Shown here one piece after another: positions 1 through 64,000 of a stretch of 64,000 nucleotides of DNA. Source of the DNA: Chloroflexota bacterium (GTDB taxonomy: Bacteria; Chloroflexota; Limnocylindria; P2-11E). The notes under the pieces are model-generated. The model did no database searches. It had not been told where the DNA came from and saw nothing but the letters and a program-made list of their open reading frames with translations. The stretch spans positions 189,747 through 253,746 of the forward strand of contig JBBPIQ010000002.1 of NCBI GenBank assembly GCA_038040345.1, read 5' to 3'. Numbering within the stretch: the stretch's first letter is position 1; every line of letters starts with the position of its first letter. The position numbers and the translations under genes were made by a program.

Positions 1-145
1 GACCGGCCGCTCGTCTCGTATTTCACGGTCGACGAGCACGCACCATTCGCTGTCTCGACCGACGGACCCCTCGATCCGGCCGCGGCGGAGCGCGAACATC
101 TCGCCGCCGCGCGACGCGCTGGCGCCAGCCTCGTTATCTCCTCAG

Positions 146-997
146 GTGCCTGGAGCGTCACCGAGTGATGAGCAGGACGGACCGCTGACCCTCGCCGCGC
201 GCCTCGCCCTATACGCGATGCTCGCTGGCCTCGTCGTGGCCAGCTTCACCCTGACTCCCGCGCGCCGCGCGCAGGTGACCGCCGCGCCGACGATCGACGA
301 CGAGCCGGTGGCTGCGCGGATCGCGCCCATGTCGCGTGGTCTGGCCCGAGTGCTTCGCGATATCGACAACCTCGAGCTCACGGTTTCGCCGTCGCCGTCG
401 CCGACGCCCGAAGCAATCGCGGCAATCGAAGTAGTCCCTGAGGCTCTGCCCGAAGCGACGGTCGAGCCGACGCCTGAAGCGACGGTCGAGCCGGAGCCCG
501 AAGCGACCGCCGCACCCGAGCCTCAGCCGGTGGCGACACCCGATCCGACGCCGGAGCCGACGCCACGCCCGACCCCGCGTCCCGTCGCGGCGCTCACGAC
601 CTCCACAACCTTCGCGGCTGAGGTCCACATGCTCGAGCTCATCAACGCGTCGCGCGTGCGCGGAGGTTTGGTGCCGCTCGGGGCGGACATCGGCGTCGCC
701 GACACGGCACGCGCGCACAGCGCCGCCGAAGCGCAGGTCCGCTACGTCTATCACGACGGACCGGACGGGACCGCGAGCTCGCGCGACGTTCCGGCGTGCG
801 GCACCGGTTGGTACGGTGAGAACACGGGCAAGATCTGGAACAACAACGTCGACGCGCTGCACATTGAGTTCATGAATGAGCCCTGGGAGCCCATCAATCA
901 CCGCACCAACATCATGGATCCCGCCTTTCGACGCGTTGGCGTCGGCGCGGTGAACGGGCCGGACGCGATGTACATGACGATGGTGTTCTGCCGCTAG
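146..997 (+). CDS. membrane-anchored CAP (SCP/PR-1-like) domain protein with Pro/Glu/Thr-rich linker
   Basis: N-terminal hydrophobic helix (LALYAMLAGLVVASF), PEATVEP/PTPEPTP repeats, C-terminal CAP-like motifs (HDGPDG, GENTG, HRTNIMDPAFRRVGVG). Confidence 0.55.
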   Translation: MPGASPSDEQDGPLTLAARLALYAMLAGLVVASFTLTPARRAQVTAAPTIDDEPVAARIAPMSRGLARVLRDIDNLELTVSPSPSPTPEAIAAIEVVPEALPEATVEPTPEATVEPEPEATAAPEPQPVATPDPTPEPTPRPTPRPVAALTTSTTFAAEVHMLELINASRVRGGLVPLGADIGVADTARAHSAAEAQVRYVYHDGPDGTASSRDVPACGTGWYGENTGKIWNNNVDALHIEFMNEPWEPINHRTNIMDPAFRRVGVGAVNGPDAMYMTMVFCR

Positions 998-1029
998 CCG
1001 ACCGCGCCCTCTGATAGCGTTCGCACTCG

Positions 1030-2319
1030 ATGGAATACCGCAAGGTCACACTGCCGAACGGGCTTCGGATCCTCGTCGGCGAGATGCCTGAGACGCGCTC
1101 CGTTTCGCTTGCCGTGTATGTCGGCGTCGGATCGCGCATCGAGACGAAGGACGATGCCGGCACGAGCCATTTCCTCGAGCACATGGTCTTCAAGGGAAGC
1201 GCCAAGCGTCCGACCGCGGCCGACATCAGCCAGGTGATCGAGAGCAAAGGCGGCGTGGTCAACGCATCGACCGACAAAGAGGTCACCGTCTTCTGGTCGC
1301 GCGTTCCGGCGCGCCATTACCTCGTCGCGCTGGACGTCATCGCCGACTTGATCCGCGCGCCGATGCTCCGGGCGAAAGATGTCGACTCGGAGCGCAACGT
1401 GATCGTCGAAGAGCTGCGCATGTATCGGGACCAGCCCCAGGACCGCGTTCACACGTTGGTCGACGAGCTTCTCTACCCGCGGCACCCGCTCGGTTGGGAA
1501 GTGGCCGGACGCGAGGAGGTCGTGCTCGGGATGACGTCGGATCGCCTGCGCGAGTTCATGGAGCGCGGCTACGCGCCGTCGCGGACCGTGGTCGCGCTCG
1601 CGGGTCCGCTGCACGCGGATGAAGCGATCGCGGCCGTCGACGAGGCCCTTGGCGGTCTCGCTTCCCGTGAGGTCGTGAAGTCGAAGCCGGCCCCACGCGC
1701 CGGAAAGCCGCACCTGAAGCTGCTCGGAAAGCGGGCCGAGCAGACCAACCTGTGCGTGGGCTGGCGCGCCGTTCACACAACGCATCCCGACAAGTACAGC
1801 CTCGACATGCTCAACGCCGTCCTCGGCGAAGGGATGTCGAGCCGGCTCTTTCTCGAGCTGCGCGAGAAACGCGGCCTCGCGTACGACGTCCACAGCTACG
1901 GTGCGAACTACGCCGACGCGGGGCACCTCGTCGTGTACGCGGGCTTCGCGCCGCAGAACGCCGCCGAGGTCCTGAAGGCGATCATGCGAGAAGTGGAGCG
2001 CCTCCGCGACGAGATCGTGCCGGATGTCGAGATCGACCGCGTGCGCGACTTCGCGAAGGGCCGTCTCGAGCTCCGGCTCGAAGACACGCGCGGTGTATCA
2101 GGCTGGCTCGCGGGGCAAGAGCTCTTCCTCGGGCGTGTTCGTTCGGTCGAGGAGGTCTCCGCGATCATCGACGGCGTGACGACCGCGGACATGCTGCGCG
2201 TCGCGCGCGAGTACCTGCGTCCCGAGCTCGCTTACGTCGCCGCGATCGGCCCGCGCGCGTCGCTCGCCGCGATCGCGCCGCCTGTCGCCGACGAGACCCC
2301 GGTCGTGATGGCGTCGTGA
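1030..2319 (+). CDS. M16 family zinc peptidase (insulinase-like), catalytic
   Basis: HxxEH motif HFLEH near N-terminus, 429 aa, typical M16 length. Confidence 0.85.
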   Translation: MEYRKVTLPNGLRILVGEMPETRSVSLAVYVGVGSRIETKDDAGTSHFLEHMVFKGSAKRPTAADISQVIESKGGVVNASTDKEVTVFWSRVPARHYLVALDVIADLIRAPMLRAKDVDSERNVIVEELRMYRDQPQDRVHTLVDELLYPRHPLGWEVAGREEVVLGMTSDRLREFMERGYAPSRTVVALAGPLHADEAIAAVDEALGGLASREVVKSKPAPRAGKPHLKLLGKRAEQTNLCVGWRAVHTTHPDKYSLDMLNAVLGEGMSSRLFLELREKRGLAYDVHSYGANYADAGHLVVYAGFAPQNAAEVLKAIMREVERLRDEIVPDVEIDRVRDFAKGRLELRLEDTRGVSGWLAGQELFLGRVRSVEEVSAIIDGVTTADMLRVAREYLRPELAYVAAIGPRASLAAIAPPVADETPVVMAS

Positions 2320-2783
2320 GCGCCGAGCGCACGCTCGTCGTGCTCAAACCCGATGCGCTACAGCGTGGGATCGCTTTCGAGATCCTGTCGCGCTTCGAGA
2401 AGCGTGGACTGCGCTTCGCCGCGCTGCGGCTCTTGAAGGTGGACCGCGCGATGGCGGAGAAGCACTACGCCGTGCACAAGGGGAAGTTCTTCTACAACGA
2501 CCTCGTCGGAGTGATCACGGCCTCGCCGGTCGTGGCGGCCGTCGTCGAGGGTCCGAACGCGATCGCCGTGGTGCGTGCGATGGTCGGCTCGACTCGCCCT
2601 CACGAAGCGAGCGAAGGATCGATCCGCGGCGACTACGCGCTCGTCGGTCTCCGCAATCTGGTCCACGCATCCGACGCGCCTGCGACCGCCGAGGCCGAGA
2701 TCAAGCTGTGGTTCCCCGAGGGCATCGTCGAATACACCCGCGACATCGACCGCTGGATGACCGAGGACAAAGCTCCCTCCTAA
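2316..2783 (+). CDS. ndk: nucleoside diphosphate kinase
   Basis: GTG start overlapping the upstream stop (GTGA); TLVVLKPDALQRG...YNDLVGVITASPVVAAVVEGPNAI; the ORF-track 1752..2783 ORF is an upstream fusion artefact. Confidence 0.9.
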   Translation: MSAERTLVVLKPDALQRGIAFEILSRFEKRGLRFAALRLLKVDRAMAEKHYAVHKGKFFYNDLVGVITASPVVAAVVEGPNAIAVVRAMVGSTRPHEASEGSIRGDYALVGLRNLVHASDAPATAEAEIKLWFPEGIVEYTRDIDRWMTEDKAPS

Positions 2784-2973
2784 CCCCGGACGCACCCGCG
2801 AGCGGGTCCTGTCCAAGGGGTAGGGGCCCCTGTCGGCGTAGCCGCTACGCGGGTCCCTCCCTCAGCGCACCCTCCCCGCCTTGCAGCTCTCTGTCGTTCG
2901 CTGCGGGCGGGGCCCCGGGGCACCCGCGCTTCGTGAGAGACCCGCTGCGCCGTGCCACCCGCTCGCGGCTCCC

Positions 2974-4330
2974 CTAGAGAGGTCGCAATGCCCTCAGAAA
3001 CTCATCGGCGAAAGACGCGATAGGCCGAAGGAAGCCGTCCGGTTGTATTCCCCCAATCAACAGCGCCACGAAAATCACGCCGCCGATGATTCCCGCAATC
3101 GGCCGTGGCTCAAGTACCCAACGTTCGATACCGCTTCCGAAGAGGGCGAGCACGGCGCGGAGCTGGCCGACGATCAGAAGGAGCGTGGCGACCACGAGCG
3201 CCGCGCCAGTGAACGGAGCGAACTGGTAGGCGATGAGCTCCATGAAGAAGCGGCCCGGGAATCCGAGAAGCGGCGGCGCGCCGATCAGCGCGAAGCCACC
3301 GACGACGAACGCGAGTGCGGCGAGCGGCGCCTTCCGCGCGGTCGGGCGCTCGGGCGCGCTGCGGCGCTCGAGCGTGCCCGCAGCAAGGAGCTGACCTGAC
3401 GCGGATGCGCCGGTGACGATCACGCTCGCAAGCGCGCCGATGATGCCGGGGCCCGACAGTGTCGCGATGCCGACGAGCGCGGCGCCGAGATTCGAGATCA
3501 CCGAGTAGACGACGAGACGACGCAGATCCGGCGCGCCGCTCGCCAGGAACGCGCCGCCGATGGCCGAGGTCAGTCCGATGCCATGCAACAGGTCTTGCAC
3601 CTTCACGACCTGCACGATCGCGGGCAGCAGGCCGGAGAGCGTGAGGATCTCCACGAACGCGATGAACGTCGTCGGGACCAGGACGCCGAAATACAACGCG
3701 AGCGACGCCGGCGGTACCTCGCCCGCGAGGAGCGCCGCGTGCGTGTGGAACGGGATGGCTGCGAGGAGCAGCGCGAAGGCGACGACGAGCACCACAACGA
3801 GGAGCACGAACGTGTTCGCGGGCTGCTCGTGCGGAAGGCTGGCAGCGAGCGCAAGCGCGGCGATGCCAAGACATCCGCCTAGCGCGACGAAGCCGAAGTG
3901 GCGGGTCGCCGCCTCGACCGAGCGATTCCGATGCACCTGGAAGGTGAATGACCCGACCGGCACGAGAAGTCCGAGAACCAGGAGACCGAAGATGGCGAGT
4001 GGCGCGGTGAGGACGAGCACCCCGAGTGAGGTCGCGCCGACCGCGAGCGCCGTGGGGAAGAAGTTGTACGCGGGTTCGTCTAGCCACACGCCGAGCACGA
4101 GGAGGAAGAGGGTCGCGAGGATCACGCCCGACGCGAGACTGCCCAGTCCGGTCGCACGGAGCTCGAGGTCGAGAAGAGTGCCCGTGGTGTCGAGCGGAGT
4201 CAGGAGGACGAGCGCGAGGGCGACGACGATCGCGACGAGCGAGAAGGGACCGACGATGTTGAGCCGCTTCCGGAGCACGAACGCACCGCACGCCGCGACC
4301 GCGAGGACGAGTGGCGCCGCCGCGATGATC
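2974..4330 (-). CDS. divergent proton-antiporter-like membrane subunit (NuoN/MrpD, Proton_antipo_M-like)
   Basis: polytopic; IPFHTHAALLAGEVPPASLAL resembles the PFHxWLPDAxxGPTPVSAL motif, PDLRRLVVYSVISNLG resembles DLKRLLAYSSISHMG; Arg-rich N-terminal part of ORF 2974..4968 is probably not translated, start approximate. Confidence 0.4.
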
Positions 4331-4916
4331 AATTCTCGCGCACCACACGCTCGTTCACGATGAGGAATCCGCCCGCGAGCGCGATAACGACCTCGACCCA
4401 TCCGAGCAAGAGAGAGAGACCGAGCTGCGGCACGGTGAGAAGACGAACGAGAAGCTCCACACCGGTGATCATCAGGATCGCACCGAGCGATCCGCGGACC
4501 GGGGTCCGAGCGGTCACGAGGATCGCGACGCCCGAAGAGATGAGCCAGAAGGCCGCGACCTGCGCCGTGACCCCGCTCGGATCCTCGCCGATCAGCGGGA
4601 CGCTGACGGTCTCGCTCGACGCGGTGCGAAGCGTCGCGAAGCACGCCGCCGTCGCCGCGGCCGCGACGATCGTCGCGAGCCAGAGCCGCCATCCGGGATC
4701 CTCGCCATATGTCCGGTCGCGCGCCGCCACGTAAAGGATCCCGCACGCCACAAGCGCACCGCAGCCTTCGACGGCGAGTTGGCTCACGGTGAGCTGGCCC
4801 GCGGTCACGACGTTCGCGGCGAGCGACACGCCGAGGAGCGCGACCGCCGAGTAGCGGAGCTGCCGCGAACCGTTCGCGGCGAGGGTCGCGAGCGCGACGA
4901 TGCCGAGGGGGATCAC
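4329..4916 (-). CDS. hydrophobic membrane protein, 195 aa
   Basis: ORF between two antiporter-like genes, several predicted TM helices. Confidence 0.3.
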   Translation of the reverse strand: MIPLGIVALATLAANGSRQLRYSAVALLGVSLAANVVTAGQLTVSQLAVEGCGALVACGILYVAARDRTYGEDPGWRLWLATIVAAAATAACFATLRTASSETVSVPLIGEDPSGVTAQVAAFWLISSGVAILVTARTPVRGSLGAILMITGVELLVRLLTVPQLGLSLLLGWVEVVIALAGGFLIVNERVVREN

Positions 4917-6734
4917 CTAGCGGGTCGACCAGACCAACAGCGCGACGATGAGGACCGCGGCCAGCCACACGCCGGCCCGCTGCTCGAAGAGCGCGAACCC
5001 ACCGGTGGCGACGGTCACGGCGCGCTCGAGCGCTCTAAACGTGGCGACTCCGGTGGGCACCGGGTCGGCCGCCCACACGAACCGTTGCAGTCGCGCGGCG
5101 AAGACCTGGAGGCCGGGCAGAAGCGGCCGCAGCATGCGCGCGGCGATGACGAGGATCGTCGCCGCGACGACCGAACCGATCGCGATGACCGGGTCGATCG
5201 GATCGAGCGGCCGTCGCAGAAGGGTGAGCGCGTCGGGGATCGGCAGCGACAGCAGGCTCGCGAGGAGCGCCGTGCTGAAAAGCGCGGCGACCGCGGCCGC
5301 GATATCGAGACCCGCCGGCGCTTCGCCCTGCGCCAGGCGCCGGCCGGCGTGCGCGAGCTCGAGCACGAGAACGACCATGACGACGAGAACCGCCGCCACC
5401 GCTGTCGTGGGATCCGCGGCGCTCGCCGCGCCGGTCGCGAGGCCGATGACACCGGTCACCGTCCAGACGCTCGTTGCCATGGTCGCCATATAGGCGCGAT
5501 GTGGCGGCATCCACACGCTCTCGAGGAGAGCGGCGAACGCCGCGCCCACCAGGATGAACAGGCCGGACGCGAGCGCGATCGGCGTGCCGACCGCGAACGC
5601 GATCCATAGGGTCGCAAGGGTCACGTCGTGGCGCGCGACCTCCCACTGCTCGGGAAGGGCGAGCGAGACGGCGGCGGCGTAGAGAACGGTCAGCGCAGCT
5701 GCCGCGAGCACGAAGTAGCTCCAATGGAGATCGTCCCACCCAGCCAGCACCGCGGCCGCGACGATCGTCGTCACGATCCCGCGCCGCGACGCGCGACCGC
5801 GCGCGCGCGCCCGCAGCGCGAATGCGACGAGCACAAGCCCGAGCAGAACGAGCCGCGGCACGAGTCCGATGAGCGGAAGCCCAAGGGTCGAAAGGTCGAT
5901 GCTCGTCACCCCGAGAAGACGAAGCAGCACGATCGACGCGGCCACACCCGCTGGCATCGCAAGGAGCCCGCGCAGTGGTTCGCGTTCCGCGGCGAGCAGA
6001 GCCTGGGCGGGCTGATAGCGCCACGGCACGAACGGGTAGAGGCCCGCGAAGAGGCCGGCGCCCGCGGTCGCGGCGAGGATCGCGCCAGGACTGATGGCGC
6101 CTGGGGAGATCGCGTCAAAGGCGAGTGACGCGCCTCCCTGCCGCGCGATGAGCAGCGCCGCCACGACGAATCCCTGGATCCCGACCGCGAAATACCCCGC
6201 GATCCGCATCGCCGAAGGTGCCGGCGCCACGAGCAGCGTCGCGAAAGCGCTCACAGCGGCGAGGACCGCGATGGCGACCGCCGCCGCGACCAGGTCGACC
6301 GTGACCACCACGGCGATGAAGGCGAAGCCGATGGCCAGGGCGAGCGAAGGGAGGAAGCGCGGGGAGCTCGCCGACCGCGCGTTGGCGAGAAGTGCGGCCG
6401 CGACATACGCGAACCCTGCGGAGACGGCCACTGCGCCGAGGCCATCGAGTCGGTACGACGCTTGGATGGTCGGTCCTCCGGCGGCCGACCACTCCCACAA
6501 GGCTCGGCCCGCGGCGAGGGCCGGATCGGTGAGCTGATAGAGAAGAAGGGGCGATATAGCGCCCAAAGTGGCGACCAAGAGGGCGGTCGGCACGCGCCAT
6601 GCCTGTGCGATGCGTCGCGGGGCGACGAGCAGCGCGACCAGCGACAACGTGATCGCGGCCGCGAACAACGTGAATTCCGCTCGCACTATCACCCTGCGGT
6701 AAGGTAGCCGAGGTGGATTTGAGACTCCTCCCAC
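4917..6734 (-). CDS. large polytopic membrane protein, weakly NuoL/MrpA-like
   Basis: 605-aa hydrophobic ORF; SVWMPPHRAYMATMATSVWTV weakly resembles the WLPDA...SALIHAATMV motif; N-terminal boundary uncertain. Confidence 0.35.
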   Translation of the reverse strand: MGGVSNPPRLPYRRVIVRAEFTLFAAAITLSLVALLVAPRRIAQAWRVPTALLVATLGAISPLLLYQLTDPALAAGRALWEWSAAGGPTIQASYRLDGLGAVAVSAGFAYVAAALLANARSASSPRFLPSLALAIGFAFIAVVVTVDLVAAAVAIAVLAAVSAFATLLVAPAPSAMRIAGYFAVGIQGFVVAALLIARQGGASLAFDAISPGAISPGAILAATAGAGLFAGLYPFVPWRYQPAQALLAAEREPLRGLLAMPAGVAASIVLLRLLGVTSIDLSTLGLPLIGLVPRLVLLGLVLVAFALRARARGRASRRGIVTTIVAAAVLAGWDDLHWSYFVLAAAALTVLYAAAVSLALPEQWEVARHDVTLATLWIAFAVGTPIALASGLFILVGAAFAALLESVWMPPHRAYMATMATSVWTVTGVIGLATGAASAADPTTAVAAVLVVMVVLVLELAHAGRRLAQGEAPAGLDIAAAVAALFSTALLASLLSLPIPDALTLLRRPLDPIDPVIAIGSVVAATILVIAARMLRPLLPGLQVFAARLQRFVWAADPVPTGVATFRALERAVTVATGGFALFEQRAGVWLAAVLIVALLVWSTR

Positions 6735-8152
6735 AGCTGCAGCTCAAGGTCACGCCGAAACAGATCGCGGCGAACTACATCCTTCAACTTAGCTCGCTCG
6801 AGCTGCAGGACGTCATTAACCAGGAGCTCCAGGAAAATCCTGCCCTCGATCTCGAGGAGGTGCAGGCCTGCCCGCTCTGCGGTCAGCCCCTCGCCGGCCG
6901 GGTCTGCCTGAACTGCTTCGGCACCGGCAAAGGCCCGTACAAGGGCAGCGAGGACCTCGAGACCGAGCCCCTCGAGGGCACCAGCCTCATGCAGCGCGAC
7001 GAGGAGGAGGATGAGCTCGACCCGATCGTTCGCGCGGAGGCCGAGCAGACCCTCGCCGAGTACCTCTCGTGGAACACACGCGTGCTGCTGCCGAAGCGGC
7101 TGTACCCCGTCGCCGAGTACATCATCGGGAACCTGAACGACTTCGGGTACCTCGAGCTGCCGCTCGAGGAGATCGCGAAGACGCTCAAGGTGTCCGTCGC
7201 CGACGCTACCGAGGTTCTCAAGACCATCCAGGGCATCGAGCCGTGGGGCATCGGCGCTCGCGACACCCGCGAGTGCCTTCTTATCCAGATCGACCACCTG
7301 TCCGAGATCGGCGAGGAGGTGCCCGCGCACGTGCGGTCGATCATTGCCGACCATCTCCGCGAGCTGGGGGAGCACAAGTTCGGCGACATTGCGCAGGCCC
7401 TTCGCGTCTCGCGCGAGGAAGTCCAGCAGGGCTGGGACTGGGTGAAACAGAGCCTCAACCCGTACCCGGCGCACGCGTTCGCCGCTGGCCCTGACGGCAC
7501 CAGCATCGGCGGCCGCCAGGTCGCACTCCGCCCTGACGTGATCATCGTCCGTAACGAGAAGGGCGACTTCGAGGTCGAGGTCATCGAATCGCGGCGGTTC
7601 TCGCTCCGGGTGAACCCGGTCTACCGCCAGCTCGTCGGACAGCTCCAGGCCGCGCGGAGCGCGGGCGCGGCGGCACCGACGATGACCGACGACGAACGCC
7701 AGCACATCCGGCAGTACGTCACGCGCGCGAAGTTCTTCATCGACAACATCAACCAGCGGCGCCAGACGATCGGCCGCATTACCGACGTCATCGTCGAGTG
7801 CCAGAGGGATTTCCTGGACAAGGGCGTTCAGTCGCTCCGGCCGCTCACGCGCGCGGAGGTGGGGGAGCGCATCGGGATGCACGAGTCGACGGTGAGCCGC
7901 GCCACGGCCGGCAAGTTCGTGCTCCTGCCCGCCGGCGAGGTGATCCCGTTCTCCACCTTCTTCACGGCTTCGCTCGGCGTGAAGGACGTGATCAAGAACA
8001 TCATCGAGGCCGAGGACCGCTCGCGGCCCTACTCGGACCAAGAGATCGTCGAAAAGCTTCGCGAGGACAACGGCATCCGCCTCGCGCGCCGCACCGTCGC
8101 GAAATACCGCGAAGAGCTACAGATCCTCCCTGCGAGACTGAGGAAGCGCTAG
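6713..8152 (+). CDS. rpoN: RNA polymerase sigma-54 factor
   Basis: GTG start with upstream AAGG; Gln/Leu-rich region I; HTH ESTVSRA; RpoN box ARRTVAKYREEL at C-terminus. Confidence 0.85.
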   Translation: MDLRLLPQLQLKVTPKQIAANYILQLSSLELQDVINQELQENPALDLEEVQACPLCGQPLAGRVCLNCFGTGKGPYKGSEDLETEPLEGTSLMQRDEEEDELDPIVRAEAEQTLAEYLSWNTRVLLPKRLYPVAEYIIGNLNDFGYLELPLEEIAKTLKVSVADATEVLKTIQGIEPWGIGARDTRECLLIQIDHLSEIGEEVPAHVRSIIADHLRELGEHKFGDIAQALRVSREEVQQGWDWVKQSLNPYPAHAFAAGPDGTSIGGRQVALRPDVIIVRNEKGDFEVEVIESRRFSLRVNPVYRQLVGQLQAARSAGAAAPTMTDDERQHIRQYVTRAKFFIDNINQRRQTIGRITDVIVECQRDFLDKGVQSLRPLTRAEVGERIGMHESTVSRATAGKFVLLPAGEVIPFSTFFTASLGVKDVIKNIIEAEDRSRPYSDQEIVEKLREDNGIRLARRTVAKYREELQILPARLRKR

Positions 8153-8274
8153 CCAGTTAGCGCGACGGCCGCTACTCTCGCGTGCTCGCGGGTCCCTCCG
8201 GCGACCACGTAGGGTCGCCGGCCCCCACTGCGCCGCGAGACCATCGTCCGCCGCGCTGTGAGAGACCTCGACTC

Positions 8275-8553
8275 CTAAGCCCGGGTCTTCCTCTTCGGAG
8301 CGTTTCCCTTAGGAGGTGGGGCGCCCAGCGTCTTGGAGATTTCGTCGACCGAGGCCGACTCGATGTGGTAGCCGAAGGACGTCCGACGCACGCCGGGCAG
8401 GTCCTTGCCACGCATGGCGTCGCGAAGGGCGTGCTCGCGCCAGCCGATCTTCGTCGCGAGCTCGGCCGTCGTCAGCCAGTCGCGGTCCTTGCTCTTCGTC
8501 TTTTCCGATACGTCGGCCTTGGGCTGGGACTTCGATGCTTTTTGCGGTGGCAC
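8275..8553 (-). CDS. small Lys-rich DNA-binding protein, excisionase/MerR-like HTH
   Basis: 92 aa; WLTTAELATKIGWREHALRDAMRGKDLPGVRR resembles HTH_17; basic tails at both ends. Confidence 0.4.
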   Translation of the reverse strand: MPPQKASKSQPKADVSEKTKSKDRDWLTTAELATKIGWREHALRDAMRGKDLPGVRRTSFGYHIESASVDEISKTLGAPPPKGNAPKRKTRA

Positions 8554-8673
8554 AACTCGAACTCTAGCCGGTTTGCGCCTGTCGGCAGGCTGTCCTAAAA
8601 TGACGTCGAAGCGCTGCGGCCCCCTCCGTCGGGGCGGGCGCCTTTTTCTTGGCCTTTTCGCTTTGGGGGTCGC

Positions 8674-10800
8674 TTGAACGCATCGCCTCTTCTGTGGGTC
8701 GTGCCGATCTCTGGCGTCCTGGCACTGGCGGTCGCGGGCTACTTCGCGTACGACGTCCTGCGTTCGCCGACCGGCACTCCCGCGATGCAGAAGGTCGCCG
8801 CGGCGATTTACGTCGCGGCTGTGGCGTTCATGCAGCGCCAGTACCGGACCATCGCGCTCCTCGCCCTCGGCGGCATGGTCGTCATTGGTCTCGTCATCTA
8901 CTTCTTCGAATCGGCGCCCGGCGTTTCCCCGATGGAGCTCGCGATCAAGACATCGATCGCGTTCATCGTCGGTGCAGCGTGCTCGATGGCCGCGGGCATC
9001 GTCGGTATGTTCGTCGCGGTGAAGTCGAATCTACGAACCGCGGCCGCGGCGCAGCATTCGGTCGCAGACGCTCTTCGCATATCGCTTCGCGGCGGTGCGG
9101 TCTCCGGGATCCTCGTCGTCGGTCTGTCGTTGATAGGCGTGTTCGTCATGTTCATCGCGTACGGCGGATTCGAGCATCCCGACCAGGCCCCATTCACGAT
9201 CGTCGGCTTCGGTTTCGGCGCGTCGTTCGTCGCACTCTTCGCGCAGCTTGGCGGCGGGATCTACACGAAGGCCGCCGACCTCGGCGCCGACCTCGTGGGC
9301 AAAATCGAGGCCGGCATTCCCGAGGACGACCCGCGCAACGCGGCTGTGATCGCGGACCTCGTCGGCGACAACGTCGGCGACTGCGCCGGTCGTGGCGCGG
9401 ATCTCTTCGAGTCCACCGCCGCCGAGAACATCGGCGCGATGATCCTGGGCGTCGCGATCTACGCGGTCACCCAGAACCCGGCGTGGATCCTGTTCCCTCT
9501 CGTGGTCCGTGGCTTCGGCCTGATCGCGAGCATGATCGGCATCTTCACCGTGCGCGGCAGCGACACGAAGAGCCCGATGTCGTCGCTCAACCTTGGTTAC
9601 TACATCACGATCGCGCTCTCCATCGCCGGCATGTTCCTCGTCACGAACGTGATGCTCAACGAGAAAGGCGCCGGCATCTGGTTCTTCTATGCCGGCGTCG
9701 TCGGCATCCTCACGAGCCTCGCGTTCGTCTACATCACGCAGTACTACACATCGGGCGACTGGCGACCGGTGAAGGAGATCGCGGAGGCCGCGAAGACGGG
9801 TCCGGCCACGACGATCATCTCGGGGATCGCGGTCGGCTTCGAGACCACCGCCGCGTCGGTGATCACCATCTCCATCGCTCTTTTCCTCAGCCACTGGTTC
9901 GGCGACCAGTGGGCCGCCGCGACCGGTCTCCCGCACGGCGGTATCTACGGCACCGCCGTTGCGACGATGGGGATGCTCATGAGCGCCGCGTTCATCCTGG
10001 CCGAGGACACCTTCGGTCCCATCACGGACAACGCCGGTGGCGTCGCGTCGATGGCCCGCGCGTCGGAGGAGACCCGTGAACGTACGGACCGTCTCGATGC
10101 CGTCGGCAACACCACCAAGGCACTCACCAAGGGGTACGCCGTCGGTTCGGCCGCGCTCGCGGCCTTCCTGCTCTTCTCGGCGTATCTCGACAAGATCGCG
10201 CAACTCACCGGCAAGCCGTTCAACTCTGTCGACCTCGCGAAGGTCGACGTCTTCCTCGGCGGCTTCCTCGGGGCGATGCTCGTGTACCTCTTCTCCTCGC
10301 TCGCGATCCGCGCGGTCGGCCGCGCCGGCGCCGCGATCATCCAAGAGGTGCGGACACAGTTCCGCGAGCACCCCGGGATCATGGCCGGCACCGAGGAACC
10401 GAACTACGCGCGCGTTGTAGACATCACCACCGCTTCGGCGCTGCGCAACATGATCGCGCCAGGCCTCCTCGCCATCGCCGCCCCAATAGTCGTCGGCATT
10501 CTGCTCAAGGCCGAGGCCGAGGCGGCGATGCTGATGGTCGGCACGATGGCCGGCGTCATCCTCGCCACTGTTCTGAACAACGGCGGCGGCGCGTGGGACA
10601 ACGCGAAGAAGTACATCGAGTCCGGGATGCTCAAGGACGAAAACGGCAAGGTCCTCGGCAAAGGCACGCCGGCGCACGCCGCTGCGGTCGTCGGCGACAC
10701 CGTCGGAGATCCGTTCAAAGACACCGCCGGCCCGAGCCTGCACGTCCTCATCAAGCTCCTCGCGACGATCACGCTCGTTCTCGCTCCGCTCTTCGTCTAG
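8674..10800 (+). CDS. hppA: membrane-bound proton-translocating pyrophosphatase
   Basis: TTG start after GGGGGT; about 16 TM segments; signature GDNVGDCAGRGADLFES and DTVGDPFKDTAGPSL. Confidence 0.9.
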   Translation: MNASPLLWVVPISGVLALAVAGYFAYDVLRSPTGTPAMQKVAAAIYVAAVAFMQRQYRTIALLALGGMVVIGLVIYFFESAPGVSPMELAIKTSIAFIVGAACSMAAGIVGMFVAVKSNLRTAAAAQHSVADALRISLRGGAVSGILVVGLSLIGVFVMFIAYGGFEHPDQAPFTIVGFGFGASFVALFAQLGGGIYTKAADLGADLVGKIEAGIPEDDPRNAAVIADLVGDNVGDCAGRGADLFESTAAENIGAMILGVAIYAVTQNPAWILFPLVVRGFGLIASMIGIFTVRGSDTKSPMSSLNLGYYITIALSIAGMFLVTNVMLNEKGAGIWFFYAGVVGILTSLAFVYITQYYTSGDWRPVKEIAEAAKTGPATTIISGIAVGFETTAASVITISIALFLSHWFGDQWAAATGLPHGGIYGTAVATMGMLMSAAFILAEDTFGPITDNAGGVASMARASEETRERTDRLDAVGNTTKALTKGYAVGSAALAAFLLFSAYLDKIAQLTGKPFNSVDLAKVDVFLGGFLGAMLVYLFSSLAIRAVGRAGAAIIQEVRTQFREHPGIMAGTEEPNYARVVDITTASALRNMIAPGLLAIAAPIVVGILLKAEAEAAMLMVGTMAGVILATVLNNGGGAWDNAKKYIESGMLKDENGKVLGKGTPAHAAAVVGDTVGDPFKDTAGPSLHVLIKLLATITLVLAPLFV

Positions 10801-11028
10801 CGAGTCAGCGCGAGCGCGGGTCGTGTCCGGGCGACGGGGGCGAGCAGCGCCGGGGTCTTCTTCGCTCGGCCCCTCGTGGGATCGCGATGGACCGCCCGCC
10901 AGGGGCCGCTCGCTCAGAAGACCCCGACGCCGCTCAACCCGCTCCCCCGTGCCACCCGCGGCCCGCGATCGCCTGTCACCTATCGGGTGATACCGAGCGT
11001 GATGGTCGCTCGTTAATGTTCCGAGAGC

Positions 11029-11784
11029 GTGGCAGGCTCGATCGACTTCAATAGTGATTTGGGCGAGGGCGCCGGCACCGATATGGCCCTCATGCCTTTG
11101 ATAACGAGCGCGAACATCGCGTGCGGTGGGCACGCCGGAAACGAGAACACCATGCGCACCACCGTCGAGCTCGCGATGAAAAACAAAGTCGCGATCGGTG
11201 CGCATCCCGGTTACCCCGATCGCGAACGGTTCGGGCGCGTGGCGATGGACATCCCGGCCCGCGAGCTGATCGAGTCGATCCGTCGCCAGATCGACTCGCT
11301 CGTCGGGATCGCGTCGCGCGTGGGCGCACGCGTCACGCACGTCAAGGTTCACGGTGCGCTGTACAACCAAGGGGAGCGTGACGCGACGATCGCGCGGAAC
11401 ATCATCTTCGGCGTCCAGGCGGCGACCGGCGGGCACGAGCTCGTCATCGTCGCGCCACCCGGCTCGGCGATGCTGCAAGAGGCGAGCGGCATGGGAATGA
11501 AGGTCGCGCGAGAAGGCTTTGTGGATCGCGCGTACGAATCCGACGGCACGCTGCAGTCGCGCTCGGTCGCGGGCTCGGTGCTCACCGATCCAGCGGATGC
11601 GGTGCGGCAGGCCCTTTCGTTCGTGAAGAACGGCGGGGTGACCGCGGTCGACGGGACATTCGTAAAGCTCGCGGTCGACACGCTGTGCCTCCACGGCGAC
11701 ACGCCCGGCGCGCCCGACATCGCGCGTGCGGTCCGTGACGCGCTCGGCAAAGCCAAGGTGAAGGTCGCGCCGTTCCGGTCCTGA
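11029..11784 (+). CDS. pxpA: 5-oxoprolinase subunit A (LamB/YcsF family)
   Basis: IDFNSDLGEG...ANIACGGHAGN...GAHPGYPD motifs. Confidence 0.85.
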   Translation: MAGSIDFNSDLGEGAGTDMALMPLITSANIACGGHAGNENTMRTTVELAMKNKVAIGAHPGYPDRERFGRVAMDIPARELIESIRRQIDSLVGIASRVGARVTHVKVHGALYNQGERDATIARNIIFGVQAATGGHELVIVAPPGSAMLQEASGMGMKVAREGFVDRAYESDGTLQSRSVAGSVLTDPADAVRQALSFVKNGGVTAVDGTFVKLAVDTLCLHGDTPGAPDIARAVRDALGKAKVKVAPFRS

Positions 11785-12413
11785 GCGATCCACGGATCGC
11801 TCCCTTCGGCGACGGCGCGCTCCTCGTCGAGCTCGGCGACCACATCGATGAGGCTGTCGCGGACCGTGCTCGCGCGCTCGCGGACGCGTGGGACGCGCAA
11901 GGTCACGGGCGCGCGGTCCCGGCGTACGCCTCCGTCGTCGTGCGGTTCGACCCACTTCGCATCGCGCCGGCCGACGCTGAGCGCGAAGTCATGCGGCTAG
12001 CGAAGACCCCGGGTCGCGTGGCTATCGAAGGTGGTCGCGAGGTCGAGATCCCGACGCACTACGACGGACCGGATCTTCTCGAGACGGCCGAGCGGTCGAA
12101 GCTCTCCGTCGAGGAGCTCGTCGCGCTGCACTCGGGTCGCACATATCGCGCGTTCTTCCTCGGGTTCCTCCCCGGCTTCGCGTACTGCGGCGTTCTCGAG
12201 CCGCGGATCGTCGCGCCTCGTCTGGTGCGCCCGCGCGAGCGCGTCCCCGCGGGGTCCGTGGCGATCGCCGACGGCCAGACCTCGATCTATCCATTCGATT
12301 CGCCTGGCGGCTGGCGACTCATCGGACGGACCGACGCCCGCATCTTCGACAGTACGAGAGAGCCGCCCGCGCTCATTCGGCCAGGAGATCGCGTGCGGTT
12401 CGTCCCGCTGTGA
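11784..12413 (+). CDS. pxpB: 5-oxoprolinase subunit B (KipI-like)
   Basis: in-frame extension upstream of ORF 11940..12413 (DPRIAPFGDGALLVELGD...); start codon not resolved. Confidence 0.75.
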   Translation, partial: SDPRIAPFGDGALLVELGDHIDEAVADRARALADAWDAQGHGRAVPAYASVVVRFDPLRIAPADAEREVMRLAKTPGRVAIEGGREVEIPTHYDGPDLLETAERSKLSVEELVALHSGRTYRAFFLGFLPGFAYCGVLEPRIVAPRLVRPRERVPAGSVAIADGQTSIYPFDSPGGWRLIGRTDARIFDSTREPPALIRPGDRVRFVPL

Positions 12414-13309
12414 TTCGTATCGAGGCGATCGGGCTGCGCGCGACCGTTCAGGACCGCGGCCGCTTCGGTCATCTTCGCGAGGGCGTTCCGCCGTCCGGTC
12501 CCGCCGATCCCGCCGCGTTCGCCGCCGCGCAGGTCCTGGTCGGTAACGATGTCGCCGCCGCGGCGATCGAGATCGTCGGCGACGCATTCACTTTCCGCTG
12601 CGAGGACCGCCGGATCGTCGCGGTGACCGGGAGAGACGTCGCGCTGCGCGGGCGGGACCTCGTCCCCGGGTGGACCGCGACGTTCGCGCGTCCTGGTGAG
12701 ACGTTCACGGTGCTCTGCGGCGAGCGTTCGCGGTTCGCCTACCTCGCCGTGTCCGGTGGCATAGCGACCGAACCGATCCTTGGAAGCCGCTCTGCGTATC
12801 TGCCCGCCGGCCTCGGCCGCGCCCTGCGGACCGGAGAGGACCTGCCGCTCGGGATGTCTCGCGTGGACGTCGAGCGGGCTGGTCGTTTCGCGGTCAGTCC
12901 TGATTACGACACCGGACAGATACGCGCCATCACGGGTCCGCACGCGCAACGTTTCACCGATGAGGCCGATTCCCTGTTCTTCAGCTCCGAATTCCGGGTG
13001 GAACCCGCGAGCGACCGCATGGGCGCGCGCCTGAGCGGCCCCCGGATCGCAGCGCGCGAAGGCGAAATCCTCACCACCGGTGTCGTCGCCGGAGCTGTGC
13101 AGATCCCGTCAGGTGGCGCGCCGATCGTCCTGCTCGCGGAGCATCAAGCGACGGGCGGCTACCCGGTGATCGCGACAGTGGTCACCGCGGATGTCGGTCT
13201 CGTCGCTCAGCGCCTGCCAGGCGAACGCCTTGGCTTCACGCGGGTCGATCGAGGTTTCGCAGTCGCGGCACTTCGCGACGCGCGCGCGGCGCTCGAGGCC
13301 ATCGCATGA
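12410..13309 (+). CDS. pxpC: 5-oxoprolinase subunit C (KipA-like)
   Basis: GTG start overlapping pxpB stop; IRIEAIGLRATVQDRGRFG... Confidence 0.8.
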   Translation: MIRIEAIGLRATVQDRGRFGHLREGVPPSGPADPAAFAAAQVLVGNDVAAAAIEIVGDAFTFRCEDRRIVAVTGRDVALRGRDLVPGWTATFARPGETFTVLCGERSRFAYLAVSGGIATEPILGSRSAYLPAGLGRALRTGEDLPLGMSRVDVERAGRFAVSPDYDTGQIRAITGPHAQRFTDEADSLFFSSEFRVEPASDRMGARLSGPRIAAREGEILTTGVVAGAVQIPSGGAPIVLLAEHQATGGYPVIATVVTADVGLVAQRLPGERLGFTRVDRGFAVAALRDARAALEAIA

Positions 13310-13396
13310 CGAAGCGAGACCTGCTCGCAGTCTTCCCAGCGGTCCGCGCTTGCCGCAATCTAGCCAACGAATGAAGCGGCATCGCCGGGTGACCGG

Positions 13397-15055
13397 ATGA
13401 CCGACGAAGTCGATCCGCGGCTCGTCGCCCTCGGCCTCGTGCCGGGTCCCGCCGCAGCGCCCGCGCCGCCGGATTGGGAGACGGCCGCTCCGCCGAAGCC
13501 CACCGACTGGGTGATCCCGACGGCTCCGGCTGTTGCACCTCCGCCGCCGCCTCCGCCTCAGCCCTCGGCGACCCCATCGGTGAGCATGCCAGCACACAAA
13601 CCGCTCACCGTCGGCGATCTCTTCCCGGGGATGGGTAAGTTCAGCGGCACGCCCTCGCCGGACGCCCCCGCGGCGCAACCACCACCGCCGACTTTCACGC
13701 CGGCGCCGCAGTCGTTCGCACCGGCCGCACCACTCGCTCAGCCCGCAACGCCACCACCGCCGCAGACATTCGCGCCGGCGCCCGCGTACACGCCGCCTTC
13801 GTACACGGCGCCGGTCGCGCCGCCGGAGCCTGAAGCGCCGGTCCGCGAAGCGCCCCCGCCGCTGCCTCCACTCGCCGCCGCGATGCCGACGCCAGTCGCT
13901 AAAGCGGTCGAGGCGCCGGCGATCCCGACGAAGAAAGAGAAGGCGGCGAAGCCCAAGAAAGAGAAAGCCGCGAAGGCCGAGAAGGCCGCCAAGCCCGCGA
14001 AGCCCGAGGTCGTGAAGCCCGAGAAGGTGAAGGCGCCGCCAAAGCCGCGGTTCGTCCTTCCGCCGAGCGGCGTCCTTCTTCGCGGACCGATCGTCATGGG
14101 CTACCCGGAGCAGAAGCTGCAGATCACGCTCGAGCAGCTCGGCTTCCGTATCAACGCGAAGGAGCCGATCGACGTCGCCTGGACGGACGTTCGCGAGATC
14201 AAGTCGCGGCGCGGGCGAGTCGTCGTGCGCACGAAGGGCAGGCCCGTCGCGTTCGGCATTCCGGTCGAAGGCGTTGCCGAACCGACGCTCTCCGGTCCAC
14301 TCGCGCGCGTCGTCAAAGAGGCGAGCGGCGGCAGCCTCGACCTTGCCGGGAGCTCGTTCCTCGAGCTGCAGAACGCGACCGATTCGCTGCGCGACCACTT
14401 CCACGACGAAGACGACCCGCTCGTTCCGACCGTGGTCGGCCTCGTGTTCGGGCTCGCAGGTCTGACGTTCACCGCACTTCTGCCGGATGCGCTCGCCATC
14501 GCGACGCGCACACCTGTCGCCGTCGGCGCATACCTGCTCGACTATCCCCTCGCTGGATTCGACCCGCGCATCCTCGCTGCCGCGTTCGCGGCCGCTGCGA
14601 TGCTGGCCGCGGGGATCGTGCGCGTCGCGATGGGGAAGGCTGCCACCGCATGGGCGCGTGGCACGCTCCGCGGCTGGCACGAAGGCGCGCGCCGGCCGGT
14701 CGCTCTTCTCCGCCGCGGGCTCGCCGCGATCGTGCTGAACCCGTCGATCGCGGCGGCCGTCCTGCTTGCCGCGATCGTCATGTGCCTACCGAGCGCGCGC
14801 GCGCAGACGATCATCGACGAGAGCGGCTTCCACATCATGCGGGCGCTTCCATTCTTTGACGACAACCGCTCGTGGACGTCGGTGAAGGACATGAAGACCG
14901 TCCCGGCGCCCACGGTGCAGCACTTCGAGGGTGTCGCCGTAATCTTCACTTTCACCGACAACTCGCAGGTCTCGACGCTCGACGCGCACCTGCGCGGCGG
15001 GACCGATAAGCAGCTGCTCACGAGCGCCACCCAGTGGCAGCGCGAGGCGCAATAG
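13397..15055 (+). CDS. hypothetical Pro-rich / Lys-rich protein with C-terminal hydrophobic domain
   Basis: 552 aa; poly-Pro segment, KKEKAAKPKKEKAAKAEKAAKPAKPE repeat, later TM helices. Confidence 0.45.
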   Translation: MTDEVDPRLVALGLVPGPAAAPAPPDWETAAPPKPTDWVIPTAPAVAPPPPPPPQPSATPSVSMPAHKPLTVGDLFPGMGKFSGTPSPDAPAAQPPPPTFTPAPQSFAPAAPLAQPATPPPPQTFAPAPAYTPPSYTAPVAPPEPEAPVREAPPPLPPLAAAMPTPVAKAVEAPAIPTKKEKAAKPKKEKAAKAEKAAKPAKPEVVKPEKVKAPPKPRFVLPPSGVLLRGPIVMGYPEQKLQITLEQLGFRINAKEPIDVAWTDVREIKSRRGRVVVRTKGRPVAFGIPVEGVAEPTLSGPLARVVKEASGGSLDLAGSSFLELQNATDSLRDHFHDEDDPLVPTVVGLVFGLAGLTFTALLPDALAIATRTPVAVGAYLLDYPLAGFDPRILAAAFAAAAMLAAGIVRVAMGKAATAWARGTLRGWHEGARRPVALLRRGLAAIVLNPSIAAAVLLAAIVMCLPSARAQTIIDESGFHIMRALPFFDDNRSWTSVKDMKTVPAPTVQHFEGVAVIFTFTDNSQVSTLDAHLRGGTDKQLLTSATQWQREAQ

Positions 15056-15059
15056 CCGA

Positions 15060-15653
15060 TCAGGCCTTCTTGCCGAGACGCTCGACGTATTTCGCGAGCA
15101 CGTCCGTCTCGACGTTGACGAGGTCGCCCGGCGCTAACGAACCGAGTGTCGTGCGCTCGGCAGTATTGGGGATGAGCGCGATCTCGAAATAGGTTTTGCC
15201 GAGGGCCGCGATCGCAAGCGATACGCCGTCAAGCGTGATGAACCCCCTCACCACGATGTAGCGGGCGAGGCCCTTGGGCACCGCGAAACGCAGGCGCGCC
15301 GCCCCACCGCCCTGCTCGCGACGACCGACCAGCTTGGTCGTCGCGTCGACCTGCCCTTGCACGAAGTGGCCGCCAAGTGCCGTCGTCGGCGTCGCCGCAG
15401 GCTCGAGGTTCACGCGCGTTCCGCGGATCGCACGGCCGAGTGTCGTACGCGAGAGGGTCTCCGCGACGACGTCGACGGCGAACCCGTGGGTGTCCCGCTC
15501 CACGACGGTGAGGCACACGCCGGCGACGTTGACGTTCGCGTCGATGCCGAGGTCCTGGGCCACATGTGACGAAGCGATCTCGAGTCGGAGACCCGACGCC
15601 TTCGGAGCGGTGTGTCGGACTGCACCTATCTCCGCGACGGCCCCGGTGAACAT
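15060..15653 (-). CDS. ribE: riboflavin synthase
   Basis: MFTGAVAEIGAV...GVCLTVVE...GFITLDGVSLAIA, two lumazine-binding repeats. Confidence 0.85.
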   Translation of the reverse strand: MFTGAVAEIGAVRHTAPKASGLRLEIASSHVAQDLGIDANVNVAGVCLTVVERDTHGFAVDVVAETLSRTTLGRAIRGTRVNLEPAATPTTALGGHFVQGQVDATTKLVGRREQGGGAARLRFAVPKGLARYIVVRGFITLDGVSLAIAALGKTYFEIALIPNTAERTTLGSLAPGDLVNVETDVLAKYVERLGKKA

Positions 15654-16721
15654 CTAGTCGAGCGTTCCTTCCAGCGCCAGATCGGCGCCGAGCCTGCGCA
15701 CGCGCACGTCGTGAAGCTCGCTCGCCTTCGGGACACCTTCGAGCGCCGGCGGTCCGTCACCGCCCGCAACGGGCGACATGAGAAGGAGCACGCGATCGGC
15801 GAGACCGCCACGCACGAGCGCGCCGGCCACCTGCGGCCCGGCCTCGCTCATCACGGTATTCACGCCGTGCTCGCCGAGCCAGCGGAGCACAGCGCCGAGG
15901 TCGAGTCCACCGTCGGCGCGCGGAGCGGTGACCAGCAGCACTCCCGCCTCGCGAAGCTTGTTCGTGCGGCGCACGTCGGCATCGCGCGCGACGAAGATCA
16001 CGGTGCGCTGCGGATCCTTCGCCCGCACGATCTTCGCTGTGATCGGAGTGCGCGCGTCCGCGTCGACGATGACGCGCAGCGGATCCCGTCCTTTGACCTC
16101 GCGTACCGTGAGTGCGGGGTCGTCGGCGAGAACGCTATCGATCCCGGCGAGGACCGCATCCGTGCGGTCGCGCAGGCGATGCACCTCGCGAAGGGCGGGC
16201 TTCCCCGAAAGGTCGCGCCGCCCGGGGACTGCCGCGCGGCCGTCGACCGTGGTCGCGAGCTTCAGCAGCACGAATGGCCGCCCGCGCTTCAGACGAGACA
16301 CGAATCCCGCGTTGAGGCGCTCGGCTTCATCTCGGAGAAGGCCCTCCTCGACCTCGATCCCGGCGGCGCGGAGCCCGCGTATGCCCTTGCCGTCGGTGCG
16401 CGGATCCGGGTCGCGCATCGCGACGACGACCCGCGCGATGCCCGCCTCGCGAACCGCGTCGACGCACGGCGGCGTGCGGCCCTGGTGCGCGCACGGCTCG
16501 AGATTCGTGAAGAGCGTCGCGCCGCGCGCGGCCTCGCCGGCCTTGCGGAACGCGTTGACCTCCGCGTGCGCCTCGCCGGCCGCGTGGTAGTAACCCTCGC
16601 CGACCACCTTGCTATCGCGAACAACAACAGCGCCGACCAGAGGATCGGGGCTGGTCCTGCCGGCACCGCGCACGGCGAGTCGGAGCGCGCGGCGCATGTG
16701 GATGGTGTCCGTGTCGATCAC
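15654..16721 (-). CDS. ribD: bifunctional pyrimidine deaminase / 5-amino-6-(5-phosphoribosylamino)uracil reductase
   Basis: HAEVNA and EPCAHQGRTPPC deaminase motifs followed by a reductase domain. Confidence 0.85.
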   Translation of the reverse strand: MIDTDTIHMRRALRLAVRGAGRTSPDPLVGAVVVRDSKVVGEGYYHAAGEAHAEVNAFRKAGEAARGATLFTNLEPCAHQGRTPPCVDAVREAGIARVVVAMRDPDPRTDGKGIRGLRAAGIEVEEGLLRDEAERLNAGFVSRLKRGRPFVLLKLATTVDGRAAVPGRRDLSGKPALREVHRLRDRTDAVLAGIDSVLADDPALTVREVKGRDPLRVIVDADARTPITAKIVRAKDPQRTVIFVARDADVRRTNKLREAGVLLVTAPRADGGLDLGAVLRWLGEHGVNTVMSEAGPQVAGALVRGGLADRVLLLMSPVAGGDGPPALEGVPKASELHDVRVRRLGADLALEGTLD

Positions 16722-16936
16722 GGCTGCTAGTCTGCGGCCCTCGTGACCGTCGTGAAGAAGCCCGGCGCCACGAACCCCGGGGGACGAGCTCCTTCAGTCC
16801 GCTCTCGCGCAGCTTGACCGCGCCGCGAAGGCGATCAATCTCGACCCGAGGATGCACCGCTTCCTGCAGCAGCCCGAGGGGAGAACACTCGGCCCCGATT
16901 GCATAATTATCCACTCGACCGCATAATTCCCCGTCT

Positions 16937-17959
16937 ATGCCGACGAAGGTCGCGATCGTGGGCGTCACCGGTTATGCGGGCGGCGAGCTCGCGCGTCTTG
17001 TGCTGCGACACCCCGAGGCGAGGCTCGTCGCCGCCGTGGCGCGCTCGCATAAAGGCGAGTCGTTGCGTGCCGTGCAGCCGCACCTGCACGCCGCACCGGA
17101 TTCGCTCGTGGTCGGGACGGACGTAGACGACGCCGAGGTCGTCTTCACGGCGTTGCCGGCGGGCGAGGCCGCGAAGCAGGCTCGCGCATGGCTCGACGAC
17201 GGCCGCACCGTCATCGACATCGGGAGCGACTTCCGCCTCCGCGATCCGAAGCTCTACGAGCGCTGGTACGGCTACACGCATCCCGCACCCGAGCTGCTGA
17301 AGGAAGCGGTCTACGGCCTCACCGAGCTGACGCGCGATCGCGTGCGAACCGCGCGCCTCATCGCCAACCCCGGGTGCTATCCGACCGCGGCGCTGCTGGC
17401 GCTGCTTCCCGCGCTGAAGGCGGGACTCGTGACCGAGGACGTCATCGTCGACGCGAAGTCGGGCGTGAGCGGCGCCGGTCATGCCGTCGAAGACGCGTTC
17501 CTCTTCGGCACGATCGACGAGAGCGTTCGCCCATACGGCGTGCCGAAGCACCGGCACACGCCGGAGATCGCGCAGGAAGCCGCGGCGCTTCTCGGCAAGC
17601 CGCTCAAGCTCACGTTCACGCCGCACCTCATTCCAATGAACCGCGGCCTCATCGCGTCCTGTTATGCACCGCTTCGTTCCGGCAAGACCATCAAGGACGT
17701 TGCGGCTACGTACGCGAGGGAATACGCGGAGGAGCCCTTCGTACGCGTCCTCGATACCTATCCCTCGACAAAGGCGACCCTCGGCAGCAACTGGTGCCTC
17801 GTGCACGCCCTCGTCGACGAGGAGAACTCGCGTCTCGTCGCGTTCGCTGCGCTCGATAACCTGGTGAAAGGCGCTGCGGGCTCGGCCCTGCAGAACTTCA
17901 ACGCGCGGTTCGGCTATCCCGAAACGATGGGGCTCGAGGCGCTGCCGCTGTGGCCGTGA
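16937..17959 (+). CDS. argC: N-acetyl-gamma-glutamyl-phosphate reductase
   Basis: MPTKVAIVGVTGYAGGEL...ANPGCYPTA. Confidence 0.9.
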   Translation: MPTKVAIVGVTGYAGGELARLVLRHPEARLVAAVARSHKGESLRAVQPHLHAAPDSLVVGTDVDDAEVVFTALPAGEAAKQARAWLDDGRTVIDIGSDFRLRDPKLYERWYGYTHPAPELLKEAVYGLTELTRDRVRTARLIANPGCYPTAALLALLPALKAGLVTEDVIVDAKSGVSGAGHAVEDAFLFGTIDESVRPYGVPKHRHTPEIAQEAAALLGKPLKLTFTPHLIPMNRGLIASCYAPLRSGKTIKDVAATYAREYAEEPFVRVLDTYPSTKATLGSNWCLVHALVDEENSRLVAFAALDNLVKGAAGSALQNFNARFGYPETMGLEALPLWP

Positions 17960-19131
17960 TCAACGACGTCCTCGGATTCACGGTGGGCGTCGCGTCGGCG
18001 GGTGTAAAGGACGGGACGCGCCGGCGCACGGACGTCGCGCTCATCGTCTCGGACCGCGACTGCGCGGCGGCGGGTGTCTTCACCACGAACGAGGTGATCG
18101 CCGCACCGTGCGTCGTGACGCGGAAGCATCTCGAGCACGGAAGGCTTCGCGCGATCGTCGTGAACTCGGGCAACGCCAACGCCTGCACCGGAGAGGCGGG
18201 CGAGCGCAACGCGATTGCGATGGCGCAGGCGGCGGCCGACAAGATCGGTTGCGATCCGCACGAGGTCGCCGTGGCGAGCACGGGCGTCATCGGGGTCCCG
18301 CTGCCCGTCGAACGGATCGCGGCCGCCGTGTCCGCGATGAGCCTGCGCGCCGGTGACTGGAACGAGGTCGCGAAGGCGATCATGACGACCGACACCCGGC
18401 CCAAGCTGCAGAGCGTCGAGGTCCCCCTCGCTGGGGGGGTGGTGCACCTGCGCGGAGTCGCGAAGGGCGCCGGGATGATCCATCCCAACATGGCCACGCT
18501 GCTCGCGTTCGTGTTGACCGACGCGGAGGTCGCGGCCGAAGAGCTTCAGGAAATGCTCGAGGACGCCGCGGACGCGAGCTTCAACCTGATCAGCATCGAT
18601 GGCGACACGAGCACCAACGACACGCTCCTCATCCTCGCGAACGGCGCGTCGGGTATCGAGCCCCGTGGCGACGACCTGGGGAAGTTCGGCGCAGCGGTCC
18701 GCGGTCTTTGCGAGACCCTGGCCCGAGAGGTCCTCGCCGACGGCGAAGGGGTCACCAAGGTCTTCGAGGTCCAGGTTAGTGGCGCGGCGTCCGCCGAGGA
18801 CGCGCGACGCGCGGCGCGGACGATCACCACTTCGAATCTCGTGAAGACGGCCATCCACGGCGCGGATCCGAACTGGGGCCGCATCCTCGCGGCCGCGGGA
18901 CGCTCCGGCGCGAAGGTGGATCAGACCAAAGCCAGCGTGCACATCGCCGACGTCGCGGTGTTCGCGCAGGGCTCGCCGCGCGCGTTCGACAGTGACGCGG
19001 TGCGCCGGGTGTTCGAGCAACGGGACATCACCATCGGCGTGGACCTCGGCGTGGGTTCAGAGTCCGCGCACGCCTGGGGCACCGATCTCTCGGCGGACTA
19101 CGTGCGGATCAATGCCGAATACACCACGTAA
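17950..19131 (+). CDS. argJ: glutamate N-acetyltransferase / ornithine acetyltransferase
   Basis: GTG start overlapping argC stop; NSGNANACTGE...ATLLAFVLTDA. Confidence 0.9.
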   Translation: MAVINDVLGFTVGVASAGVKDGTRRRTDVALIVSDRDCAAAGVFTTNEVIAAPCVVTRKHLEHGRLRAIVVNSGNANACTGEAGERNAIAMAQAAADKIGCDPHEVAVASTGVIGVPLPVERIAAAVSAMSLRAGDWNEVAKAIMTTDTRPKLQSVEVPLAGGVVHLRGVAKGAGMIHPNMATLLAFVLTDAEVAAEELQEMLEDAADASFNLISIDGDTSTNDTLLILANGASGIEPRGDDLGKFGAAVRGLCETLAREVLADGEGVTKVFEVQVSGAASAEDARRAARTITTSNLVKTAIHGADPNWGRILAAAGRSGAKVDQTKASVHIADVAVFAQGSPRAFDSDAVRRVFEQRDITIGVDLGVGSESAHAWGTDLSADYVRINAEYTT

Positions 19132-19900
19132 GGACCTGCTCGTGTTGAAGATCGGCGGATCGGTGGGCGCCGAGAACGACGCCGCGCTCGACGCGGTCGT
19201 CGCTCTGAACGACGCGGGTCATCCGCTCGTCGTCGTGCACGGCGGCGGCCCGCTCGTGGGCGAGTGGGCGGAACGGATGGGCATGCAGACGCGCTTCGTG
19301 CGCGGGCTCCGCGTCAGCGACGCCGAAACGCGCGACGTCGCGCTCGCCGTGCTCGGCGGGCTCGCGAACGGGCGCGTCGTCGCCACGCTCATCGCGCGCG
19401 GCGTCCCTGCGGTCGGCCTCACCGGCATCGACGGCGGGATGCTCCGCGCCGAACGCGAGGACGCCGAGCTTGGTTTCGTGGGGCGCGTAACCCTCGTCGA
19501 CAGCGCGCTCCTTGAGGAGCTCATCGACGCGGGCCGCGTTCCGATCGTGGCGCCGGCCGCGCTCGATCGCACCTCCGGTGAAGTGCTCAACGTCAACGGC
19601 GACGCGGCCGCGGGCGCGATCGCTGCAAGCCTCAGCGCGCGACTTCTCGTGTTCGTCACCGACGTGCCCGGCGTTCGCGGCAAGGACGGTCGCGTGATCG
19701 CTCAGCTCGACGCGGACAAAGCCCGCGCGCTCGTCGACGATGGAACGATCGAGGGAGGCATGCTCCCCAAGGTCGAGGCGTGCCTCATCGCGGCCGCTGC
19801 GGGGTGCCGTGCGGCCATCGTGGCGACGCGCGGGGTCGATTCCGTCGAGCGGCTCCTCGCCGGCGAACAGGTCGGCACCGTCTTCGAGGCCGCGGCATGA
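19112..19900 (+). CDS. argB: acetylglutamate kinase
   Basis: LVLKIGGS...VVVHGGGP; ATG at 19112 or GTG at 19142; the ORF-track 18992 start is an upstream extension. Confidence 0.85.
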   Translation: MPNTPRKDLLVLKIGGSVGAENDAALDAVVALNDAGHPLVVVHGGGPLVGEWAERMGMQTRFVRGLRVSDAETRDVALAVLGGLANGRVVATLIARGVPAVGLTGIDGGMLRAEREDAELGFVGRVTLVDSALLEELIDAGRVPIVAPAALDRTSGEVLNVNGDAAAGAIAASLSARLLVFVTDVPGVRGKDGRVIAQLDADKARALVDDGTIEGGMLPKVEACLIAAAAGCRAAIVATRGVDSVERLLAGEQVGTVFEAAA

Positions 19901-20378
19901 GGGACGCGCTCGCGCGCAAGCATCACCGGCAGCAGGCGCTGCTTCGCGTCGTCTCCCGGCAGCGACTATCGACGCAGGCCGACCTCGTCCGCGCGCTCCG
20001 TGGCGCAGGGTTCGCCGCGACACAGGCGACGGTCTCGCGCGACATCGTCGAGCTCGGCCTCGTGAAGGTGGCGCGCGACGGGACGCACGCCTACGCTCCG
20101 CCCTCCGCGGCCGCGCCCGGCGGCGGGATTGAGCGGCTCCGCCGGTTCTGCGAGGACTACCCGGTGGAGGGAGCGCTGGCCACGAATCTCGTGGTCCTGC
20201 GATCGCTTCCCGGGACCGCGAATGCGCTCGCCGCGGCGCTCGATGCGTCGCGGTTGGAAGAGGCGGTCGGCACGCTTGCCGGAGACGACACGGTCTTCAT
20301 CGCGGCCACCAACGAACGCCATGCGCGGGCGCTCCTCGGCCGACTGGCGACGTTCGGCATCGCGCGGAAGGGGACGAG

Positions 20379-20382
<4 letters not shown>
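19897..20382 (+). CDS. argR: arginine repressor
   Basis: ATG overlapping argB stop; RQQALLRVVSRQRLSTQADLVRAL...ATVSRDIVELGLVKV. Confidence 0.8.
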
Positions 20383-21670
<1,288 letters not shown>

Positions 21671-21674
<4 letters not shown>

Positions 21675-23056
21675 GCGAAGAAAAGAAGCCACTCTGGTCC
21701 GGCCGCTTCACGACGGGGACCGACCGCTCGATGCTCTGGTTCACGAGCTCGCTGGAGCTCGACCATCGCATCCTGCGGTACGACGTCCGCGGCAGCCTCG
21801 CGCACGCCAGGATGCTCGGCCGCCAAGGGATCCTCGCGGCGGAGGACGTGAAGCGAATCGTCGGGGGACTCGAGCGGATCCTCGAGGAAGTCGATCAGAA
21901 GCGGTTCCCATGGCCGAGTGACCTCGAGGACGTGCATACCGTCGTGGAGCATCGTCTCCGGGATCTCGTCGGTGAGGTCGCGGGAAAGCTGCACACCGGC
22001 CGAAGCCGCAACGATCAGATCGCCCTGGATCTGCGACTCTTCACGATCGACGCACTAGAGCAGCTCGACTCGGCGATCCTCGATCTCGCGCGTGCCCTGG
22101 TGGAGCGCGCGGCCGACGAGACGACAACGCTGATGCCGGGCTATACGCATCTTCAGCGCGCGCAACCCGTTTCTCTAGCACACCACCTTCTCGCGCATGT
22201 CGAAGCATTGCGGCGGGACCGCTCGAGGGTTGCGGAAGCGCGGGAGCGCGCCGCGACGTCACCCCTCGGTGCGGGAGCCCTGGCTGGCGCGCCGTATCCA
22301 CTTGACCCTGGATCGGTCGCGAAGGAGCTCGGGCTCGGCCAGGTGTTCCGCAACAGCATCGACGCCGTTTCCGATCGCGACTTCGTCGTCGACTTCGTTT
22401 ACGTGTCCGCGCTAACGGCGATGCACGCATCGCGTCTCGCCGAGGAGCTCGTGCTCTGGACATCCAGCGAGTTCGGCTTCGCCGAGTTCGCCGACGCACA
22501 CGCGACCGGGTCGAGCATCATGCCGCAGAAGAAGAACCCCGATGTCGCCGAGCTGGTTCGCGGTCGTTCCGGTCGCCTGCTCGGAGATCTGGTGGCGGTC
22601 CTCACGACGATCAAGGGTCTGCCGCTCGCATACAACTCCGATCTTCAGGAGCAACGGGTGCCCCTGTACGACGCGACGCGTCTTCAGGCGGCGCTGCAGG
22701 CCCTAGCCGCGGTCATCCGAGGCGTCCGATTCGATCGCGATCAAATGCGGCGCGCGACCGATCGCGGGATGCTCGCCGCGACGGATCTTGCCGACCATCT
22801 CGCAAAGCGAGGTGTTCCGTTTCGTGAGGCTCACGAGGTAGTCGGAAGGATCGTTCGCGACCGGCTATCGCGGGGAGGCGACCTCGGCGACCTGACGCTC
22901 GAGGAGCTGCGCCACTATCACGAACGCTTTGAGGCGAGTGCGATCGAAGAATCACGACCAGAGAATTCGCTGGCCTCCCGCGCCTCACCGGGCGGCACCG
23001 CGCCCGACCGCGTGCGCGAGGCTCTCGCGGAAGTCACAGCGGCGCTGAAGCAATGA
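21671..23056 (+). CDS. argH: argininosuccinate lyase
   Basis: GTG start overlapping argG stop; WSGRFTTGTD...GSSIMPQKKNPD; the 975-aa ORF 20129..23056 is a fusion artefact. Confidence 0.9.
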
Positions 23057-23604
23057 GCGTGGCCATTCGTCCCGCGCGCGTCGAGGACGTCGACGACATG
23101 CAGACCCTCATCAACCGGTACGCAGCGGAAGACCGGATGCTCGAGCGGTCGCGCGATTTCCTGCTCGAGCATCTCCGCGACTTCCTCGTCGCCGAGGACG
23201 CGTCCGGGTTTCTCGGTTGTTGCTCCCTCGCGGTGCTGACGCCGGACCTCGCGGAGGTACGTTCGCTCGCCGTGCGCCCCGAGGCGTCCGGCCGCGGCAT
23301 CGGCCGCCAGCTCGTCCGCGCCTGCGTCGCCGAGGCGCGGCGACTCGGACTGCGCCGCGTGTTCGCGCTCACCCTGGTGCCCGACTTCTTCCAGCAGTGC
23401 GGGTTCGTTCTGACGAGCCTCGGCCGGCTGCCGGAGAAGAGCGCATCGGAGTGCCCGGTCTGCCCCAAGCGCTTCGCGTGCGACGAGCACGCGATGCTCC
23501 TGCACCTCGACGGGACCATTCCCGAGCCGCTCGCATCGAGCGAGCCGGTCGGCTACACGCGGCTCTTCCTCGGCGTCGAGCCGGGAGGGAAGTCGGCGCC
23601 GTGA
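23053..23604 (+). CDS. GNAT acetyltransferase, candidate short-form N-acetylglutamate synthase
   Basis: single GNAT domain (RGIGRQLVRACVAEARRLG) directly after argH with overlapping stop/start; C-terminal CPVCPKRFACDEH. Confidence 0.6.
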   Translation: MSVAIRPARVEDVDDMQTLINRYAAEDRMLERSRDFLLEHLRDFLVAEDASGFLGCCSLAVLTPDLAEVRSLAVRPEASGRGIGRQLVRACVAEARRLGLRRVFALTLVPDFFQQCGFVLTSLGRLPEKSASECPVCPKRFACDEHAMLLHLDGTIPEPLASSEPVGYTRLFLGVEPGGKSAP

Positions 23605-23609
23605 GCCGC

Positions 23610-23981
23610 ATGGGAAAGGCCGCACGGTTCTTCGCGGCCGGATTCGACACGGTCGCGATCGGCATTCTCGCTTTCAACGAGACCGGTGGGCGATTCGCGG
23701 CGAGCCTCGCCGAGTTCGTCCTCTGGGGTTCGGTGCTGGCGGCGGCGATCTGCGCGATCGTCATCCTCGTAGAGAGCCTCGCGCCGCTTGCCTGGATCGC
23801 CATCGGTTACATGCTCTTCGCCGGTCTTCTCACACAGGGAAGTCCGCATTTCGGTTTCGTTCTGCTCGCGCTCGCCCTCGCGCCGATGGTCCCGCGGCCG
23901 CGAGGCTCGCTGAGCCTCGGGATCGGCATCGCCGCGGTCTCAGCTCTGGTGTCGCGCGTCGCGATCACATTCGCCCCTTGA
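23610..23981 (+). CDS. small hydrophobic membrane protein
   Basis: in-frame ATG/GTG at 23601-23610; three predicted TM helices. Confidence 0.3.
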   Translation: MGKAARFFAAGFDTVAIGILAFNETGGRFAASLAEFVLWGSVLAAAICAIVILVESLAPLAWIAIGYMLFAGLLTQGSPHFGFVLLALALAPMVPRPRGSLSLGIGIAAVSALVSRVAITFAP

Positions 23982-23997
23982 GTACCATCGAGGGCTG

Positions 23998-25566
23998 TTG
24001 ACGACTCGCCCGACGGTCCGAGCCGCGAACGGTCTGGTCGCGAGCGGACATCACCTCGCGACGTCCGCTGGTCTCGCCGCTCTCCGCGAAGGTGGCAACG
24101 CCGCCGATGCCGCTGTCGCCGCGGCGGCGGTCTGCGCCGTCGTTATGCCGCATCGCACGTCGATCGGCGGCGACATGTTCGCGCTCTTCTACGACGCGCG
24201 GTCGCGCGAGGTCACCGCGTACAACGGTTCAGGCGCCGCTCCGCATGCTCTCGATCCCGAGAGCTTCGGCAAGGCTTTCCCGGCGCAGGGCGCCACCATC
24301 GCGACCGTCCCCGGCCTCATCGCGGGGCTCGCGGATCTTGTCGCCGACCACGGCCGTCTCGGCCTCGATCGAGCGCTCGCTCCGGCGATCGGCTATGCGG
24401 AGAACGGTTTTCCCGTGAGCGACGTCCTTGCCGAGGTGATCGCCGACGAGGGAGACCGGATCGCGCGCGACGAGCAGGCCGCACAGATCTTCGGTCCGCG
24501 CGGGCGCTGGCCCGGTGCGGGGGAGATGCTCCAGCAGCGGGACCTCGCGGCAGCACTGCAAGCCGTCGCCCGCGACGGCGCGGACGCGTTCTATCGCGGC
24601 GATCTCGGTGAGCGCTTCGCGACGGCGATCGCGTCGATCGGCGGTGCGATCGACCGCGCCGACCTGGCCGCGCATCGCACCGATCGCCCCGAGCCCCTTT
24701 CCATCAGCTATCGCGGTCTGCGAGTCTTCGGTCAGCCGCCGGTCTCGCAGGGACACATCCTTCTCGAGGAGCTCGCGATCGTCGAAGGCATCGACGTCCG
24801 TGCGCTCGAGTGGGGGAGTGCCGACCTCATACATCTCATGGTGGAGACCAAGAAGCTCGCGTTCGCCGATCGCGACGCGCACGCGGGCGATCCCGCACGC
24901 GTCGACTTCGATGCTCGCCGCTTGCTCGACGCCGAGTTCGTCGCGAGCCGCCGCCGCGCCGTGAACGCCAAAGCGAGCGAGCGCAGCGAGGCGGGCTCGC
25001 TCATGACGCCGGCCGACACCACATACCTCGCGATCGTGGACCGCGACGGCAACGCGGTCTCGCTCATCGAGAGCGTGTTCAGCGCGTTCGGCGCGGCCAC
25101 GGTGGTACCGGGTACCGGGATCCTCCTCAACAACCGACTCTCGGGCTTCTCGCTCGATCCAAGTTCGCCGAATGCGGTCGCGCCGGGCAAACGCCCCGTG
25201 CACACGTTGAACACGGTGATCGCGCTCGAAGGGTCGATGCCGCGATTCGTTTTCGGCACGCCCGGACGCCACGCCCAGGTGCAGACGAACTTCCAGCTCG
25301 CGGTGGGACTCATCGACTTCGGCATGGACGTGCAGCAGGCGATCGAAGAACCCCGTTGGTATCACGACTCGGGGCGCACACTGAAGATGGAGCGCCGTTA
25401 TCCCGAGGCCGTCCGTCGCGCGATGGCGGCGAAGGGGCACGAGGTCGCGGTGCTGGGAGATTGGGACGAGATCACCGGGGGCGCACAAGCGATCGCGATC
25501 GACCCGAACGGATCGTTCGCCGGTGGCGCGGATCCGCGCCGCGAGGGTCAGGCCGCTGGGTATTAA
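23998..25566 (+). CDS. ggt: gamma-glutamyltransferase family protein
   Basis: TTG start; TSIGGDMFALFYD...TTYLAIVDRDGNAVS; no obvious signal peptide. Confidence 0.85.
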   Translation: MTTRPTVRAANGLVASGHHLATSAGLAALREGGNAADAAVAAAAVCAVVMPHRTSIGGDMFALFYDARSREVTAYNGSGAAPHALDPESFGKAFPAQGATIATVPGLIAGLADLVADHGRLGLDRALAPAIGYAENGFPVSDVLAEVIADEGDRIARDEQAAQIFGPRGRWPGAGEMLQQRDLAAALQAVARDGADAFYRGDLGERFATAIASIGGAIDRADLAAHRTDRPEPLSISYRGLRVFGQPPVSQGHILLEELAIVEGIDVRALEWGSADLIHLMVETKKLAFADRDAHAGDPARVDFDARRLLDAEFVASRRRAVNAKASERSEAGSLMTPADTTYLAIVDRDGNAVSLIESVFSAFGAATVVPGTGILLNNRLSGFSLDPSSPNAVAPGKRPVHTLNTVIALEGSMPRFVFGTPGRHAQVQTNFQLAVGLIDFGMDVQQAIEEPRWYHDSGRTLKMERRYPEAVRRAMAAKGHEVAVLGDWDEITGGAQAIAIDPNGSFAGGADPRREGQAAGY

Positions 25567-27679
25567 CCGCGGCGTAGTTGCCGCGGTCGCGATCTTGTGC
25601 GCCTCGGTGCTGAGCGCCTGCGAGCCTGGACCTCCGCCGGCCGAGCCCATCGCGCGCCAGTACGCCGCCGCATGGCAGAAGTCCGATTACCAGTCGATGT
25701 GGGACCTGTTGACCGACGACGCGAAGCAGCAGGTCACGACCGCGGGCTTCATCGACCGGCTGCCGCGCATCGCGGAGGAGATGACGCTCCAATCGCTCGA
25801 CCCAAGGCCCGGTGTGGCGACGCACCCGGCGCTCCCGAACGGGTCGCCGGACCCGCGAAAGGCGAGCGTGCCGCTCGACGTCATCTTCCATACGCAGCGC
25901 GTCGGTGATTTCGCTCGCGCAATCACGCTCCAGCTCGTGATGGTCGGCGAGAAGGACAAAGCGGTCTGGCGGATCGCGTGGACCCCCGAAGCGATCCTTC
26001 CGCATCTCACCGCGGGCCGTCTGGTGCGCATGACGCGCCTGCCCACCTCGCGAGGCCGGATCGTCGCTCGCGACGGCACCGAGCTCGCCACATTCATCGA
26101 AGCGGGCGTGGTCGGCGTGATCACCGGACAGATCCGCTCAGAGGCGGGGCTGTTGTCGTCGCTGTCATCCGTGCTCGCGATGACGCCCGACCAGATCAAG
26201 GCGAAGTACACGCAGTCCTGGGTGAAGCCCGATCTCTTCGTGCCGATCAAGACCGTGCCCACGACGCAGCTCGACGCCCTTCGTACGCGGCTCTCTCTGA
26301 TCGAGGGAGTTCAGGTGCAGGCGACGCGCGTGCGCAGCTACCCGACCGGACTTGCGTCGCAGACCCTCGGCTACCTCGCTGAGGCGAGCGAGGACGAGGC
26401 AAAGGCGAAGACGGCGCGCGGCGTCGAGGCCGGTGACCTCATCGGCAAGAAGGACACCGGGCTCGAGGCGACCCTCGACGACGAGCTCGGCGGGAGTTAC
26501 GGATTCCGTCTCGGCATCGTCGAGTCTGATGAGCGACCCGTCGAAACGCTCTCCGAGACCGCGCCGGTGCCCGGACGCGACGTCGTCCTCTCGCTCGATC
26601 CCAAGCTGCAGCGCGCGGCCGAGAACGCGCTCGGGAATCAGAAGGGCGCGATCGTCGCCGAGGATCCGTGGTCGGGCGAGATCCTCGCTCTAGCGAGTCG
26701 GCCGACGTTCGACTTGAACGCGCTCGTGTCGGGCGACGCCGCCGCGATCGCGCGCTATTCGTCGGATCCGAACCGGCCGTTCTTCAACCGCGCGACGTTC
26801 GGCCAATACCCGACCGGGTCGTCGTTCAAACCGATCACCTCGGCCGCCGCGCTCCGGAACGGCGTCTACAACTGGGGCGACAAGATCGACTGCCCGGCAC
26901 GCTGGACCGGCTACGGCGAGCAATGGGCGCAGCTCAACCACGAAACAAAGGCGCTCGGGCCGATCGACCTCCGCACCGCGCTCGCGCGCAGCTGCAACAC
27001 GTTCTTTTACGAGATCGGCAAACGCCTCAACGATCGCGATCCGAACATCCTGCCGAACACCGCGAAGAGCTTCGGGCTCGGGAAGGCCACGGACATCGAC
27101 TTCGTCTATGAGGCGGAAGGGATAGTTCCGAGCCCGGACTGGAAGAAGACGTACTTCACCAACCCCGCCGACCAGGTATGGAACCCGGGGGACGCGACGA
27201 ACCTCGCGATCGGGCAGGGGTTTCTGCTCGCGACGCCGCTGCAGATGGCGAACTACACGTCGACGCTCGCCAACGACGGCATCCTTTGGAAGCCGCGCCT
27301 CGTGATCGAGCTCCGCGACCGAGACGGCAAGACCGTCAAGACTTATCCGAAAACGCAGATGGGCTCGGCGCTCTCGATCCCGACGGACCTTTCGCTCATC
27401 CGCGACGGTATGCACGCTGTGACGAACGATCCCGACGGCACGGTGTCCTTCGTTTTCCAGAACTACTCGCCCACCACGGCGGGAAAGAGCGGTACGGCCG
27501 AGTCGCCGACTCCCGGCAAGGTCGACGCGTGGTTCATCGGGTGGGCCTCGTTCGAGCAGCCTTCGATCGCGATAGCCGCGGTCCTCGACGAATACACGGA
27601 GAGACCGGGCGTGTTCGGCTCGGTCGACTCGGCCATCGCCGTGAAGGCCGTATTGACCGCGAAGTTCGCCACGCCGTAG
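25523..27679 (+). CDS. penicillin-binding protein (transpeptidase) lipoprotein
   Basis: lipobox LSAC, then SSFKP, SCN and KSGTAE motifs; start may lie downstream of 25523. Confidence 0.75.
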   Translation: MARIRAARVRPLGINRGVVAAVAILCASVLSACEPGPPPAEPIARQYAAAWQKSDYQSMWDLLTDDAKQQVTTAGFIDRLPRIAEEMTLQSLDPRPGVATHPALPNGSPDPRKASVPLDVIFHTQRVGDFARAITLQLVMVGEKDKAVWRIAWTPEAILPHLTAGRLVRMTRLPTSRGRIVARDGTELATFIEAGVVGVITGQIRSEAGLLSSLSSVLAMTPDQIKAKYTQSWVKPDLFVPIKTVPTTQLDALRTRLSLIEGVQVQATRVRSYPTGLASQTLGYLAEASEDEAKAKTARGVEAGDLIGKKDTGLEATLDDELGGSYGFRLGIVESDERPVETLSETAPVPGRDVVLSLDPKLQRAAENALGNQKGAIVAEDPWSGEILALASRPTFDLNALVSGDAAAIARYSSDPNRPFFNRATFGQYPTGSSFKPITSAAALRNGVYNWGDKIDCPARWTGYGEQWAQLNHETKALGPIDLRTALARSCNTFFYEIGKRLNDRDPNILPNTAKSFGLGKATDIDFVYEAEGIVPSPDWKKTYFTNPADQVWNPGDATNLAIGQGFLLATPLQMANYTSTLANDGILWKPRLVIELRDRDGKTVKTYPKTQMGSALSIPTDLSLIRDGMHAVTNDPDGTVSFVFQNYSPTTAGKSGTAESPTPGKVDAWFIGWASFEQPSIAIAAVLDEYTERPGVFGSVDSAIAVKAVLTAKFATP

Positions 27680-27715
27680 CCACCGGAGGCTCTGGACCTC
27701 GGTACTAGGCTCGGC

Positions 27716-28501
27716 GTGATGCGACGCGTGCTGACGTGCGCTCTGCTCGCGGTCCTGTTGTCCGCTTGCAGCGTTGAGGCTCCCGAATATCGACCGACGC
27801 CCACGCCGGTACCCTCGGCCACGGTCGTCGCGAAGCCGGACATTCTGCCGCTCACATACGAGGTGAATCCGCTCGAGCTGCCTGGCGGCACGGTGGCAGT
27901 AAAGAAGACGGCGATCTTCTTCTCGAACCCCAACACGTTCGTGCTGGACTGGTTCATGACGGTGCGCTTCAAGAGCGCGGACGGACTCGCCGTCACCGAC
28001 GAGCGCATCGGAAATGCGGGAGTGCCCCCTGATCGAGCCGACGCGAAGTTCCAGAACTGGTATTTCCCGATCCCGCCGGGCGACTCCTGGACGGTCGTCA
28101 GGTACGACAAGGCGTTCACCAAGAGCGACGTCCAGGAGTTCAAGGTCGCGAGGAGCCTCACCACGATCGGCGAGGTCGGCGGCGTTGGGATCGCTGACAA
28201 GACGTGCGCGAATGACGCCGCGGTCGGCGTGATCGGATGCGATCTCGGCATCTCCGCGACGGCGACCGTGCCGGGGTTCTCGAAGCTCCACCTGGTCGTT
28301 CTCGTGCGGAGCGCGGCATCCCCGCGGCAAGTGATCGGCGCTCTGCAGTGGCGTCCCGAGCTCGCAACAAGCGGAAAACCGTGGTTCAACCTCGAGGCAG
28401 GGGAGACGGTGAAGATCCAAATGCACGATGGCTACCCGACCCCGTCCGTCCCGTGGGAATACGAGGTCTTCGTGCACGCGTACCAGTTCTCAAGCCAGTA
28501 G
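27716..28501 (+). CDS. hypothetical lipoprotein
   Basis: signal peptide with lipobox LLSAC, 261 aa. Confidence 0.5.
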   Translation: MMRRVLTCALLAVLLSACSVEAPEYRPTPTPVPSATVVAKPDILPLTYEVNPLELPGGTVAVKKTAIFFSNPNTFVLDWFMTVRFKSADGLAVTDERIGNAGVPPDRADAKFQNWYFPIPPGDSWTVVRYDKAFTKSDVQEFKVARSLTTIGEVGGVGIADKTCANDAAVGVIGCDLGISATATVPGFSKLHLVVLVRSAASPRQVIGALQWRPELATSGKPWFNLEAGETVKIQMHDGYPTPSVPWEYEVFVHAYQFSSQ

Positions 28502-28576
28502 CCGACGCTCTAGACTTTTCGTATCCCCACGCTGACTGAAGCCCCTGCCTCGCGCCGCCTCGACAACGGGCTGGTC

Positions 28577-29806
28577 ATGCACGCGCTCGAGGCGCGGCAC
28601 GCGCCGGTCGTCTCGCTGTGGGTCTGGTACCAGGTCGGCGGCCGCAACGAGGTGCCCGGGACGACCGGGATGTCGCACTTCCTCGAGCACATGCTCTTCA
28701 AGGGCACGCCGAAGCATCCGAAGGGCGAGCTCGACAAGCTTCTCGCGCGATACGGCGCGCTGTGGAACGCCTTCACGAGCGAGGACGTGACCTGCTACTT
28801 CGAGACGGTGCCGGCCGAGCGCTACCCGGTCGCGCTCGAGCTCGAGGCAGACCGCATGCGGAACGCGCTCATCACTTTGGAAGAGACCGAGGCCGAGCGC
28901 AACGTCATCGTGAGCGAGCGCGAGGGGCTGGAGAACGACCCGTCGTTCCTACTCGGGGAGCAGCTGCAGGCCGTCGCGTTCGCGCGACATCCCTACGCGC
29001 AGGGCGTCATCGGCAGCAAAGAAGAGATCAAGCTCATGACGCGCGATGGTCTGTACGCGCATTACCGCCGTCACTACGCGCCGAACAACGCGTATTTCAT
29101 CGTCGCGGGCGACGCGCCCGCGGAGGAGCTGCTCGATCGCGCTGCGAACGCGTTCGGCTCGCTCGATGCGGAAGCACCGATCGAACCGCCGAAGGCACCG
29201 GAACCGCCGCAGTACGGCGAGAAGCGCGTCGTCGTTCGCCGCGCGGGCGGCGCGCTCCCGATCATCCAGATCGGCCACAAGGCCCCGCGAGCTTCGGACC
29301 CGCGCGCGGCCGCGCTTTCGGCGCTCGCGGTCGCGCTCGGTGGCGCGACCGCCGGCGGGGGAGAAGCGGCGTCGGGACGGTCGTCGCGTTTCTATCGCGC
29401 GCTCGTCGACACCGGGCTCGCCACTGAGGTAGACGCGTCGTTCTCGCTCATGAAAGATCCGTATCTCTTCATCGCGGAGGCGCATATGCGTCCGGGCGTG
29501 ACGCACGACAAAGTGGAACGGGTGATCCTCGAGGAGCTCGAGAAGGTCTCACGCTCGGCGCTCGACGACGAGGAGTTCGGCCGCGTCCGCAGGCAGATGC
29601 TGTCGGCGAGCGCGTTCATGACCGACACGGTGACCTGGCGTGCTTTCCGTTTCGGACAGCTCCTCGCGACCGGCGCCGCCACGTCGCTCGGCGAGTGGTA
29701 CGACCGTCTCGCCGCGGTCACCGCGGAGGACGTCCGCGCCGCCGCGGAGTCGGTGTTCCAGGAGAAGGGCCGTGTCGTGGGCTGGTTCGTGCCGGAGTCC
29801 TCGTAA
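28577..29806 (+). CDS. M16 peptidase, catalytic subunit
   Basis: HFLEH motif; frame is open from 28502 so the true start may be a non-canonical codon upstream. Confidence 0.8.
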   Translation: MHALEARHAPVVSLWVWYQVGGRNEVPGTTGMSHFLEHMLFKGTPKHPKGELDKLLARYGALWNAFTSEDVTCYFETVPAERYPVALELEADRMRNALITLEETEAERNVIVSEREGLENDPSFLLGEQLQAVAFARHPYAQGVIGSKEEIKLMTRDGLYAHYRRHYAPNNAYFIVAGDAPAEELLDRAANAFGSLDAEAPIEPPKAPEPPQYGEKRVVVRRAGGALPIIQIGHKAPRASDPRAAALSALAVALGGATAGGGEAASGRSSRFYRALVDTGLATEVDASFSLMKDPYLFIAEAHMRPGVTHDKVERVILEELEKVSRSALDDEEFGRVRRQMLSASAFMTDTVTWRAFRFGQLLATGAATSLGEWYDRLAAVTAEDVRAAAESVFQEKGRVVGWFVPESS

Positions 29807-31062
29807 TGGACGTCCGCCGGCACGGTCTCGATAACGGCCTGCGCGTCGCCGTCGTCCCTATCCCCGGGCTTCTCTCCGCCGCGGTGCTCCTCGCCATCGA
29901 GGCGGGGCAATGGTTCGAACCCGCCGGCCGTCCTGGCATCGGACGCCTTACGGCCCAGGCCATGCTGCGCGGCACCACCACGCGCGACGCGAAGACGTGG
30001 GCCGACGCGCTGGACGGCATCGGCGCCGCCGCGCGTCTCGACGTCGGCTCGCATGCCGCGACCTTCAGCGCGCAATCGCTCGGGAGCGATCTCGATGTTC
30101 TGCTCGAGCTGATGGCGGACGCGGTCGTGCGTCCGGCATTCGCCGACAAGGAAGTCGAGCTCGTTCGACAGCAGACCGTCGCGCAGATCGAGGAGGACGC
30201 GAAGAACACACGCGCGGTCGCCGAGAGCGCTTGGCGCGAGCTCGTCTATCCAAAGGGACATCCCTTCCGCGCGCGTCCGATCGGCGATCTCGGCGTGGTG
30301 CGCACCGCGACGGCCGACGATCTTCGAGACCATCACCGCCGCGCTATCCGACCGGATGGCGCGGTCCTCGTCGTCGCCGGCGGGGTCGACGCGAAGCAGG
30401 TCTTCGACGCCGCCGCGACGGCGTTCTCATCGTGGAAGGCCGCCGGGTCTCGCGAGGATCGCAAAGTCCCGGAGGCGCGTCTGACGACGGCCGTGCGAAA
30501 GCTCGACGTCGTGCCCGACAAGACCCAGAGCGACATCGTGCTCGGCTGGCCCGGACTGCCGCGGACCGATCCGCGGTTCGTCGCGGCGCGTGTCACCAAC
30601 ATGGTCTTCGCGGCGGACACGTTCGCAAGCCGCGCGGGCCACGTTGTCCGCGACGAGCTCGGGCTCGCGTACTACGTCTTCAGCACGATCGGCGGTTCGC
30701 GTGGCCAGTCGCCGTGGGTCGTGCGCATGGGCGTGAACCCGATCAACGTCGAGCGCGCGGTGAGCACGACGCTCGACGAGCTGCGCAAGATCGTCGACGG
30801 CAAAGTCGCTGAGGACGATCTCGAGCTCGCGCAGGACAAGCTCGTCGGCGAGCTGGATGTCGCACGCGAGAGTCCGGCCGGCGTCGCGTCGCTGCTTCTC
30901 GAAGGCGAGGTCTTCGAGCTGGGCGATGATTACGCCGAGCGCTATCCACGCGAGCTGCGCGCGGTCACGCTCGAGCAGGTCGTCGAGATGGCGCGCACCT
31001 TCCTCATGCCGGACCGCTACGCCCTCGCGATCGCCGGGCCGCCGCTTCCCGAACGAGATTGA
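29806..31062 (+). CDS. M16 peptidase-like, non-catalytic partner subunit
   Basis: TAATG overlap with upstream gene; M16 fold pattern but no HxxEH. Confidence 0.75.
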   Translation: MDVRRHGLDNGLRVAVVPIPGLLSAAVLLAIEAGQWFEPAGRPGIGRLTAQAMLRGTTTRDAKTWADALDGIGAAARLDVGSHAATFSAQSLGSDLDVLLELMADAVVRPAFADKEVELVRQQTVAQIEEDAKNTRAVAESAWRELVYPKGHPFRARPIGDLGVVRTATADDLRDHHRRAIRPDGAVLVVAGGVDAKQVFDAAATAFSSWKAAGSREDRKVPEARLTTAVRKLDVVPDKTQSDIVLGWPGLPRTDPRFVAARVTNMVFAADTFASRAGHVVRDELGLAYYVFSTIGGSRGQSPWVVRMGVNPINVERAVSTTLDELRKIVDGKVAEDDLELAQDKLVGELDVARESPAGVASLLLEGEVFELGDDYAERYPRELRAVTLEQVVEMARTFLMPDRYALAIAGPPLPERD

Positions 31063-31421
31063 GCTTTCCAAAGGCGACCCTCGCGCTGCTCGATCGCGCG
31101 GACGAGGTCGACATCGAGACGCGGTCGCCGAAAGGCACCACGCATTCCGTCCCGATCTGGATCGTGGCCGACGGAGACGATGTGTTCATACGCGCCGTTC
31201 GTGGGCCGACGTCGCGCTGGTACCGCGAGCTCGTGGCTGGTCCGGGGGCGCTCGTCGTGAACGGAAAGCGCATCCCGGTGCGCGCGATCGCGGCCGCGGA
31301 GAGCGCATCGGTGAAACGCGCCTCGGATGGCTACCGAAAGAAATATCGGAAGGGCAGCTCCCTCGATTCGATGCTGGTCCCGTCGGTGCTGCCGACTACG
31401 GTCCGGCTCGAGCCGGCTTGA
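31059..31421 (+). CDS. DUF2255-like small protein
   Basis: TTG start overlapping upstream stop; 120 aa. Confidence 0.4.
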   Translation: MSFPKATLALLDRADEVDIETRSPKGTTHSVPIWIVADGDDVFIRAVRGPTSRWYRELVAGPGALVVNGKRIPVRAIAAAESASVKRASDGYRKKYRKGSSLDSMLVPSVLPTTVRLEPA

Positions 31422-31434
31422 TCGCCGCCGCGCG

Positions 31435-32343
31435 CTAGGGAGCCGTGCCCTCCTGCGCCTGGAAGCGGTCCGATAGCGTCGCGGCCTCGTCGAGACGGTC
31501 ATTCCAGCGATTGTCGAGCGCCTCGAACGCGTTCGCGGGCGACGTAGCGGACAGAAGCGAGTAGTCGCGGGCGATCGCCGCGGCATCGCGGAAGTTCTTC
31601 GCCATGGCCGCGCGGTACCACTCCAGTCTCGTCGGCGCGGTCGAGTTCGCGACGGCGTCAGCGATGCCCGCATACACGACCGACGCGTTCGCCATGTCGG
31701 CGCTGTCTGTCGCATCCCACGGGCCGGGCCGGCTCGCGACGCCGTTCACGAGCGCGCTGGCTTTGGCGACGTCGAGACTGGTGGCGTCGATCATCGTGTT
31801 CCACTTGTCGCGATCGGCCGCTGCTTGTGCGGCTTGCGACTCGCCCAGACCGACGAAGCCGGCGGAGAGGACGCCCACCGCGATGAGGCCGCCGAGCACC
31901 GCGAGATGCGTCGCCTGACGCGCTCCGCTCGGCACCGTGAGATATCTGAGCAGGCCGCGCACGAGCTGGAAGCCGCCGAAAAGCAGCGGCCCCCAGGCCA
32001 GGAAATACGTGCCGTGCGAGAACGCGTAGGTCACGGCGGTGACGAGCGCGCCGCCGGCGAACCAGAGACCACCCCGCCGGGCGTAGCGGAACGCCGCACC
32101 CGCGTCATCAGCGGCGTCGGCAACGTTGTTCTGCGCCGCCGCCGCAAGCGCCTCGTCGTACGCGGAGCGCTTCGTGGGATCGACGAGGGTCGCGAAGGCC
32201 GCGTCGAGCGCCGCGCGAAACTGCGCGACCTTGCTGTCCGACGCCTGCTCCTGGAGACGAAGCACGTCGCGGCCGTACGCCGAGCGGATCTCCAATTCGC
32301 TCGCGTGGGGCGGAACTCCCAGGAGCTCGTAGTAGCTGTTCAC
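31435..32343 (-). CDS. J-domain-like membrane protein lacking HPD
   Basis: SYYELLGVPPHASELEIRSAY...KRSAYDE matches a J domain except the HPD tripeptide is replaced (LRLQEQ); followed by TM helices. Confidence 0.5.
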   Translation of the reverse strand: MNSYYELLGVPPHASELEIRSAYGRDVLRLQEQASDSKVAQFRAALDAAFATLVDPTKRSAYDEALAAAAQNNVADAADDAGAAFRYARRGGLWFAGGALVTAVTYAFSHGTYFLAWGPLLFGGFQLVRGLLRYLTVPSGARQATHLAVLGGLIAVGVLSAGFVGLGESQAAQAAADRDKWNTMIDATSLDVAKASALVNGVASRPGPWDATDSADMANASVVYAGIADAVANSTAPTRLEWYRAAMAKNFRDAAAIARDYSLLSATSPANAFEALDNRWNDRLDEAATLSDRFQAQEGTAP

Positions 32344-32366
32344 CGCGCGCGATCGTGACAGTCACG

Positions 32367-33179
32367 TCAGCGCGCCGGAAGGCGAACCGTCCCGGATGAG
32401 ACCTCCACGAGACCCTCGCGCGCGAGTACCCGAACGAGGCGCGGTACTCGCGCGTCGTTGATACCCCTTCGAAGCGCCTCGACCTTCACACCGCGAGTTG
32501 ACATTGCGAGCTGGCGCACGATCGCGCCGCGCACGCGGCGATCGCTCGCTCCGAACGGCGATTGCCTTCGCTGCGATGGTTCATCGATGCCGTCGTAATC
32601 GCAGATCGTCCGGATCGGACAAACCTCGCAATGCGGGCGCTTCGCGAGGCAGATCGTCGCGCCGATGTCCATGAGCGCGTGATGCCATCGCGCCGGCTCG
32701 CGCTTGGAGCCGAAGCGCGCGTCGAGTTCGACGCCTTCGCGATCGGTGGCGAGACGACCAAGGATCGCGCGGCCGAGCACGCGGCGGATGTTCGTATCGG
32801 CGAACGCCGTCGGCTCGTCAAGGGCGAAGCACGCCACCGCCGACGACGTGTACGCGCCGATGCCCGGGAGCGCGTCGAGGCCCGCGACCGTGCGCGGGAG
32901 CGACGAGCCCATCCGTGCGATGCGGTGCAGGTCTCGCGCGCGCCGGTTGTACCCGAGGCCCGACCACTCGCGCAGCACCTCACCGAGCGGCGCGCGCGAG
33001 AGCGCGCGAAGCGTCGGGAACCGCCGCAGGAAACGTCGATACGCGGGAAGGACACGCGAGACCTGCGTCTGTTGGAGCATCACTTCGCTCACCAGGACGC
33101 GGTATGGGTCGCGCGTGCGGCGCCACGGAAGGTCGCGGCCGGAGCGGCGGTACCAGGAGAGGACGCGGCTGCGGAACAT
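32367..33179 (-). CDS. mutY: A/G-specific adenine glycosylase-like (MutY/Nth HhH-GPD family), short form
   Basis: LSWYRRSGRDLPWRRTRDPYRVLVSEVMLQQTQV; HhH; Fe-S cluster CLAKRPHCEVCPIRTIC; start taken at MFRSRV. Confidence 0.7.
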   Translation of the reverse strand: MFRSRVLSWYRRSGRDLPWRRTRDPYRVLVSEVMLQQTQVSRVLPAYRRFLRRFPTLRALSRAPLGEVLREWSGLGYNRRARDLHRIARMGSSLPRTVAGLDALPGIGAYTSSAVACFALDEPTAFADTNIRRVLGRAILGRLATDREGVELDARFGSKREPARWHHALMDIGATICLAKRPHCEVCPIRTICDYDGIDEPSQRRQSPFGASDRRVRGAIVRQLAMSTRGVKVEALRRGINDARVPRLVRVLAREGLVEVSSGTVRLPAR

Positions 33180-33321
33180 CGCCGGAGAGGCCGGTGTGTC
33201 GTACAATTCCGGCACAGAAGAGTACGCCGGGTTGAGTGCTGAGGGCCTTCGGCCTTCAGCGCTTTTCATTACAAGGAACCGCACGGTGCAGAAGCCGTGC
33301 GCAGAGAGAGCGGAGGCTCCG

Positions 33322-33792
33322 ATGAACAATCTTGAGAAGCCTGTCTACGTCTCCGCGGATGGTCTGAAGAAGATCCAATCCGAGCTCGACGATCTGAAGG
33401 CCGCGGGCCGTCAGCGCGTGGCCGAGCGCATTCACGCCGCGATGGAGTTCGGGGACTTCAGCGAGAACTCCGAGCTCGAGCAGGCGAAGAACGATCAAGC
33501 GTTCCTCGAGGGACGGATCATGACGCTCGAGCAGCAGGTGAAGAACGCGCAGATCATCGACCAGAAGACGCACCACGATAAAGTCGAGATCGGCAGCCAC
33601 ATCGTCGTAGAGGCGCAAGGCTCGAAGGAGCAGTACGTCATCGTCGGCTCGGCCGAGGCCGCGCCCGCCGAAGGACGTATCTCGAACGAATCTCCGGTCG
33701 GCAAAGCATTGATGGGACACCGCGCGGGGGAGACGGTCCGGCTGGTCGTTCCGGCCGGCGCGGTGGAGATGAAGATCCTCACCGTCCGTTGA
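33322..33792 (+). CDS. greA: transcription elongation factor GreA
   Basis: MNNLEKPVYVSADGLKKIQSELDDLK...; the ORF-track 32704 start is an upstream extension. Confidence 0.85.
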   Translation: MNNLEKPVYVSADGLKKIQSELDDLKAAGRQRVAERIHAAMEFGDFSENSELEQAKNDQAFLEGRIMTLEQQVKNAQIIDQKTHHDKVEIGSHIVVEAQGSKEQYVIVGSAEAAPAEGRISNESPVGKALMGHRAGETVRLVVPAGAVEMKILTVR

Positions 33793-35378
33793 GCTCCGGG
33801 CACGAGGCGGCCTTCTGGGCCGACGAAGAGGTGGGACGCCTCGCACCCGGCCGGCCGCACGTCGTGCGCGATTCGAAAACTCCCTCGGGGCCCGTGCCGA
33901 TATCTGGCCTGCGCGGTCCGATCATCAGTGACGCGCTCTTTCGCACCTTCAAGTCGCACGCTCTCGACGTGCGCTTCGTCTACACGATCGACGACTACGA
34001 CCCCATGGACTCGCAGTCGATGAAGGAACGCGCCGGCATGGCGGAGCACATGGGCAAGCCGCTCTGCATGATCCCGAGCCCCGATCCTTCCGTCGGAACG
34101 GACTTCGCCGACTATCACGCGACCCGCTTCGTCGCGCTCTTCGCGGGCCTCGGGATCACGCCCGAATTCCACCGGATGCGCGATCTCTATCGGACGGGCG
34201 AGCTCGATCGGCAGATCGATCTCGTGCTGCGCAATGCCGAGACGATCCGTCAGGTCCACAAGCGCATCGCGAACGTCGACCACCCCGAGGGCTGGCTCCC
34301 CGTCGCGGTGATCTGCGAGAACTGTGGACGAATCGGCACGACGCTTGCGACCGACTACGACGGAAAGACCGTCGCTTACGAATGCAAGCGCGACTACGTG
34401 GAGTGGGCCCAAGGATGCGGGCACAAAGGGCGCATCTCTCCGTTCAAGGGAAACGCGAAGCTTCTGTGGAACGAGCAGTGGTGCGCGCAATGGGATCACT
34501 TCAACGTCACGTATGAGGAAGGCGGCAAGGATCTGCTGACCGCGGGCGGATCTCGCGAGCGCTCGAACGAGATCTACCGGGAGGTCTTCAAGAAGGAGCC
34601 TCCGCCTGGCTTGCAGCATGAGTTTTTTCTTCTCGGCGGCAAGAAGATGGCGAGCTCGAAAGGCATCGGCGCCGAGGCGCACGAGATCGTGGCGATCTAT
34701 CCGCCAGAGATCGTTCGCTTTCTGATGCTGCGGACGCCTCCAAAGCGCCACCTCGAGTTCGATCCGGCCGGCATGACCCTGCCCCGTCTGATGGATGAGT
34801 ACGACCGCGCCGCGGACGCGTACCGCGAGGACCCCGAGAGCGATCTCGCAAAGACCTGGCGTCTCTCGCAGGTCTCGCCGACGCCGGCCGCGCCCGGCTT
34901 CCGCGTGCGCTTCACGACTATCGCGGCTTGGCTGCAGATCCCGAGCATCAAGCCCGACGCCGAGGCCGAGAAAGAGAAGGGTGCGCTCCTGACCGACGCG
35001 GAGCTCCGGGAGCTGCACCGGCGTCTCGAGCTCGCCCGCGCCTGGCTCGAGCGATGGGCTCCCGACGAGGCGAAGTTCCAGGTGCAGGAGACGACCCCGC
35101 CGGTGGAACTCACGCCGGAGCAGCGCCGCTACCTGATTGAGATCAAGTCACTGATCGGCACGGTCCACGATGCGGCTGAGATGCAGAACCGGCTCTACGA
35201 GGTCGCGAAGAAGGTCGGCCTCGTGAAGGCGGACGGCAAGCCCTCTCAGGACGCGTTCGCGGCGATCTACCTCGCCTTTCTCGGCAAGCCGAACGGACCG
35301 CGAGCGGGGTGGCTGCTCCTCTCGATAGACCCCGACCGCGTGCGCCGCCGCCTCGACGACCTGGGTCGTGCCGCGTGA
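33789..35378 (+). CDS. lysK: class I lysyl-tRNA synthetase-like protein
   Basis: TTG start overlapping greA stop; TPSG...IDDYD and KMASSKG motifs; the expected HxGN signature reads PISG. Confidence 0.75.
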   Translation: MSSGHEAAFWADEEVGRLAPGRPHVVRDSKTPSGPVPISGLRGPIISDALFRTFKSHALDVRFVYTIDDYDPMDSQSMKERAGMAEHMGKPLCMIPSPDPSVGTDFADYHATRFVALFAGLGITPEFHRMRDLYRTGELDRQIDLVLRNAETIRQVHKRIANVDHPEGWLPVAVICENCGRIGTTLATDYDGKTVAYECKRDYVEWAQGCGHKGRISPFKGNAKLLWNEQWCAQWDHFNVTYEEGGKDLLTAGGSRERSNEIYREVFKKEPPPGLQHEFFLLGGKKMASSKGIGAEAHEIVAIYPPEIVRFLMLRTPPKRHLEFDPAGMTLPRLMDEYDRAADAYREDPESDLAKTWRLSQVSPTPAAPGFRVRFTTIAAWLQIPSIKPDAEAEKEKGALLTDAELRELHRRLELARAWLERWAPDEAKFQVQETTPPVELTPEQRRYLIEIKSLIGTVHDAAEMQNRLYEVAKKVGLVKADGKPSQDAFAAIYLAFLGKPNGPRAGWLLLSIDPDRVRRRLDDLGRAA

Positions 35379-37054
35379 ACGGCAAGCTTCCCGTCGCGAT
35401 CCTCTGGCACATGCACCAGCCCTACTACAAGCACCCGCAGACGAGCGAGTTCGTCCTGCCGTGGGTGCGCCTGCACGCGTCGAAGGACTACCTGCACATG
35501 GCGCGGCTGCTTCAGGAGTTCCCACGCGTGAAGGTGAACTTCACGATGGTGCCGAGCCTCCGCGATCAGCTCGAGGATTACGCGCGCGGCGCCGACGACG
35601 AGGACACGCGACTCACGATGCGCACGGTCGATGGCGTGCTCGCGGATGAGGAGCGCGCGCACATCCTGCGGCGGTTCTTCTCCATCCACCACGGCAACGT
35701 CATCCACCGCTATCAGGAGTACCGTCGGCTTCTGCAGCTGGCGATGGTGACCGGCGACCGACACGAGCTGCTCTCGGACGATTACTTCGTCGATCTCGCG
35801 CTCTGGTTCAACCTCGCGTGGATCGATCCTGACGACATCCGCGCCGATCAGCGTCTCGTCGAGCTCGCCGATAAAGGCGCGCGGTTCACGCGCGAGGACG
35901 TGCGCTACGTCATCGGGCGCCAGCGCTTCATGGCGTCAGGCGTACCGCACCTCTATCACCGGCTCGAGCGCGACGGCCAGGTCGAGATCCTTACCACGCC
36001 CTACTACCACCCGATCCTCCCGCTGATCATCGACGACCGATCGGCGTTGCGGTCCGATCCGTCCGCGCAGCTTTCCGAGACGCCGTTCAGGTATCCGGAT
36101 GACGCCGCGTTCCAGCTCGAGGAGGCGGTCGCGTCACACGAGCGCGCGTTCGGGCAGAAGCCCCGCGGCGTGTGGCCGTCGGAAGGCGCCGTCTCGCCGG
36201 AAGCCGCCGACGCGATCCGCAAGGCCGGGCTCTCGTGGTTCGCGTCGGATGAAGGTGTGCTCGCGCGATCGGTCGACGTCGAGCTGCGGCGCGACGAGGT
36301 CGGTGCGCTCCTCGAGCCCGCGCTTTTGTACCGCCCGTATCGGCTCGCGAACGGCGCGACGGTCATCTTCCGCGATCGCGAGCTCAGCGACCACATCGGC
36401 TTCGTGTACGGCGACATGAAGCCCGAGGACGCGGTCCGCGACATGATCGCGAAGCTCGAGCGCGCGCGTGACCGCCTGCCGAACGAGGGCGGGCCCTATA
36501 TCGCGTCGATCATCCTCGACGGCGAGAACGCCTGGGAGCAGTACCCCAACAACGGCAACGACTTCCTCCGCGCGCTGTACGGCAAGCTCGAGGCGGACGA
36601 TCGTTTCGAAACAGTGCGCATCTCCGACTTCTTGGAGAAATCGCCGGCAACGGTCGAGCTTCCGCGGCTCCACACCGGGTCGTGGATCGAGGCAAACCTT
36701 CGCGTGTGGACCGGCGAGCCCGCGCACGCTCGCGCGTGGAGCGCGCTCGAGCGCACGCGCCGCTTCGCGCAGGAGCAGTGGGGCTCGCTCCGCTTCATGC
36801 CCAAGAGCGTCCGGCAGCCGCTGATGGTCGCCGAAGGCAGCGACTGGTTCTGGTGGTACTCGAGCCGCAACTCGTCGCCGGAGGACGGGGTCTTCGACGC
36901 GCTATTCCGCGCGAACCTCGAGGTCGTGTGGTGGTTCGCGGGTGCGGAGCCGCCGGACGACCTCCGAAGCCCGCTCATGGATCCCCAACGCTTTGCCGCA
37001 CCGACTAACCGCATCGGTGCGATGCTTCCAGGCTCAGGTGAGCGATACGGCTAG
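35375..37054 (+). CDS. glycoside hydrolase family 57 protein (alpha-glucan branching/amylase-like)
   Basis: GTG start overlapping lysK stop; PVAILWHMHQPYYK...ASDEGV...ILDGENAWE. Confidence 0.8.
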   Translation: MNGKLPVAILWHMHQPYYKHPQTSEFVLPWVRLHASKDYLHMARLLQEFPRVKVNFTMVPSLRDQLEDYARGADDEDTRLTMRTVDGVLADEERAHILRRFFSIHHGNVIHRYQEYRRLLQLAMVTGDRHELLSDDYFVDLALWFNLAWIDPDDIRADQRLVELADKGARFTREDVRYVIGRQRFMASGVPHLYHRLERDGQVEILTTPYYHPILPLIIDDRSALRSDPSAQLSETPFRYPDDAAFQLEEAVASHERAFGQKPRGVWPSEGAVSPEAADAIRKAGLSWFASDEGVLARSVDVELRRDEVGALLEPALLYRPYRLANGATVIFRDRELSDHIGFVYGDMKPEDAVRDMIAKLERARDRLPNEGGPYIASIILDGENAWEQYPNNGNDFLRALYGKLEADDRFETVRISDFLEKSPATVELPRLHTGSWIEANLRVWTGEPAHARAWSALERTRRFAQEQWGSLRFMPKSVRQPLMVAEGSDWFWWYSSRNSSPEDGVFDALFRANLEVVWWFAGAEPPDDLRSPLMDPQRFAAPTNRIGAMLPGSGERYG

Positions 37055-37784
37055 CTCCGGGCGGATCCTCCCCGGCGGTCTCGGGTACCTCCGGCCGCCG
37101 GCCGAGATCGAGCTGAGCGCGTACGGCCTCGACCTCCGCGGCCTGCGCGTTGCCGACATCGGCTCCGGCGAGGGACGGCTCGCGCTCGGCGCCGCTCGCG
37201 ACGCGGCCTCTGTGCTCGCCGTCGACCCAGATCGCGGCGCGCTCGCGCGTGGGCGGGCCGAGGCCAAGCGGCAGGGCGTTTCAAATGTGACGTTTCGCGA
37301 GGGAGCCGCGCAGTCGCTTCGACTGCCGGACGCATCGTTCGACGTGGTGATCTTCTCGTGGACGCTCTGATGAGTTGCGCGCAAGGGCATGGTCGATGCC
37401 CTCCAGGAGACCCACCGGATCCTCGTCGAACGAGGCGTCTTCGTCGACGCGCGTCCTGATTCGCGCGTCGCGGTGCGGGTGCACGCCGGGAGCGCCCGCG
37501 GCCGCGTGATCGGGACCATCGGCACGCAGCGCCTCGCGAAGACCGACGATCAGCTGTCAGACAGAGCGGTCCGCGATGTCCTCCGCCGAAAGCTCTTCCG
37601 ATCGCGGCGGCGCGGCCGGCTCTTGCACGCGATCCCGTTCGAGGATTCCGACGAGCTCAACGACTACCTGAAGGACCACCTGCGCCTCTCGAAACGTGTC
37701 CGGTGGCTGGCGCCCGCGGCGCGCCGCGCGACGCCGCTCTTCGTCGAGCGCGCGGTGCGGTTCGAAATACTGGAGAAGCTCTAG
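37038..37784 (+). pseudogene. class I SAM-dependent methyltransferase interrupted by in-frame tandem TGA-TGA
   Basis: motif I VADIGSGEG, then FDVVIFSWTL, TGA TGA at 37368-37373, then the same frame continues VARKGMVDALQETHRILVERGVFV. Confidence 0.55.
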
Positions 37785-39034
37785 CTCGACGTGAGGGCGA
37801 ACGCCGTCTCCCAGATAGCCTCGTAGCCGTCGAGCACGCGCGGCCATGCGAACCGTTTCGCGGTCGCCTTGCCGTCGGCGCGGATCGTGCGCACCACCTC
37901 GGGGCGAGTGCCAAGGGTCGCGTACGTCGCGAGCAGCTCGCGCGGGTCGTCGCTCTGCATGACCACCGCGTTGCCGAACGGGACCGCGTAGTCCTCGCCG
38001 GTCCGGCCAACGTACGCGACGCCGCCGGAGGCCATGACCTCCAGACCGACGAGGCCGAATGGTTCCTTCTCGGAGTTCGCGAGAACGCCATCCGCGGCCT
38101 GGTACATCGCGCGGAGACTGCGCTCGGGGATGAAGTAGTCGAGAAAGAGCACGTCGGCCGAGCTCGCCGCGACCGCGGCGGCGAGGTCCTTCGTCACCCC
38201 CTCTGCCGGGAGGGCGATGCGCTCGATCGAGAGCCCGCGCGCGCGGATGCGCGCGCCGACGATGTCCGCGTACGGGCTGCGGCTTCCGCGCATGAGCAGC
38301 CGCGGCCGCGCGCCGGTGTCGCGCATGAAGGCGATCGCGTCGATCGCCCAGAGCCAGCGCTTGTCGGGATCGAAGCGCGCGACCTTCACGAACGTCGGAC
38401 GGTCGCCGAACGCCTCGCGCAGCGGGCGAGCCTCGGTCGGTGGAAGCGGCTTGAGCCAGCGCTCGGCGATGCCGTTCGGCAGCACGGCGGCGTCCACGTC
38501 GAGGGCCGACATCTCGGCGCGCATGAAGCGCGAGACCGTCGTTATCGAAGCGGCGCGGCGGAGCAGTGGGAATTCGATGCTGCCGAATCCGTAGGTGTTG
38601 TTCGCGTTCCAGAGGATCGCGGCCGCGCCCGGCATGCGAACGTTGAGGATCGCGGCGGTCCCGATCGCGGCGTTGGCGGTCTGCCAGTCCTCGAAGAGGA
38701 GCACGGTGCGCCGTCCTTCCGAGGCGGACGCGGCGACGAGGTCCGCCAGGTGCGGCGGAACCGTGCGCGAGAAGTCGCGCCACTTCCCGTCCTCGCCGTC
38801 ATACACGTCGCGCGGGTGATAGCCGCTGATCCACTGGGACCACCGCTCGAGAACGAGGCGCCCCTCGTCGCGTTCCTCGCGGGCCGGCAAAGTCGGATCG
38901 CCGACGAATAGCTGATGCACGAGGTACCCGCGATGCACGAGAGCCTCGGCAAGATCGATCATGCGCGTGGCGAGGCCGCCGACGAACGAATAGCGGTCGG
39001 GTCCTTCGAAGGCGACGAGCACCACGTCGTACAC
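37781..39034 (-). CDS. GT4 family glycosyltransferase
   Basis: EKEPFGLVGLEVMASGGVAY GT4 C-terminal motif; likely GTG start at 39034 (track start 39124). Confidence 0.75.
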   Translation of the reverse strand: MYDVVLVAFEGPDRYSFVGGLATRMIDLAEALVHRGYLVHQLFVGDPTLPAREERDEGRLVLERWSQWISGYHPRDVYDGEDGKWRDFSRTVPPHLADLVAASASEGRRTVLLFEDWQTANAAIGTAAILNVRMPGAAAILWNANNTYGFGSIEFPLLRRAASITTVSRFMRAEMSALDVDAAVLPNGIAERWLKPLPPTEARPLREAFGDRPTFVKVARFDPDKRWLWAIDAIAFMRDTGARPRLLMRGSRSPYADIVGARIRARGLSIERIALPAEGVTKDLAAAVAASSADVLFLDYFIPERSLRAMYQAADGVLANSEKEPFGLVGLEVMASGGVAYVGRTGEDYAVPFGNAVVMQSDDPRELLATYATLGTRPEVVRTIRADGKATAKRFAWPRVLDGYEAIWETAFALTSS

Positions 39035-39063
39035 GGGAGAGCACGGATAATGGCACGCGCTCC

Positions 39064-40326
39064 ATGACGCCTCTCCAGCGCATCCGCGAGGACCCCGAGG
39101 AAGTGCGCGACATGCTCGTCGCACGCGGCTTCGACGCGCCCCTAGACCGGATCCTCGAGCTCGACCGAAAGGCGCGCGATCTCCGGGCCCAGGTGGAGTC
39201 GCTCAACGCCGAGCGGAACAAGGCGAGCCGCGGCGGGCCGCCCAGCGACGAGGTCAAAGCCCGGATGCGCAAGGTGGGGGAGGAGATCAAGTCGCTCCAG
39301 GCCGAGCTCACCGCCCTCGAGGCCGAGCGCGACGAGAAGCTCCTGTGGATACCGAACGAGATCGACCAGCGCGTCCCGCGCGGCAAGGACGAGCACGACA
39401 ACAAGGTCGTCCGCCAGGACAAGCCGAAATCGCTCGAGCTCGCTCCGCGGCCGCACTGGGAGTTCGGCGAGTCGCTCGGGATCCTCGACATCCCGCGGGG
39501 GACGAAGCTTTCGGGCTCGCGCTTCTACGTGCTGCGCGGCGCCGGCGCGGCTCTGCAGCGCGCGCTCATCGCGTGGATGATCGATCTCAAGATCGCCGCC
39601 GGCTTCACCGAGATCTACCCCCCGTTCGTCACACGGCGCGAGACGCTCATCGGGAGCGCGCACCTTCCGCACTTCGACGAAAACCTCTACCGCGACGAGG
39701 ACGACGACGTGTGGCTCGTTCCCACCGCGGAGCCGCAGCTCGTGGGGCTGCATCGCGACGAGACGCTGGACGCGGCGACCTTGCCGCGGCGCTACGTCGC
39801 GTACACCGCGTGCTTCCGCCGCGAGCACATGAGTGCGGGCCGCGATGTCCGCGGGATCAAGCGCGGGCACCAATTCGACAAGGTCGAGATGGTGGTGCAC
39901 TGCGCGCCCGACGAATCGCCTGAATGGCTCGACAAGATGACCGCGCTCGCTGTCGAGGTGCTCGAGAAGCTCGAGCTGCCGGTGCGCGTGACGGAACGGT
40001 GCACCGGCGATCTCGGATTCACGGCGCTGCGCGGTTTCGACGTGGACGCGTGGGGCCCGGCCGCGAACGAATGGCTCGAGGTCTCATCGGCGTCGAACTG
40101 CGGCTCGTTCCAGTCCGAGCGCTCGAACATCCGCTTCCGCCGCGAGGCCGGCGGGAAGCTCGAGCACGTTCACATCCTCAACGCGTCGGGCCTCGCCCTG
40201 CCTCGACTGATGATCGCGATCATGGAGAACTACCAGCGCCCGGACGGTTCGCTCGAGATCCCGAAACCGGTTCGTTCCTATATGGGGGGCCGCGAGAAGA
40301 TCGCGCCGGGAGAGTTCTCCCTCTAA
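39064..40326 (+). CDS. serS: seryl-tRNA synthetase
   Basis: N-terminal coiled coil; class II motifs (FRRE, GLALPR). Confidence 0.9.
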   Translation: MTPLQRIREDPEEVRDMLVARGFDAPLDRILELDRKARDLRAQVESLNAERNKASRGGPPSDEVKARMRKVGEEIKSLQAELTALEAERDEKLLWIPNEIDQRVPRGKDEHDNKVVRQDKPKSLELAPRPHWEFGESLGILDIPRGTKLSGSRFYVLRGAGAALQRALIAWMIDLKIAAGFTEIYPPFVTRRETLIGSAHLPHFDENLYRDEDDDVWLVPTAEPQLVGLHRDETLDAATLPRRYVAYTACFRREHMSAGRDVRGIKRGHQFDKVEMVVHCAPDESPEWLDKMTALAVEVLEKLELPVRVTERCTGDLGFTALRGFDVDAWGPAANEWLEVSSASNCGSFQSERSNIRFRREAGGKLEHVHILNASGLALPRLMIAIMENYQRPDGSLEIPKPVRSYMGGREKIAPGEFSL

Positions 40327-43300
40327 GCGCTCTCTGCCTTGCCTTCGAGGTCGAGCTCGGCGATGCGGCGTCGCGTGCGCTCGGCCAGATAGGTCGGGCC
40401 GTTCTCTTCGAAGACAGCGAGGGCCTCGATACATTCGTTGCGCGCCCCGGCCACGTCGCCGTGCGCCGCGAGCAAGCGCGCCGAGGCTGCGCGGATCTCC
40501 GCGCTCGCCACGGGGAGCCCCAGGCGGAACGCGTGCTCCAGACCTTCGGTCCGGCGCGCGTCGGCCATCGCGAGGTCGTCGCTCGCGCACGCGACCTCGA
40601 TGAGGGTCGCCGCGATCCCGGCGCCGCAGCGGCGGCACTCGTGTTCGATCGCGGCGGCATGGGCGGCCGCGGCGTGCTGCCCGGCATCTTCAAGCGAGCC
40701 CTGATACAGAGCCAGGCGGGCCAGCTCCGCGGCGATCCGCGGCGCGAGGTGGGCCCTCGCCGGCGAGCGCTCGGCGACGGCGCGCGCCTCCGACAGGGTC
40801 GTCGCGGCGGAGATGAAGTCGCCGCGCTCGATGGCAAGCGAGCCCAGCACGAGCAAGGTGGACGCGGGATCGGCCGGCTGTGGGCCCTGCGCGAGCGGAT
40901 CCGCGAGGCCCAGCGCGCGCCCCAGGGTGGCCTCAGCCTCGGCGAAGCGACCGAGCCCGAAGAACGCCCGACCGAGAGCGCGGAGCGCCCCCGCTTCGCC
41001 GGAGACGTTGCCCAGTCGCGATTCGGCCCCGAGGAGCTGGTGCGCCAGATCTTCGGCCTTCGCGAGCTCCCCGCGATCGAGCGCCGCGTAGGTAAGGAGC
41101 GCGAGAGCTCGGGCCAGTCCGGAGAGGTCACCGATCGCCGTGGCGTGCTCGACGCATCGCTCGGTCGCGCGGAGCGCTTCGTCCGCGGCGCCCGAGTCGG
41201 CAGCGAAGATCGCGACGGCTTCCTCCGCGGCGAGCGCGAGACCGCGATCGTTCGCGGCGAGCGCCTCTTTCACGGCGGTACGCCCGACGGCGAGAGCCTC
41301 GGCCGGTCGCTCGTCTGAACGCGCGAGGTACGCCTTGGCGAGCGTGAGCTCCGCCCGTTCGCGTCCCTCTGCAGGGGTCAGGCGATCCGCCTCGGCGAGA
41401 TGCTCGGCCGATCGCTGCGTCTCATGCGCGCGCGCCGCGAGCTCGCCGGCGCGGCGCCGAAGTGCCGCGCGCACGACATCGTCGGAAAGCGGGCCGCTGA
41501 GCGCATCCTCGGCGATCGCGAGAGCGTCCTCGTGCCCGAGCGCGCGAGCCGCATCGCACGCCTCCACGAGTGCGCGGGCGCGCTCGGATTGGCCACCGCC
41601 GGGGAGCCGCTCGGCGAGACGCGCCGCCGCGCGATAGTGATGAAGGCCATCCGCGAGCGCGTACAACGCGACGGCGCGGTCGCCCGATCGCATCGTGTAG
41701 TCGATCGCGCGGGTGACGTGCGTGGACTCGGCGAAATGATTGGCGAGAAGCTCGGGCTGCTGGACCGCGACCTCGGGCATCACGCTCTCGATCACCTGGC
41801 CGATGCGGCCGTGCAAGTCCTCGCGGTTCCGCGGTGAGATCGAGTCGTACACGAGCTCGCGCAACAGCGATTGCCGGAACCGGTAGTCGCCGTGGCTCGC
41901 GAGCTCCAACAGGCCGCGAGCGCAGAGACTCGCGAGGGCCGAATCGACATCGAGGTCCTGGCCGAACAGCGCCCGCAGCAGGCCGGGCTCGCAGGCGCGC
42001 GCAGCGACCGCGGTCGCGTGAAGCACGCGCCTTTCCGGACCGACCGCGAGCTCCGCCCGCCGCAGCAGGAGCATCGGAAGCGCATCGGGTAGCTCGCGCA
42101 TCCGGCTGACGTCGGCGAGCGGCGATGCGTCCTCGCGCACGACCACGACGCCGGTCGCGACGAGCCACCGCGCCGTCTCCTCTATATAGGTGGGGCTGCC
42201 GGCGCTTCGGGAGACGACGTCGTCCACGGCCTCCTGCGGGAGCGCGCTCGCCGGGAGAAGGGCCTGAAGGAGAGCGGCGCTCGAACCGCGGTCGAGCGGT
42301 GTGAGCCGGATCTGCACGTGGCCGCGGCTCGTCGACCAGGGTGGATTCAGCTCCGGGCGATACGTCGTCACGAACAGCGCCGCGGTGCTTGCGAGCGCAG
42401 GCGCAAGCGCGGCCAGGAGCTCCTGCGACGCCGCGTCGGCCCACTGCACGTCGGACAGCGCGAGGATGACCGGCTGCGTGCGAGCGACGCGAAGGATGAG
42501 ATCGCGGATCGCGCGGTCAAGGAGCTTGCGGCGCGTCTCGCCAGAGAGCGGCGGCAGCGTGAGGCTGTAACCGAGAGCGGCGAGCACGAGCTTCGCGGCC
42601 TCGGGCTCCATGCTGGGGACCGTTTCGGTGAGCATGCGGTGCGCGATCTCTGTCGGCGCGTTCGTGCCGATCGCGAGCGCTCGCCTGAGGAGGTCGGAGA
42701 TCGCGCCGTATGCGCGGTGCGCGTCGTATGGCGAGCATCGTGCCCGAGCGACGCGCGCGCCAAGCGCACGCGGATCGGCGAGCAGCTCGTCAACCAGCCG
42801 CGTCTTCCCGAGCCCGGCCTCGCCCACGATCGAGACGATGTGGCCCTTTCCGGCGAGCGCCTCATCGAGTGCGCCCAAGAGCAGCCCCATCTCCTGATCG
42901 CGACCGATCAGCGGAGCGCGGCCGCGGTCGGTCGCGGCGGTCTCGACACGAAGGAGCCGCCACGCGACGAGGGGCGCGCTCTTGCCTTTGGCGGCGACGG
43001 GCGGGTGCGGCTCGTAGGCGAAGAGACCCGGAGCAAGACGGTATGTGGCATCGCCGACGAGGACCTCGCCCGGCTCCGCCGCCTGCTCGAGCCGCGCGGC
43101 GACGTTTACGGCGTCGCCGAGCACGCCGAACTCGCTCTCCTTGTCGCCGACCGCCCCCGCGACCGCGAGGCCGGTGTTTATCCCGATTCGCAGCGCGAGG
43201 TTGCGACCGGTGCGCTCGGCGATGCGCTCGTTCTCGCGATCCAGCGCGCCGAGGATCGCGAGGGCGGACCGTTGCGCGCGTGCCGGATGATCGACCTCGT

Positions 43301-43607
43301 TGTCTACCGCGCCGAACACCGCGACGACGGCGTCCCCGATGTACTTCTCGATGAGGCCGCCGGACGCCCTGATCTCCACGGCGATCGCGTCCCACGCGGC
43401 GCGCATGTTCTCGTGGAGCTCTTCCGGATCGAGGCGCTCCGCAAGCGCGGTGAACCCGGAGATGTCCGCGAAGAGGACCGTGACCTGCTTCGTCTCGCCC
43501 TCGACGGGCGCGCGCGCGAGAAGCCGCGCGCCGCATTTTCCACAGAAGCTGTACGCAACAGGCATCTCCGTCGCGCACTTCGGACAGGTGATCGTCGCTC
43601 CCCGCAT
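40323..43607 (-). CDS. zinc-ribbon / class III adenylate-guanylate cyclase / STAND-type ATPase / TPR protein
   Basis: CPKC...CGKC ribbon; VTVLFADISGFT...YIGDAVVAVFG cyclase motifs; Walker A GEAGLGKT; long alpha-helical repeat C-terminus. Confidence 0.75.
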   Translation of the reverse strand: MRGATITCPKCATEMPVAYSFCGKCGARLLARAPVEGETKQVTVLFADISGFTALAERLDPEELHENMRAAWDAIAVEIRASGGLIEKYIGDAVVAVFGAVDNEVDHPARAQRSALAILGALDRENERIAERTGRNLALRIGINTGLAVAGAVGDKESEFGVLGDAVNVAARLEQAAEPGEVLVGDATYRLAPGLFAYEPHPPVAAKGKSAPLVAWRLLRVETAATDRGRAPLIGRDQEMGLLLGALDEALAGKGHIVSIVGEAGLGKTRLVDELLADPRALGARVARARCSPYDAHRAYGAISDLLRRALAIGTNAPTEIAHRMLTETVPSMEPEAAKLVLAALGYSLTLPPLSGETRRKLLDRAIRDLILRVARTQPVILALSDVQWADAASQELLAALAPALASTAALFVTTYRPELNPPWSTSRGHVQIRLTPLDRGSSAALLQALLPASALPQEAVDDVVSRSAGSPTYIEETARWLVATGVVVVREDASPLADVSRMRELPDALPMLLLRRAELAVGPERRVLHATAVAARACEPGLLRALFGQDLDVDSALASLCARGLLELASHGDYRFRQSLLRELVYDSISPRNREDLHGRIGQVIESVMPEVAVQQPELLANHFAESTHVTRAIDYTMRSGDRAVALYALADGLHHYRAAARLAERLPGGGQSERARALVEACDAARALGHEDALAIAEDALSGPLSDDVVRAALRRRAGELAARAHETQRSAEHLAEADRLTPAEGRERAELTLAKAYLARSDERPAEALAVGRTAVKEALAANDRGLALAAEEAVAIFAADSGAADEALRATERCVEHATAIGDLSGLARALALLTYAALDRGELAKAEDLAHQLLGAESRLGNVSGEAGALRALGRAFFGLGRFAEAEATLGRALGLADPLAQGPQPADPASTLLVLGSLAIERGDFISAATTLSEARAVAERSPARAHLAPRIAAELARLALYQGSLEDAGQHAAAAHAAAIEHECRRCGAGIAATLIEVACASDDLAMADARRTEGLEHAFRLGLPVASAEIRAASARLLAAHGDVAGARNECIEALAVFEENGPTYLAERTRRRIAELDLEGKAESA

Positions 43608-43696
43608 CGGCCAACCGAGGTTACGTCGGGGGACCTGTCATCCGGGTGTCGGCGAGGTGTGTTAGCAAGTCACCCGTTCAGGTGACTTTCGGCCTA

Positions 43697-45037
43697 ATGG
43701 ACGAGCGCTGGCGCGGGCTCACCGTGGGCCTCGTTCTCAACGTGACGTTCGTCGCGTTCGAAGCGCTCGCGATCGCGACGATCATGCCGCTCGTCGCCGA
43801 CGACCTCGGCGGCATCGAGCTGTACGGATGGGTCTTCAGCGCTTTCCTTCTCGCGAATCTCGTCGGGATCGTTGTGGCCGGCGAATTCGCCGACCGCTTT
43901 GGTCCGGCGATTCCATTCGGCGCCGGCCTCGCTCTATTCGCGCTCGGCCTTCTCATCGGTGGCCTTGCGCCATCGATGCCTGTGCTCGTGGCGGCTCGTG
44001 CGGTGCAGGGACTCGGCGCCGGCGCGATACCCGCCGTCGCTTACCTGGTGATCGGCCGCACGTATCCAGATGCGCTCCGGCCGCGCATGTTCGCGATCCT
44101 CTCGACGGCCTGGGTCGTTCCCGGCATCGCCGGCCCGGCCCTCGCCGCGTTCGTCGCGGACCACATCGGCTGGCGCTCCGTGTTCCTTGGTCTCCTGCCA
44201 CTCGTGATCGTCGCCGGATCGCTCGCGCTGCGCGAGCTGCGCACCGTTCCGGGCAATCCCGATCGCGCGGCTCGGGGCGTGCTCGTCGATGCGGTCCGCG
44301 TCGCGTCAGGAGCGGGGCTCGCGCTCGCAGGCCTTCAGGCCCGCGACATCCTCATAACGCCCGCGCTCCTCGCGATCGGACTTCTGGCCGGTCTCCCAGC
44401 GCTGCGAAAACTCCTGCCGCGCGGCACGTTCACAGCGCAGGGCCCATTGCCCGCGGCGGTGCTTTTAAAGGGGATCCTCACATTCGCATTCTTCGCGGCG
44501 GATGTGTTCGTGCCGCTCACCGTGACAACCATCCGCGGCGAGAGCGTCGTCCTCTCGGGGCTCGCGCTCACCGGCGGCACGATCGCCTGGACCACGGGCG
44601 CGTGGATCCAGGAGCGGACGGTCTTGCGCGTTGGCGAGGCTCCGCTCGTGCGGAACGGCTTTCTCCTGATCGCGATCGGGATCGCCGGGATGGGTGTCGT
44701 GCTGGCGGGCGCGGTGCCCGCGTGGCTCTGCGTCCCGGTGTGGGGCATCGCCGGTCTCGGGATCGGGATGGCATACAGCTCGATCTCGCTCACCGTGTTG
44801 CGCCACGCCCCCTCGGGCAGCGAAGGCGCGAGCGCCGCGGCGATGCAGCTCGCGGACGTTCTCGGGAACGCGCTCGGCACCGGCATCGGCGCGGTCGCGG
44901 TCGCCGCCGCGGTCGCCGGACTGGGCAGCGCTGTCGTCGGAGTTGCGATCACCGACGCCATGGCCTGCGCCGTCGCGATCGCAGGCGTGTTCGTCGCTTC
45001 AAGGCTCCGTTCGCCCGACGCCGCGCCCTCGATGTAG
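43697..45037 (+). CDS. MFS transporter
   Basis: about 12 TM helices; GEFADRFGP and LGLLIGGLAP loops; start taken at MDERWRGL. Confidence 0.7.
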   Translation: MDERWRGLTVGLVLNVTFVAFEALAIATIMPLVADDLGGIELYGWVFSAFLLANLVGIVVAGEFADRFGPAIPFGAGLALFALGLLIGGLAPSMPVLVAARAVQGLGAGAIPAVAYLVIGRTYPDALRPRMFAILSTAWVVPGIAGPALAAFVADHIGWRSVFLGLLPLVIVAGSLALRELRTVPGNPDRAARGVLVDAVRVASGAGLALAGLQARDILITPALLAIGLLAGLPALRKLLPRGTFTAQGPLPAAVLLKGILTFAFFAADVFVPLTVTTIRGESVVLSGLALTGGTIAWTTGAWIQERTVLRVGEAPLVRNGFLLIAIGIAGMGVVLAGAVPAWLCVPVWGIAGLGIGMAYSSISLTVLRHAPSGSEGASAAAMQLADVLGNALGTGIGAVAVAAAVAGLGSAVVGVAITDAMACAVAIAGVFVASRLRSPDAAPSM

Positions 45038-45583
45038 AGCCCATCGGGTAGCGACCAGGAGCAGCGCGGTGTAGCCGACGGTCGCCACGACCAAGACCGC
45101 CTTTAGATCCGAGACGTCTGCGCCTGTTTGGTCCCGCATGAACCAGATGACGGCCTGGTAGTCCGTGTACGCGCTTTCTGCTCCGCGGGGCAGCGTCTCG
45201 GGCACTTTGGCCTGAAGACCTTGCACGAGCTGGAGGATGAGATCGCCTGACCACGCGATGCCGATCGCCGATAGGAGCATCCACCGCTTCAGCCCGGCCC
45301 GCTCGCCACTTGCGAGCAAAAGAATGGCAAACCAGCAAAGCAGTTGGGTGAAGACGACCCCGCCGAAGTTGACGAGTACGTTCGCAATGTCTCCCAGTCG
45401 GGATGAGTCGTACAAGTTGCAGCCCATACAGGCGCTTTGTCCCTGCGCCTGATAGAGCACGTAATGAGCGGAATCATCGCCAAGTAGCTTCGCGAATATG
45501 GTGTGTCCGATCTCGTGGACGTTGACCATGACGAAGAGGAACGCAAGCCCGAACACAAGCCACCGGAAAAATGCCGCGATCAC
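44999..45583 (-). CDS. membrane protein with HExxH motif (putative zinc metalloprotease)
   Basis: VNVHEIGHTIFAKLLGDD within a hydrophobic 194-aa protein; convergent overlap with the MFS gene. Confidence 0.45.
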   Translation of the reverse strand: MIAAFFRWLVFGLAFLFVMVNVHEIGHTIFAKLLGDDSAHYVLYQAQGQSACMGCNLYDSSRLGDIANVLVNFGGVVFTQLLCWFAILLLASGERAGLKRWMLLSAIGIAWSGDLILQLVQGLQAKVPETLPRGAESAYTDYQAVIWFMRDQTGADVSDLKAVLVVATVGYTALLLVATRWALHRGRGVGRTEP

Positions 45584-45607
45584 GACGGGAACCCTACTCT
45601 GTGAGTT

Positions 45608-46061
45608 ATGGCCGAGATTCGTATCGTGCGCGCCGGGCGCAACGAGCTCGATGACCTCGCTCCGCTCTTCGATGGCTACCGTCAGTTCTACGGACAGCGG
45701 TCGGACCTCGCCGCCACGCGCGCGTTCCTCGGCGATCGGATCGAGCGCGACGAGTCCGTGACCTATGTGGCGTACACGGGTTCACGAGAGCCGGTCGGGC
45801 TTCACCCAGCTCTACCCATCGTTCTCGTCCGTCTCACTCAAGCGCCTCTGGATCTTGAACGACCTCTTCGTTCGCTCCGACATTCGACGTGGCGGGGTCG
45901 GGCGAGCGTTGCTCGAGCGAGCGAGGCGCCACGCGGTCGACACGGGCGCCAAGGGCCTCGTTCTCAACACTGGGGTAACGAACACGCCCGCGCAGACCTT
46001 GTACGAATCTTGCGGCTGGAAGAAGGACGACGAATTCTTCCAGTACCACCTGTTCCTCTGA
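45608..46061 (+). pseudogene. GNAT acetyltransferase with +1 frameshift
   Basis: N-terminal part in ORF 45608..46069 and C-terminal GNAT core (GVGRALLERARRHAV...GW) in ORF 45765..46061 join if one G is removed from the GGG run at about 45797-45799. Confidence 0.55.
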
Positions 46062-46091
46062 GCCGATAGCTCTTCCTCGGCCCACGGGCGC

Positions 46092-46128
46092 ACTTGACAG
46101 CTGGCCTGTAAGCCTGTAGTAAACCAAG
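46092..46128 (+). promoter_or_regulatory. sigma-70-like promoter upstream of arsR-like gene
   Basis: TTGACA, 17-nt spacer, TAGTAA in an AT-rich island. Confidence 0.35.
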
Positions 46129-46159
46129 TAGTTATTTAACCGGAAGGTACAATAGATAG

Positions 46160-46510
46160 ATGGCGACCGACCACCTCAGCGCGACGTTCGCGGCCATCGC
46201 CGACCCGACGAGGCGGGCGATCCTCGCGCGCCTGGCGTCGGGAGAGGCCTCGGTCACGGAGCTCGCGAAGCCGTTCGACATGACGCTTCCCGCGGTCTCG
46301 AAGCATCTCAAGGTGCTCGAAAACGCGGAGCTGATCTCGCGCGGACGGGACGCCCAGTGGCGCCCGGCGCGGCTCGAGGCGGCGCGTCTGCATGAGGCCG
46401 CGAAATGGATGGAGCGCTACCGGATCTTCTGGGAGCAGAGCCTCGATCGCCTCGACCAGCATCTGCGTGAACTACAAGGGGAGGACAAGAAGCATGGCCG
46501 CAAGAAATAG
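46160..46510 (+). CDS. ArsR/SmtB family transcriptional regulator
   Basis: FAAIADPTRRAILARLASGEASVTELAKPFDMTLPAVSKHLKVLENAELI wHTH. Confidence 0.8.
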   Translation: MATDHLSATFAAIADPTRRAILARLASGEASVTELAKPFDMTLPAVSKHLKVLENAELISRGRDAQWRPARLEAARLHEAAKWMERYRIFWEQSLDRLDQHLRELQGEDKKHGRKK

Positions 46511-46994
46511 CGTGAGCGCGCCGGAGCGGACCGTCGTCACGACCCGGGTCTTCGATGCGCCGCGCGAGATGGTCTACAAAGCCTGGACCGATCCGAAGCA
46601 GCTCGCGCAGTGGTTCCCGCCAAAGGACTTCACCTCGCCGCGGTGCGAGGTCGACGCGCGGCCGGGTGGCATCTTCCGCGTCGACATGAAGGGACCGGAC
46701 GGGCCGCCGTTCAACGGCGAGGTACTTCCCGGCAAGGGCATCTTCCGCGAGGTCGTGCCGAACGAACGCCTGGTATTCACGTTCGGCGGCGAGGAAGGCG
46801 CGCCGCCCCCGCCGATCCTCGTCACCGTTCTCTTCGAGGCGCAGGGCAACAAGACCAAGCTGACTATCCACCAGACCGCCGAGACGGTCGCCGAGTACGA
46901 GTCGCTCATCAAGCTTGGCGTGACCGAGGGCCTGCGACAGAGCTTCGATAAGCTGGACGAGCTCCTCGCTCGCCGTAAAGGACAAGCGCGGTGA
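46494..46994 (+). CDS. SRPBCC (AHSA1-like) family protein
   Basis: RVFDAPREMVYKAWTDPKQLAQWF...; start at internal ATG of ORF 46392..46994. Confidence 0.7.
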   Translation: MAARNSVSAPERTVVTTRVFDAPREMVYKAWTDPKQLAQWFPPKDFTSPRCEVDARPGGIFRVDMKGPDGPPFNGEVLPGKGIFREVVPNERLVFTFGGEEGAPPPPILVTVLFEAQGNKTKLTIHQTAETVAEYESLIKLGVTEGLRQSFDKLDELLARRKGQAR

Positions 46995-47128
46995 GCACGA
47001 CGAATCGAATCCTCACTTTGACCCGCGTGTTCGACGCGCCGCGGGAACTTGTATGGAAGGCCTACACCGACCCAAAGCACATCGTGAAGTGGGCGTTCTC
47101 CAGGCGTAGTCGCGTAGAGTCCGCGTAG
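46991..47128 (+). pseudogene. truncated second SRPBCC gene (N-terminal about 36 codons only)
   Basis: VSTTNRILTLTRVFDAPRELVWKAYTDPKHIVKWA, then an unrelated tail and stop. Confidence 0.4.
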
Positions 47129-47147
47129 CACGTGGGGGAGCAGACGA

Positions 47148-47540
47148 ATGGCCGCACCGAAGACCGCCGCCAAGAAGCCCGCGGCAAAGAAGACCGGCGC
47201 GGGCGTGGACGATCGCTATTTCGCTGAGCAGCCCGCCGACAAGGCGGCGTTGCTCGAGAAGCTGCGCGCCCTCGTGAACAAGGGAGTGCCCGACGCGGAC
47301 GTCTCGATCAAGTGGGGCGTGCCGTTCTACCAAATGAATGGAAAGAACATCTGCGCGCTCGCCTCATTCAAGGACCACGTCGGCATCAACTTCTTCGCGC
47401 CGCCGAGCGCGTTCGTCGATCCAGGCAAGAAGCTCGAGGGCAGCGGCAAGGGCAATCGAATGCTCAAGGTCCGCACCGCCGCCGATGTCGACAGCGCCAG
47501 CATTCTTCGTTGGCTCAAGGCGGTCGTCGCTGCGAACTAG
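47148..47540 (+). CDS. DUF1801 (YdhG-like) domain protein
   Basis: Lys-rich N-terminus; WGVPFYQMNGKNICALASFKDHVGINFF. Confidence 0.6.
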   Translation: MAAPKTAAKKPAAKKTGAGVDDRYFAEQPADKAALLEKLRALVNKGVPDADVSIKWGVPFYQMNGKNICALASFKDHVGINFFAPPSAFVDPGKKLEGSGKGNRMLKVRTAADVDSASILRWLKAVVAAN

Positions 47541-47585
47541 GACTAGGCTTCACGTAGCGACCAAACCAACTCAGGGGGAGACAAC

Positions 47586-47996
47586 ATGAACCTCAATGGC
47601 CTACTCATCGGAACAGAGAACCCGGACCGACTCAGGGACTACTACACCAAGCTCTTCGGCAAGCCCAACTGGGACGAGGGCGGCTACTTCGGATGGCAGA
47701 TCGGTAGTGGCTCGATGACCGTCGGGCCGCACGACCAGGTCAAGGGAAAGAACACCACGCCAGGTCGGCTGATCTGGAACATCACCGCGGCCGACGTCAA
47801 GGCAGAGTTCGAAAAACTGAAGGCCGCGGGCGCCACCGTCGTGAAGGAGCCCTACCAGATGGATGAGGCTCCTGGGCAGCAGATGTGGATCTCGACGTTC
47901 GCCGACCCGGACAACAACTATTTCCAGCTCATGACCCCGATGGAGATGCCGACGGAGGCTGACCGACCGGTGGCCGATATCGGAGCGCGTTCCTAA
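47586..47996 (+). CDS. VOC (glyoxalase/bleomycin-resistance fold) family protein
   Basis: 136 aa, typical small VOC architecture. Confidence 0.55.
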   Translation: MNLNGLLIGTENPDRLRDYYTKLFGKPNWDEGGYFGWQIGSGSMTVGPHDQVKGKNTTPGRLIWNITAADVKAEFEKLKAAGATVVKEPYQMDEAPGQQMWISTFADPDNNYFQLMTPMEMPTEADRPVADIGARS

Positions 47997-48011
47997 GGCC
48001 GGGCTCTTCGC

Positions 48012-48392
48012 CTAGCGGGTCTTTTCGATCTCGGCGACGCGGGCTCTTACGATCTTCGTCACGAGCCCGTACGGAAGCGGCTTGTTTGCGGGAAACTGAA
48101 GTGTGCCTTTGCTCTGCACGTAGGCCGTGAGTTCGTCGGCGTGCGCGTCGATGAACTTGCGGCTGGTGCCGTACAGGGCGGTGTGAGCCTTCCAATAGGC
48201 GAAGTACGCAACTCGTTTCCCGTCTTGCTTGAACCCCGCCATCCCGTAGCTGACGATCTCGGTCGCCTTCGGCGCGGCTGCCTTGATCGTCTGGCGCAGC
48301 TTCGTCAGTGCGGCGCGCCTGTCCTTCGGTGCGGACGCGATGTAGTCATCGACGGTCTTCGAGGGTTTCGTGGTGACCTTCCGTATCGGCAT
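48012..48392 (-). CDS. DUF1801 domain protein
   Basis: VAYFAYWKAHTALYG; real start at internal ATG of ORF 48012..48677. Confidence 0.55.
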   Translation of the reverse strand: MPIRKVTTKPSKTVDDYIASAPKDRRAALTKLRQTIKAAAPKATEIVSYGMAGFKQDGKRVAYFAYWKAHTALYGTSRKFIDAHADELTAYVQSKGTLQFPANKPLPYGLVTKIVRARVAEIEKTR

Positions 48393-48394
48393 TT

Positions 48395-48736
48395 CTAGAC
48401 CGCCGGCCCCGAGTGCTCGATCCAATACACCATTGCGAACACAACGGCGGCCGCGAAAACCTGCAGCGCGAGCACTGGGAGCGCCGCTCGTGGCGCGCGC
48501 GGGAGCCAGGTCAGCGCGAAATACCCCATCACCGCCAGTTGCACCGGCATGAGGAGCTGGAAGAGGTGCGCCTCGGTGCCCTCGTCGGCCTGGCGGACCA
48601 GCCCATTCGTGGCGACGAATCGCACACCTAGGACCAGCAGCAAAACGGGAATCGCGATCGGCAGCCAACCGCTCCAATGCGTTAGCGGTGAGGTTCGTGG
48701 ACTCGTGGTGGTCGCCATTGGCGAAATGCTACCCAC
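48395..48736 (-). CDS. small membrane protein
   Basis: 113 aa with three hydrophobic helices. Confidence 0.3.
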   Translation of the reverse strand: MGSISPMATTTSPRTSPLTHWSGWLPIAIPVLLLVLGVRFVATNGLVRQADEGTEAHLFQLLMPVQLAVMGYFALTWLPRAPRAALPVLALQVFAAAVVFAMVYWIEHSGPAV

Positions 48737-48748
48737 GACGCGACGACT

Positions 48749-49120
48749 TCATGATCCTCTGAAGCGATCGAGCTCGCGGCGCTCGCGCTTTGTCGGACGG
48801 CCGCTGCCCGGCTCTCGTACGGCTACGCGTGGCTGTCGCTTGACCACCGGCGCAGGCGGGCTGTGGTCGACCATGCACTTCGCCGCCGCCGGCGCCCCAA
48901 CGCGCTTTTCGATGATGACCACGACCTCGAGAATGCGGGGACGCCCGACGAACGCGTCGATGCGGTCGCCGACCTTCACCTGCGTCGACGCCTTGGCCGC
49001 ACCGCTGTTCACGCGCACATGGCCGCCACGGCAGGCGGCCGTCGCTTCCGACCGAGACTTATAGATCCGGACGGCCCACAGCCAGATGTCTACCCGGGTT
49101 TTTTCTGTGCCTGTGACCAT
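48749..49120 (-). CDS. S4-domain RNA-binding protein (Hsp15/HslR-like)
   Basis: RVDIWLWAVRIYKSRSEATAACRGGHVRVNSGAAKASTQVKVGDRI; basic C-terminal tail. Confidence 0.55.
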   Translation of the reverse strand: MVTGTEKTRVDIWLWAVRIYKSRSEATAACRGGHVRVNSGAAKASTQVKVGDRIDAFVGRPRILEVVVIIEKRVGAPAAAKCMVDHSPPAPVVKRQPRVAVREPGSGRPTKRERRELDRFRGS

Positions 49121-49486
49121 CAAGGCTCCGAGAGCGAACGTTAACGACTGGCACAAGCCTCGGTGCATCGCGACCGTCCCGGGCGCGGGCGACCGATTTG
49201 TCTCCGATTTCGACACCGAAGACACCTAGGCTCGTTTAGCGGCACCTCTCAGCGCATCGGACCCAAAGATAGGCCCGGTTTGTTTCCTGGGTTACGAAAT
49301 CGTCATCGGGGTGTGGCTCCGATTCGCGCATGATTCGGTTCGTGGCGCGACGTTGGTCGGTGCCACCTGCACGGCGATCTGATCGCTGACGCCAGGGGGG
49401 GCGGCGCGATCGTCTACACGGCGCAAAGAGCGTCGGAGCGCGCGGATACGACAAGACGAAGAAGATTTGAAAGAAGGCACCTCTCA

Positions 49487-50452
49487 ATGACAACGAACAT
49501 TACCCACGCGCGTCCTCGAGTTCGCGGTCCAAAATTACTGCTGACAGCTGCGGTCGCGGTCATGCTCGCGATGAGCATGCTCACGTTGGGAGGACCCACC
49601 GCGAACGCGGCGGCTCCAGGACCATCCCTTGGAATCGCTGGCAACTTCGCGATCCTCAGCGCAGCCGACGGGGGTTTGGGAGCGGTGACCTGTGTTGGCC
49701 CCGCCACGATCATCGGAAACCTGGGCTCCTCTGGCGTCCCGGCCTCGATCACTCCAGGCACGTGCACGATTACGGGGTCGCAGACCGCGCCGGTCTCGGC
49801 TGGAGTTGTAGCGGCCTTTGACAAGGCGTATGCGGCGCTTGGGCTCGTGCCGTGCACCACGACCATCCTTACTGCGGCCTACACGACCACGACGCTCTCG
49901 CTCGGGTCCGGTGTCACCTGTTTCCCGAACGGGCTGACGTTCACAGACAGCACGTTGATCCTCACCGGGAGCGGGCCCTGGCTCATCGAGGTCGGGACTC
50001 TGGCCACCGGCAACAGCGGCGCTCTCACGGGCACCAATCTCCATATGGTCCTGCCCGCTGGCGCGAACCCGTGTGACGTGACGTGGTGGGTCCGCGCGGG
50101 TGCGTCCATGACCACTTCGAACGCCACCGGCACGCAGTTCTTCGGCACGGTTCTCGCCGGGGCGGCAATCACCGTGATCGGGACGACCGTTGGAACCTTC
50201 AACGGGCGGGCTCTCGCCAAAGCCGCGGTGTCGATCACCGGCGGCACCTTCACCGGCTGCACAGGCGGAAGCCTTGGCGGCGGAGGCAAGAACAAGGACA
50301 AACACGAGGCCTGCAACCAGGGCGTAGGCAACGGGCCCGAGGACTGTGATCCGGGCAACTCGAACCAGGGCGACGACGACCGTTCGAACGACGAGAACGG
50401 CGGGACGCCTGGGCACCCTGGCCGCCAAGGCGGCAACGACAAGGACGACTAG
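49487..50452 (+). CDS. secreted DUF3494 (ice-binding-like beta-helix) family protein
   Basis: signal peptide; LGIAGNFAILSAADGGLGAVTCVGPATIIGNLGSSG motif; Thr/Gly-rich repeats; acidic Gly/Asp/Asn-rich tail. Confidence 0.65.
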   Translation: MTTNITHARPRVRGPKLLLTAAVAVMLAMSMLTLGGPTANAAAPGPSLGIAGNFAILSAADGGLGAVTCVGPATIIGNLGSSGVPASITPGTCTITGSQTAPVSAGVVAAFDKAYAALGLVPCTTTILTAAYTTTTLSLGSGVTCFPNGLTFTDSTLILTGSGPWLIEVGTLATGNSGALTGTNLHMVLPAGANPCDVTWWVRAGASMTTSNATGTQFFGTVLAGAAITVIGTTVGTFNGRALAKAAVSITGGTFTGCTGGSLGGGGKNKDKHEACNQGVGNGPEDCDPGNSNQGDDDRSNDENGGTPGHPGRQGGNDKDD

Positions 50453-50473
50453 GGCCGCACTGGCCAAGAACGA

Positions 50474-50514
50474 GGCGGAGGGACCCCTTCGGGGCCCTTC
50501 CGCCTTTTTTCTTT
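50474..50514 (+). terminator. rho-independent terminator between convergent genes
   Basis: GGCGGAGGGACCCC-TTCG-GGGCCCTTCCGCC hairpin followed by TTTTTTCTTT. Confidence 0.6.
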
Positions 50515-50524
50515 AGCTCGACTT

Positions 50525-51595
50525 CTAGAGCTCGCGATCCAGGGCGAGCAAGATCCTGCACATGCGGTCGACGCGGCGGCGTGACCAGCCGGGCTCTCGC
50601 TCATGCGTGTCGAGTCCCGGTGCGGAGTTCACCTCTAATACGGTGCACCTCTTTGGCAGCGCATCGGATGGTTGACTGAGGACTAGGTCCAGGCTGGCGA
50701 GGCGCAGGCCCATGTCGCCAACCACTCGGATAGCGAGCGCTCCTAGCTTGGGGTGCAGCACTTCAGTCACCAGCCGAACGTCACCACCCACGCCGAGATT
50801 GCCGCATGGCAGAAGCTCGACGCGTTGACCTGCGGTAGGCACCGTTTCGAGCGCCTGGCGACTGTGGGCGAGGTGCCTGCCCACCCGGACATCGTCTACG
50901 CGCAGCCGGGTCGGGTGCCCTGCTGCGCGGCTGCGTCGCTGGCCAGTCGCGATGAGCTTGCGAATACTGGAGTGGCCATCACCGAGCACGTACGGCCGCG
51001 TCTTCTCGCTCGCCATCAGGACCTCGCCGTCGAGGACGACTATCGAGCAGTCGCTGCCGCGTGCGATGCGCTGCACCAGGAGCTTCTTGGAGGCGGCGAA
51101 GACCTCACGGGCGGCCGCGTAGAACTGCGCGCGGGTATAGACGACGCACACGTGCTGGTCGCCGGAGCTGTCGTTTGGTTTGAGTAGCACTGGCAACCCG
51201 AGCCTCTGCGCGTACGCGTAGGCGCCCCCGATGCCGCGCGCCTCGTGGAGCCGCCCGTAATACGAGAAGCTGCGTCCAGTCGGGACCGTGTGGCCCAACT
51301 GCTTGAGCACACGCGCGGTGGCGTCCTTATCGAGAGCGATCGCCGCCGCACCAAGGGTGTTGAGGTCCCATTGCAGTCGGTGGAAGTAGCGCACGCGACC
51401 TGACGGAAGGGTGATCCTGCCCGAGTTGTCCGCCTTGGGTATGACCTCCAGTTTGGCACCGACGAGGTCGCAGGCCTCCTTGAGACGCGAGAGGAACGGC
51501 GTCTTCACCTCGCGATCTATGGCCGCCTGAGGCGATCGAGTTCGCGGGGCTCTCGCTTGACCACGGGCACAGGCGGGCTGTGGTCGACCAGACAC
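50525..51595 (-). CDS. ATP-grasp family ligase (RimK/GshB-like fold)
   Basis: C-terminal VLEVNSAPGL motif; alternative start about 51508; N-terminus overlaps the S4 remnant. Confidence 0.55.
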   Translation of the reverse strand: MSGRPQPACARGQARAPRTRSPQAAIDREVKTPFLSRLKEACDLVGAKLEVIPKADNSGRITLPSGRVRYFHRLQWDLNTLGAAAIALDKDATARVLKQLGHTVPTGRSFSYYGRLHEARGIGGAYAYAQRLGLPVLLKPNDSSGDQHVCVVYTRAQFYAAAREVFAASKKLLVQRIARGSDCSIVVLDGEVLMASEKTRPYVLGDGHSSIRKLIATGQRRSRAAGHPTRLRVDDVRVGRHLAHSRQALETVPTAGQRVELLPCGNLGVGGDVRLVTEVLHPKLGALAIRVVGDMGLRLASLDLVLSQPSDALPKRCTVLEVNSAPGLDTHEREPGWSRRRVDRMCRILLALDREL

Positions 51596-51720
51596 TTCGC
51601 CGCCGCACTGTTCACGCGAACCCGGCCACGGCAGGCGGCCGTCGCCTCCGAACGGGTCTTATAGATCCGGACGGCCCACAGCCAGATGTCTACCCGGGCC
51701 CTCTCGATATGGGCGTGAAA
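51517..51720 (-). pseudogene. degenerate duplicate of the S4-domain gene at 48749-49120
   Basis: about 190 bp near-identical to 48749-49110 with two in-frame internal deletions (about 54 and 117 bp) that remove the S4 core. Confidence 0.5.
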
Positions 51721-51752
51721 GGCGACGGAGCGGATTTTGTGCTCCCGTGCAT

Positions 51753-52262
51753 TCAACCATGGGGAGAGTTCTCGGAAGGCGAGCGATTTGGACTGAGCAG
51801 TCGCATGAAGATCAGGAGGCTGCTGACCAATAGGGCTGGCACATAGATGGCCACAATGACCCAATTCACGCCCAGCGAATACGTGAACACATTGTCGCGG
51901 ACCGATTGAACGATCGCGTTGACCGTATCTAGCATTCCGACGATCACGCAAAGCCAGACCAATGGGATCGCGCCACTGAAACGGGCACGGAGGGCGATGA
52001 GTGCCAGTAGTGCCAAAAATGCCGTCGCCAGGTCGCCATATCCGATCATCACCCGGAACTCCATCGGTACTCCCGCGTCGACGGAGCCGGGAGCCAGGAT
52101 CGTCCCGCCAACAACGCGAAACGCGTGGATCCAGAGCAGTGGCGCGAGGGCTACCTCCCGCGGCAACTTGGACAGGCGAGGCGCTACGTACCAGAAGCCG
52201 ATGAGCGCATATGCCGCCAGGCTCAACGTGAATTGAATTCCGAAGAGCGCGATTGGGTCCAT
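51753..52262 (-). CDS. membrane protein, 169 aa
   Basis: 4-5 predicted TM helices. Confidence 0.35.
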   Translation of the reverse strand: MDPIALFGIQFTLSLAAYALIGFWYVAPRLSKLPREVALAPLLWIHAFRVVGGTILAPGSVDAGVPMEFRVMIGYGDLATAFLALLALIALRARFSGAIPLVWLCVIVGMLDTVNAIVQSVRDNVFTYSLGVNWVIVAIYVPALLVSSLLIFMRLLSPNRSPSENSPHG

Positions 52263-52334
52263 GAATCGTCCCTCCCGTGGTCATAGTCTTCCATTCATGA
52301 ACATCTGGGATGTCGTACGCCAGAGGGTCGGAGC

Positions 52335-53231
52335 GTGATCCTCGTGACTGGCGCCACCGGCCTAAATGGTGGGGAGCTGGTGCGGAGGCTGTCGGCCCGC
52401 GGCGTCGCCGTACGTGCGCTGGTTCGCAATGCCACTGGCGCCAATGCTCCAAAAGCGGCCGAGTTGTCGCGGCTGGCCGGCGTCGAGGTTGCTGAAGCCG
52501 ATATGGCCCGTCCGCAGACTCTGGCGTCTGCGCTCAAGGGAATCGATCGAGCGATGCTCATTTCTTCCTCAGACCCGACCATGGGGGAGGTCCAGTCGGC
52601 ATTCATCGACGCGGCAGCCCTTGCTGGTGTGCGTCATGTCGTGAAGCTCTCCGGAATAATCCCCGACCTCAACTCGCCTTTCAGGTTTGCTCGCATGCAC
52701 GGCGAGATCGAGCAGCACCTGGAGGCGTCGGGGATGGCCTTCACGCATCTCCGCGCGGGCGAGTTCATGCACGCGTACTTCCGCCAGGTGCCGTCGATCG
52801 TCAACAGAGGTGCCTTGTCCTTGCCAATGGCTGACGCGCGGATCGCAGCCATAGACATCGGCGACATCGCTGACGTGGCCGCGGACGTGCTCACCGGTTC
52901 GGGACACGAAGGCAAGACGTACCCGATCACGGGTCCGGATGCGCTCACGATGACCCAAGTCGCAGCTGCGCTCTCCGCTGCGACGGGCAAGCCGATCCGC
53001 TACGTCGACGTGCCGCCCGAAGACGCCAAGGCCGCCCAGCTCGCCGCGGGCATGCCTGCGTATCTCGCAGATGGACTGGCCGAGCTCTTCGCGGAGCGTC
53101 GTAAGGGAAAAGAGGCGACCGTGTCGCCGGTGATCCAGACGATCTTCAAGCGCCGACCCTTGAGCTTCGAAGACTTCGCTCGACGCCATGCGGCGGTCTT
53201 CCGCGGCGAACAGCCGGCGCCGAGGGTCTGA
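52335..53231 (+). CDS. NmrA-like NAD(P)-binding (atypical SDR) protein
   Basis: GTG start; ILVTGATGLNGGELVRRL Rossmann motif. Confidence 0.7.
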   Translation: MILVTGATGLNGGELVRRLSARGVAVRALVRNATGANAPKAAELSRLAGVEVAEADMARPQTLASALKGIDRAMLISSSDPTMGEVQSAFIDAAALAGVRHVVKLSGIIPDLNSPFRFARMHGEIEQHLEASGMAFTHLRAGEFMHAYFRQVPSIVNRGALSLPMADARIAAIDIGDIADVAADVLTGSGHEGKTYPITGPDALTMTQVAAALSAATGKPIRYVDVPPEDAKAAQLAAGMPAYLADGLAELFAERRKGKEATVSPVIQTIFKRRPLSFEDFARRHAAVFRGEQPAPRV

Positions 53232-53504
53232 CGAGTCTCCGCGATCGCGCCGGTCGATCTAAGAGCCGCGCGTTCTCCAGTTCGCACTCGGACTTAAGAC
53301 CAGGCTCGCGGCGCGACCGAGCGGTCGTCGGTCTCGACAGGGCATAGTCGGACTGCTAGTACTACCGAGTTCGGCGTACTGCGGTCATGGGCAAGGCCGC
53401 CCGGGGTGGGGAGGAGTCATTAGGACGAACCTTCCGCAGCGTCGTGGCGGCACGCCTGCAAGACCGAGCACCGCGCTCGAACAGAGATAGAGGGGAGACA
53501 CGGA

Positions 53505-54125
53505 ATGACCGAATCGCGTATTAGCCGACGTGGGATCTTGAAGACCGCTGGGGCGCTAGGCGTTATCGGAGCGCTTTCGTCATCGGCGACCGCGCTCGCG
53601 GATGACGGCGAAGGGGGAGAAGGGGCAAGATTCCGCTGGGACATCATCAGCATCGACTTTACGACCGGCACGGTGTCGGCGGGGGGCAGCGCGTCCGCCC
53701 GCGCAAACCTCGACACGGGGATCATCACGCTCACCGGCTCGGGGACCTTCCGACCTGGCCAGCGCAAAGCGGTGACTGGCGGGGGGACCTGGTCGACGAC
53801 CGGGACCGCGGGTGTCGGCCACGGCACCTACAGGGTGACTGAGCTCGTCGAGTGGCACCTGGCCCCGGGGACGTTCCCGCTGACGATCGACGCCATCGGC
53901 GACAAAGCCGACGCTCGCGCAGGACTGGCGGTCCTTCGCGTCCGGTACTCAGACCAGAGCGAGGGGATCCTCGTGGTGAGCTGCACGATCGCTGGGACCC
54001 CGTCTTCGGTGTTTGAGGGGATCAGGACGTCCAGGGGCTTTGTCTATTACTGGAACGGCGACATCGCGGCAGACAACGTGAACCACACGCTCTTCCACTT
54101 CCTGTCAAAGGCGGAAAAGGACTAA
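53505..54125 (+). CDS. Tat-signal secreted hypothetical protein
   Basis: twin-arginine motif SRRGILKTAGALGVIGAL...A; Thr/Gly-rich. Confidence 0.5.
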   Translation: MTESRISRRGILKTAGALGVIGALSSSATALADDGEGGEGARFRWDIISIDFTTGTVSAGGSASARANLDTGIITLTGSGTFRPGQRKAVTGGGTWSTTGTAGVGHGTYRVTELVEWHLAPGTFPLTIDAIGDKADARAGLAVLRVRYSDQSEGILVVSCTIAGTPSSVFEGIRTSRGFVYYWNGDIAADNVNHTLFHFLSKAEKD

Positions 54126-54214
54126 GACCGCTGAGAGCAGAGGAAGGCGGCGCAGCGGCCGCCGCCTTCCTGACCCCGCGAGCCCTCGACACTTCGGCTA
54201 TTCAGCGCTGCCGC

Positions 54215-54793
54215 TCAAGCGCTCGAACCAAAACCAGAGGAGTCGCTCGTGTCCGGCGGCACTGGCGCTCCGTCCTTCGTTCCCGTGGAGACGAAGTTCG
54301 CCTTCAGCTCGCGCAACGGGTCAGGGCCGTTCGAGTGCCTAGCGCTCGCACCGAGCGCTGTGCGGGGTACTGCGGGCAGCGGCAACTTCGATACCAACGT
54401 CATGTATGTCACCGGGACGATCACCTCGGCTGAGGTCAACGGGCAGACCGCGGTCTTGAAGGGGTGCGGCGGTCTTGAAATTGATCGTTGTGCGTGCAGG
54501 GAGCGGCAGGAGTAGGCGCGCTTCTGGTCGATGATGATCGGCGCGTTCAGGTGCTCGATCCGCTCGACGTCGGGCTGCCCGTAGTGCGGCATGAAGCCTT
54601 GGACGAAGAAGGTGAACGTCTCGTTGAGCTGCCGCTGCGCCTCGGCGGCGATCGTGTCGAACACGAGCGAGGACTTCCCCGAGCCGGAGATGCCGGTGAA
54701 GACTGTGATCTTCTGCTTCGGGATGGACAGCGAGACGTTCTTGAGGTTTTTCTCGCGGGCGCCGTGGACCTCGATGAACGGATGGTCGGTCAT
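54215..54793 (-). pseudogene. UvrA-like ABC ATPase, N-terminal fragment only
   Basis: first about 93 codons match the UvrA N-terminus (GAREKNLKNVSLSIP, Walker A GISGSGKSSL, FDTIAAEAQRQ, IIIDQK); the remainder of the ORF is unrelated. Confidence 0.5.
54441..54480 (+). other. tRNA-Ser(UGA)-derived 5' fragment
   Basis: exact 16-nt match TGCGGCGGTCTTGAAA to the D-stem/anticodon arm of the tRNA at 56651; partial repeat CCGCGGTCTTGAA just upstream. Confidence 0.4.
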
Positions 54794-54900
54794 GCGTCGA
54801 CCCTAGAGCGCCGCGAGCATCACTTCAGGCAGCGCCGGATGCTGGCGGCGTCGAGGTCCTTCTCGCACCGCCGCTTGAGCATCCGGCGTTCTTACTCGGG

Positions 54901-55374
54901 CTAGCGGGCGTGCGCGGCCACCCAAGTGGCGAGGCTGTCGAGAGACCCGCGGGCGCCCTCCGCGGCGTAGTACTTGGCGACCTTCTCGTCTCTCTCTTCC
55001 TTGCTGCCGAAGACCAAACGGAGTGTCGCCTCGGTCGTGGCGCCGCGCTCGGCGAGCGTCAGGACGGTCTTTACCTGGTTGGGGTCGTCCTTGCCCATCC
55101 CGTACATCCAGACGATACGTTCCGGTGGGGTGATCTCTTTCCAAACGAAGTGGTTCGGGTACTCGCTGCCGTCGGGGCCGTGGATCGTCGCGTCCCAGAC
55201 ACCGCCCGGCTTGAAGTCGAACGAGTGCGTGGTGATCTCGCCGCCCTTCGGCGCACACCACTCCTCGAGGTGGGCGGCGCTGGTGAACGCGTCGAACACG
55301 AGTCGTCGTGGCCCCTCGATGATCCGCGAGACTACGATCTCGCGCTCCGCCTCAGTGCTTGTTTCGGTTGCCAT
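54901..55374 (-). CDS. SRPBCC (AHSA1-like) family protein
   Basis: RIIEGPRRLVFDAFTSAAHLEEWCAPKG... Confidence 0.7.
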   Translation of the reverse strand: MATETSTEAEREIVVSRIIEGPRRLVFDAFTSAAHLEEWCAPKGGEITTHSFDFKPGGVWDATIHGPDGSEYPNHFVWKEITPPERIVWMYGMGKDDPNQVKTVLTLAERGATTEATLRLVFGSKEERDEKVAKYYAAEGARGSLDSLATWVAAHAR

Positions 55375-55741
55375 CTGTGTGCTCCTTCTGCTGCAATTTC
55401 TTCACGTATTCGTTTAGCCTCTCGAAGTTCTCGTTCCAGTACTGCTCGAATCCGACGACCCATTCGTGGACCGGCTCAAGGCCGCGCGCGTCGAGCGCGT
55501 AGAGCCGCTGCTGTCCCGACTCGCGAACGCGCACGAGGCCGACCTCGCGCAGCACACGAAGGTGCTTCGACGTCCGGGGCTGCGTGATCCGCAGCGCTCG
55601 GGCGAGCTCGTTCACCGGGCGCTCGCGCCCCTTCAGGAGCATGAGGATCCGGCGACGCTGCGGCTCGGCCACCGCGTTGAAGGCATCGGAGGTGGTCGCG
55701 GCTCGGGCCATGTCGCTTGAAATATATGTCCATATCGGCAT
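55352..55741 (-). CDS. ArsR/SmtB family transcriptional regulator
   Basis: FNAVAEPQRRRILMLLKGRERPVNELARALRITQPRTSKHLRVLREVGLV; start at 55741 or 55711. Confidence 0.7.
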   Translation of the reverse strand: MPIWTYISSDMARAATTSDAFNAVAEPQRRRILMLLKGRERPVNELARALRITQPRTSKHLRVLREVGLVRVRESGQQRLYALDARGLEPVHEWVVGFEQYWNENFERLNEYVKKLQQKEHTDGNRNKH

Positions 55742-55848
55742 ATGTCAAGAAGCGGTGCCGGAAGATTGGCTCGCAAACATTTGATCAGCCTCGTTGTTTC
55801 GCGAGAGAGCTCTTGGGGCGATTCAGATCACCATCGCAAGCTCGGTCC

Positions 55849-56328
55849 TCAGCGCACCGCTTTCTTTACGAACGCGCCGATCCTTGCCTCTTCGGCCGCA
55901 GCCAACTCCGTCAGCGCGTAGGCGACCGGCCACATAGCGCCTTCGTCGAGGTTCGCCGCGTCGCTGAAGCCGAGCGTCGCGTATCTCGTCTTGAACTTCT
56001 GCGCGTCTTGGAAGAAGCAGACGACCTTGCCGTCTTTGGCATACGCGGGCATCCCGTACCAGAGCTTCGGAGACAGGGCTGGCGCGCTGGCTTTGACGAT
56101 CGCGTGGAGCCGCTTGCCCAGGGCGCGATCCGGTTCCCGCATCTGGGCGATCTTCGCGAGCACCGCGCTCTCCCCGTCCGCCTTGTCCGCGGCCGCCTTC
56201 AGCTCTTGGGCGCGCTCCTTCATCGCGGCTCGTTCCTCCACGGTGAATCCCTTGGACGTCTTGCCGCTCGCGGTGGTGCTCTTGGCGGACTTCTGCGCGC
56301 CCTTCTTTGCAGGTTTCCTCTGAGCCAT
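55849..56328 (-). CDS. DUF1801 domain protein with Lys-rich N-terminus
   Basis: [19 protein letters not shown]. Confidence 0.6.
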
Positions 56329-56650
56329 GGTGTCTGCTGACCTCCTGCGCGTCTGCGGCGCTGAGCCGCGGCCCCAACATTACGGAGTCTGAGCCCCGCC
56401 TCGCACTTTAGTGGGTCGCCGTCCGCGAGGATGCGATGGGTGGCATGGGAGTCGCGATGCCGCTGGTAGCGGTCGCAGTCGCACCGCACCTTTCGCCTTA
56501 TCGTCCTGCACCACGCGTTAAGCAACGCTCTTCTCGCGAGGGCCCAAGCAGCCAACGCCCGTCGGCCTTGATGATGGGCATCAGAAATGGGCATCAGTTC
56601 TCCAACCCTGGTGTCCCAAGTCTGTTCAGGAGCCCCATCATTGTTGCCTC

Positions 56651-56737
56651 GGAGGGGTGGCAGAGCGGTCGAATGCGGCGGTCTTGAAAACCGCTACGTC
56701 CTTAGGGGCGTCGTGGGTTCGAATCCCACTCCCTCCG
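56651..56737 (+). tRNA. tRNA-Ser (anticodon UGA)
   Basis: acceptor GGAGGGG/TCCCTCC, anticodon stem GCGGT/ACCGC with loop CTTGAAA, long variable arm, T-loop GTGGGTTCGAATCCCAC, discriminator G; CCA not encoded. Confidence 0.8.
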
Positions 56738-56744
56738 CAGTGTG

Positions 56745-57020
56745 CAACTGACGATGTCAACTGACATCTGTGGTCTTGCTCTTTTTGGCGCAGCCGCTCG
56801 TACGGAGTCTGACCGCCCAGGGCGCCGAGGGGCCGGTCGAAAGTGTAGAAGTCCTCCCACTCTTGAAGTTTGGTCATGAACAGCTCGCTCTGGTCGACGA
56901 CGACGCCATTGAGCTCATCCCATCGCCGGGCATCCAGGAGCCTCTGTCGCCGGAGGGTTGAGGGAGCGAGGAGTTGGGCAGCACGTTCGCGTTGGCCTTG
57001 CCGCTCGCCGGATCGGACGG
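56745..57020 (-). mobile_element. DDE transposase/integrase C-terminal remnant
   Basis: minus-strand frame reads ...LQEWEDFYTFDRPLGALGGQTPYERL, resembling the rve-core YNxxRPHxxLGGxTP motif; no N-terminal catalytic region present. Confidence 0.4.
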
Positions 57021-57022
57021 GG

Positions 57023-57763
57023 TCAGTTCTTCTCGGCGTCGGAAGCGCTGACGAATCGGTAGCCGGCGCCCGGGACCGTCTCGATGTACCGGGGCTTGTG
57101 CCAGTCGTCCTGGAGCTTCGCCCGCAGCGCCCGCACGTGGCGGTCCACGACGTTGCTCTCGATCACGAAGTCGGTGCCCCAGAGCGCGTCGAGGATCTGC
57201 TCGCGCGTGAGGACGCTCCCGGCGTTGGCGGCGAGAAGGTACAGCAGTGCCTGCTCGAGCGAGGTGAGGTGCAGCTCGTGTTCGCCAGCGAGCACCTTTC
57301 GGTTGAGAACGTCGATCTCGAGGTCACCAATGCGCAGGCGCGGGACCAGCTCTACGGCGCTGCCGTGGGTCCGGCGGATCACCGCGTGGGCGCGGGCGAC
57401 CAGATCGTCCGGCACGAAGGGGATGCCGATGTAATCGTCCGCGCCGCGCTCGAAGGCGTCGAGCTTCCCGCGGAGGTCGCTGCGCCGGGTGAGGGCGATG
57501 ACCGCTGTCGACCCCTGGGCGCGCGCCTCGTTGATGAGCTGGATCCCCCGACCGGCCTCGATGTCTATGTTGACCAGAAGGAGATGGGGCTTCCACTCCA
57601 CGATCGCGCCCTTGGCCTGATTCACCGTTTCCGCGATCCGGCGGGCGTATCGCCCATGCCGCAGGGTGAGGTCGACGGTGTTCGCGAGCGCTTTGTCGCC
57701 GATGACCAAGAGCACGCGGACCGCGCGGTCGGATTCTCTTGCGGCCGGCTCGGCCTCTGCCAT
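57023..57763 (-). CDS. OmpR-family response regulator (orphan)
   Basis: receiver domain followed by winged helix (ETVPGAGYRFV); no histidine kinase gene adjacent. Confidence 0.75.
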   Translation of the reverse strand: MAEAEPAARESDRAVRVLLVIGDKALANTVDLTLRHGRYARRIAETVNQAKGAIVEWKPHLLLVNIDIEAGRGIQLINEARAQGSTAVIALTRRSDLRGKLDAFERGADDYIGIPFVPDDLVARAHAVIRRTHGSAVELVPRLRIGDLEIDVLNRKVLAGEHELHLTSLEQALLYLLAANAGSVLTREQILDALWGTDFVIESNVVDRHVRALRAKLQDDWHKPRYIETVPGAGYRFVSASDAEKN

Positions 57764-57772
57764 CGGCCCATT

Positions 57773-58342
57773 CTAGGCTTGGCTGTTCTCGTAAATACGC
57801 ACGCCGAGCTCGCGGCTCAGCGGAAGTGGCCAGCCGGAGGGACCGCGCCCAACCGATACCGGATCGTCATAGCTACCGAGGAGCACCAAGAGACCCGCGT
57901 GCGTCCCGACAGGCGCTCCGATCCAGACCAGACCTACCGCGTGGCTCGTCGTTCCGTCGCCGGCCGGCTCTTGGCTGAGGGTGACCGGAGGAGCGCCGCC
58001 GGTATTGATACCAGATTCGGTCACGGCGAGCCGGAAGTGCGAAGGCGGACTTTGCGAGCCCTCGGCGATCCTCGGCCCGTAGTGTTTCGGCACCGCCCAG
58101 CTCGAGACCAACGGTTCGAGAGCCGCGCGTTGTGCCGCGTCGGCCTCGGTCGACTCTCCCGCGTGGAGCGCTCTGAGCATCGCGACGTCGCGTCGGTCGT
58201 CGATGCTCGTCAATAGAGGTATGGCGGGTTCGATCCCGTGTGGCGACCCCGCCACGATTCGCGCGGCCGCGCCGTCCACATCTGCGACGCGCAGCCGGAA
58301 CTCTTCGAGCACGAGGACGCGGATGGGGTCAGCGATCGACAC
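57773..58342 (-). CDS. hypothetical protein upstream of the response regulator
   Basis: 189-aa ORF with normal composition, 10-nt gap to the regulator gene. Confidence 0.35.
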   Translation of the reverse strand: MSIADPIRVLVLEEFRLRVADVDGAAARIVAGSPHGIEPAIPLLTSIDDRRDVAMLRALHAGESTEADAAQRAALEPLVSSWAVPKHYGPRIAEGSQSPPSHFRLAVTESGINTGGAPPVTLSQEPAGDGTTSHAVGLVWIGAPVGTHAGLLVLLGSYDDPVSVGRGPSGWPLPLSRELGVRIYENSQA

Positions 58343-58463
58343 TGTCTTGAACCCTGACGCCTGGGGGTGTCCTTGTCATGACCTTGCCGTCATCTGCGCC
58401 GCATCTGCCGCATGACTGTTTGGTCATGACTCGAGCAAGCAACCAGCCCAAGATGCAGTCGAG

Positions 58464-59441
58464 GTGTCCGACATGAAGAACTCAAAGGCACTCGCTGCGA
58501 CGGTCGTCATCGCGCTCATCATTGCGATCGGCGCGATGGCAGGCACCGCTGCGAATGCGGCAACTTCCACTGTTCCCCTGGGAACGGCTGCCAGCTTCTC
58601 GGTCCTCGGCGGTCTGGCAGTGACCAACACAGGCCCGACCACCACCGACAAAGACGTAGGGGTTTGGCCCGGTACCTCGGTGGGCGCGTGGCCGCCCGGA
58701 ATAGCCGGCGGGGCAATCCACGCGGGTGACGCCGTCGCGCAGCAGGCCCAGAGCGACCTGACCACCGCGTATAACAACGCCGCAGGACGAACGCCGTTCA
58801 CGGTTGTGGGTGGCGATCTCGTCGGGCAGACCCTCGTTGGTGGCGTCTATAGAGGCGGCACGCTCGGTCTCACAGGAGTGCTGACCCTCGATGGGCAGAA
58901 CGATCCAGCGTCCGTCTGGATCTTCCAGACGCCGGCAACCCTCATCACCGGGTCGTCGAGTCTTGTGAGCTTCATCAACGGCGCGAGCCCGTGCAACGTC
59001 TTCTGGCAGGTCGGGAGCTCAGCGACTCTGGGAACGGGCTCCACCTTCGTCGGCACGATCATGGCTCTAACCAAGATCACGGTCACTACCGGCGTGACCG
59101 TCTATGGCAGAGCGCTGGCCCGGAATGATGCCGTGACATTGGACAACGACCGATTCCTAACGTCAGTGTGCGCATCTGCGCTAAACATTCCGCCGACGCG
59201 GCCACCGTTCACGGTTGCACCTTCGGCAACTCCGATAGCCGCGCCCACAGCGACCCCGATCGGTGCGGCCACTCCAACCGCAGCGCCGACAGTCGCTCCA
59301 ACCGCAGCGCCGACAGTTCATCTAACAGTCCTGCCATCAACGAGCACGGCGGAGTCGTGGGGTCCGCTCGCGCTGCTTGGCCTGGCCCTGGCCAGCTTCG
59401 GGGCGCTTCTGCTGCTTCGTAGACCACTTCGGAACTTCTAG
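58464..59441 (+). CDS. secreted DUF3494 (ice-binding-like) protein with Pro/Thr/Ala linker and C-terminal hydrophobic-basic tail
   Basis: signal peptide; LGTAASFSVLGGLAVTNTGPTT; PTAAPTVAPTAAPT linker; C-terminus LPSTSTAE + hydrophobic helix + RRPLRNF. Confidence 0.65.
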   Translation: MSDMKNSKALAATVVIALIIAIGAMAGTAANAATSTVPLGTAASFSVLGGLAVTNTGPTTTDKDVGVWPGTSVGAWPPGIAGGAIHAGDAVAQQAQSDLTTAYNNAAGRTPFTVVGGDLVGQTLVGGVYRGGTLGLTGVLTLDGQNDPASVWIFQTPATLITGSSSLVSFINGASPCNVFWQVGSSATLGTGSTFVGTIMALTKITVTTGVTVYGRALARNDAVTLDNDRFLTSVCASALNIPPTRPPFTVAPSATPIAAPTATPIGAATPTAAPTVAPTAAPTVHLTVLPSTSTAESWGPLALLGLALASFGALLLLRRPLRNF

Positions 59442-59763
59442 CGAGATCCTCGCGCAAGACCGCCAAGCCAGGTGAAGATCCAGCTCAGTGCACTTGGCTT
59501 GGCGGCGGCGTGTGCGAGCAACTTGTTCGCGGATTCTCAGCTCCCGGACGCAAGTCGATCCATTGTTCAGGATCCTTCTCATAGTTGCGCTCGTCGTCAT
59601 AGTTCCGCGTGTTGGTCGACGAGGCGATCCGCCTGCTACTACAGCAATTCCTGTAGCAGAGACGAGCGACGGCCGCGCACGATCGGGGACGACACCGGAC
59701 GGGCTGCGCGATTTTCTCGAATGAATCGACGTTAGCGGACGATCATGGACGGGCCGGGGCGCA

Positions 59764-59818
59764 CTTGAAAACCGCTGAGGGTGCAAGCTCTCCGTGGGTT
59801 CGAATCCCACCCCCTCCG
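59764..59818 (+). other. partial tRNA-Ser-like sequence (anticodon loop to 3' end), att-like
   Basis: CTTGAAAACCGCT ... GTGGGTTCGAATCCCAC CCCCTCC G shares anticodon loop, T-arm and acceptor 3' strand with tRNA-Ser but has a different variable arm and no D-arm. Confidence 0.5.
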
Positions 59819-59833
59819 CAGATCGTTAGGGAA

Positions 59834-60292
59834 TCAACGGCGGGCTTTTAGCGCGGCCTCGATCTCGTCGAGGTGCTCGCGGCGGTGATCGGCGCGTACC
59901 GGATTGATCGGGCTGTCGGGGTCGCCCGGCCAAAGCCGGTCCAGGGGCAGCTTCGCTACGCGCGCGTCCGTCTCGTCGGCGATCCGCAGGGCGAACTTCG
60001 CGGCCTCTCTCGGCGCGATCGCGTGGATCAGCGGACGGGTCGAGTCGTTGAGCCAGTCGCCGCCGGGCTCGGCGTCCGACGTCGCCCACGGTTCGCCGCG
60101 ATCGATCTTCTCGGCGAGGACCAGAACGCGGATGTCCCAGTACGCGATGTGACCGAGCACGCCGGCGACGGTCCAAAACTCGTTCACGGGAGCGGTGAGC
60201 GCGTCGTCGTCCAAGCTTTTGATGAGCGCGCGCAGACGCTCGCGTTCGCGGGTGTTCGCATCGATGTAGGAGCGATCGTCAGCCATCGTCGT
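59834..60292 (-). CDS. hypothetical protein, possibly DinB/YfiT-like
   Basis: start at MADDRSYID inside ORF 59834..60487; family assignment tentative. Confidence 0.4.
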   Translation of the reverse strand, partial: TTMADDRSYIDANTRERERLRALIKSLDDDALTAPVNEFWTVAGVLGHIAYWDIRVLVLAEKIDRGEPWATSDAEPGGDWLNDSTRPLIHAIAPREAAKFALRIADETDARVAKLPLDRLWPGDPDSPINPVRADHRREHLDEIEAALKARR

Positions 60293-60294
60293 AG

Positions 60295-61008
60295 CTAGGC
60301 GCGGCCGGCGTGAGCCTTCGCGACGTCGCCGATGATCTCGGCGAGCTCCTTTGGCCGCGACCACATCGGCCAGTGGCTCGTCGGCAGGTCGACCCAGGTG
60401 ACATTGCGTAGCTCGGCGAGACCCCCGAGCCACGCCTGGCCCTCCTTGACCGCGTCCTTGTATTGCGCGGACGTGTACCCCGTGCACACGACCGTGCTCG
60501 GCACGTCGAGGCGCGCGGCGTTCGTCAGCTTGGCCGCCCCGCGCAGCGCGGCGCCCGGCTCGGGAACGGCCCGGCGCCGGAACGTCTCGAGCTGCTCCTT
60601 GGAGAGCCCGTCGAGGTTCTCGTCTGCCGCGAGCTTCTCGAGCGAGGGCATCGGCTTCTCCGCCGCGTCGAAGCTCGCGTCGAGCGCGGCCGTCGCTGGG
60701 CCGGTGTCGACGTAGACAATCGCCGCGAGCTGCTTGGGGATGCGGTCGGTAACCGCATACCCGGGGGCCCCGGCACCACTATGCACCGCGAGCACGACAC
60801 GATCCCCCGCGGCCTTCACCGCGTTGCAGATCGCGTCGACGTGGTCGGCGAACGTGATCGCGGATCGATCGGCATCCGCCGACTCGAGACCGGGCAGCGT
60901 CACCGCCGTCACGCGGTGACCGTCGGCACGCAACGCGGCGGCGACCTCGTCCCACGCCCACGCGCCGAGCCAGAAACCGGGAACCAGGACGATCGGTGCA
61001 GTCGTCAT
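60295..61008 (-). CDS. alpha/beta hydrolase fold protein
   Basis: start MTTAPIVLVPGFWLGAWAW with upstream GAGGA; nucleophile-elbow-like LAVHSGAG. Confidence 0.6.
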   Translation of the reverse strand: MTTAPIVLVPGFWLGAWAWDEVAAALRADGHRVTAVTLPGLESADADRSAITFADHVDAICNAVKAAGDRVVLAVHSGAGAPGYAVTDRIPKQLAAIVYVDTGPATAALDASFDAAEKPMPSLEKLAADENLDGLSKEQLETFRRRAVPEPGAALRGAAKLTNAARLDVPSTVVCTGYTSAQYKDAVKEGQAWLGGLAELRNVTWVDLPTSHWPMWSRPKELAEIIGDVAKAHAGRA

Positions 61009-61086
61009 TCCTCGGACCCTAGCGCGGGCAACGACATCGCGCATCCGGGCGGCTAGAGTCCATCCAGAAATCCTCGGAGGTGCGTC

Positions 61087-61167
61087 ATGTCCTGCGCTTG
61101 TGGAGCGTGCTGCGGTAAATGCTGTTCCGGCGTGAGCACCGAGACCAAGCCCAAGCCGACCAAGTAG
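61087..61167 (+). CDS. 26-aa cysteine-rich micropeptide (metallothionein-like or leader peptide)
   Basis: GGAGG 6 nt upstream of ATG; MSCACGACCGKCCSGVSTETKPKPTK, 7 Cys in 13 residues. Confidence 0.4.
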   Translation: MSCACGACCGKCCSGVSTETKPKPTK

Positions 61168-61280
61168 CTTCGAATCCCGTCCGGGGTATGCTCCCCGCGG
61201 CCCGGGGGAGGATGCGCGCTTCCAGAGATCGCGACCCGGACCTTCGCGCGTCGGTGTGAGCGCGGCGGAGGAGGGACTGC

Positions 61281-62738
61281 ATGGCTGCACGGGCGGCACG
61301 AACGGCCAGAAGGCCGGAGGCGCCGGCGATTCTTGAGCGGTTATTCAAGCTTCGCGAGAACTCGACCACGGTAAGCACCGAGGTCATTGGCGGCATCACG
61401 ACGTTCTTCGTGATGGCCTACATCATCGCGTTGAACCCGATCATCCTGAACTATGTCGGGAACGCGGGCCTTCAGGACAAGAACCTCGGGCCCGGCTTCC
61501 CGCAAACGGTCGCGATGACCGCGCTCTGCGCCGGCGTCCTCACGATCGCGATGGGTCTTTACGCGAACAGGCCGTTCGCGATGGCCGCCGGCCTCGGTCT
61601 CAACGCGGTGGTCGCGTACCAGCTCGTTCTCGGCACTCCGCCGCTGCCGTGGCAGGCCGCCATGGGGATCATCCTCATGGAAGGCATCGTCATCACCGCG
61701 CTCGTCCTGAGCGGCCTGCGCGAGGCCATCCTCAATGCGATCCCGATGCAGCTCAAACAGGCGATCGGCGTGGGCATCGGCCTCTTCATTCTGCTGATTG
61801 GACTCGTGAATGCCGGTTTCGTGACCCGCGGCGTGGGCACAGTCGTCACGTTGTCGCCTCTTAACACAGGCCCAATCCTGACGTTCGTCATCGGTCTCAT
61901 CATCACGCTCGCGCTCTTCGCCCGCGGCGTGCGGGCGGCGCTACTGCTCGGCATCGTCGGGACGACGATCGTCGCGGGTCTCCTACACGCGGTCTTCTCG
62001 ACGTACGTGCCCTCGACGGCTCCAGGCACGGCGCAGCTTCCCACGTCATGGTTCGAATTCCCCAACTTCTCGAACGCGCTCAGCGGACTGAACTTCAGCG
62101 CGTTCGCGACCATCGGCGTCCTCGCGACGATCCTCGCGGTGTTCACGATCATGCTGTCGGACTTCTTCGACACGATGGGCACCGTCATCGGCATTGGCGG
62201 CCAAGCCGGGTGGCTCGACAGCAAGGGCCGGCTCCCTGGCATCCGCAAGATCCTTCTTGTCGACTCGGTCGGTGCGGCGTTCGGCGGCCTCATGGGCGCG
62301 TCGAGCAACACGACCTATATCGAGTCTGCCGCGGGCGTCTCGTCCGGCGCGCGGACGGGCCTCGCGAGCGTGGTCACCGGCATCCTGTTCCTCGCCGCGA
62401 TGTTCATCGCGCCGGTCGTGGCGGTCATCCCGCCTGAGGCGACCGCGCCCGCTCTGGTCATCGTCGGATTCCTCATGGCGGGCATCGCGTCGAAGATCGA
62501 CTTCACCGATCTCGAGCTGGGTCTCCCCGCCCTGCTCACGATCGTGATCATGCCGTTCACGTACTCGATCACGAACGGCATCGGCGCAGGGTTCATCACC
62601 TTCGTCTTCATCAAGCTCGCACGCGGCAAGGCGAACGAGGTCCATCCCCTCATGTGGGGCGTCGCGCTCGCCTTCCTCCTGTACTTCGCGCAAAACGTCT
62701 ACGCCAGCGCGTTCGGCGTGGGTGGGTACCGCGAGTAG
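61281..62738 (+). CDS. NCS2 family nucleobase permease (AzgA-like purine permease)
   Basis: GGITTFFVMAYIIALNP...; about 13 TM helices; true start may be slightly downstream. Confidence 0.8.
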   Translation: MAARAARTARRPEAPAILERLFKLRENSTTVSTEVIGGITTFFVMAYIIALNPIILNYVGNAGLQDKNLGPGFPQTVAMTALCAGVLTIAMGLYANRPFAMAAGLGLNAVVAYQLVLGTPPLPWQAAMGIILMEGIVITALVLSGLREAILNAIPMQLKQAIGVGIGLFILLIGLVNAGFVTRGVGTVVTLSPLNTGPILTFVIGLIITLALFARGVRAALLLGIVGTTIVAGLLHAVFSTYVPSTAPGTAQLPTSWFEFPNFSNALSGLNFSAFATIGVLATILAVFTIMLSDFFDTMGTVIGIGGQAGWLDSKGRLPGIRKILLVDSVGAAFGGLMGASSNTTYIESAAGVSSGARTGLASVVTGILFLAAMFIAPVVAVIPPEATAPALVIVGFLMAGIASKIDFTDLELGLPALLTIVIMPFTYSITNGIGAGFITFVFIKLARGKANEVHPLMWGVALAFLLYFAQNVYASAFGVGGYRE

Positions 62739-62804
62739 CGTTCGGTCCGGCACCTAAAGGAGAGGCCCTGCCGCGCTGGCAGGGCCTCTTTCTATGCTGA
62801 ACAC

Positions 62805-63575
62805 GTGGAGCCACGAGCAGCGGTCCGCGAAGCGCTCGAGCGCGGTGAGCGCGCGGCCCTCGTCACGGTGACGGCGCTCGAGGGAAGTCCGCCGTCGCGC
62901 GAAGGCATGGCGCTCGGCGTGCTCGAAAGCGGCGAACGGTTCGGCAGCCTGGGGTGCGACGGATTCGACGAGTCCGGCGAGCACGACGCGACGCGCGCGT
63001 TGCGCGAACGCGTTCGACTCGAGCGCACGTACGACTGGGACGATGCGTCGCGCATCCGCGTCGAGGTCCGTCCATTCGTGCCGGGCGAAACGGTCCCTGG
63101 ATCGACCGCGCGGCCCGAGCTGATCGTTATCGGAACAGGTCCGGTCGCGCGCGCGCTCGCGACCATCGGGAAGGTCCTCGGGTTCACGATCCGCGCGGTC
63201 TCCGTCGGTGCATCCGATGCGCCGGAGCCTGATGAGCGCATCGTCGTTCGTGACGCGACCGAGCTCACCAGGCTGCGCCTCGGACCGGAGACCTATGTCG
63301 TCATCGCCGGGCACGACCGCGAGTTCTCGCAGGCGGCATTGCGCATCCTTCTCCTTTCGGAGGCGCCGTATCTCGGGATGATGGGCAGCCGCCGGCACAC
63401 CGGCGGTCTTCTCGACGAGCTACGTGCCGCGGGAATCTCTGATCGATCGCTCGCGCGCGTGCACACGCCGGTCGGTCTTGACCTTGGAGCGCAGACGCCG
63501 GAAGAGATCGCGCTCGCTGCGATCGCGCACATCGTCGCCACACGTAGGGGGAGGAGCGGGTCGCCTCTCGCCTGA
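62805..63575 (+). CDS. XdhC/CoxI family molybdo-enzyme maturation protein
   Basis: GTG start; LVTVTALEGSPPSREG... and Rossmann-like LIVIGTGPVARALA. Confidence 0.7.
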   Translation: MEPRAAVREALERGERAALVTVTALEGSPPSREGMALGVLESGERFGSLGCDGFDESGEHDATRALRERVRLERTYDWDDASRIRVEVRPFVPGETVPGSTARPELIVIGTGPVARALATIGKVLGFTIRAVSVGASDAPEPDERIVVRDATELTRLRLGPETYVVIAGHDREFSQAALRILLLSEAPYLGMMGSRRHTGGLLDELRAAGISDRSLARVHTPVGLDLGAQTPEEIALAAIAHIVATRRGRSGSPLA

Positions 63576-63619
63576 CCGGGCCGGCACGGGTAGACTCGCT
63601 CTGGGTTTGGTGACCTCAC

Positions 63620-63712
63620 GGGGAGGTCGCATAGTTGGCCTAGTGCGCGGGTTTGCTAAACCCGTAAGGATGCCGTAAGGCGCCTTCGAGGGTTCGAATC
63701 CCTCCCTCCCCG
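63620..63712 (+). tRNA. tRNA-Ser (anticodon GCU)
   Basis: acceptor GGGGAGG/CCTCCCC, anticodon stem CGGGT/ACCCG with loop TTGCTAA, long variable arm, T-loop GAGGGTTCGAATCCCTC. Confidence 0.8.
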
Positions 63713-63725
63713 CAGTTGTGATGTC

Positions 63726-64000
63726 TCAGGACATCGAGGACACCTGTCTCACGACATTGTGGACAGGTGTCCGCGCGCCGAAATAGCGGCGGCTCGGATC
63801 GAGGGTGAGCTCGCGTAGCAGCTGACCGTCGTCGCGGACGATCCGGACGTTCGCGCCGGCGATGAGCAGACGGATCCGCTCACCCTTGTGCGCGCGTCCG
63901 ACGTAGATGTGCCGCAGCTGGCTCAGGTAGCGCAGCGTGACTCGACCGCAGCTATCCACCTTGTCATGGCGGACCCGGAAGTCGGTGACCGTCTCCGGCA
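63726..64000 (-). mobile_element. transposase/integrase gene, C-terminal part (continues beyond window)
   Basis: stop 13 nt downstream of the tRNA-Ser(GCU) 3' end on the opposite strand; C-terminus ...GERIRLLIAGANVRIVRDDGQLLRELTLDPSRRY; family assignment tentative. Confidence 0.45.

What the first reader, a model, noticed from the sequence alone, without database searches (positions are those of the whole stretch)
63713..64000. Second tRNA-Ser followed by nested palindromes and a transposase gene end
After tRNA-Ser(GCU) come GATGTCTCAGGACATC and the perfect 11-bp inverted repeat GGACACCTGTC...GACAGGTGTCC, then the C-terminus of a minus-strand transposase or integrase ORF that runs out of the window. 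This is probably the edge of an insertion element or island continuing beyond position 64000.
Basis: seen in the sequence. Interest (0 to 1): 0.5.

Follow-up and report, generated by a model that had tools for sequence, protein, structure and literature searches.

The report
tRNA-homing IS481 insertion sequence end
The window ends inside an ordinary-looking 1.27-kb jumping gene of the IS481 family, but relatives show that this group lands, in one orientation, at the 3' end of almost any tRNA gene without damaging it, a habit I could not find described in the literature.

Summary
tRNA-Ser(GCU) lies at 63620-63713. A minus-strand ORF (stop 63726-63728) runs off the window.

The ORF is the C-terminal beta-barrel and tail of an IS481-family DDE transposase. 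The palindromes lie in the element's right terminal repeat, which starts at 63717 and holds two tandem 23-bp units.

A syntenic relative, L003 (90% identical across IS end, tRNA and XdhC gene), holds the whole element. It is about 1,270 bp, with TGTG...CACA ends and one 395-aa transposase that passes the NCBIfam IS481 cut-off. It is an insertion sequence, not an island.

The unexpected result concerns the family. The right end abuts a tRNA gene in 10 of 10 genome loci, directly or one IS length away. In 113 metagenome flanks, at least 68 show a tRNA T-arm (42 complete tRNAs, 22 anticodons). The end sits 3-4 nt past the discriminator, always with the same end facing the tRNA.

Insertion duplicates 15-16 bp of the tRNA 3' end, so the tRNA stays whole. 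Tandem stacks occur.

15-bp duplications are known in IS481. I found no report of tRNA homing. How the target is recognised is inferred.

The parts
63620..63713 (+). tRNA-Ser(GCU), intact. This is the target gene next to which the element sits. The discriminator base is G63712.
   Evidence: ARAGORN. Rfam RF00005, 55.1 bits. Acceptor-stem pairing 63620-63626 with 63705-63711 (repeat I7).
63702..63716 (+). The 15 bp next to the element (CTCCCTCCCCGCAGT). It covers the last 3 nt of the T-stem, the 3' strand of the acceptor stem, the discriminator and a 4-nt trailer. This is the predicted target-site duplication; a second copy is expected beyond the other IS end, outside the window.
   Evidence: By analogy with 15-16 bp identical flanks in L010, L117, L025, L076, L005, L061, the outer pair of L011, and the Arthrobacter plasmid L133. 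There is no second copy inside the window.
63717..63772 (-). Right terminal inverted-repeat region (IRR) of the IS. It runs from the terminal TGTGA through two tandem 23-bp units (63722-63744 and 63745-63767) to the start of a third.
   Evidence: Direct repeat D1 and inverted repeat I1. The same 25-mer lies at the left end of L003, L004 and L007. Similarity between copies next to different tRNAs stops exactly at ...CACA. Two independent Logan contigs stop at window 63746, so the last 30-mer begins at 63717.
63720..63735 (.). Palindrome GATGTC-TCAG-GACATC inside the terminal unit.
   Evidence: One pair is broken without compensation in L008, L011 and L012 (GATGAC...GACATC).
63738..63772 (.). 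Perfect 11-bp inverted repeat GGACACCTGTC / GACAGGTGTCC with 13 nt between the arms.
   Evidence: Not conserved across the family.
63729..64000 (-). 3' part of the IS481-family transposase gene: the last 90 codons, corresponding to residues ~306-395 of the 395-aa protein. It is cut by the window end. The stop codon is at 63726-63728.
   Evidence: Translation. 82 of 90 residues are identical to L003, with 23 synonymous and 9 non-synonymous codon differences. Homologues are listed.
63804..63977 (-). Six-stranded beta-barrel domain that follows the catalytic core (fragment residues 8-65).
   Evidence: AlphaFold2: mean pLDDT 78 overall, 85-96 across this stretch. The best Foldseek matches are IstA of IS21 (8q4d, probability 0.99, E 0.12) and TnsB of the V-K CAST. 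Both are weak by E-value.
63729..63782 (-). Disordered C-terminal tail (...PVHNVVRQVSSMS) encoded by the terminal repeat itself.
   Evidence: pLDDT below 50 for residues 73-90. The tail motif V-H/R-x-V-V/L-R-Q/H-x-S is conserved in homologues.

Best explanation
Positions 63717-64000 are the right end of an IS481-family insertion sequence. By inference from the syntenic copy, it is about 1,270 bp long, has TGTG...CACA termini and carries one 395-aa HTH-DDE transposase.

It has integrated 4 nt past the discriminator base of tRNA-Ser(GCU), with the transposase gene convergent with the tRNA.

The 'nested palindromes' are the transposase-binding terminal repeat, made of two tandem 23-bp units. The reading frame runs into this repeat, which is why the protein tail is conserved.

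The element belongs to a large subgroup of IS481 that homes to tRNA genes. The transposase makes staggered joins 15-16 bp apart. One join is at or 1 nt past tRNA position 76 and the other is inside the T-stem. IRR always ends up on the tRNA side. Repair duplicates the 15-16 bp, so the tRNA gene is rebuilt intact and a copy of its 3' end is left at the far (IRL) side.

What is shown: family assignment, element ends, site and orientation specificity, duplication length, tandem stacking.

What is inferred:
- The window's copy is complete beyond 64000.
- Transposition is copy-out-paste-in through a circle whose junction keeps a 15-16 nt spacer.
- The target is read directly by the protein as double-stranded DNA, most likely the conserved T-arm (GGTTCGAATCC) a fixed 15-16 nt from the joining site.
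For: **Family**
- The syntenic full-length protein in L003 passes NCBIfam NF033577 (239.8 bits against a cut-off of 224). It has HTH_32, rve and rve_3 domains.
- Catalytic-type motifs are present: WQTD143, SD202NG, GKVE244R.

**Synteny**
- One collinear 993-bp alignment at 89.8% identity covers the IS end, the tRNA-Ser gene and the XdhC gene.

**Element ends**
- Similarity among copies beside different tRNAs starts at TGTG and stops at CACA.
- Logan contigs break at window 63746.

**tRNA homing**
- In 10 of 10 genome loci found by protein similarity alone, a tRNA gene lies on the opposite strand. It starts 12-16 nt after the matched coding segment in five loci, 68 nt after a truncated match in L012, and about one IS length away in L005, L006 and L011. 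ARAGORN calls no tRNA in L009, but its flank reads as a tRNA 3' end cut by the contig end; L004 ends 3 nt past the IS end.
- Of 113 usable metagenome flanks, 42 are complete tRNAs with 22 different anticodons and 26 more have a T-arm.
- A further 15 of the 45 remaining flanks match a genuine tRNA 3' end at 10 or more of 12 positions, against 4.8% of random positions.
- The distance from the IS end to the T-arm motif is 15 or 16 nt in 65 of 68 flanks. The IS end lies 3-4 nt past the discriminator in 61 of 64 unique flanks.
- One identical transposase (P0074) sits beside Ser, Asn, Leu, Tyr and Glu tRNAs.

**Orientation**
- None of about 30 true left ends has a T-arm in its 40-nt flank.

**Duplication**
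- Flanks match at 13-15 of 15 positions in 7 of 29 assembled copies.
- A perfect 15-bp duplication, TGGTGCCCCGGGCGG, flanks the copy in a finished Arthrobacter plasmid.

**No room for a guide RNA**
- The 1,270-bp element has only 74 nt upstream and 8 nt downstream of the ORF.
- It contains no T-arm-like motif on either strand.

**Circle intermediate**
- L011 has two 100% identical copies in tandem, separated by a foreign 16-nt tRNA-like spacer. The whole pair is flanked by a 16-bp duplication.

**Published background**
- ~15-bp duplications are a known class within IS481 (PMC10045372).
Against: - The window holds only 284 nt of the element and none of the catalytic domain. Its 90-aa fragment matches no Pfam or NCBIfam model. 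The contig past 64000 could not be retrieved.
- About 27% of sampled right ends have flanks that are not tRNA-like, as does the single viral-contig hit.
- In 22 of 29 assembled copies the two flanks differ. I attribute most of this to short-read assemblers joining identical copies. Real rearrangements cannot be excluded.
- Nothing here shows how the target is recognised. The fixed distance fits equally well a ruler set from the T-arm or from the 3' end of the gene.
- The sample was collected with one 19-nt end motif and is not a census of complete genomes.
Confidence: 0.85

Rival explanations
1. The edge of a genomic island or prophage integrated into the tRNA by a tyrosine or serine site-specific recombinase. 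On this reading the repeats are an att site.
For: tRNA 3' ends are the classical integration site of such elements (established knowledge). A short copy of the tRNA 3' end does flank the element in relatives. Many sampled flanks are tRNA 3' halves that look like att duplicates of islands.
Against: - The ORF belongs to a DDE (rve) transposase of the IS481 family.
- At the syntenic locus the element is 1.27 kb with no cargo and no recombinase.
- The duplicated segment has a constant 15-16 bp length whichever tRNA is hit, as expected from a staggered cut.
Confidence: 0.03
2. An IS481 element that happens to lie beside a tRNA, by chance or through a loose preference for intergenic or terminator regions, with no tRNA specificity.
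For: About 27% of sampled right ends are not next to tRNA-like sequence. More distant IS481 relatives (32-38% identity) have no tRNA within 1.5 kb.
Against: - A position within 1 nt of a tRNA 3' end in a fixed orientation is expected by chance at roughly 1 in 100,000. This is my estimate from ~50 tRNA genes per 4-Mb genome.
- Observed: at least 68 of 113 flanks, with the offset fixed to within 1 nt, plus 10 of 10 loci found through the protein alone.
Confidence: 0.03
3. tRNA homing is real, but the transposase does not read the duplex DNA sequence itself. It is tethered by a host factor, or attracted by a structure or process at tRNA genes, such as a transcription R-loop, a paused RNA polymerase, a tRNA-processing enzyme, or hairpins on single-stranded DNA during replication.
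For: Eukaryotic tRNA-targeting retrotransposons (Ty3, Ty1, Dictyostelium TRE) work by tethering to Pol III factors (established knowledge; review PMC5911963 listed). The sequences of the 15-bp duplications differ widely between targets.
Against: - Many flanks are only the 3' half of a tRNA, or less, with no tRNA gene body (L019, L063, L084, L104, L119, L121 and the Arthrobacter plasmid). These are unlikely to be transcribed or processed as tRNAs.
- The only strongly conserved block in the flanks is the T-arm at a fixed distance.
- The subgroup occurs in at least three phyla, which argues against dependence on a special host partner.
Confidence: 0.2
4. The palindromes are functional RNA or DNA hairpins, for example a replacement terminator or processing signal for the tRNA whose own trailer was displaced, or a barrier to read-through into the transposase gene. 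On this reading they are not protein-binding repeats.
For: The + strand folds into two hairpins at -34 kcal/mol, z = -4.2. They lie directly downstream of the tRNA in its direction of transcription.
Against: - No T-run follows, and the scan finds no terminator-like site.
- The 11-bp stem is not maintained across the family: 31-52% paired per position, with no compensatory pattern.
- The 6-bp stem is broken without compensation in L008, L011 and L012.
- What is conserved is a direct repeat at both IS ends.
Confidence: 0.1

Closest known systems
IS481 family insertion sequences (ISfinder), in particular the members that make ~15-bp target duplications (e.g. ISMac4 and ISA0963-1, and the eukaryotic IS481EU)
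   Same: - Single-ORF HTH + DDE (rve/rve_3) transposase that passes the NCBIfam IS481 model.
- Length of about 1.27 kb.
- TGT...ACA termini with terminal inverted repeats.
- 15-16 bp duplication (PMC10045372).
   Different: The classical members are reported with short sequence preferences or none; IS481 itself prefers NCTAGN (my recollection). Here the target is the 3' end of essentially any tRNA gene, in one orientation. The paper on 15-bp duplications does not contain the word tRNA.
ISAba32 subgroup of the IS1202 family, which targets XerCD recombination sites (bioRxiv 10.1101/2022.12.17.520857)
   Same: - Distantly related DDE transposases with TGT ends.
- Insertion abutting a conserved host site at a distance equal to the duplication length.
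- A fixed orientation.
- Many different copies of the site are used.
- Tandem insertions at one site.
- A 'safe haven' interpretation.
   Different: The target is an xrs/dif site rather than a tRNA gene. The duplication is 5-6 bp rather than 15-16 bp. The protein here scores far below the cut-off of the ISNCY model (82 against 250).
Tyrosine-integrase genomic islands and prophages that integrate into tRNA gene 3' ends
   Same: Same stretch of the chromosome. The tRNA gene stays intact. A copy of the tRNA 3' end is left at the far border.
   Different: The enzyme differs: DDE transposase rather than tyrosine recombinase. No attP/attB homology is needed. One element uses at least 22 kinds of tRNA rather than one. 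The repeat is a fixed 15-16 bp staggered-cut duplication. The element is 1.27 kb with no cargo.
Eukaryotic Pol III-gene-targeting retrotransposons (Ty3, Ty1, Dictyostelium TRE5/TRE3)
   Same: A retroviral-integrase-superfamily enzyme places the element at a fixed short distance from any tRNA gene. This is read as a safe-haven strategy (review PMC5911963, listed; otherwise my knowledge).
   Different: Those elements are tethered by TFIIIB, TFIIIC or Pol III, which bacteria lack. They are retroelements. Most insert upstream of the tRNA gene.
Tn7-like and CRISPR-associated transposons with attachment sites downstream of tRNA genes (e.g. type V-K CAST)
   Same: Orientation-specific insertion downstream of tRNA genes by a DDE transposase that has a similar beta-barrel domain (PMC11406308 listed).
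   Different: Those need TniQ or TnsD, the AAA+ regulator TnsC and often a guide RNA, and each targets one site. Here there is a single protein, and the element has no space for a guide.

Membership tests
IS481 family (ISfinder / NCBIfam NF033577) | Transposase matches the family profile above the curated cut-off | tested here: met
   The L003 syntenic full-length protein scores 239.8 bits against a cut-off of 224. IS3, ISNCY, IS630 and IS21 models all score below their cut-offs. The window's own 90-aa fragment lies outside the model (profile covers residues 8-293) and gives no hit. For the window copy this rests on 82 of 90 identical residues and 90% nucleotide collinearity with L003.
IS481 family (ISfinder / NCBIfam NF033577) | DDE catalytic triad in an rve (RNase H-like) core | tested here: met
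   rve and rve_3 domains are found in L003. The motifs WQTD143, SD202NG and GKVE244R are present. Residue assignment is by motif, not by structure. This cannot be tested on the window itself, because the core lies beyond 64000.
IS481 family (ISfinder / NCBIfam NF033577) | One long ORF without programmed frameshift (unlike IS3) | tested here: met
   A single 395-aa ORF in L003. More than 100 homologues are 391-397 aa long.
IS481 family (ISfinder / NCBIfam NF033577) | Termini 5'-TGT...ACA-3' with imperfect terminal inverted repeats | tested here: met
   TGTGTGAG... at the left end and ...GAGACATCACA at the right end. A shared 25-mer, GATGTCTCAGGACATCG(A/T)GGACACC, is present in inverted orientation at the two ends. 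In the window the end reads TGTGATG from 63717.
IS481 family (ISfinder / NCBIfam NF033577) | Target-site duplication within the family's range (2-15 bp according to ISfinder as quoted in PMC10045372) | tested here: met
   15-16 bp in L010, L117, L025, L076, L005, L061, L011 and the Arthrobacter plasmid. Not observable in the window, which holds only one end.
IS481 family (ISfinder / NCBIfam NF033577) | Copy-out-paste-in transposition through a circular intermediate | not testable with these tools
   Only indirect evidence: the tandem dimer in L011 with a 16-nt foreign spacer between IRR and IRL.
Integrase-type tRNA-borne genomic island or prophage | Tyrosine or serine recombinase gene at the tRNA-proximal border | tested here: not met
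   The tRNA-proximal gene is a DDE transposase. No recombinase is present in L003 between the tRNA-Ser and tRNA-Met genes.
Integrase-type tRNA-borne genomic island or prophage | Kilobases of cargo bounded by direct repeats of the tRNA 3' part | tested here: not met
   The element is 1,268-1,401 bp between its ends in 28 of 29 assembled copies and 1,181 bp in L062. The repeat is a constant 15-16 bp.
IS1202 family, ISAba32 (xrs-targeting) subgroup | Transposase of the IS1202 / ISNCY type, and insertion 5-6 bp from a XerC/XerD site | tested here: not met
   The ISNCY_2 model scores 82 bits against a cut-off of 250. The flanks are tRNA ends, not xrs sites. It works like this group but is not a member.
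Tn7-like / CAST elements at tRNA attachment sites | Multi-gene transposition module (TnsB with TnsC and TniQ/TnsD, with or without CRISPR effector and guide) | tested here: not met
   The element holds one gene, with 74 nt and 8 nt of non-coding sequence.

The most novel reading that the evidence does not exclude
This IS481 subgroup is a protein-only transposon that homes to any tRNA gene. One ~395-aa DDE transposase, with no guide RNA and no accessory protein, recognises the generic T-arm and acceptor end of a tRNA gene as duplex DNA. It inserts at position 76/77 in a single orientation, with a 15-16 bp duplication that keeps the tRNA intact. The property is shared across Chloroflexota, Dormibacterota and Actinomycetota and has not been described. 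If so, it would give the unexplained '15-bp duplication' class of IS481/IS1202/IS481EU transposases a defined natural target for structural work.
Probability: 0.5. Interest if true: 0.7.

Novelty: new variant of a known kind. Interest (0 to 1): 0.55.

Why it matters
**Target selection.** If correct, this is a simple, single-protein bacterial counterpart of two known strategies: the tRNA-gene 'safe haven' used by eukaryotic retrotransposons, and the tRNA sites used by integrases. It offers a tractable system for asking how a DDE transposase measures a 15-16 bp stagger from a conserved DNA motif.

**Tool potential.** A small, orientation-specific integration system aimed at sites present in every genome could be useful.

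**Practical consequences for genome analysis.**
- It explains why soil and freshwater metagenome contigs so often end right after tRNA genes. Both Logan contigs of this locus stop 30 nt into the element.
- It explains why flanks get shuffled between copies during assembly.
- It shows why a tRNA next to an 'integrase core domain' gene should not be scored as a genomic-island border.

For the window alone, the finding is an ordinary IS end.

Tried and rejected
1. **Retrieving the window's own continuation failed.** Exact-protein look-up of the neighbouring XdhC gene found only two Logan contigs, both ending at window 63746. The best NCBI homologue on a 375-kb contig (P0080) is not on record.

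2. **Domain scans of the 90-aa fragment gave no hit**, because the fragment lies downstream of the modelled core.

3. **The first alignment (A1) was too diverse for the search for related loci**. A closer set (A2) worked.

4. **Carry-over of the previous target's 15 nt was considered and set aside.** I considered that the IS carries the previous target's 15 nt at its left end, for example by ligation of the circle-junction flap. This was suggested by mismatched flanks in L003, L007 and L009. Ten contigs with an identical transposase show only two left flanks permuted among five tRNAs, which is the signature of assembly joins across identical repeats. It is not formally excluded.

5. **Hairpin function of the palindromes is not supported** by conservation.

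6. **A guide-RNA mechanism of the IS110/IS1111 type is rejected.** There is too little non-coding space, and no T-arm-like sequence in the element.

7. **The second IS481-like remnant, after tRNA-Ser(UGA), was tested for the same habit.** Two related loci are not next to tRNAs, so this stays unresolved.

ISfinder and TnPedia could not be consulted.

9. **A viral-contig scan** gave one hit with a non-tRNA flank.
Full report
**1. The observation**

The sequence is as described.

- ARAGORN finds tRNA-Ser with anticodon GCT at 63620-63713 on the + strand. Rfam's tRNA model scores 55.1 bits.
- Downstream lie GATGTCTCAGGACATC (63720-63735) and the perfect 11-bp inverted repeat GGACACCTGTC (63738-63748) / GACAGGTGTCC (63762-63772).
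- On the minus strand an ORF is open from the window edge down to a stop at 63726-63728.

Two refinements apply. The ORF overlaps the palindromes rather than following them. The underlying repeat is a tandem direct repeat of 23 nt, 63722-63744 and 63745-63767.

Perfect 11-nt hairpins are rare in the window: six, giving 9 seeds against a simulated mean of 1.6. The stretch folds well, at -34 kcal/mol with z = -4.2. No terminator-like site is scored.

**2. What the ORF is**

The 90 residues visible in the window match no Pfam or NCBIfam model. A search of the large protein collection returned 70 relatives. All are 56-156 aa fragments, mostly from Limnocylindria (Chloroflexota) and Dormibacterota assemblies. 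The longer ones carry rve_3. All share the tail ...VHNVVRQVSSMS or close variants.

A scan of one genome per species gave ten loci. One of them, L003 (a Chloroflexota MAG), is the same locus as the window. A single 993-bp alignment at 89.8% identity runs through the IS end, the tRNA-Ser(GCU) gene and the XdhC-like gene.

L003 holds the full gene, 395 aa.

- It has HTH_32/HTH_29, rve and rve_3 domains.
- It scores 239.8 bits on NCBIfam 'IS481 family transposase' against a cut-off of 224. IS3, ISNCY, IS630 and IS21 models all score below their cut-offs.
- The motifs WQTD143, SD202NG and GKVE244R are present.

The window therefore shows residues ~306-395, an extension beyond the modelled core. 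AlphaFold2 gives this part a confident six-stranded beta barrel and a disordered tail. Its nearest solved folds are the barrel that follows the catalytic domain in IstA (IS21) and in TnsB, though the E-values are weak.

Between the window and L003, 23 codons differ synonymously and 9 non-synonymously. The gene has therefore been under purifying selection.

**3. The element and its ends**

I compared copies that sit beside different tRNAs. Similarity begins at TGTG(T/C)... on the left and stops at ...GAGACATCACA on the right. In L003 the element spans about 5006-6275, or 1,270 bp. It has 74 nt before the ORF and 8 nt after it.

The 25-mer GATGTCTCAGGACATCG(A/T)GGACACC occurs in inverted orientation at both ends. 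The right end carries two tandem units.

In the window the terminal T is 63717. Independent support comes from two Logan contigs from different runs, both of which stop at window 63746. With 31-mers (my recollection of how Logan was built), the last 30-mer starts at 63717, which is where a repeat would make the assembly graph branch.

Across 118 distinct right ends:
- the last ~24 nt and an internal direct repeat (CACGATGTC) are conserved;
- the 11-bp inverted repeat is not, with each pair standard in only 31-52% of sequences;
- the 6-bp stem is broken without compensation in L008, L011 and L012.

I therefore read the palindromes as a by-product of tandem transposase-binding repeats in this lineage, not as a selected hairpin.

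**4. The unexpected part: the family homes to tRNA genes**

*Genome loci.* All ten genome loci were found through the protein alone.

- In five loci an annotated tRNA on the opposite strand starts 12-16 nt after the matched coding segment. These are Ser-GCT twice, Leu-TAG, Arg-ACG, and (68 nt after a truncated match in L012) Cys-ACA.
- In L005 (Lys-TTT), L006 (Lys-CTT) and L011 (Leu-GAG) the tRNA lies about one IS length further on.
- In L005 and L011 the intervening sequence is a second IS copy inserted between the first copy and the tRNA.
- ARAGORN calls no tRNA in L009 or L004. The L009 flank reads as a tRNA 3' end cut off by the contig end, and L004 ends 3 nt past the IS end.

Of 113 with at least 30 nt of flank:

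| Flank | Count |
|---|---|
| Complete tRNA on the opposite strand (22 anticodons, 13 amino acids) | 42 |
| tRNA T-arm but no complete gene | 26 |
| 15-nt spacer followed by the left end of another copy | at least 4 |

- Flanks with a T-arm but no complete gene are either cut by the contig end or are tRNA 3' halves that stop in the anticodon loop.
- Of the 45 flanks without a T-arm hit, 15 begin with a 10-12 of 12 match to a genuine tRNA 3' end. Random positions do so 4.8% of the time.
- The distance from the IS end to the T-arm motif is 15 nt (36 cases) or 16 nt (29 cases) out of 68. The IS end lies 3-4 nt past the discriminator in 61 of 64 unique flanks, that is at or 1 nt beyond where CCA ends.
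- The window fits this pattern, at 4 nt past G63712.
- By chance such a position and orientation would be hit roughly once in 100,000 insertions (my estimate).

*One protein, many tRNAs.* A single transposase sequence (P0074, identical in all ten contigs) sits beside Ser-GCT, Asn, Leu, Tyr and Glu tRNAs.

*Orientation.* None of about 30 genuine left ends has a T-arm in its flank. Orientation is therefore strict: IRR faces the tRNA, and the transposase gene is convergent with it.

*Breadth.* The protein family is large, with at least 7,988 proteins at E of 1e-30 or better; many sit on ~1.3-kb contigs, the length of the element.

**5. Target duplication**

The left flank of every copy is a ~15-nt piece that looks like a tRNA 3' end.

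- The two flanks are identical or nearly so over 15-16 bp in L010, L117, L025, L005, L076, L061 and L087, which is 7 of 29 assembled copies. The same holds around the L011 pair.
- In a finished plasmid of an Arthrobacter isolate, whose transposase is 46% identical, the flanks are a perfect TGGTGCCCCGGGCGG on both sides. The right-hand copy continues into a tRNA-like T-arm.

The other 22 copies have unlike flanks. I first considered a mechanism in which the element carries over the previous target's 15 nt. The P0074 contigs argue otherwise. Only two left flanks occur (a Leu-type and a Ser-type 15-mer), and they are permuted among five right-hand tRNAs. The matching partners are present in the set but lie on different contigs. 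That is what short-read assemblers do with identical 1.27-kb repeats. Real IS-mediated rearrangements may also contribute.

A 15-16 bp duplication places one joining site just past the tRNA. The other falls in the 3' strand of the T-stem. After repair the tRNA gene is complete again, which agrees with ARAGORN calling the adjacent tRNAs.

**6. How it most likely works**

*Shown:* the family, the ends, the site, the orientation, the duplication length and the stacking.

*Inferred:*

(a) Copy-out-paste-in transposition, as in IS3 and IS481 relatives (established knowledge). Support comes from L011, which has two 100% identical copies in tandem. They are separated by a 16-nt spacer that is the 3' end of a different tRNA-Leu. 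The whole pair is bracketed by a 16-bp duplication of tRNA-Leu(GAG). This is what recombination of a circle junction (IRR, 16 nt, IRL) into a resident copy would leave. Transposition of a dimer would give the same result.

(b) Protein-only recognition of duplex DNA. The element has no room for a guide RNA and contains no T-arm-like sequence. tRNA 3' halves without a gene body are used as targets. The only strongly conserved block in the flanks is the T-arm at a fixed distance. Which domain reads it is unknown. The C-terminal barrel seen in the window is not unique to the homing clade, because more distant IS481 relatives that are not beside tRNAs are matched through to residues 372-395 of the query.

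(c) A safe-haven rationale.

**7. Comparison with what is known**

The element meets every IS481 criterion I could test.

- ~15-bp duplications are a recognised class in IS481, IS1202 and the eukaryotic IS481EU. Their origin is described as unexplained (PMC10045372). That paper does not mention tRNA.
- The closest behavioural parallel among bacterial ISs is the ISAba32 subgroup of IS1202. It abuts XerCD sites in one orientation, at a distance equal to its duplication, and with tandem insertions (10.1101/2022.12.17.520857).
- Integrase islands, Pol III-targeting retrotransposons and Tn7-like or CAST elements share the target but not the machinery.

Ten full-text searches found no description of tRNA homing by IS481 elements. 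The library lacks many subscription journals, and I could not consult ISfinder. The novelty claim is therefore provisional.

**8. Verdict**

For the window itself this is an ordinary IS end. The copy is probably complete beyond 64000, because L003 and the contigs L137, L140 and L142 carry full copies at the same tRNA-Ser/XdhC locus.

The added value is the family-level target specificity. I rate it a new variant of a known kind, of moderate interest.

Noticed in passing
window 56739-56877 (next to tRNA-Ser(UGA) at 56651-56738): The other tRNA-Ser in the window is also followed, 3 nt past its discriminator, by an IS481-like right end. The end reads TGTGCAACTGACGATGTCAACTGACATC..., and the minus-strand remnant reads 'LQEWEDFYTFDRPLGALGGQTPYERLRQK'. 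Only ~135 bp is left. It is of a different, shorter type without the beta-barrel extension. Two related remnants elsewhere (L147, L149) are not beside tRNAs, so it is unclear whether this type also homes to tRNAs.
   Followed up: partly
L011 5006-7561 (Ilumatobacteraceae MAG, contig ctg8): Two 1,270-bp copies, 100% identical, lie in tandem. They are separated by a 16-nt spacer (ACTGTGGGCGAGGGGG) that looks like the 3' end of a different tRNA-Leu. The pair as a whole is flanked by a 16-bp duplication of tRNA-Leu(GAG). This suggests a circle junction recombined into a resident copy, or transposition of a dimer.
   Followed up: partly
L137-L146 (ten metagenome contigs carrying the identical transposase P0074): Only two left flanks occur, and they are permuted among five right-hand tRNAs. 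Short-read assemblies are evidently joining flanks across identical IS copies. Contigs that cross this element should not be trusted for synteny.
   Followed up: yes
L019, L063, L084, L104, L119, L121, L045/L048/L110 and L133 (right flanks): The element often abuts a tRNA 3' half that stops in the anticodon loop, with no tRNA gene body. These look like the att duplicates left at the far end of integrase-type islands, which would make island borders secondary targets. Some flanks keep only 13-22 nt of a tRNA end (L051, L077, L083, L103); these are unexplained.
   Followed up: partly
L005 6025-7633: An 82-aa C-terminal remnant of one copy is followed by a second, divergent IS481-like copy. That copy's ORF is split in two (138 + 228 aa). 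It has a 14-of-15 matching duplication and sits beside tRNA-Lys(UUU). This is successive targeting of one tRNA by different members of the group.
   Followed up: partly
L003 4260-4914: Left of the element in the syntenic MAG lie an HNH-endonuclease-like ORF (4426-4914, minus strand) and tRNA-Met (4260-4335). The left flank of that copy does not match its tRNA-Ser. This may be an assembly join, so what lies beyond 64000 in the window's genome cannot be read from L003.
   Followed up: no
window 46000-60000: G+C is 0.63-0.66 here against 0.65-0.72 in the rest of the window. The stretch includes tRNA-Ser(UGA) and the IS remnant, so it may be acquired DNA.
   Followed up: no
window 14722, 23136, 32419, 54141, 62761: Five other hairpins with perfect stems of at least 11 nt and loops of 3-20 nt. 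The one at 62761-62789 lies just after the stop of the xanthine/uracil permease gene (62738), which suggests a terminator.
   Followed up: no
L152 12433-12451 (IMG/VR contig IMGVR_UViG_3300022561_000102): This is the only hit of the right-end motif in the viral collection. It is not next to a tRNA, and its transposase tail differs. It is an example of the ~27% of ends with non-tRNA flanks.
   Followed up: partly
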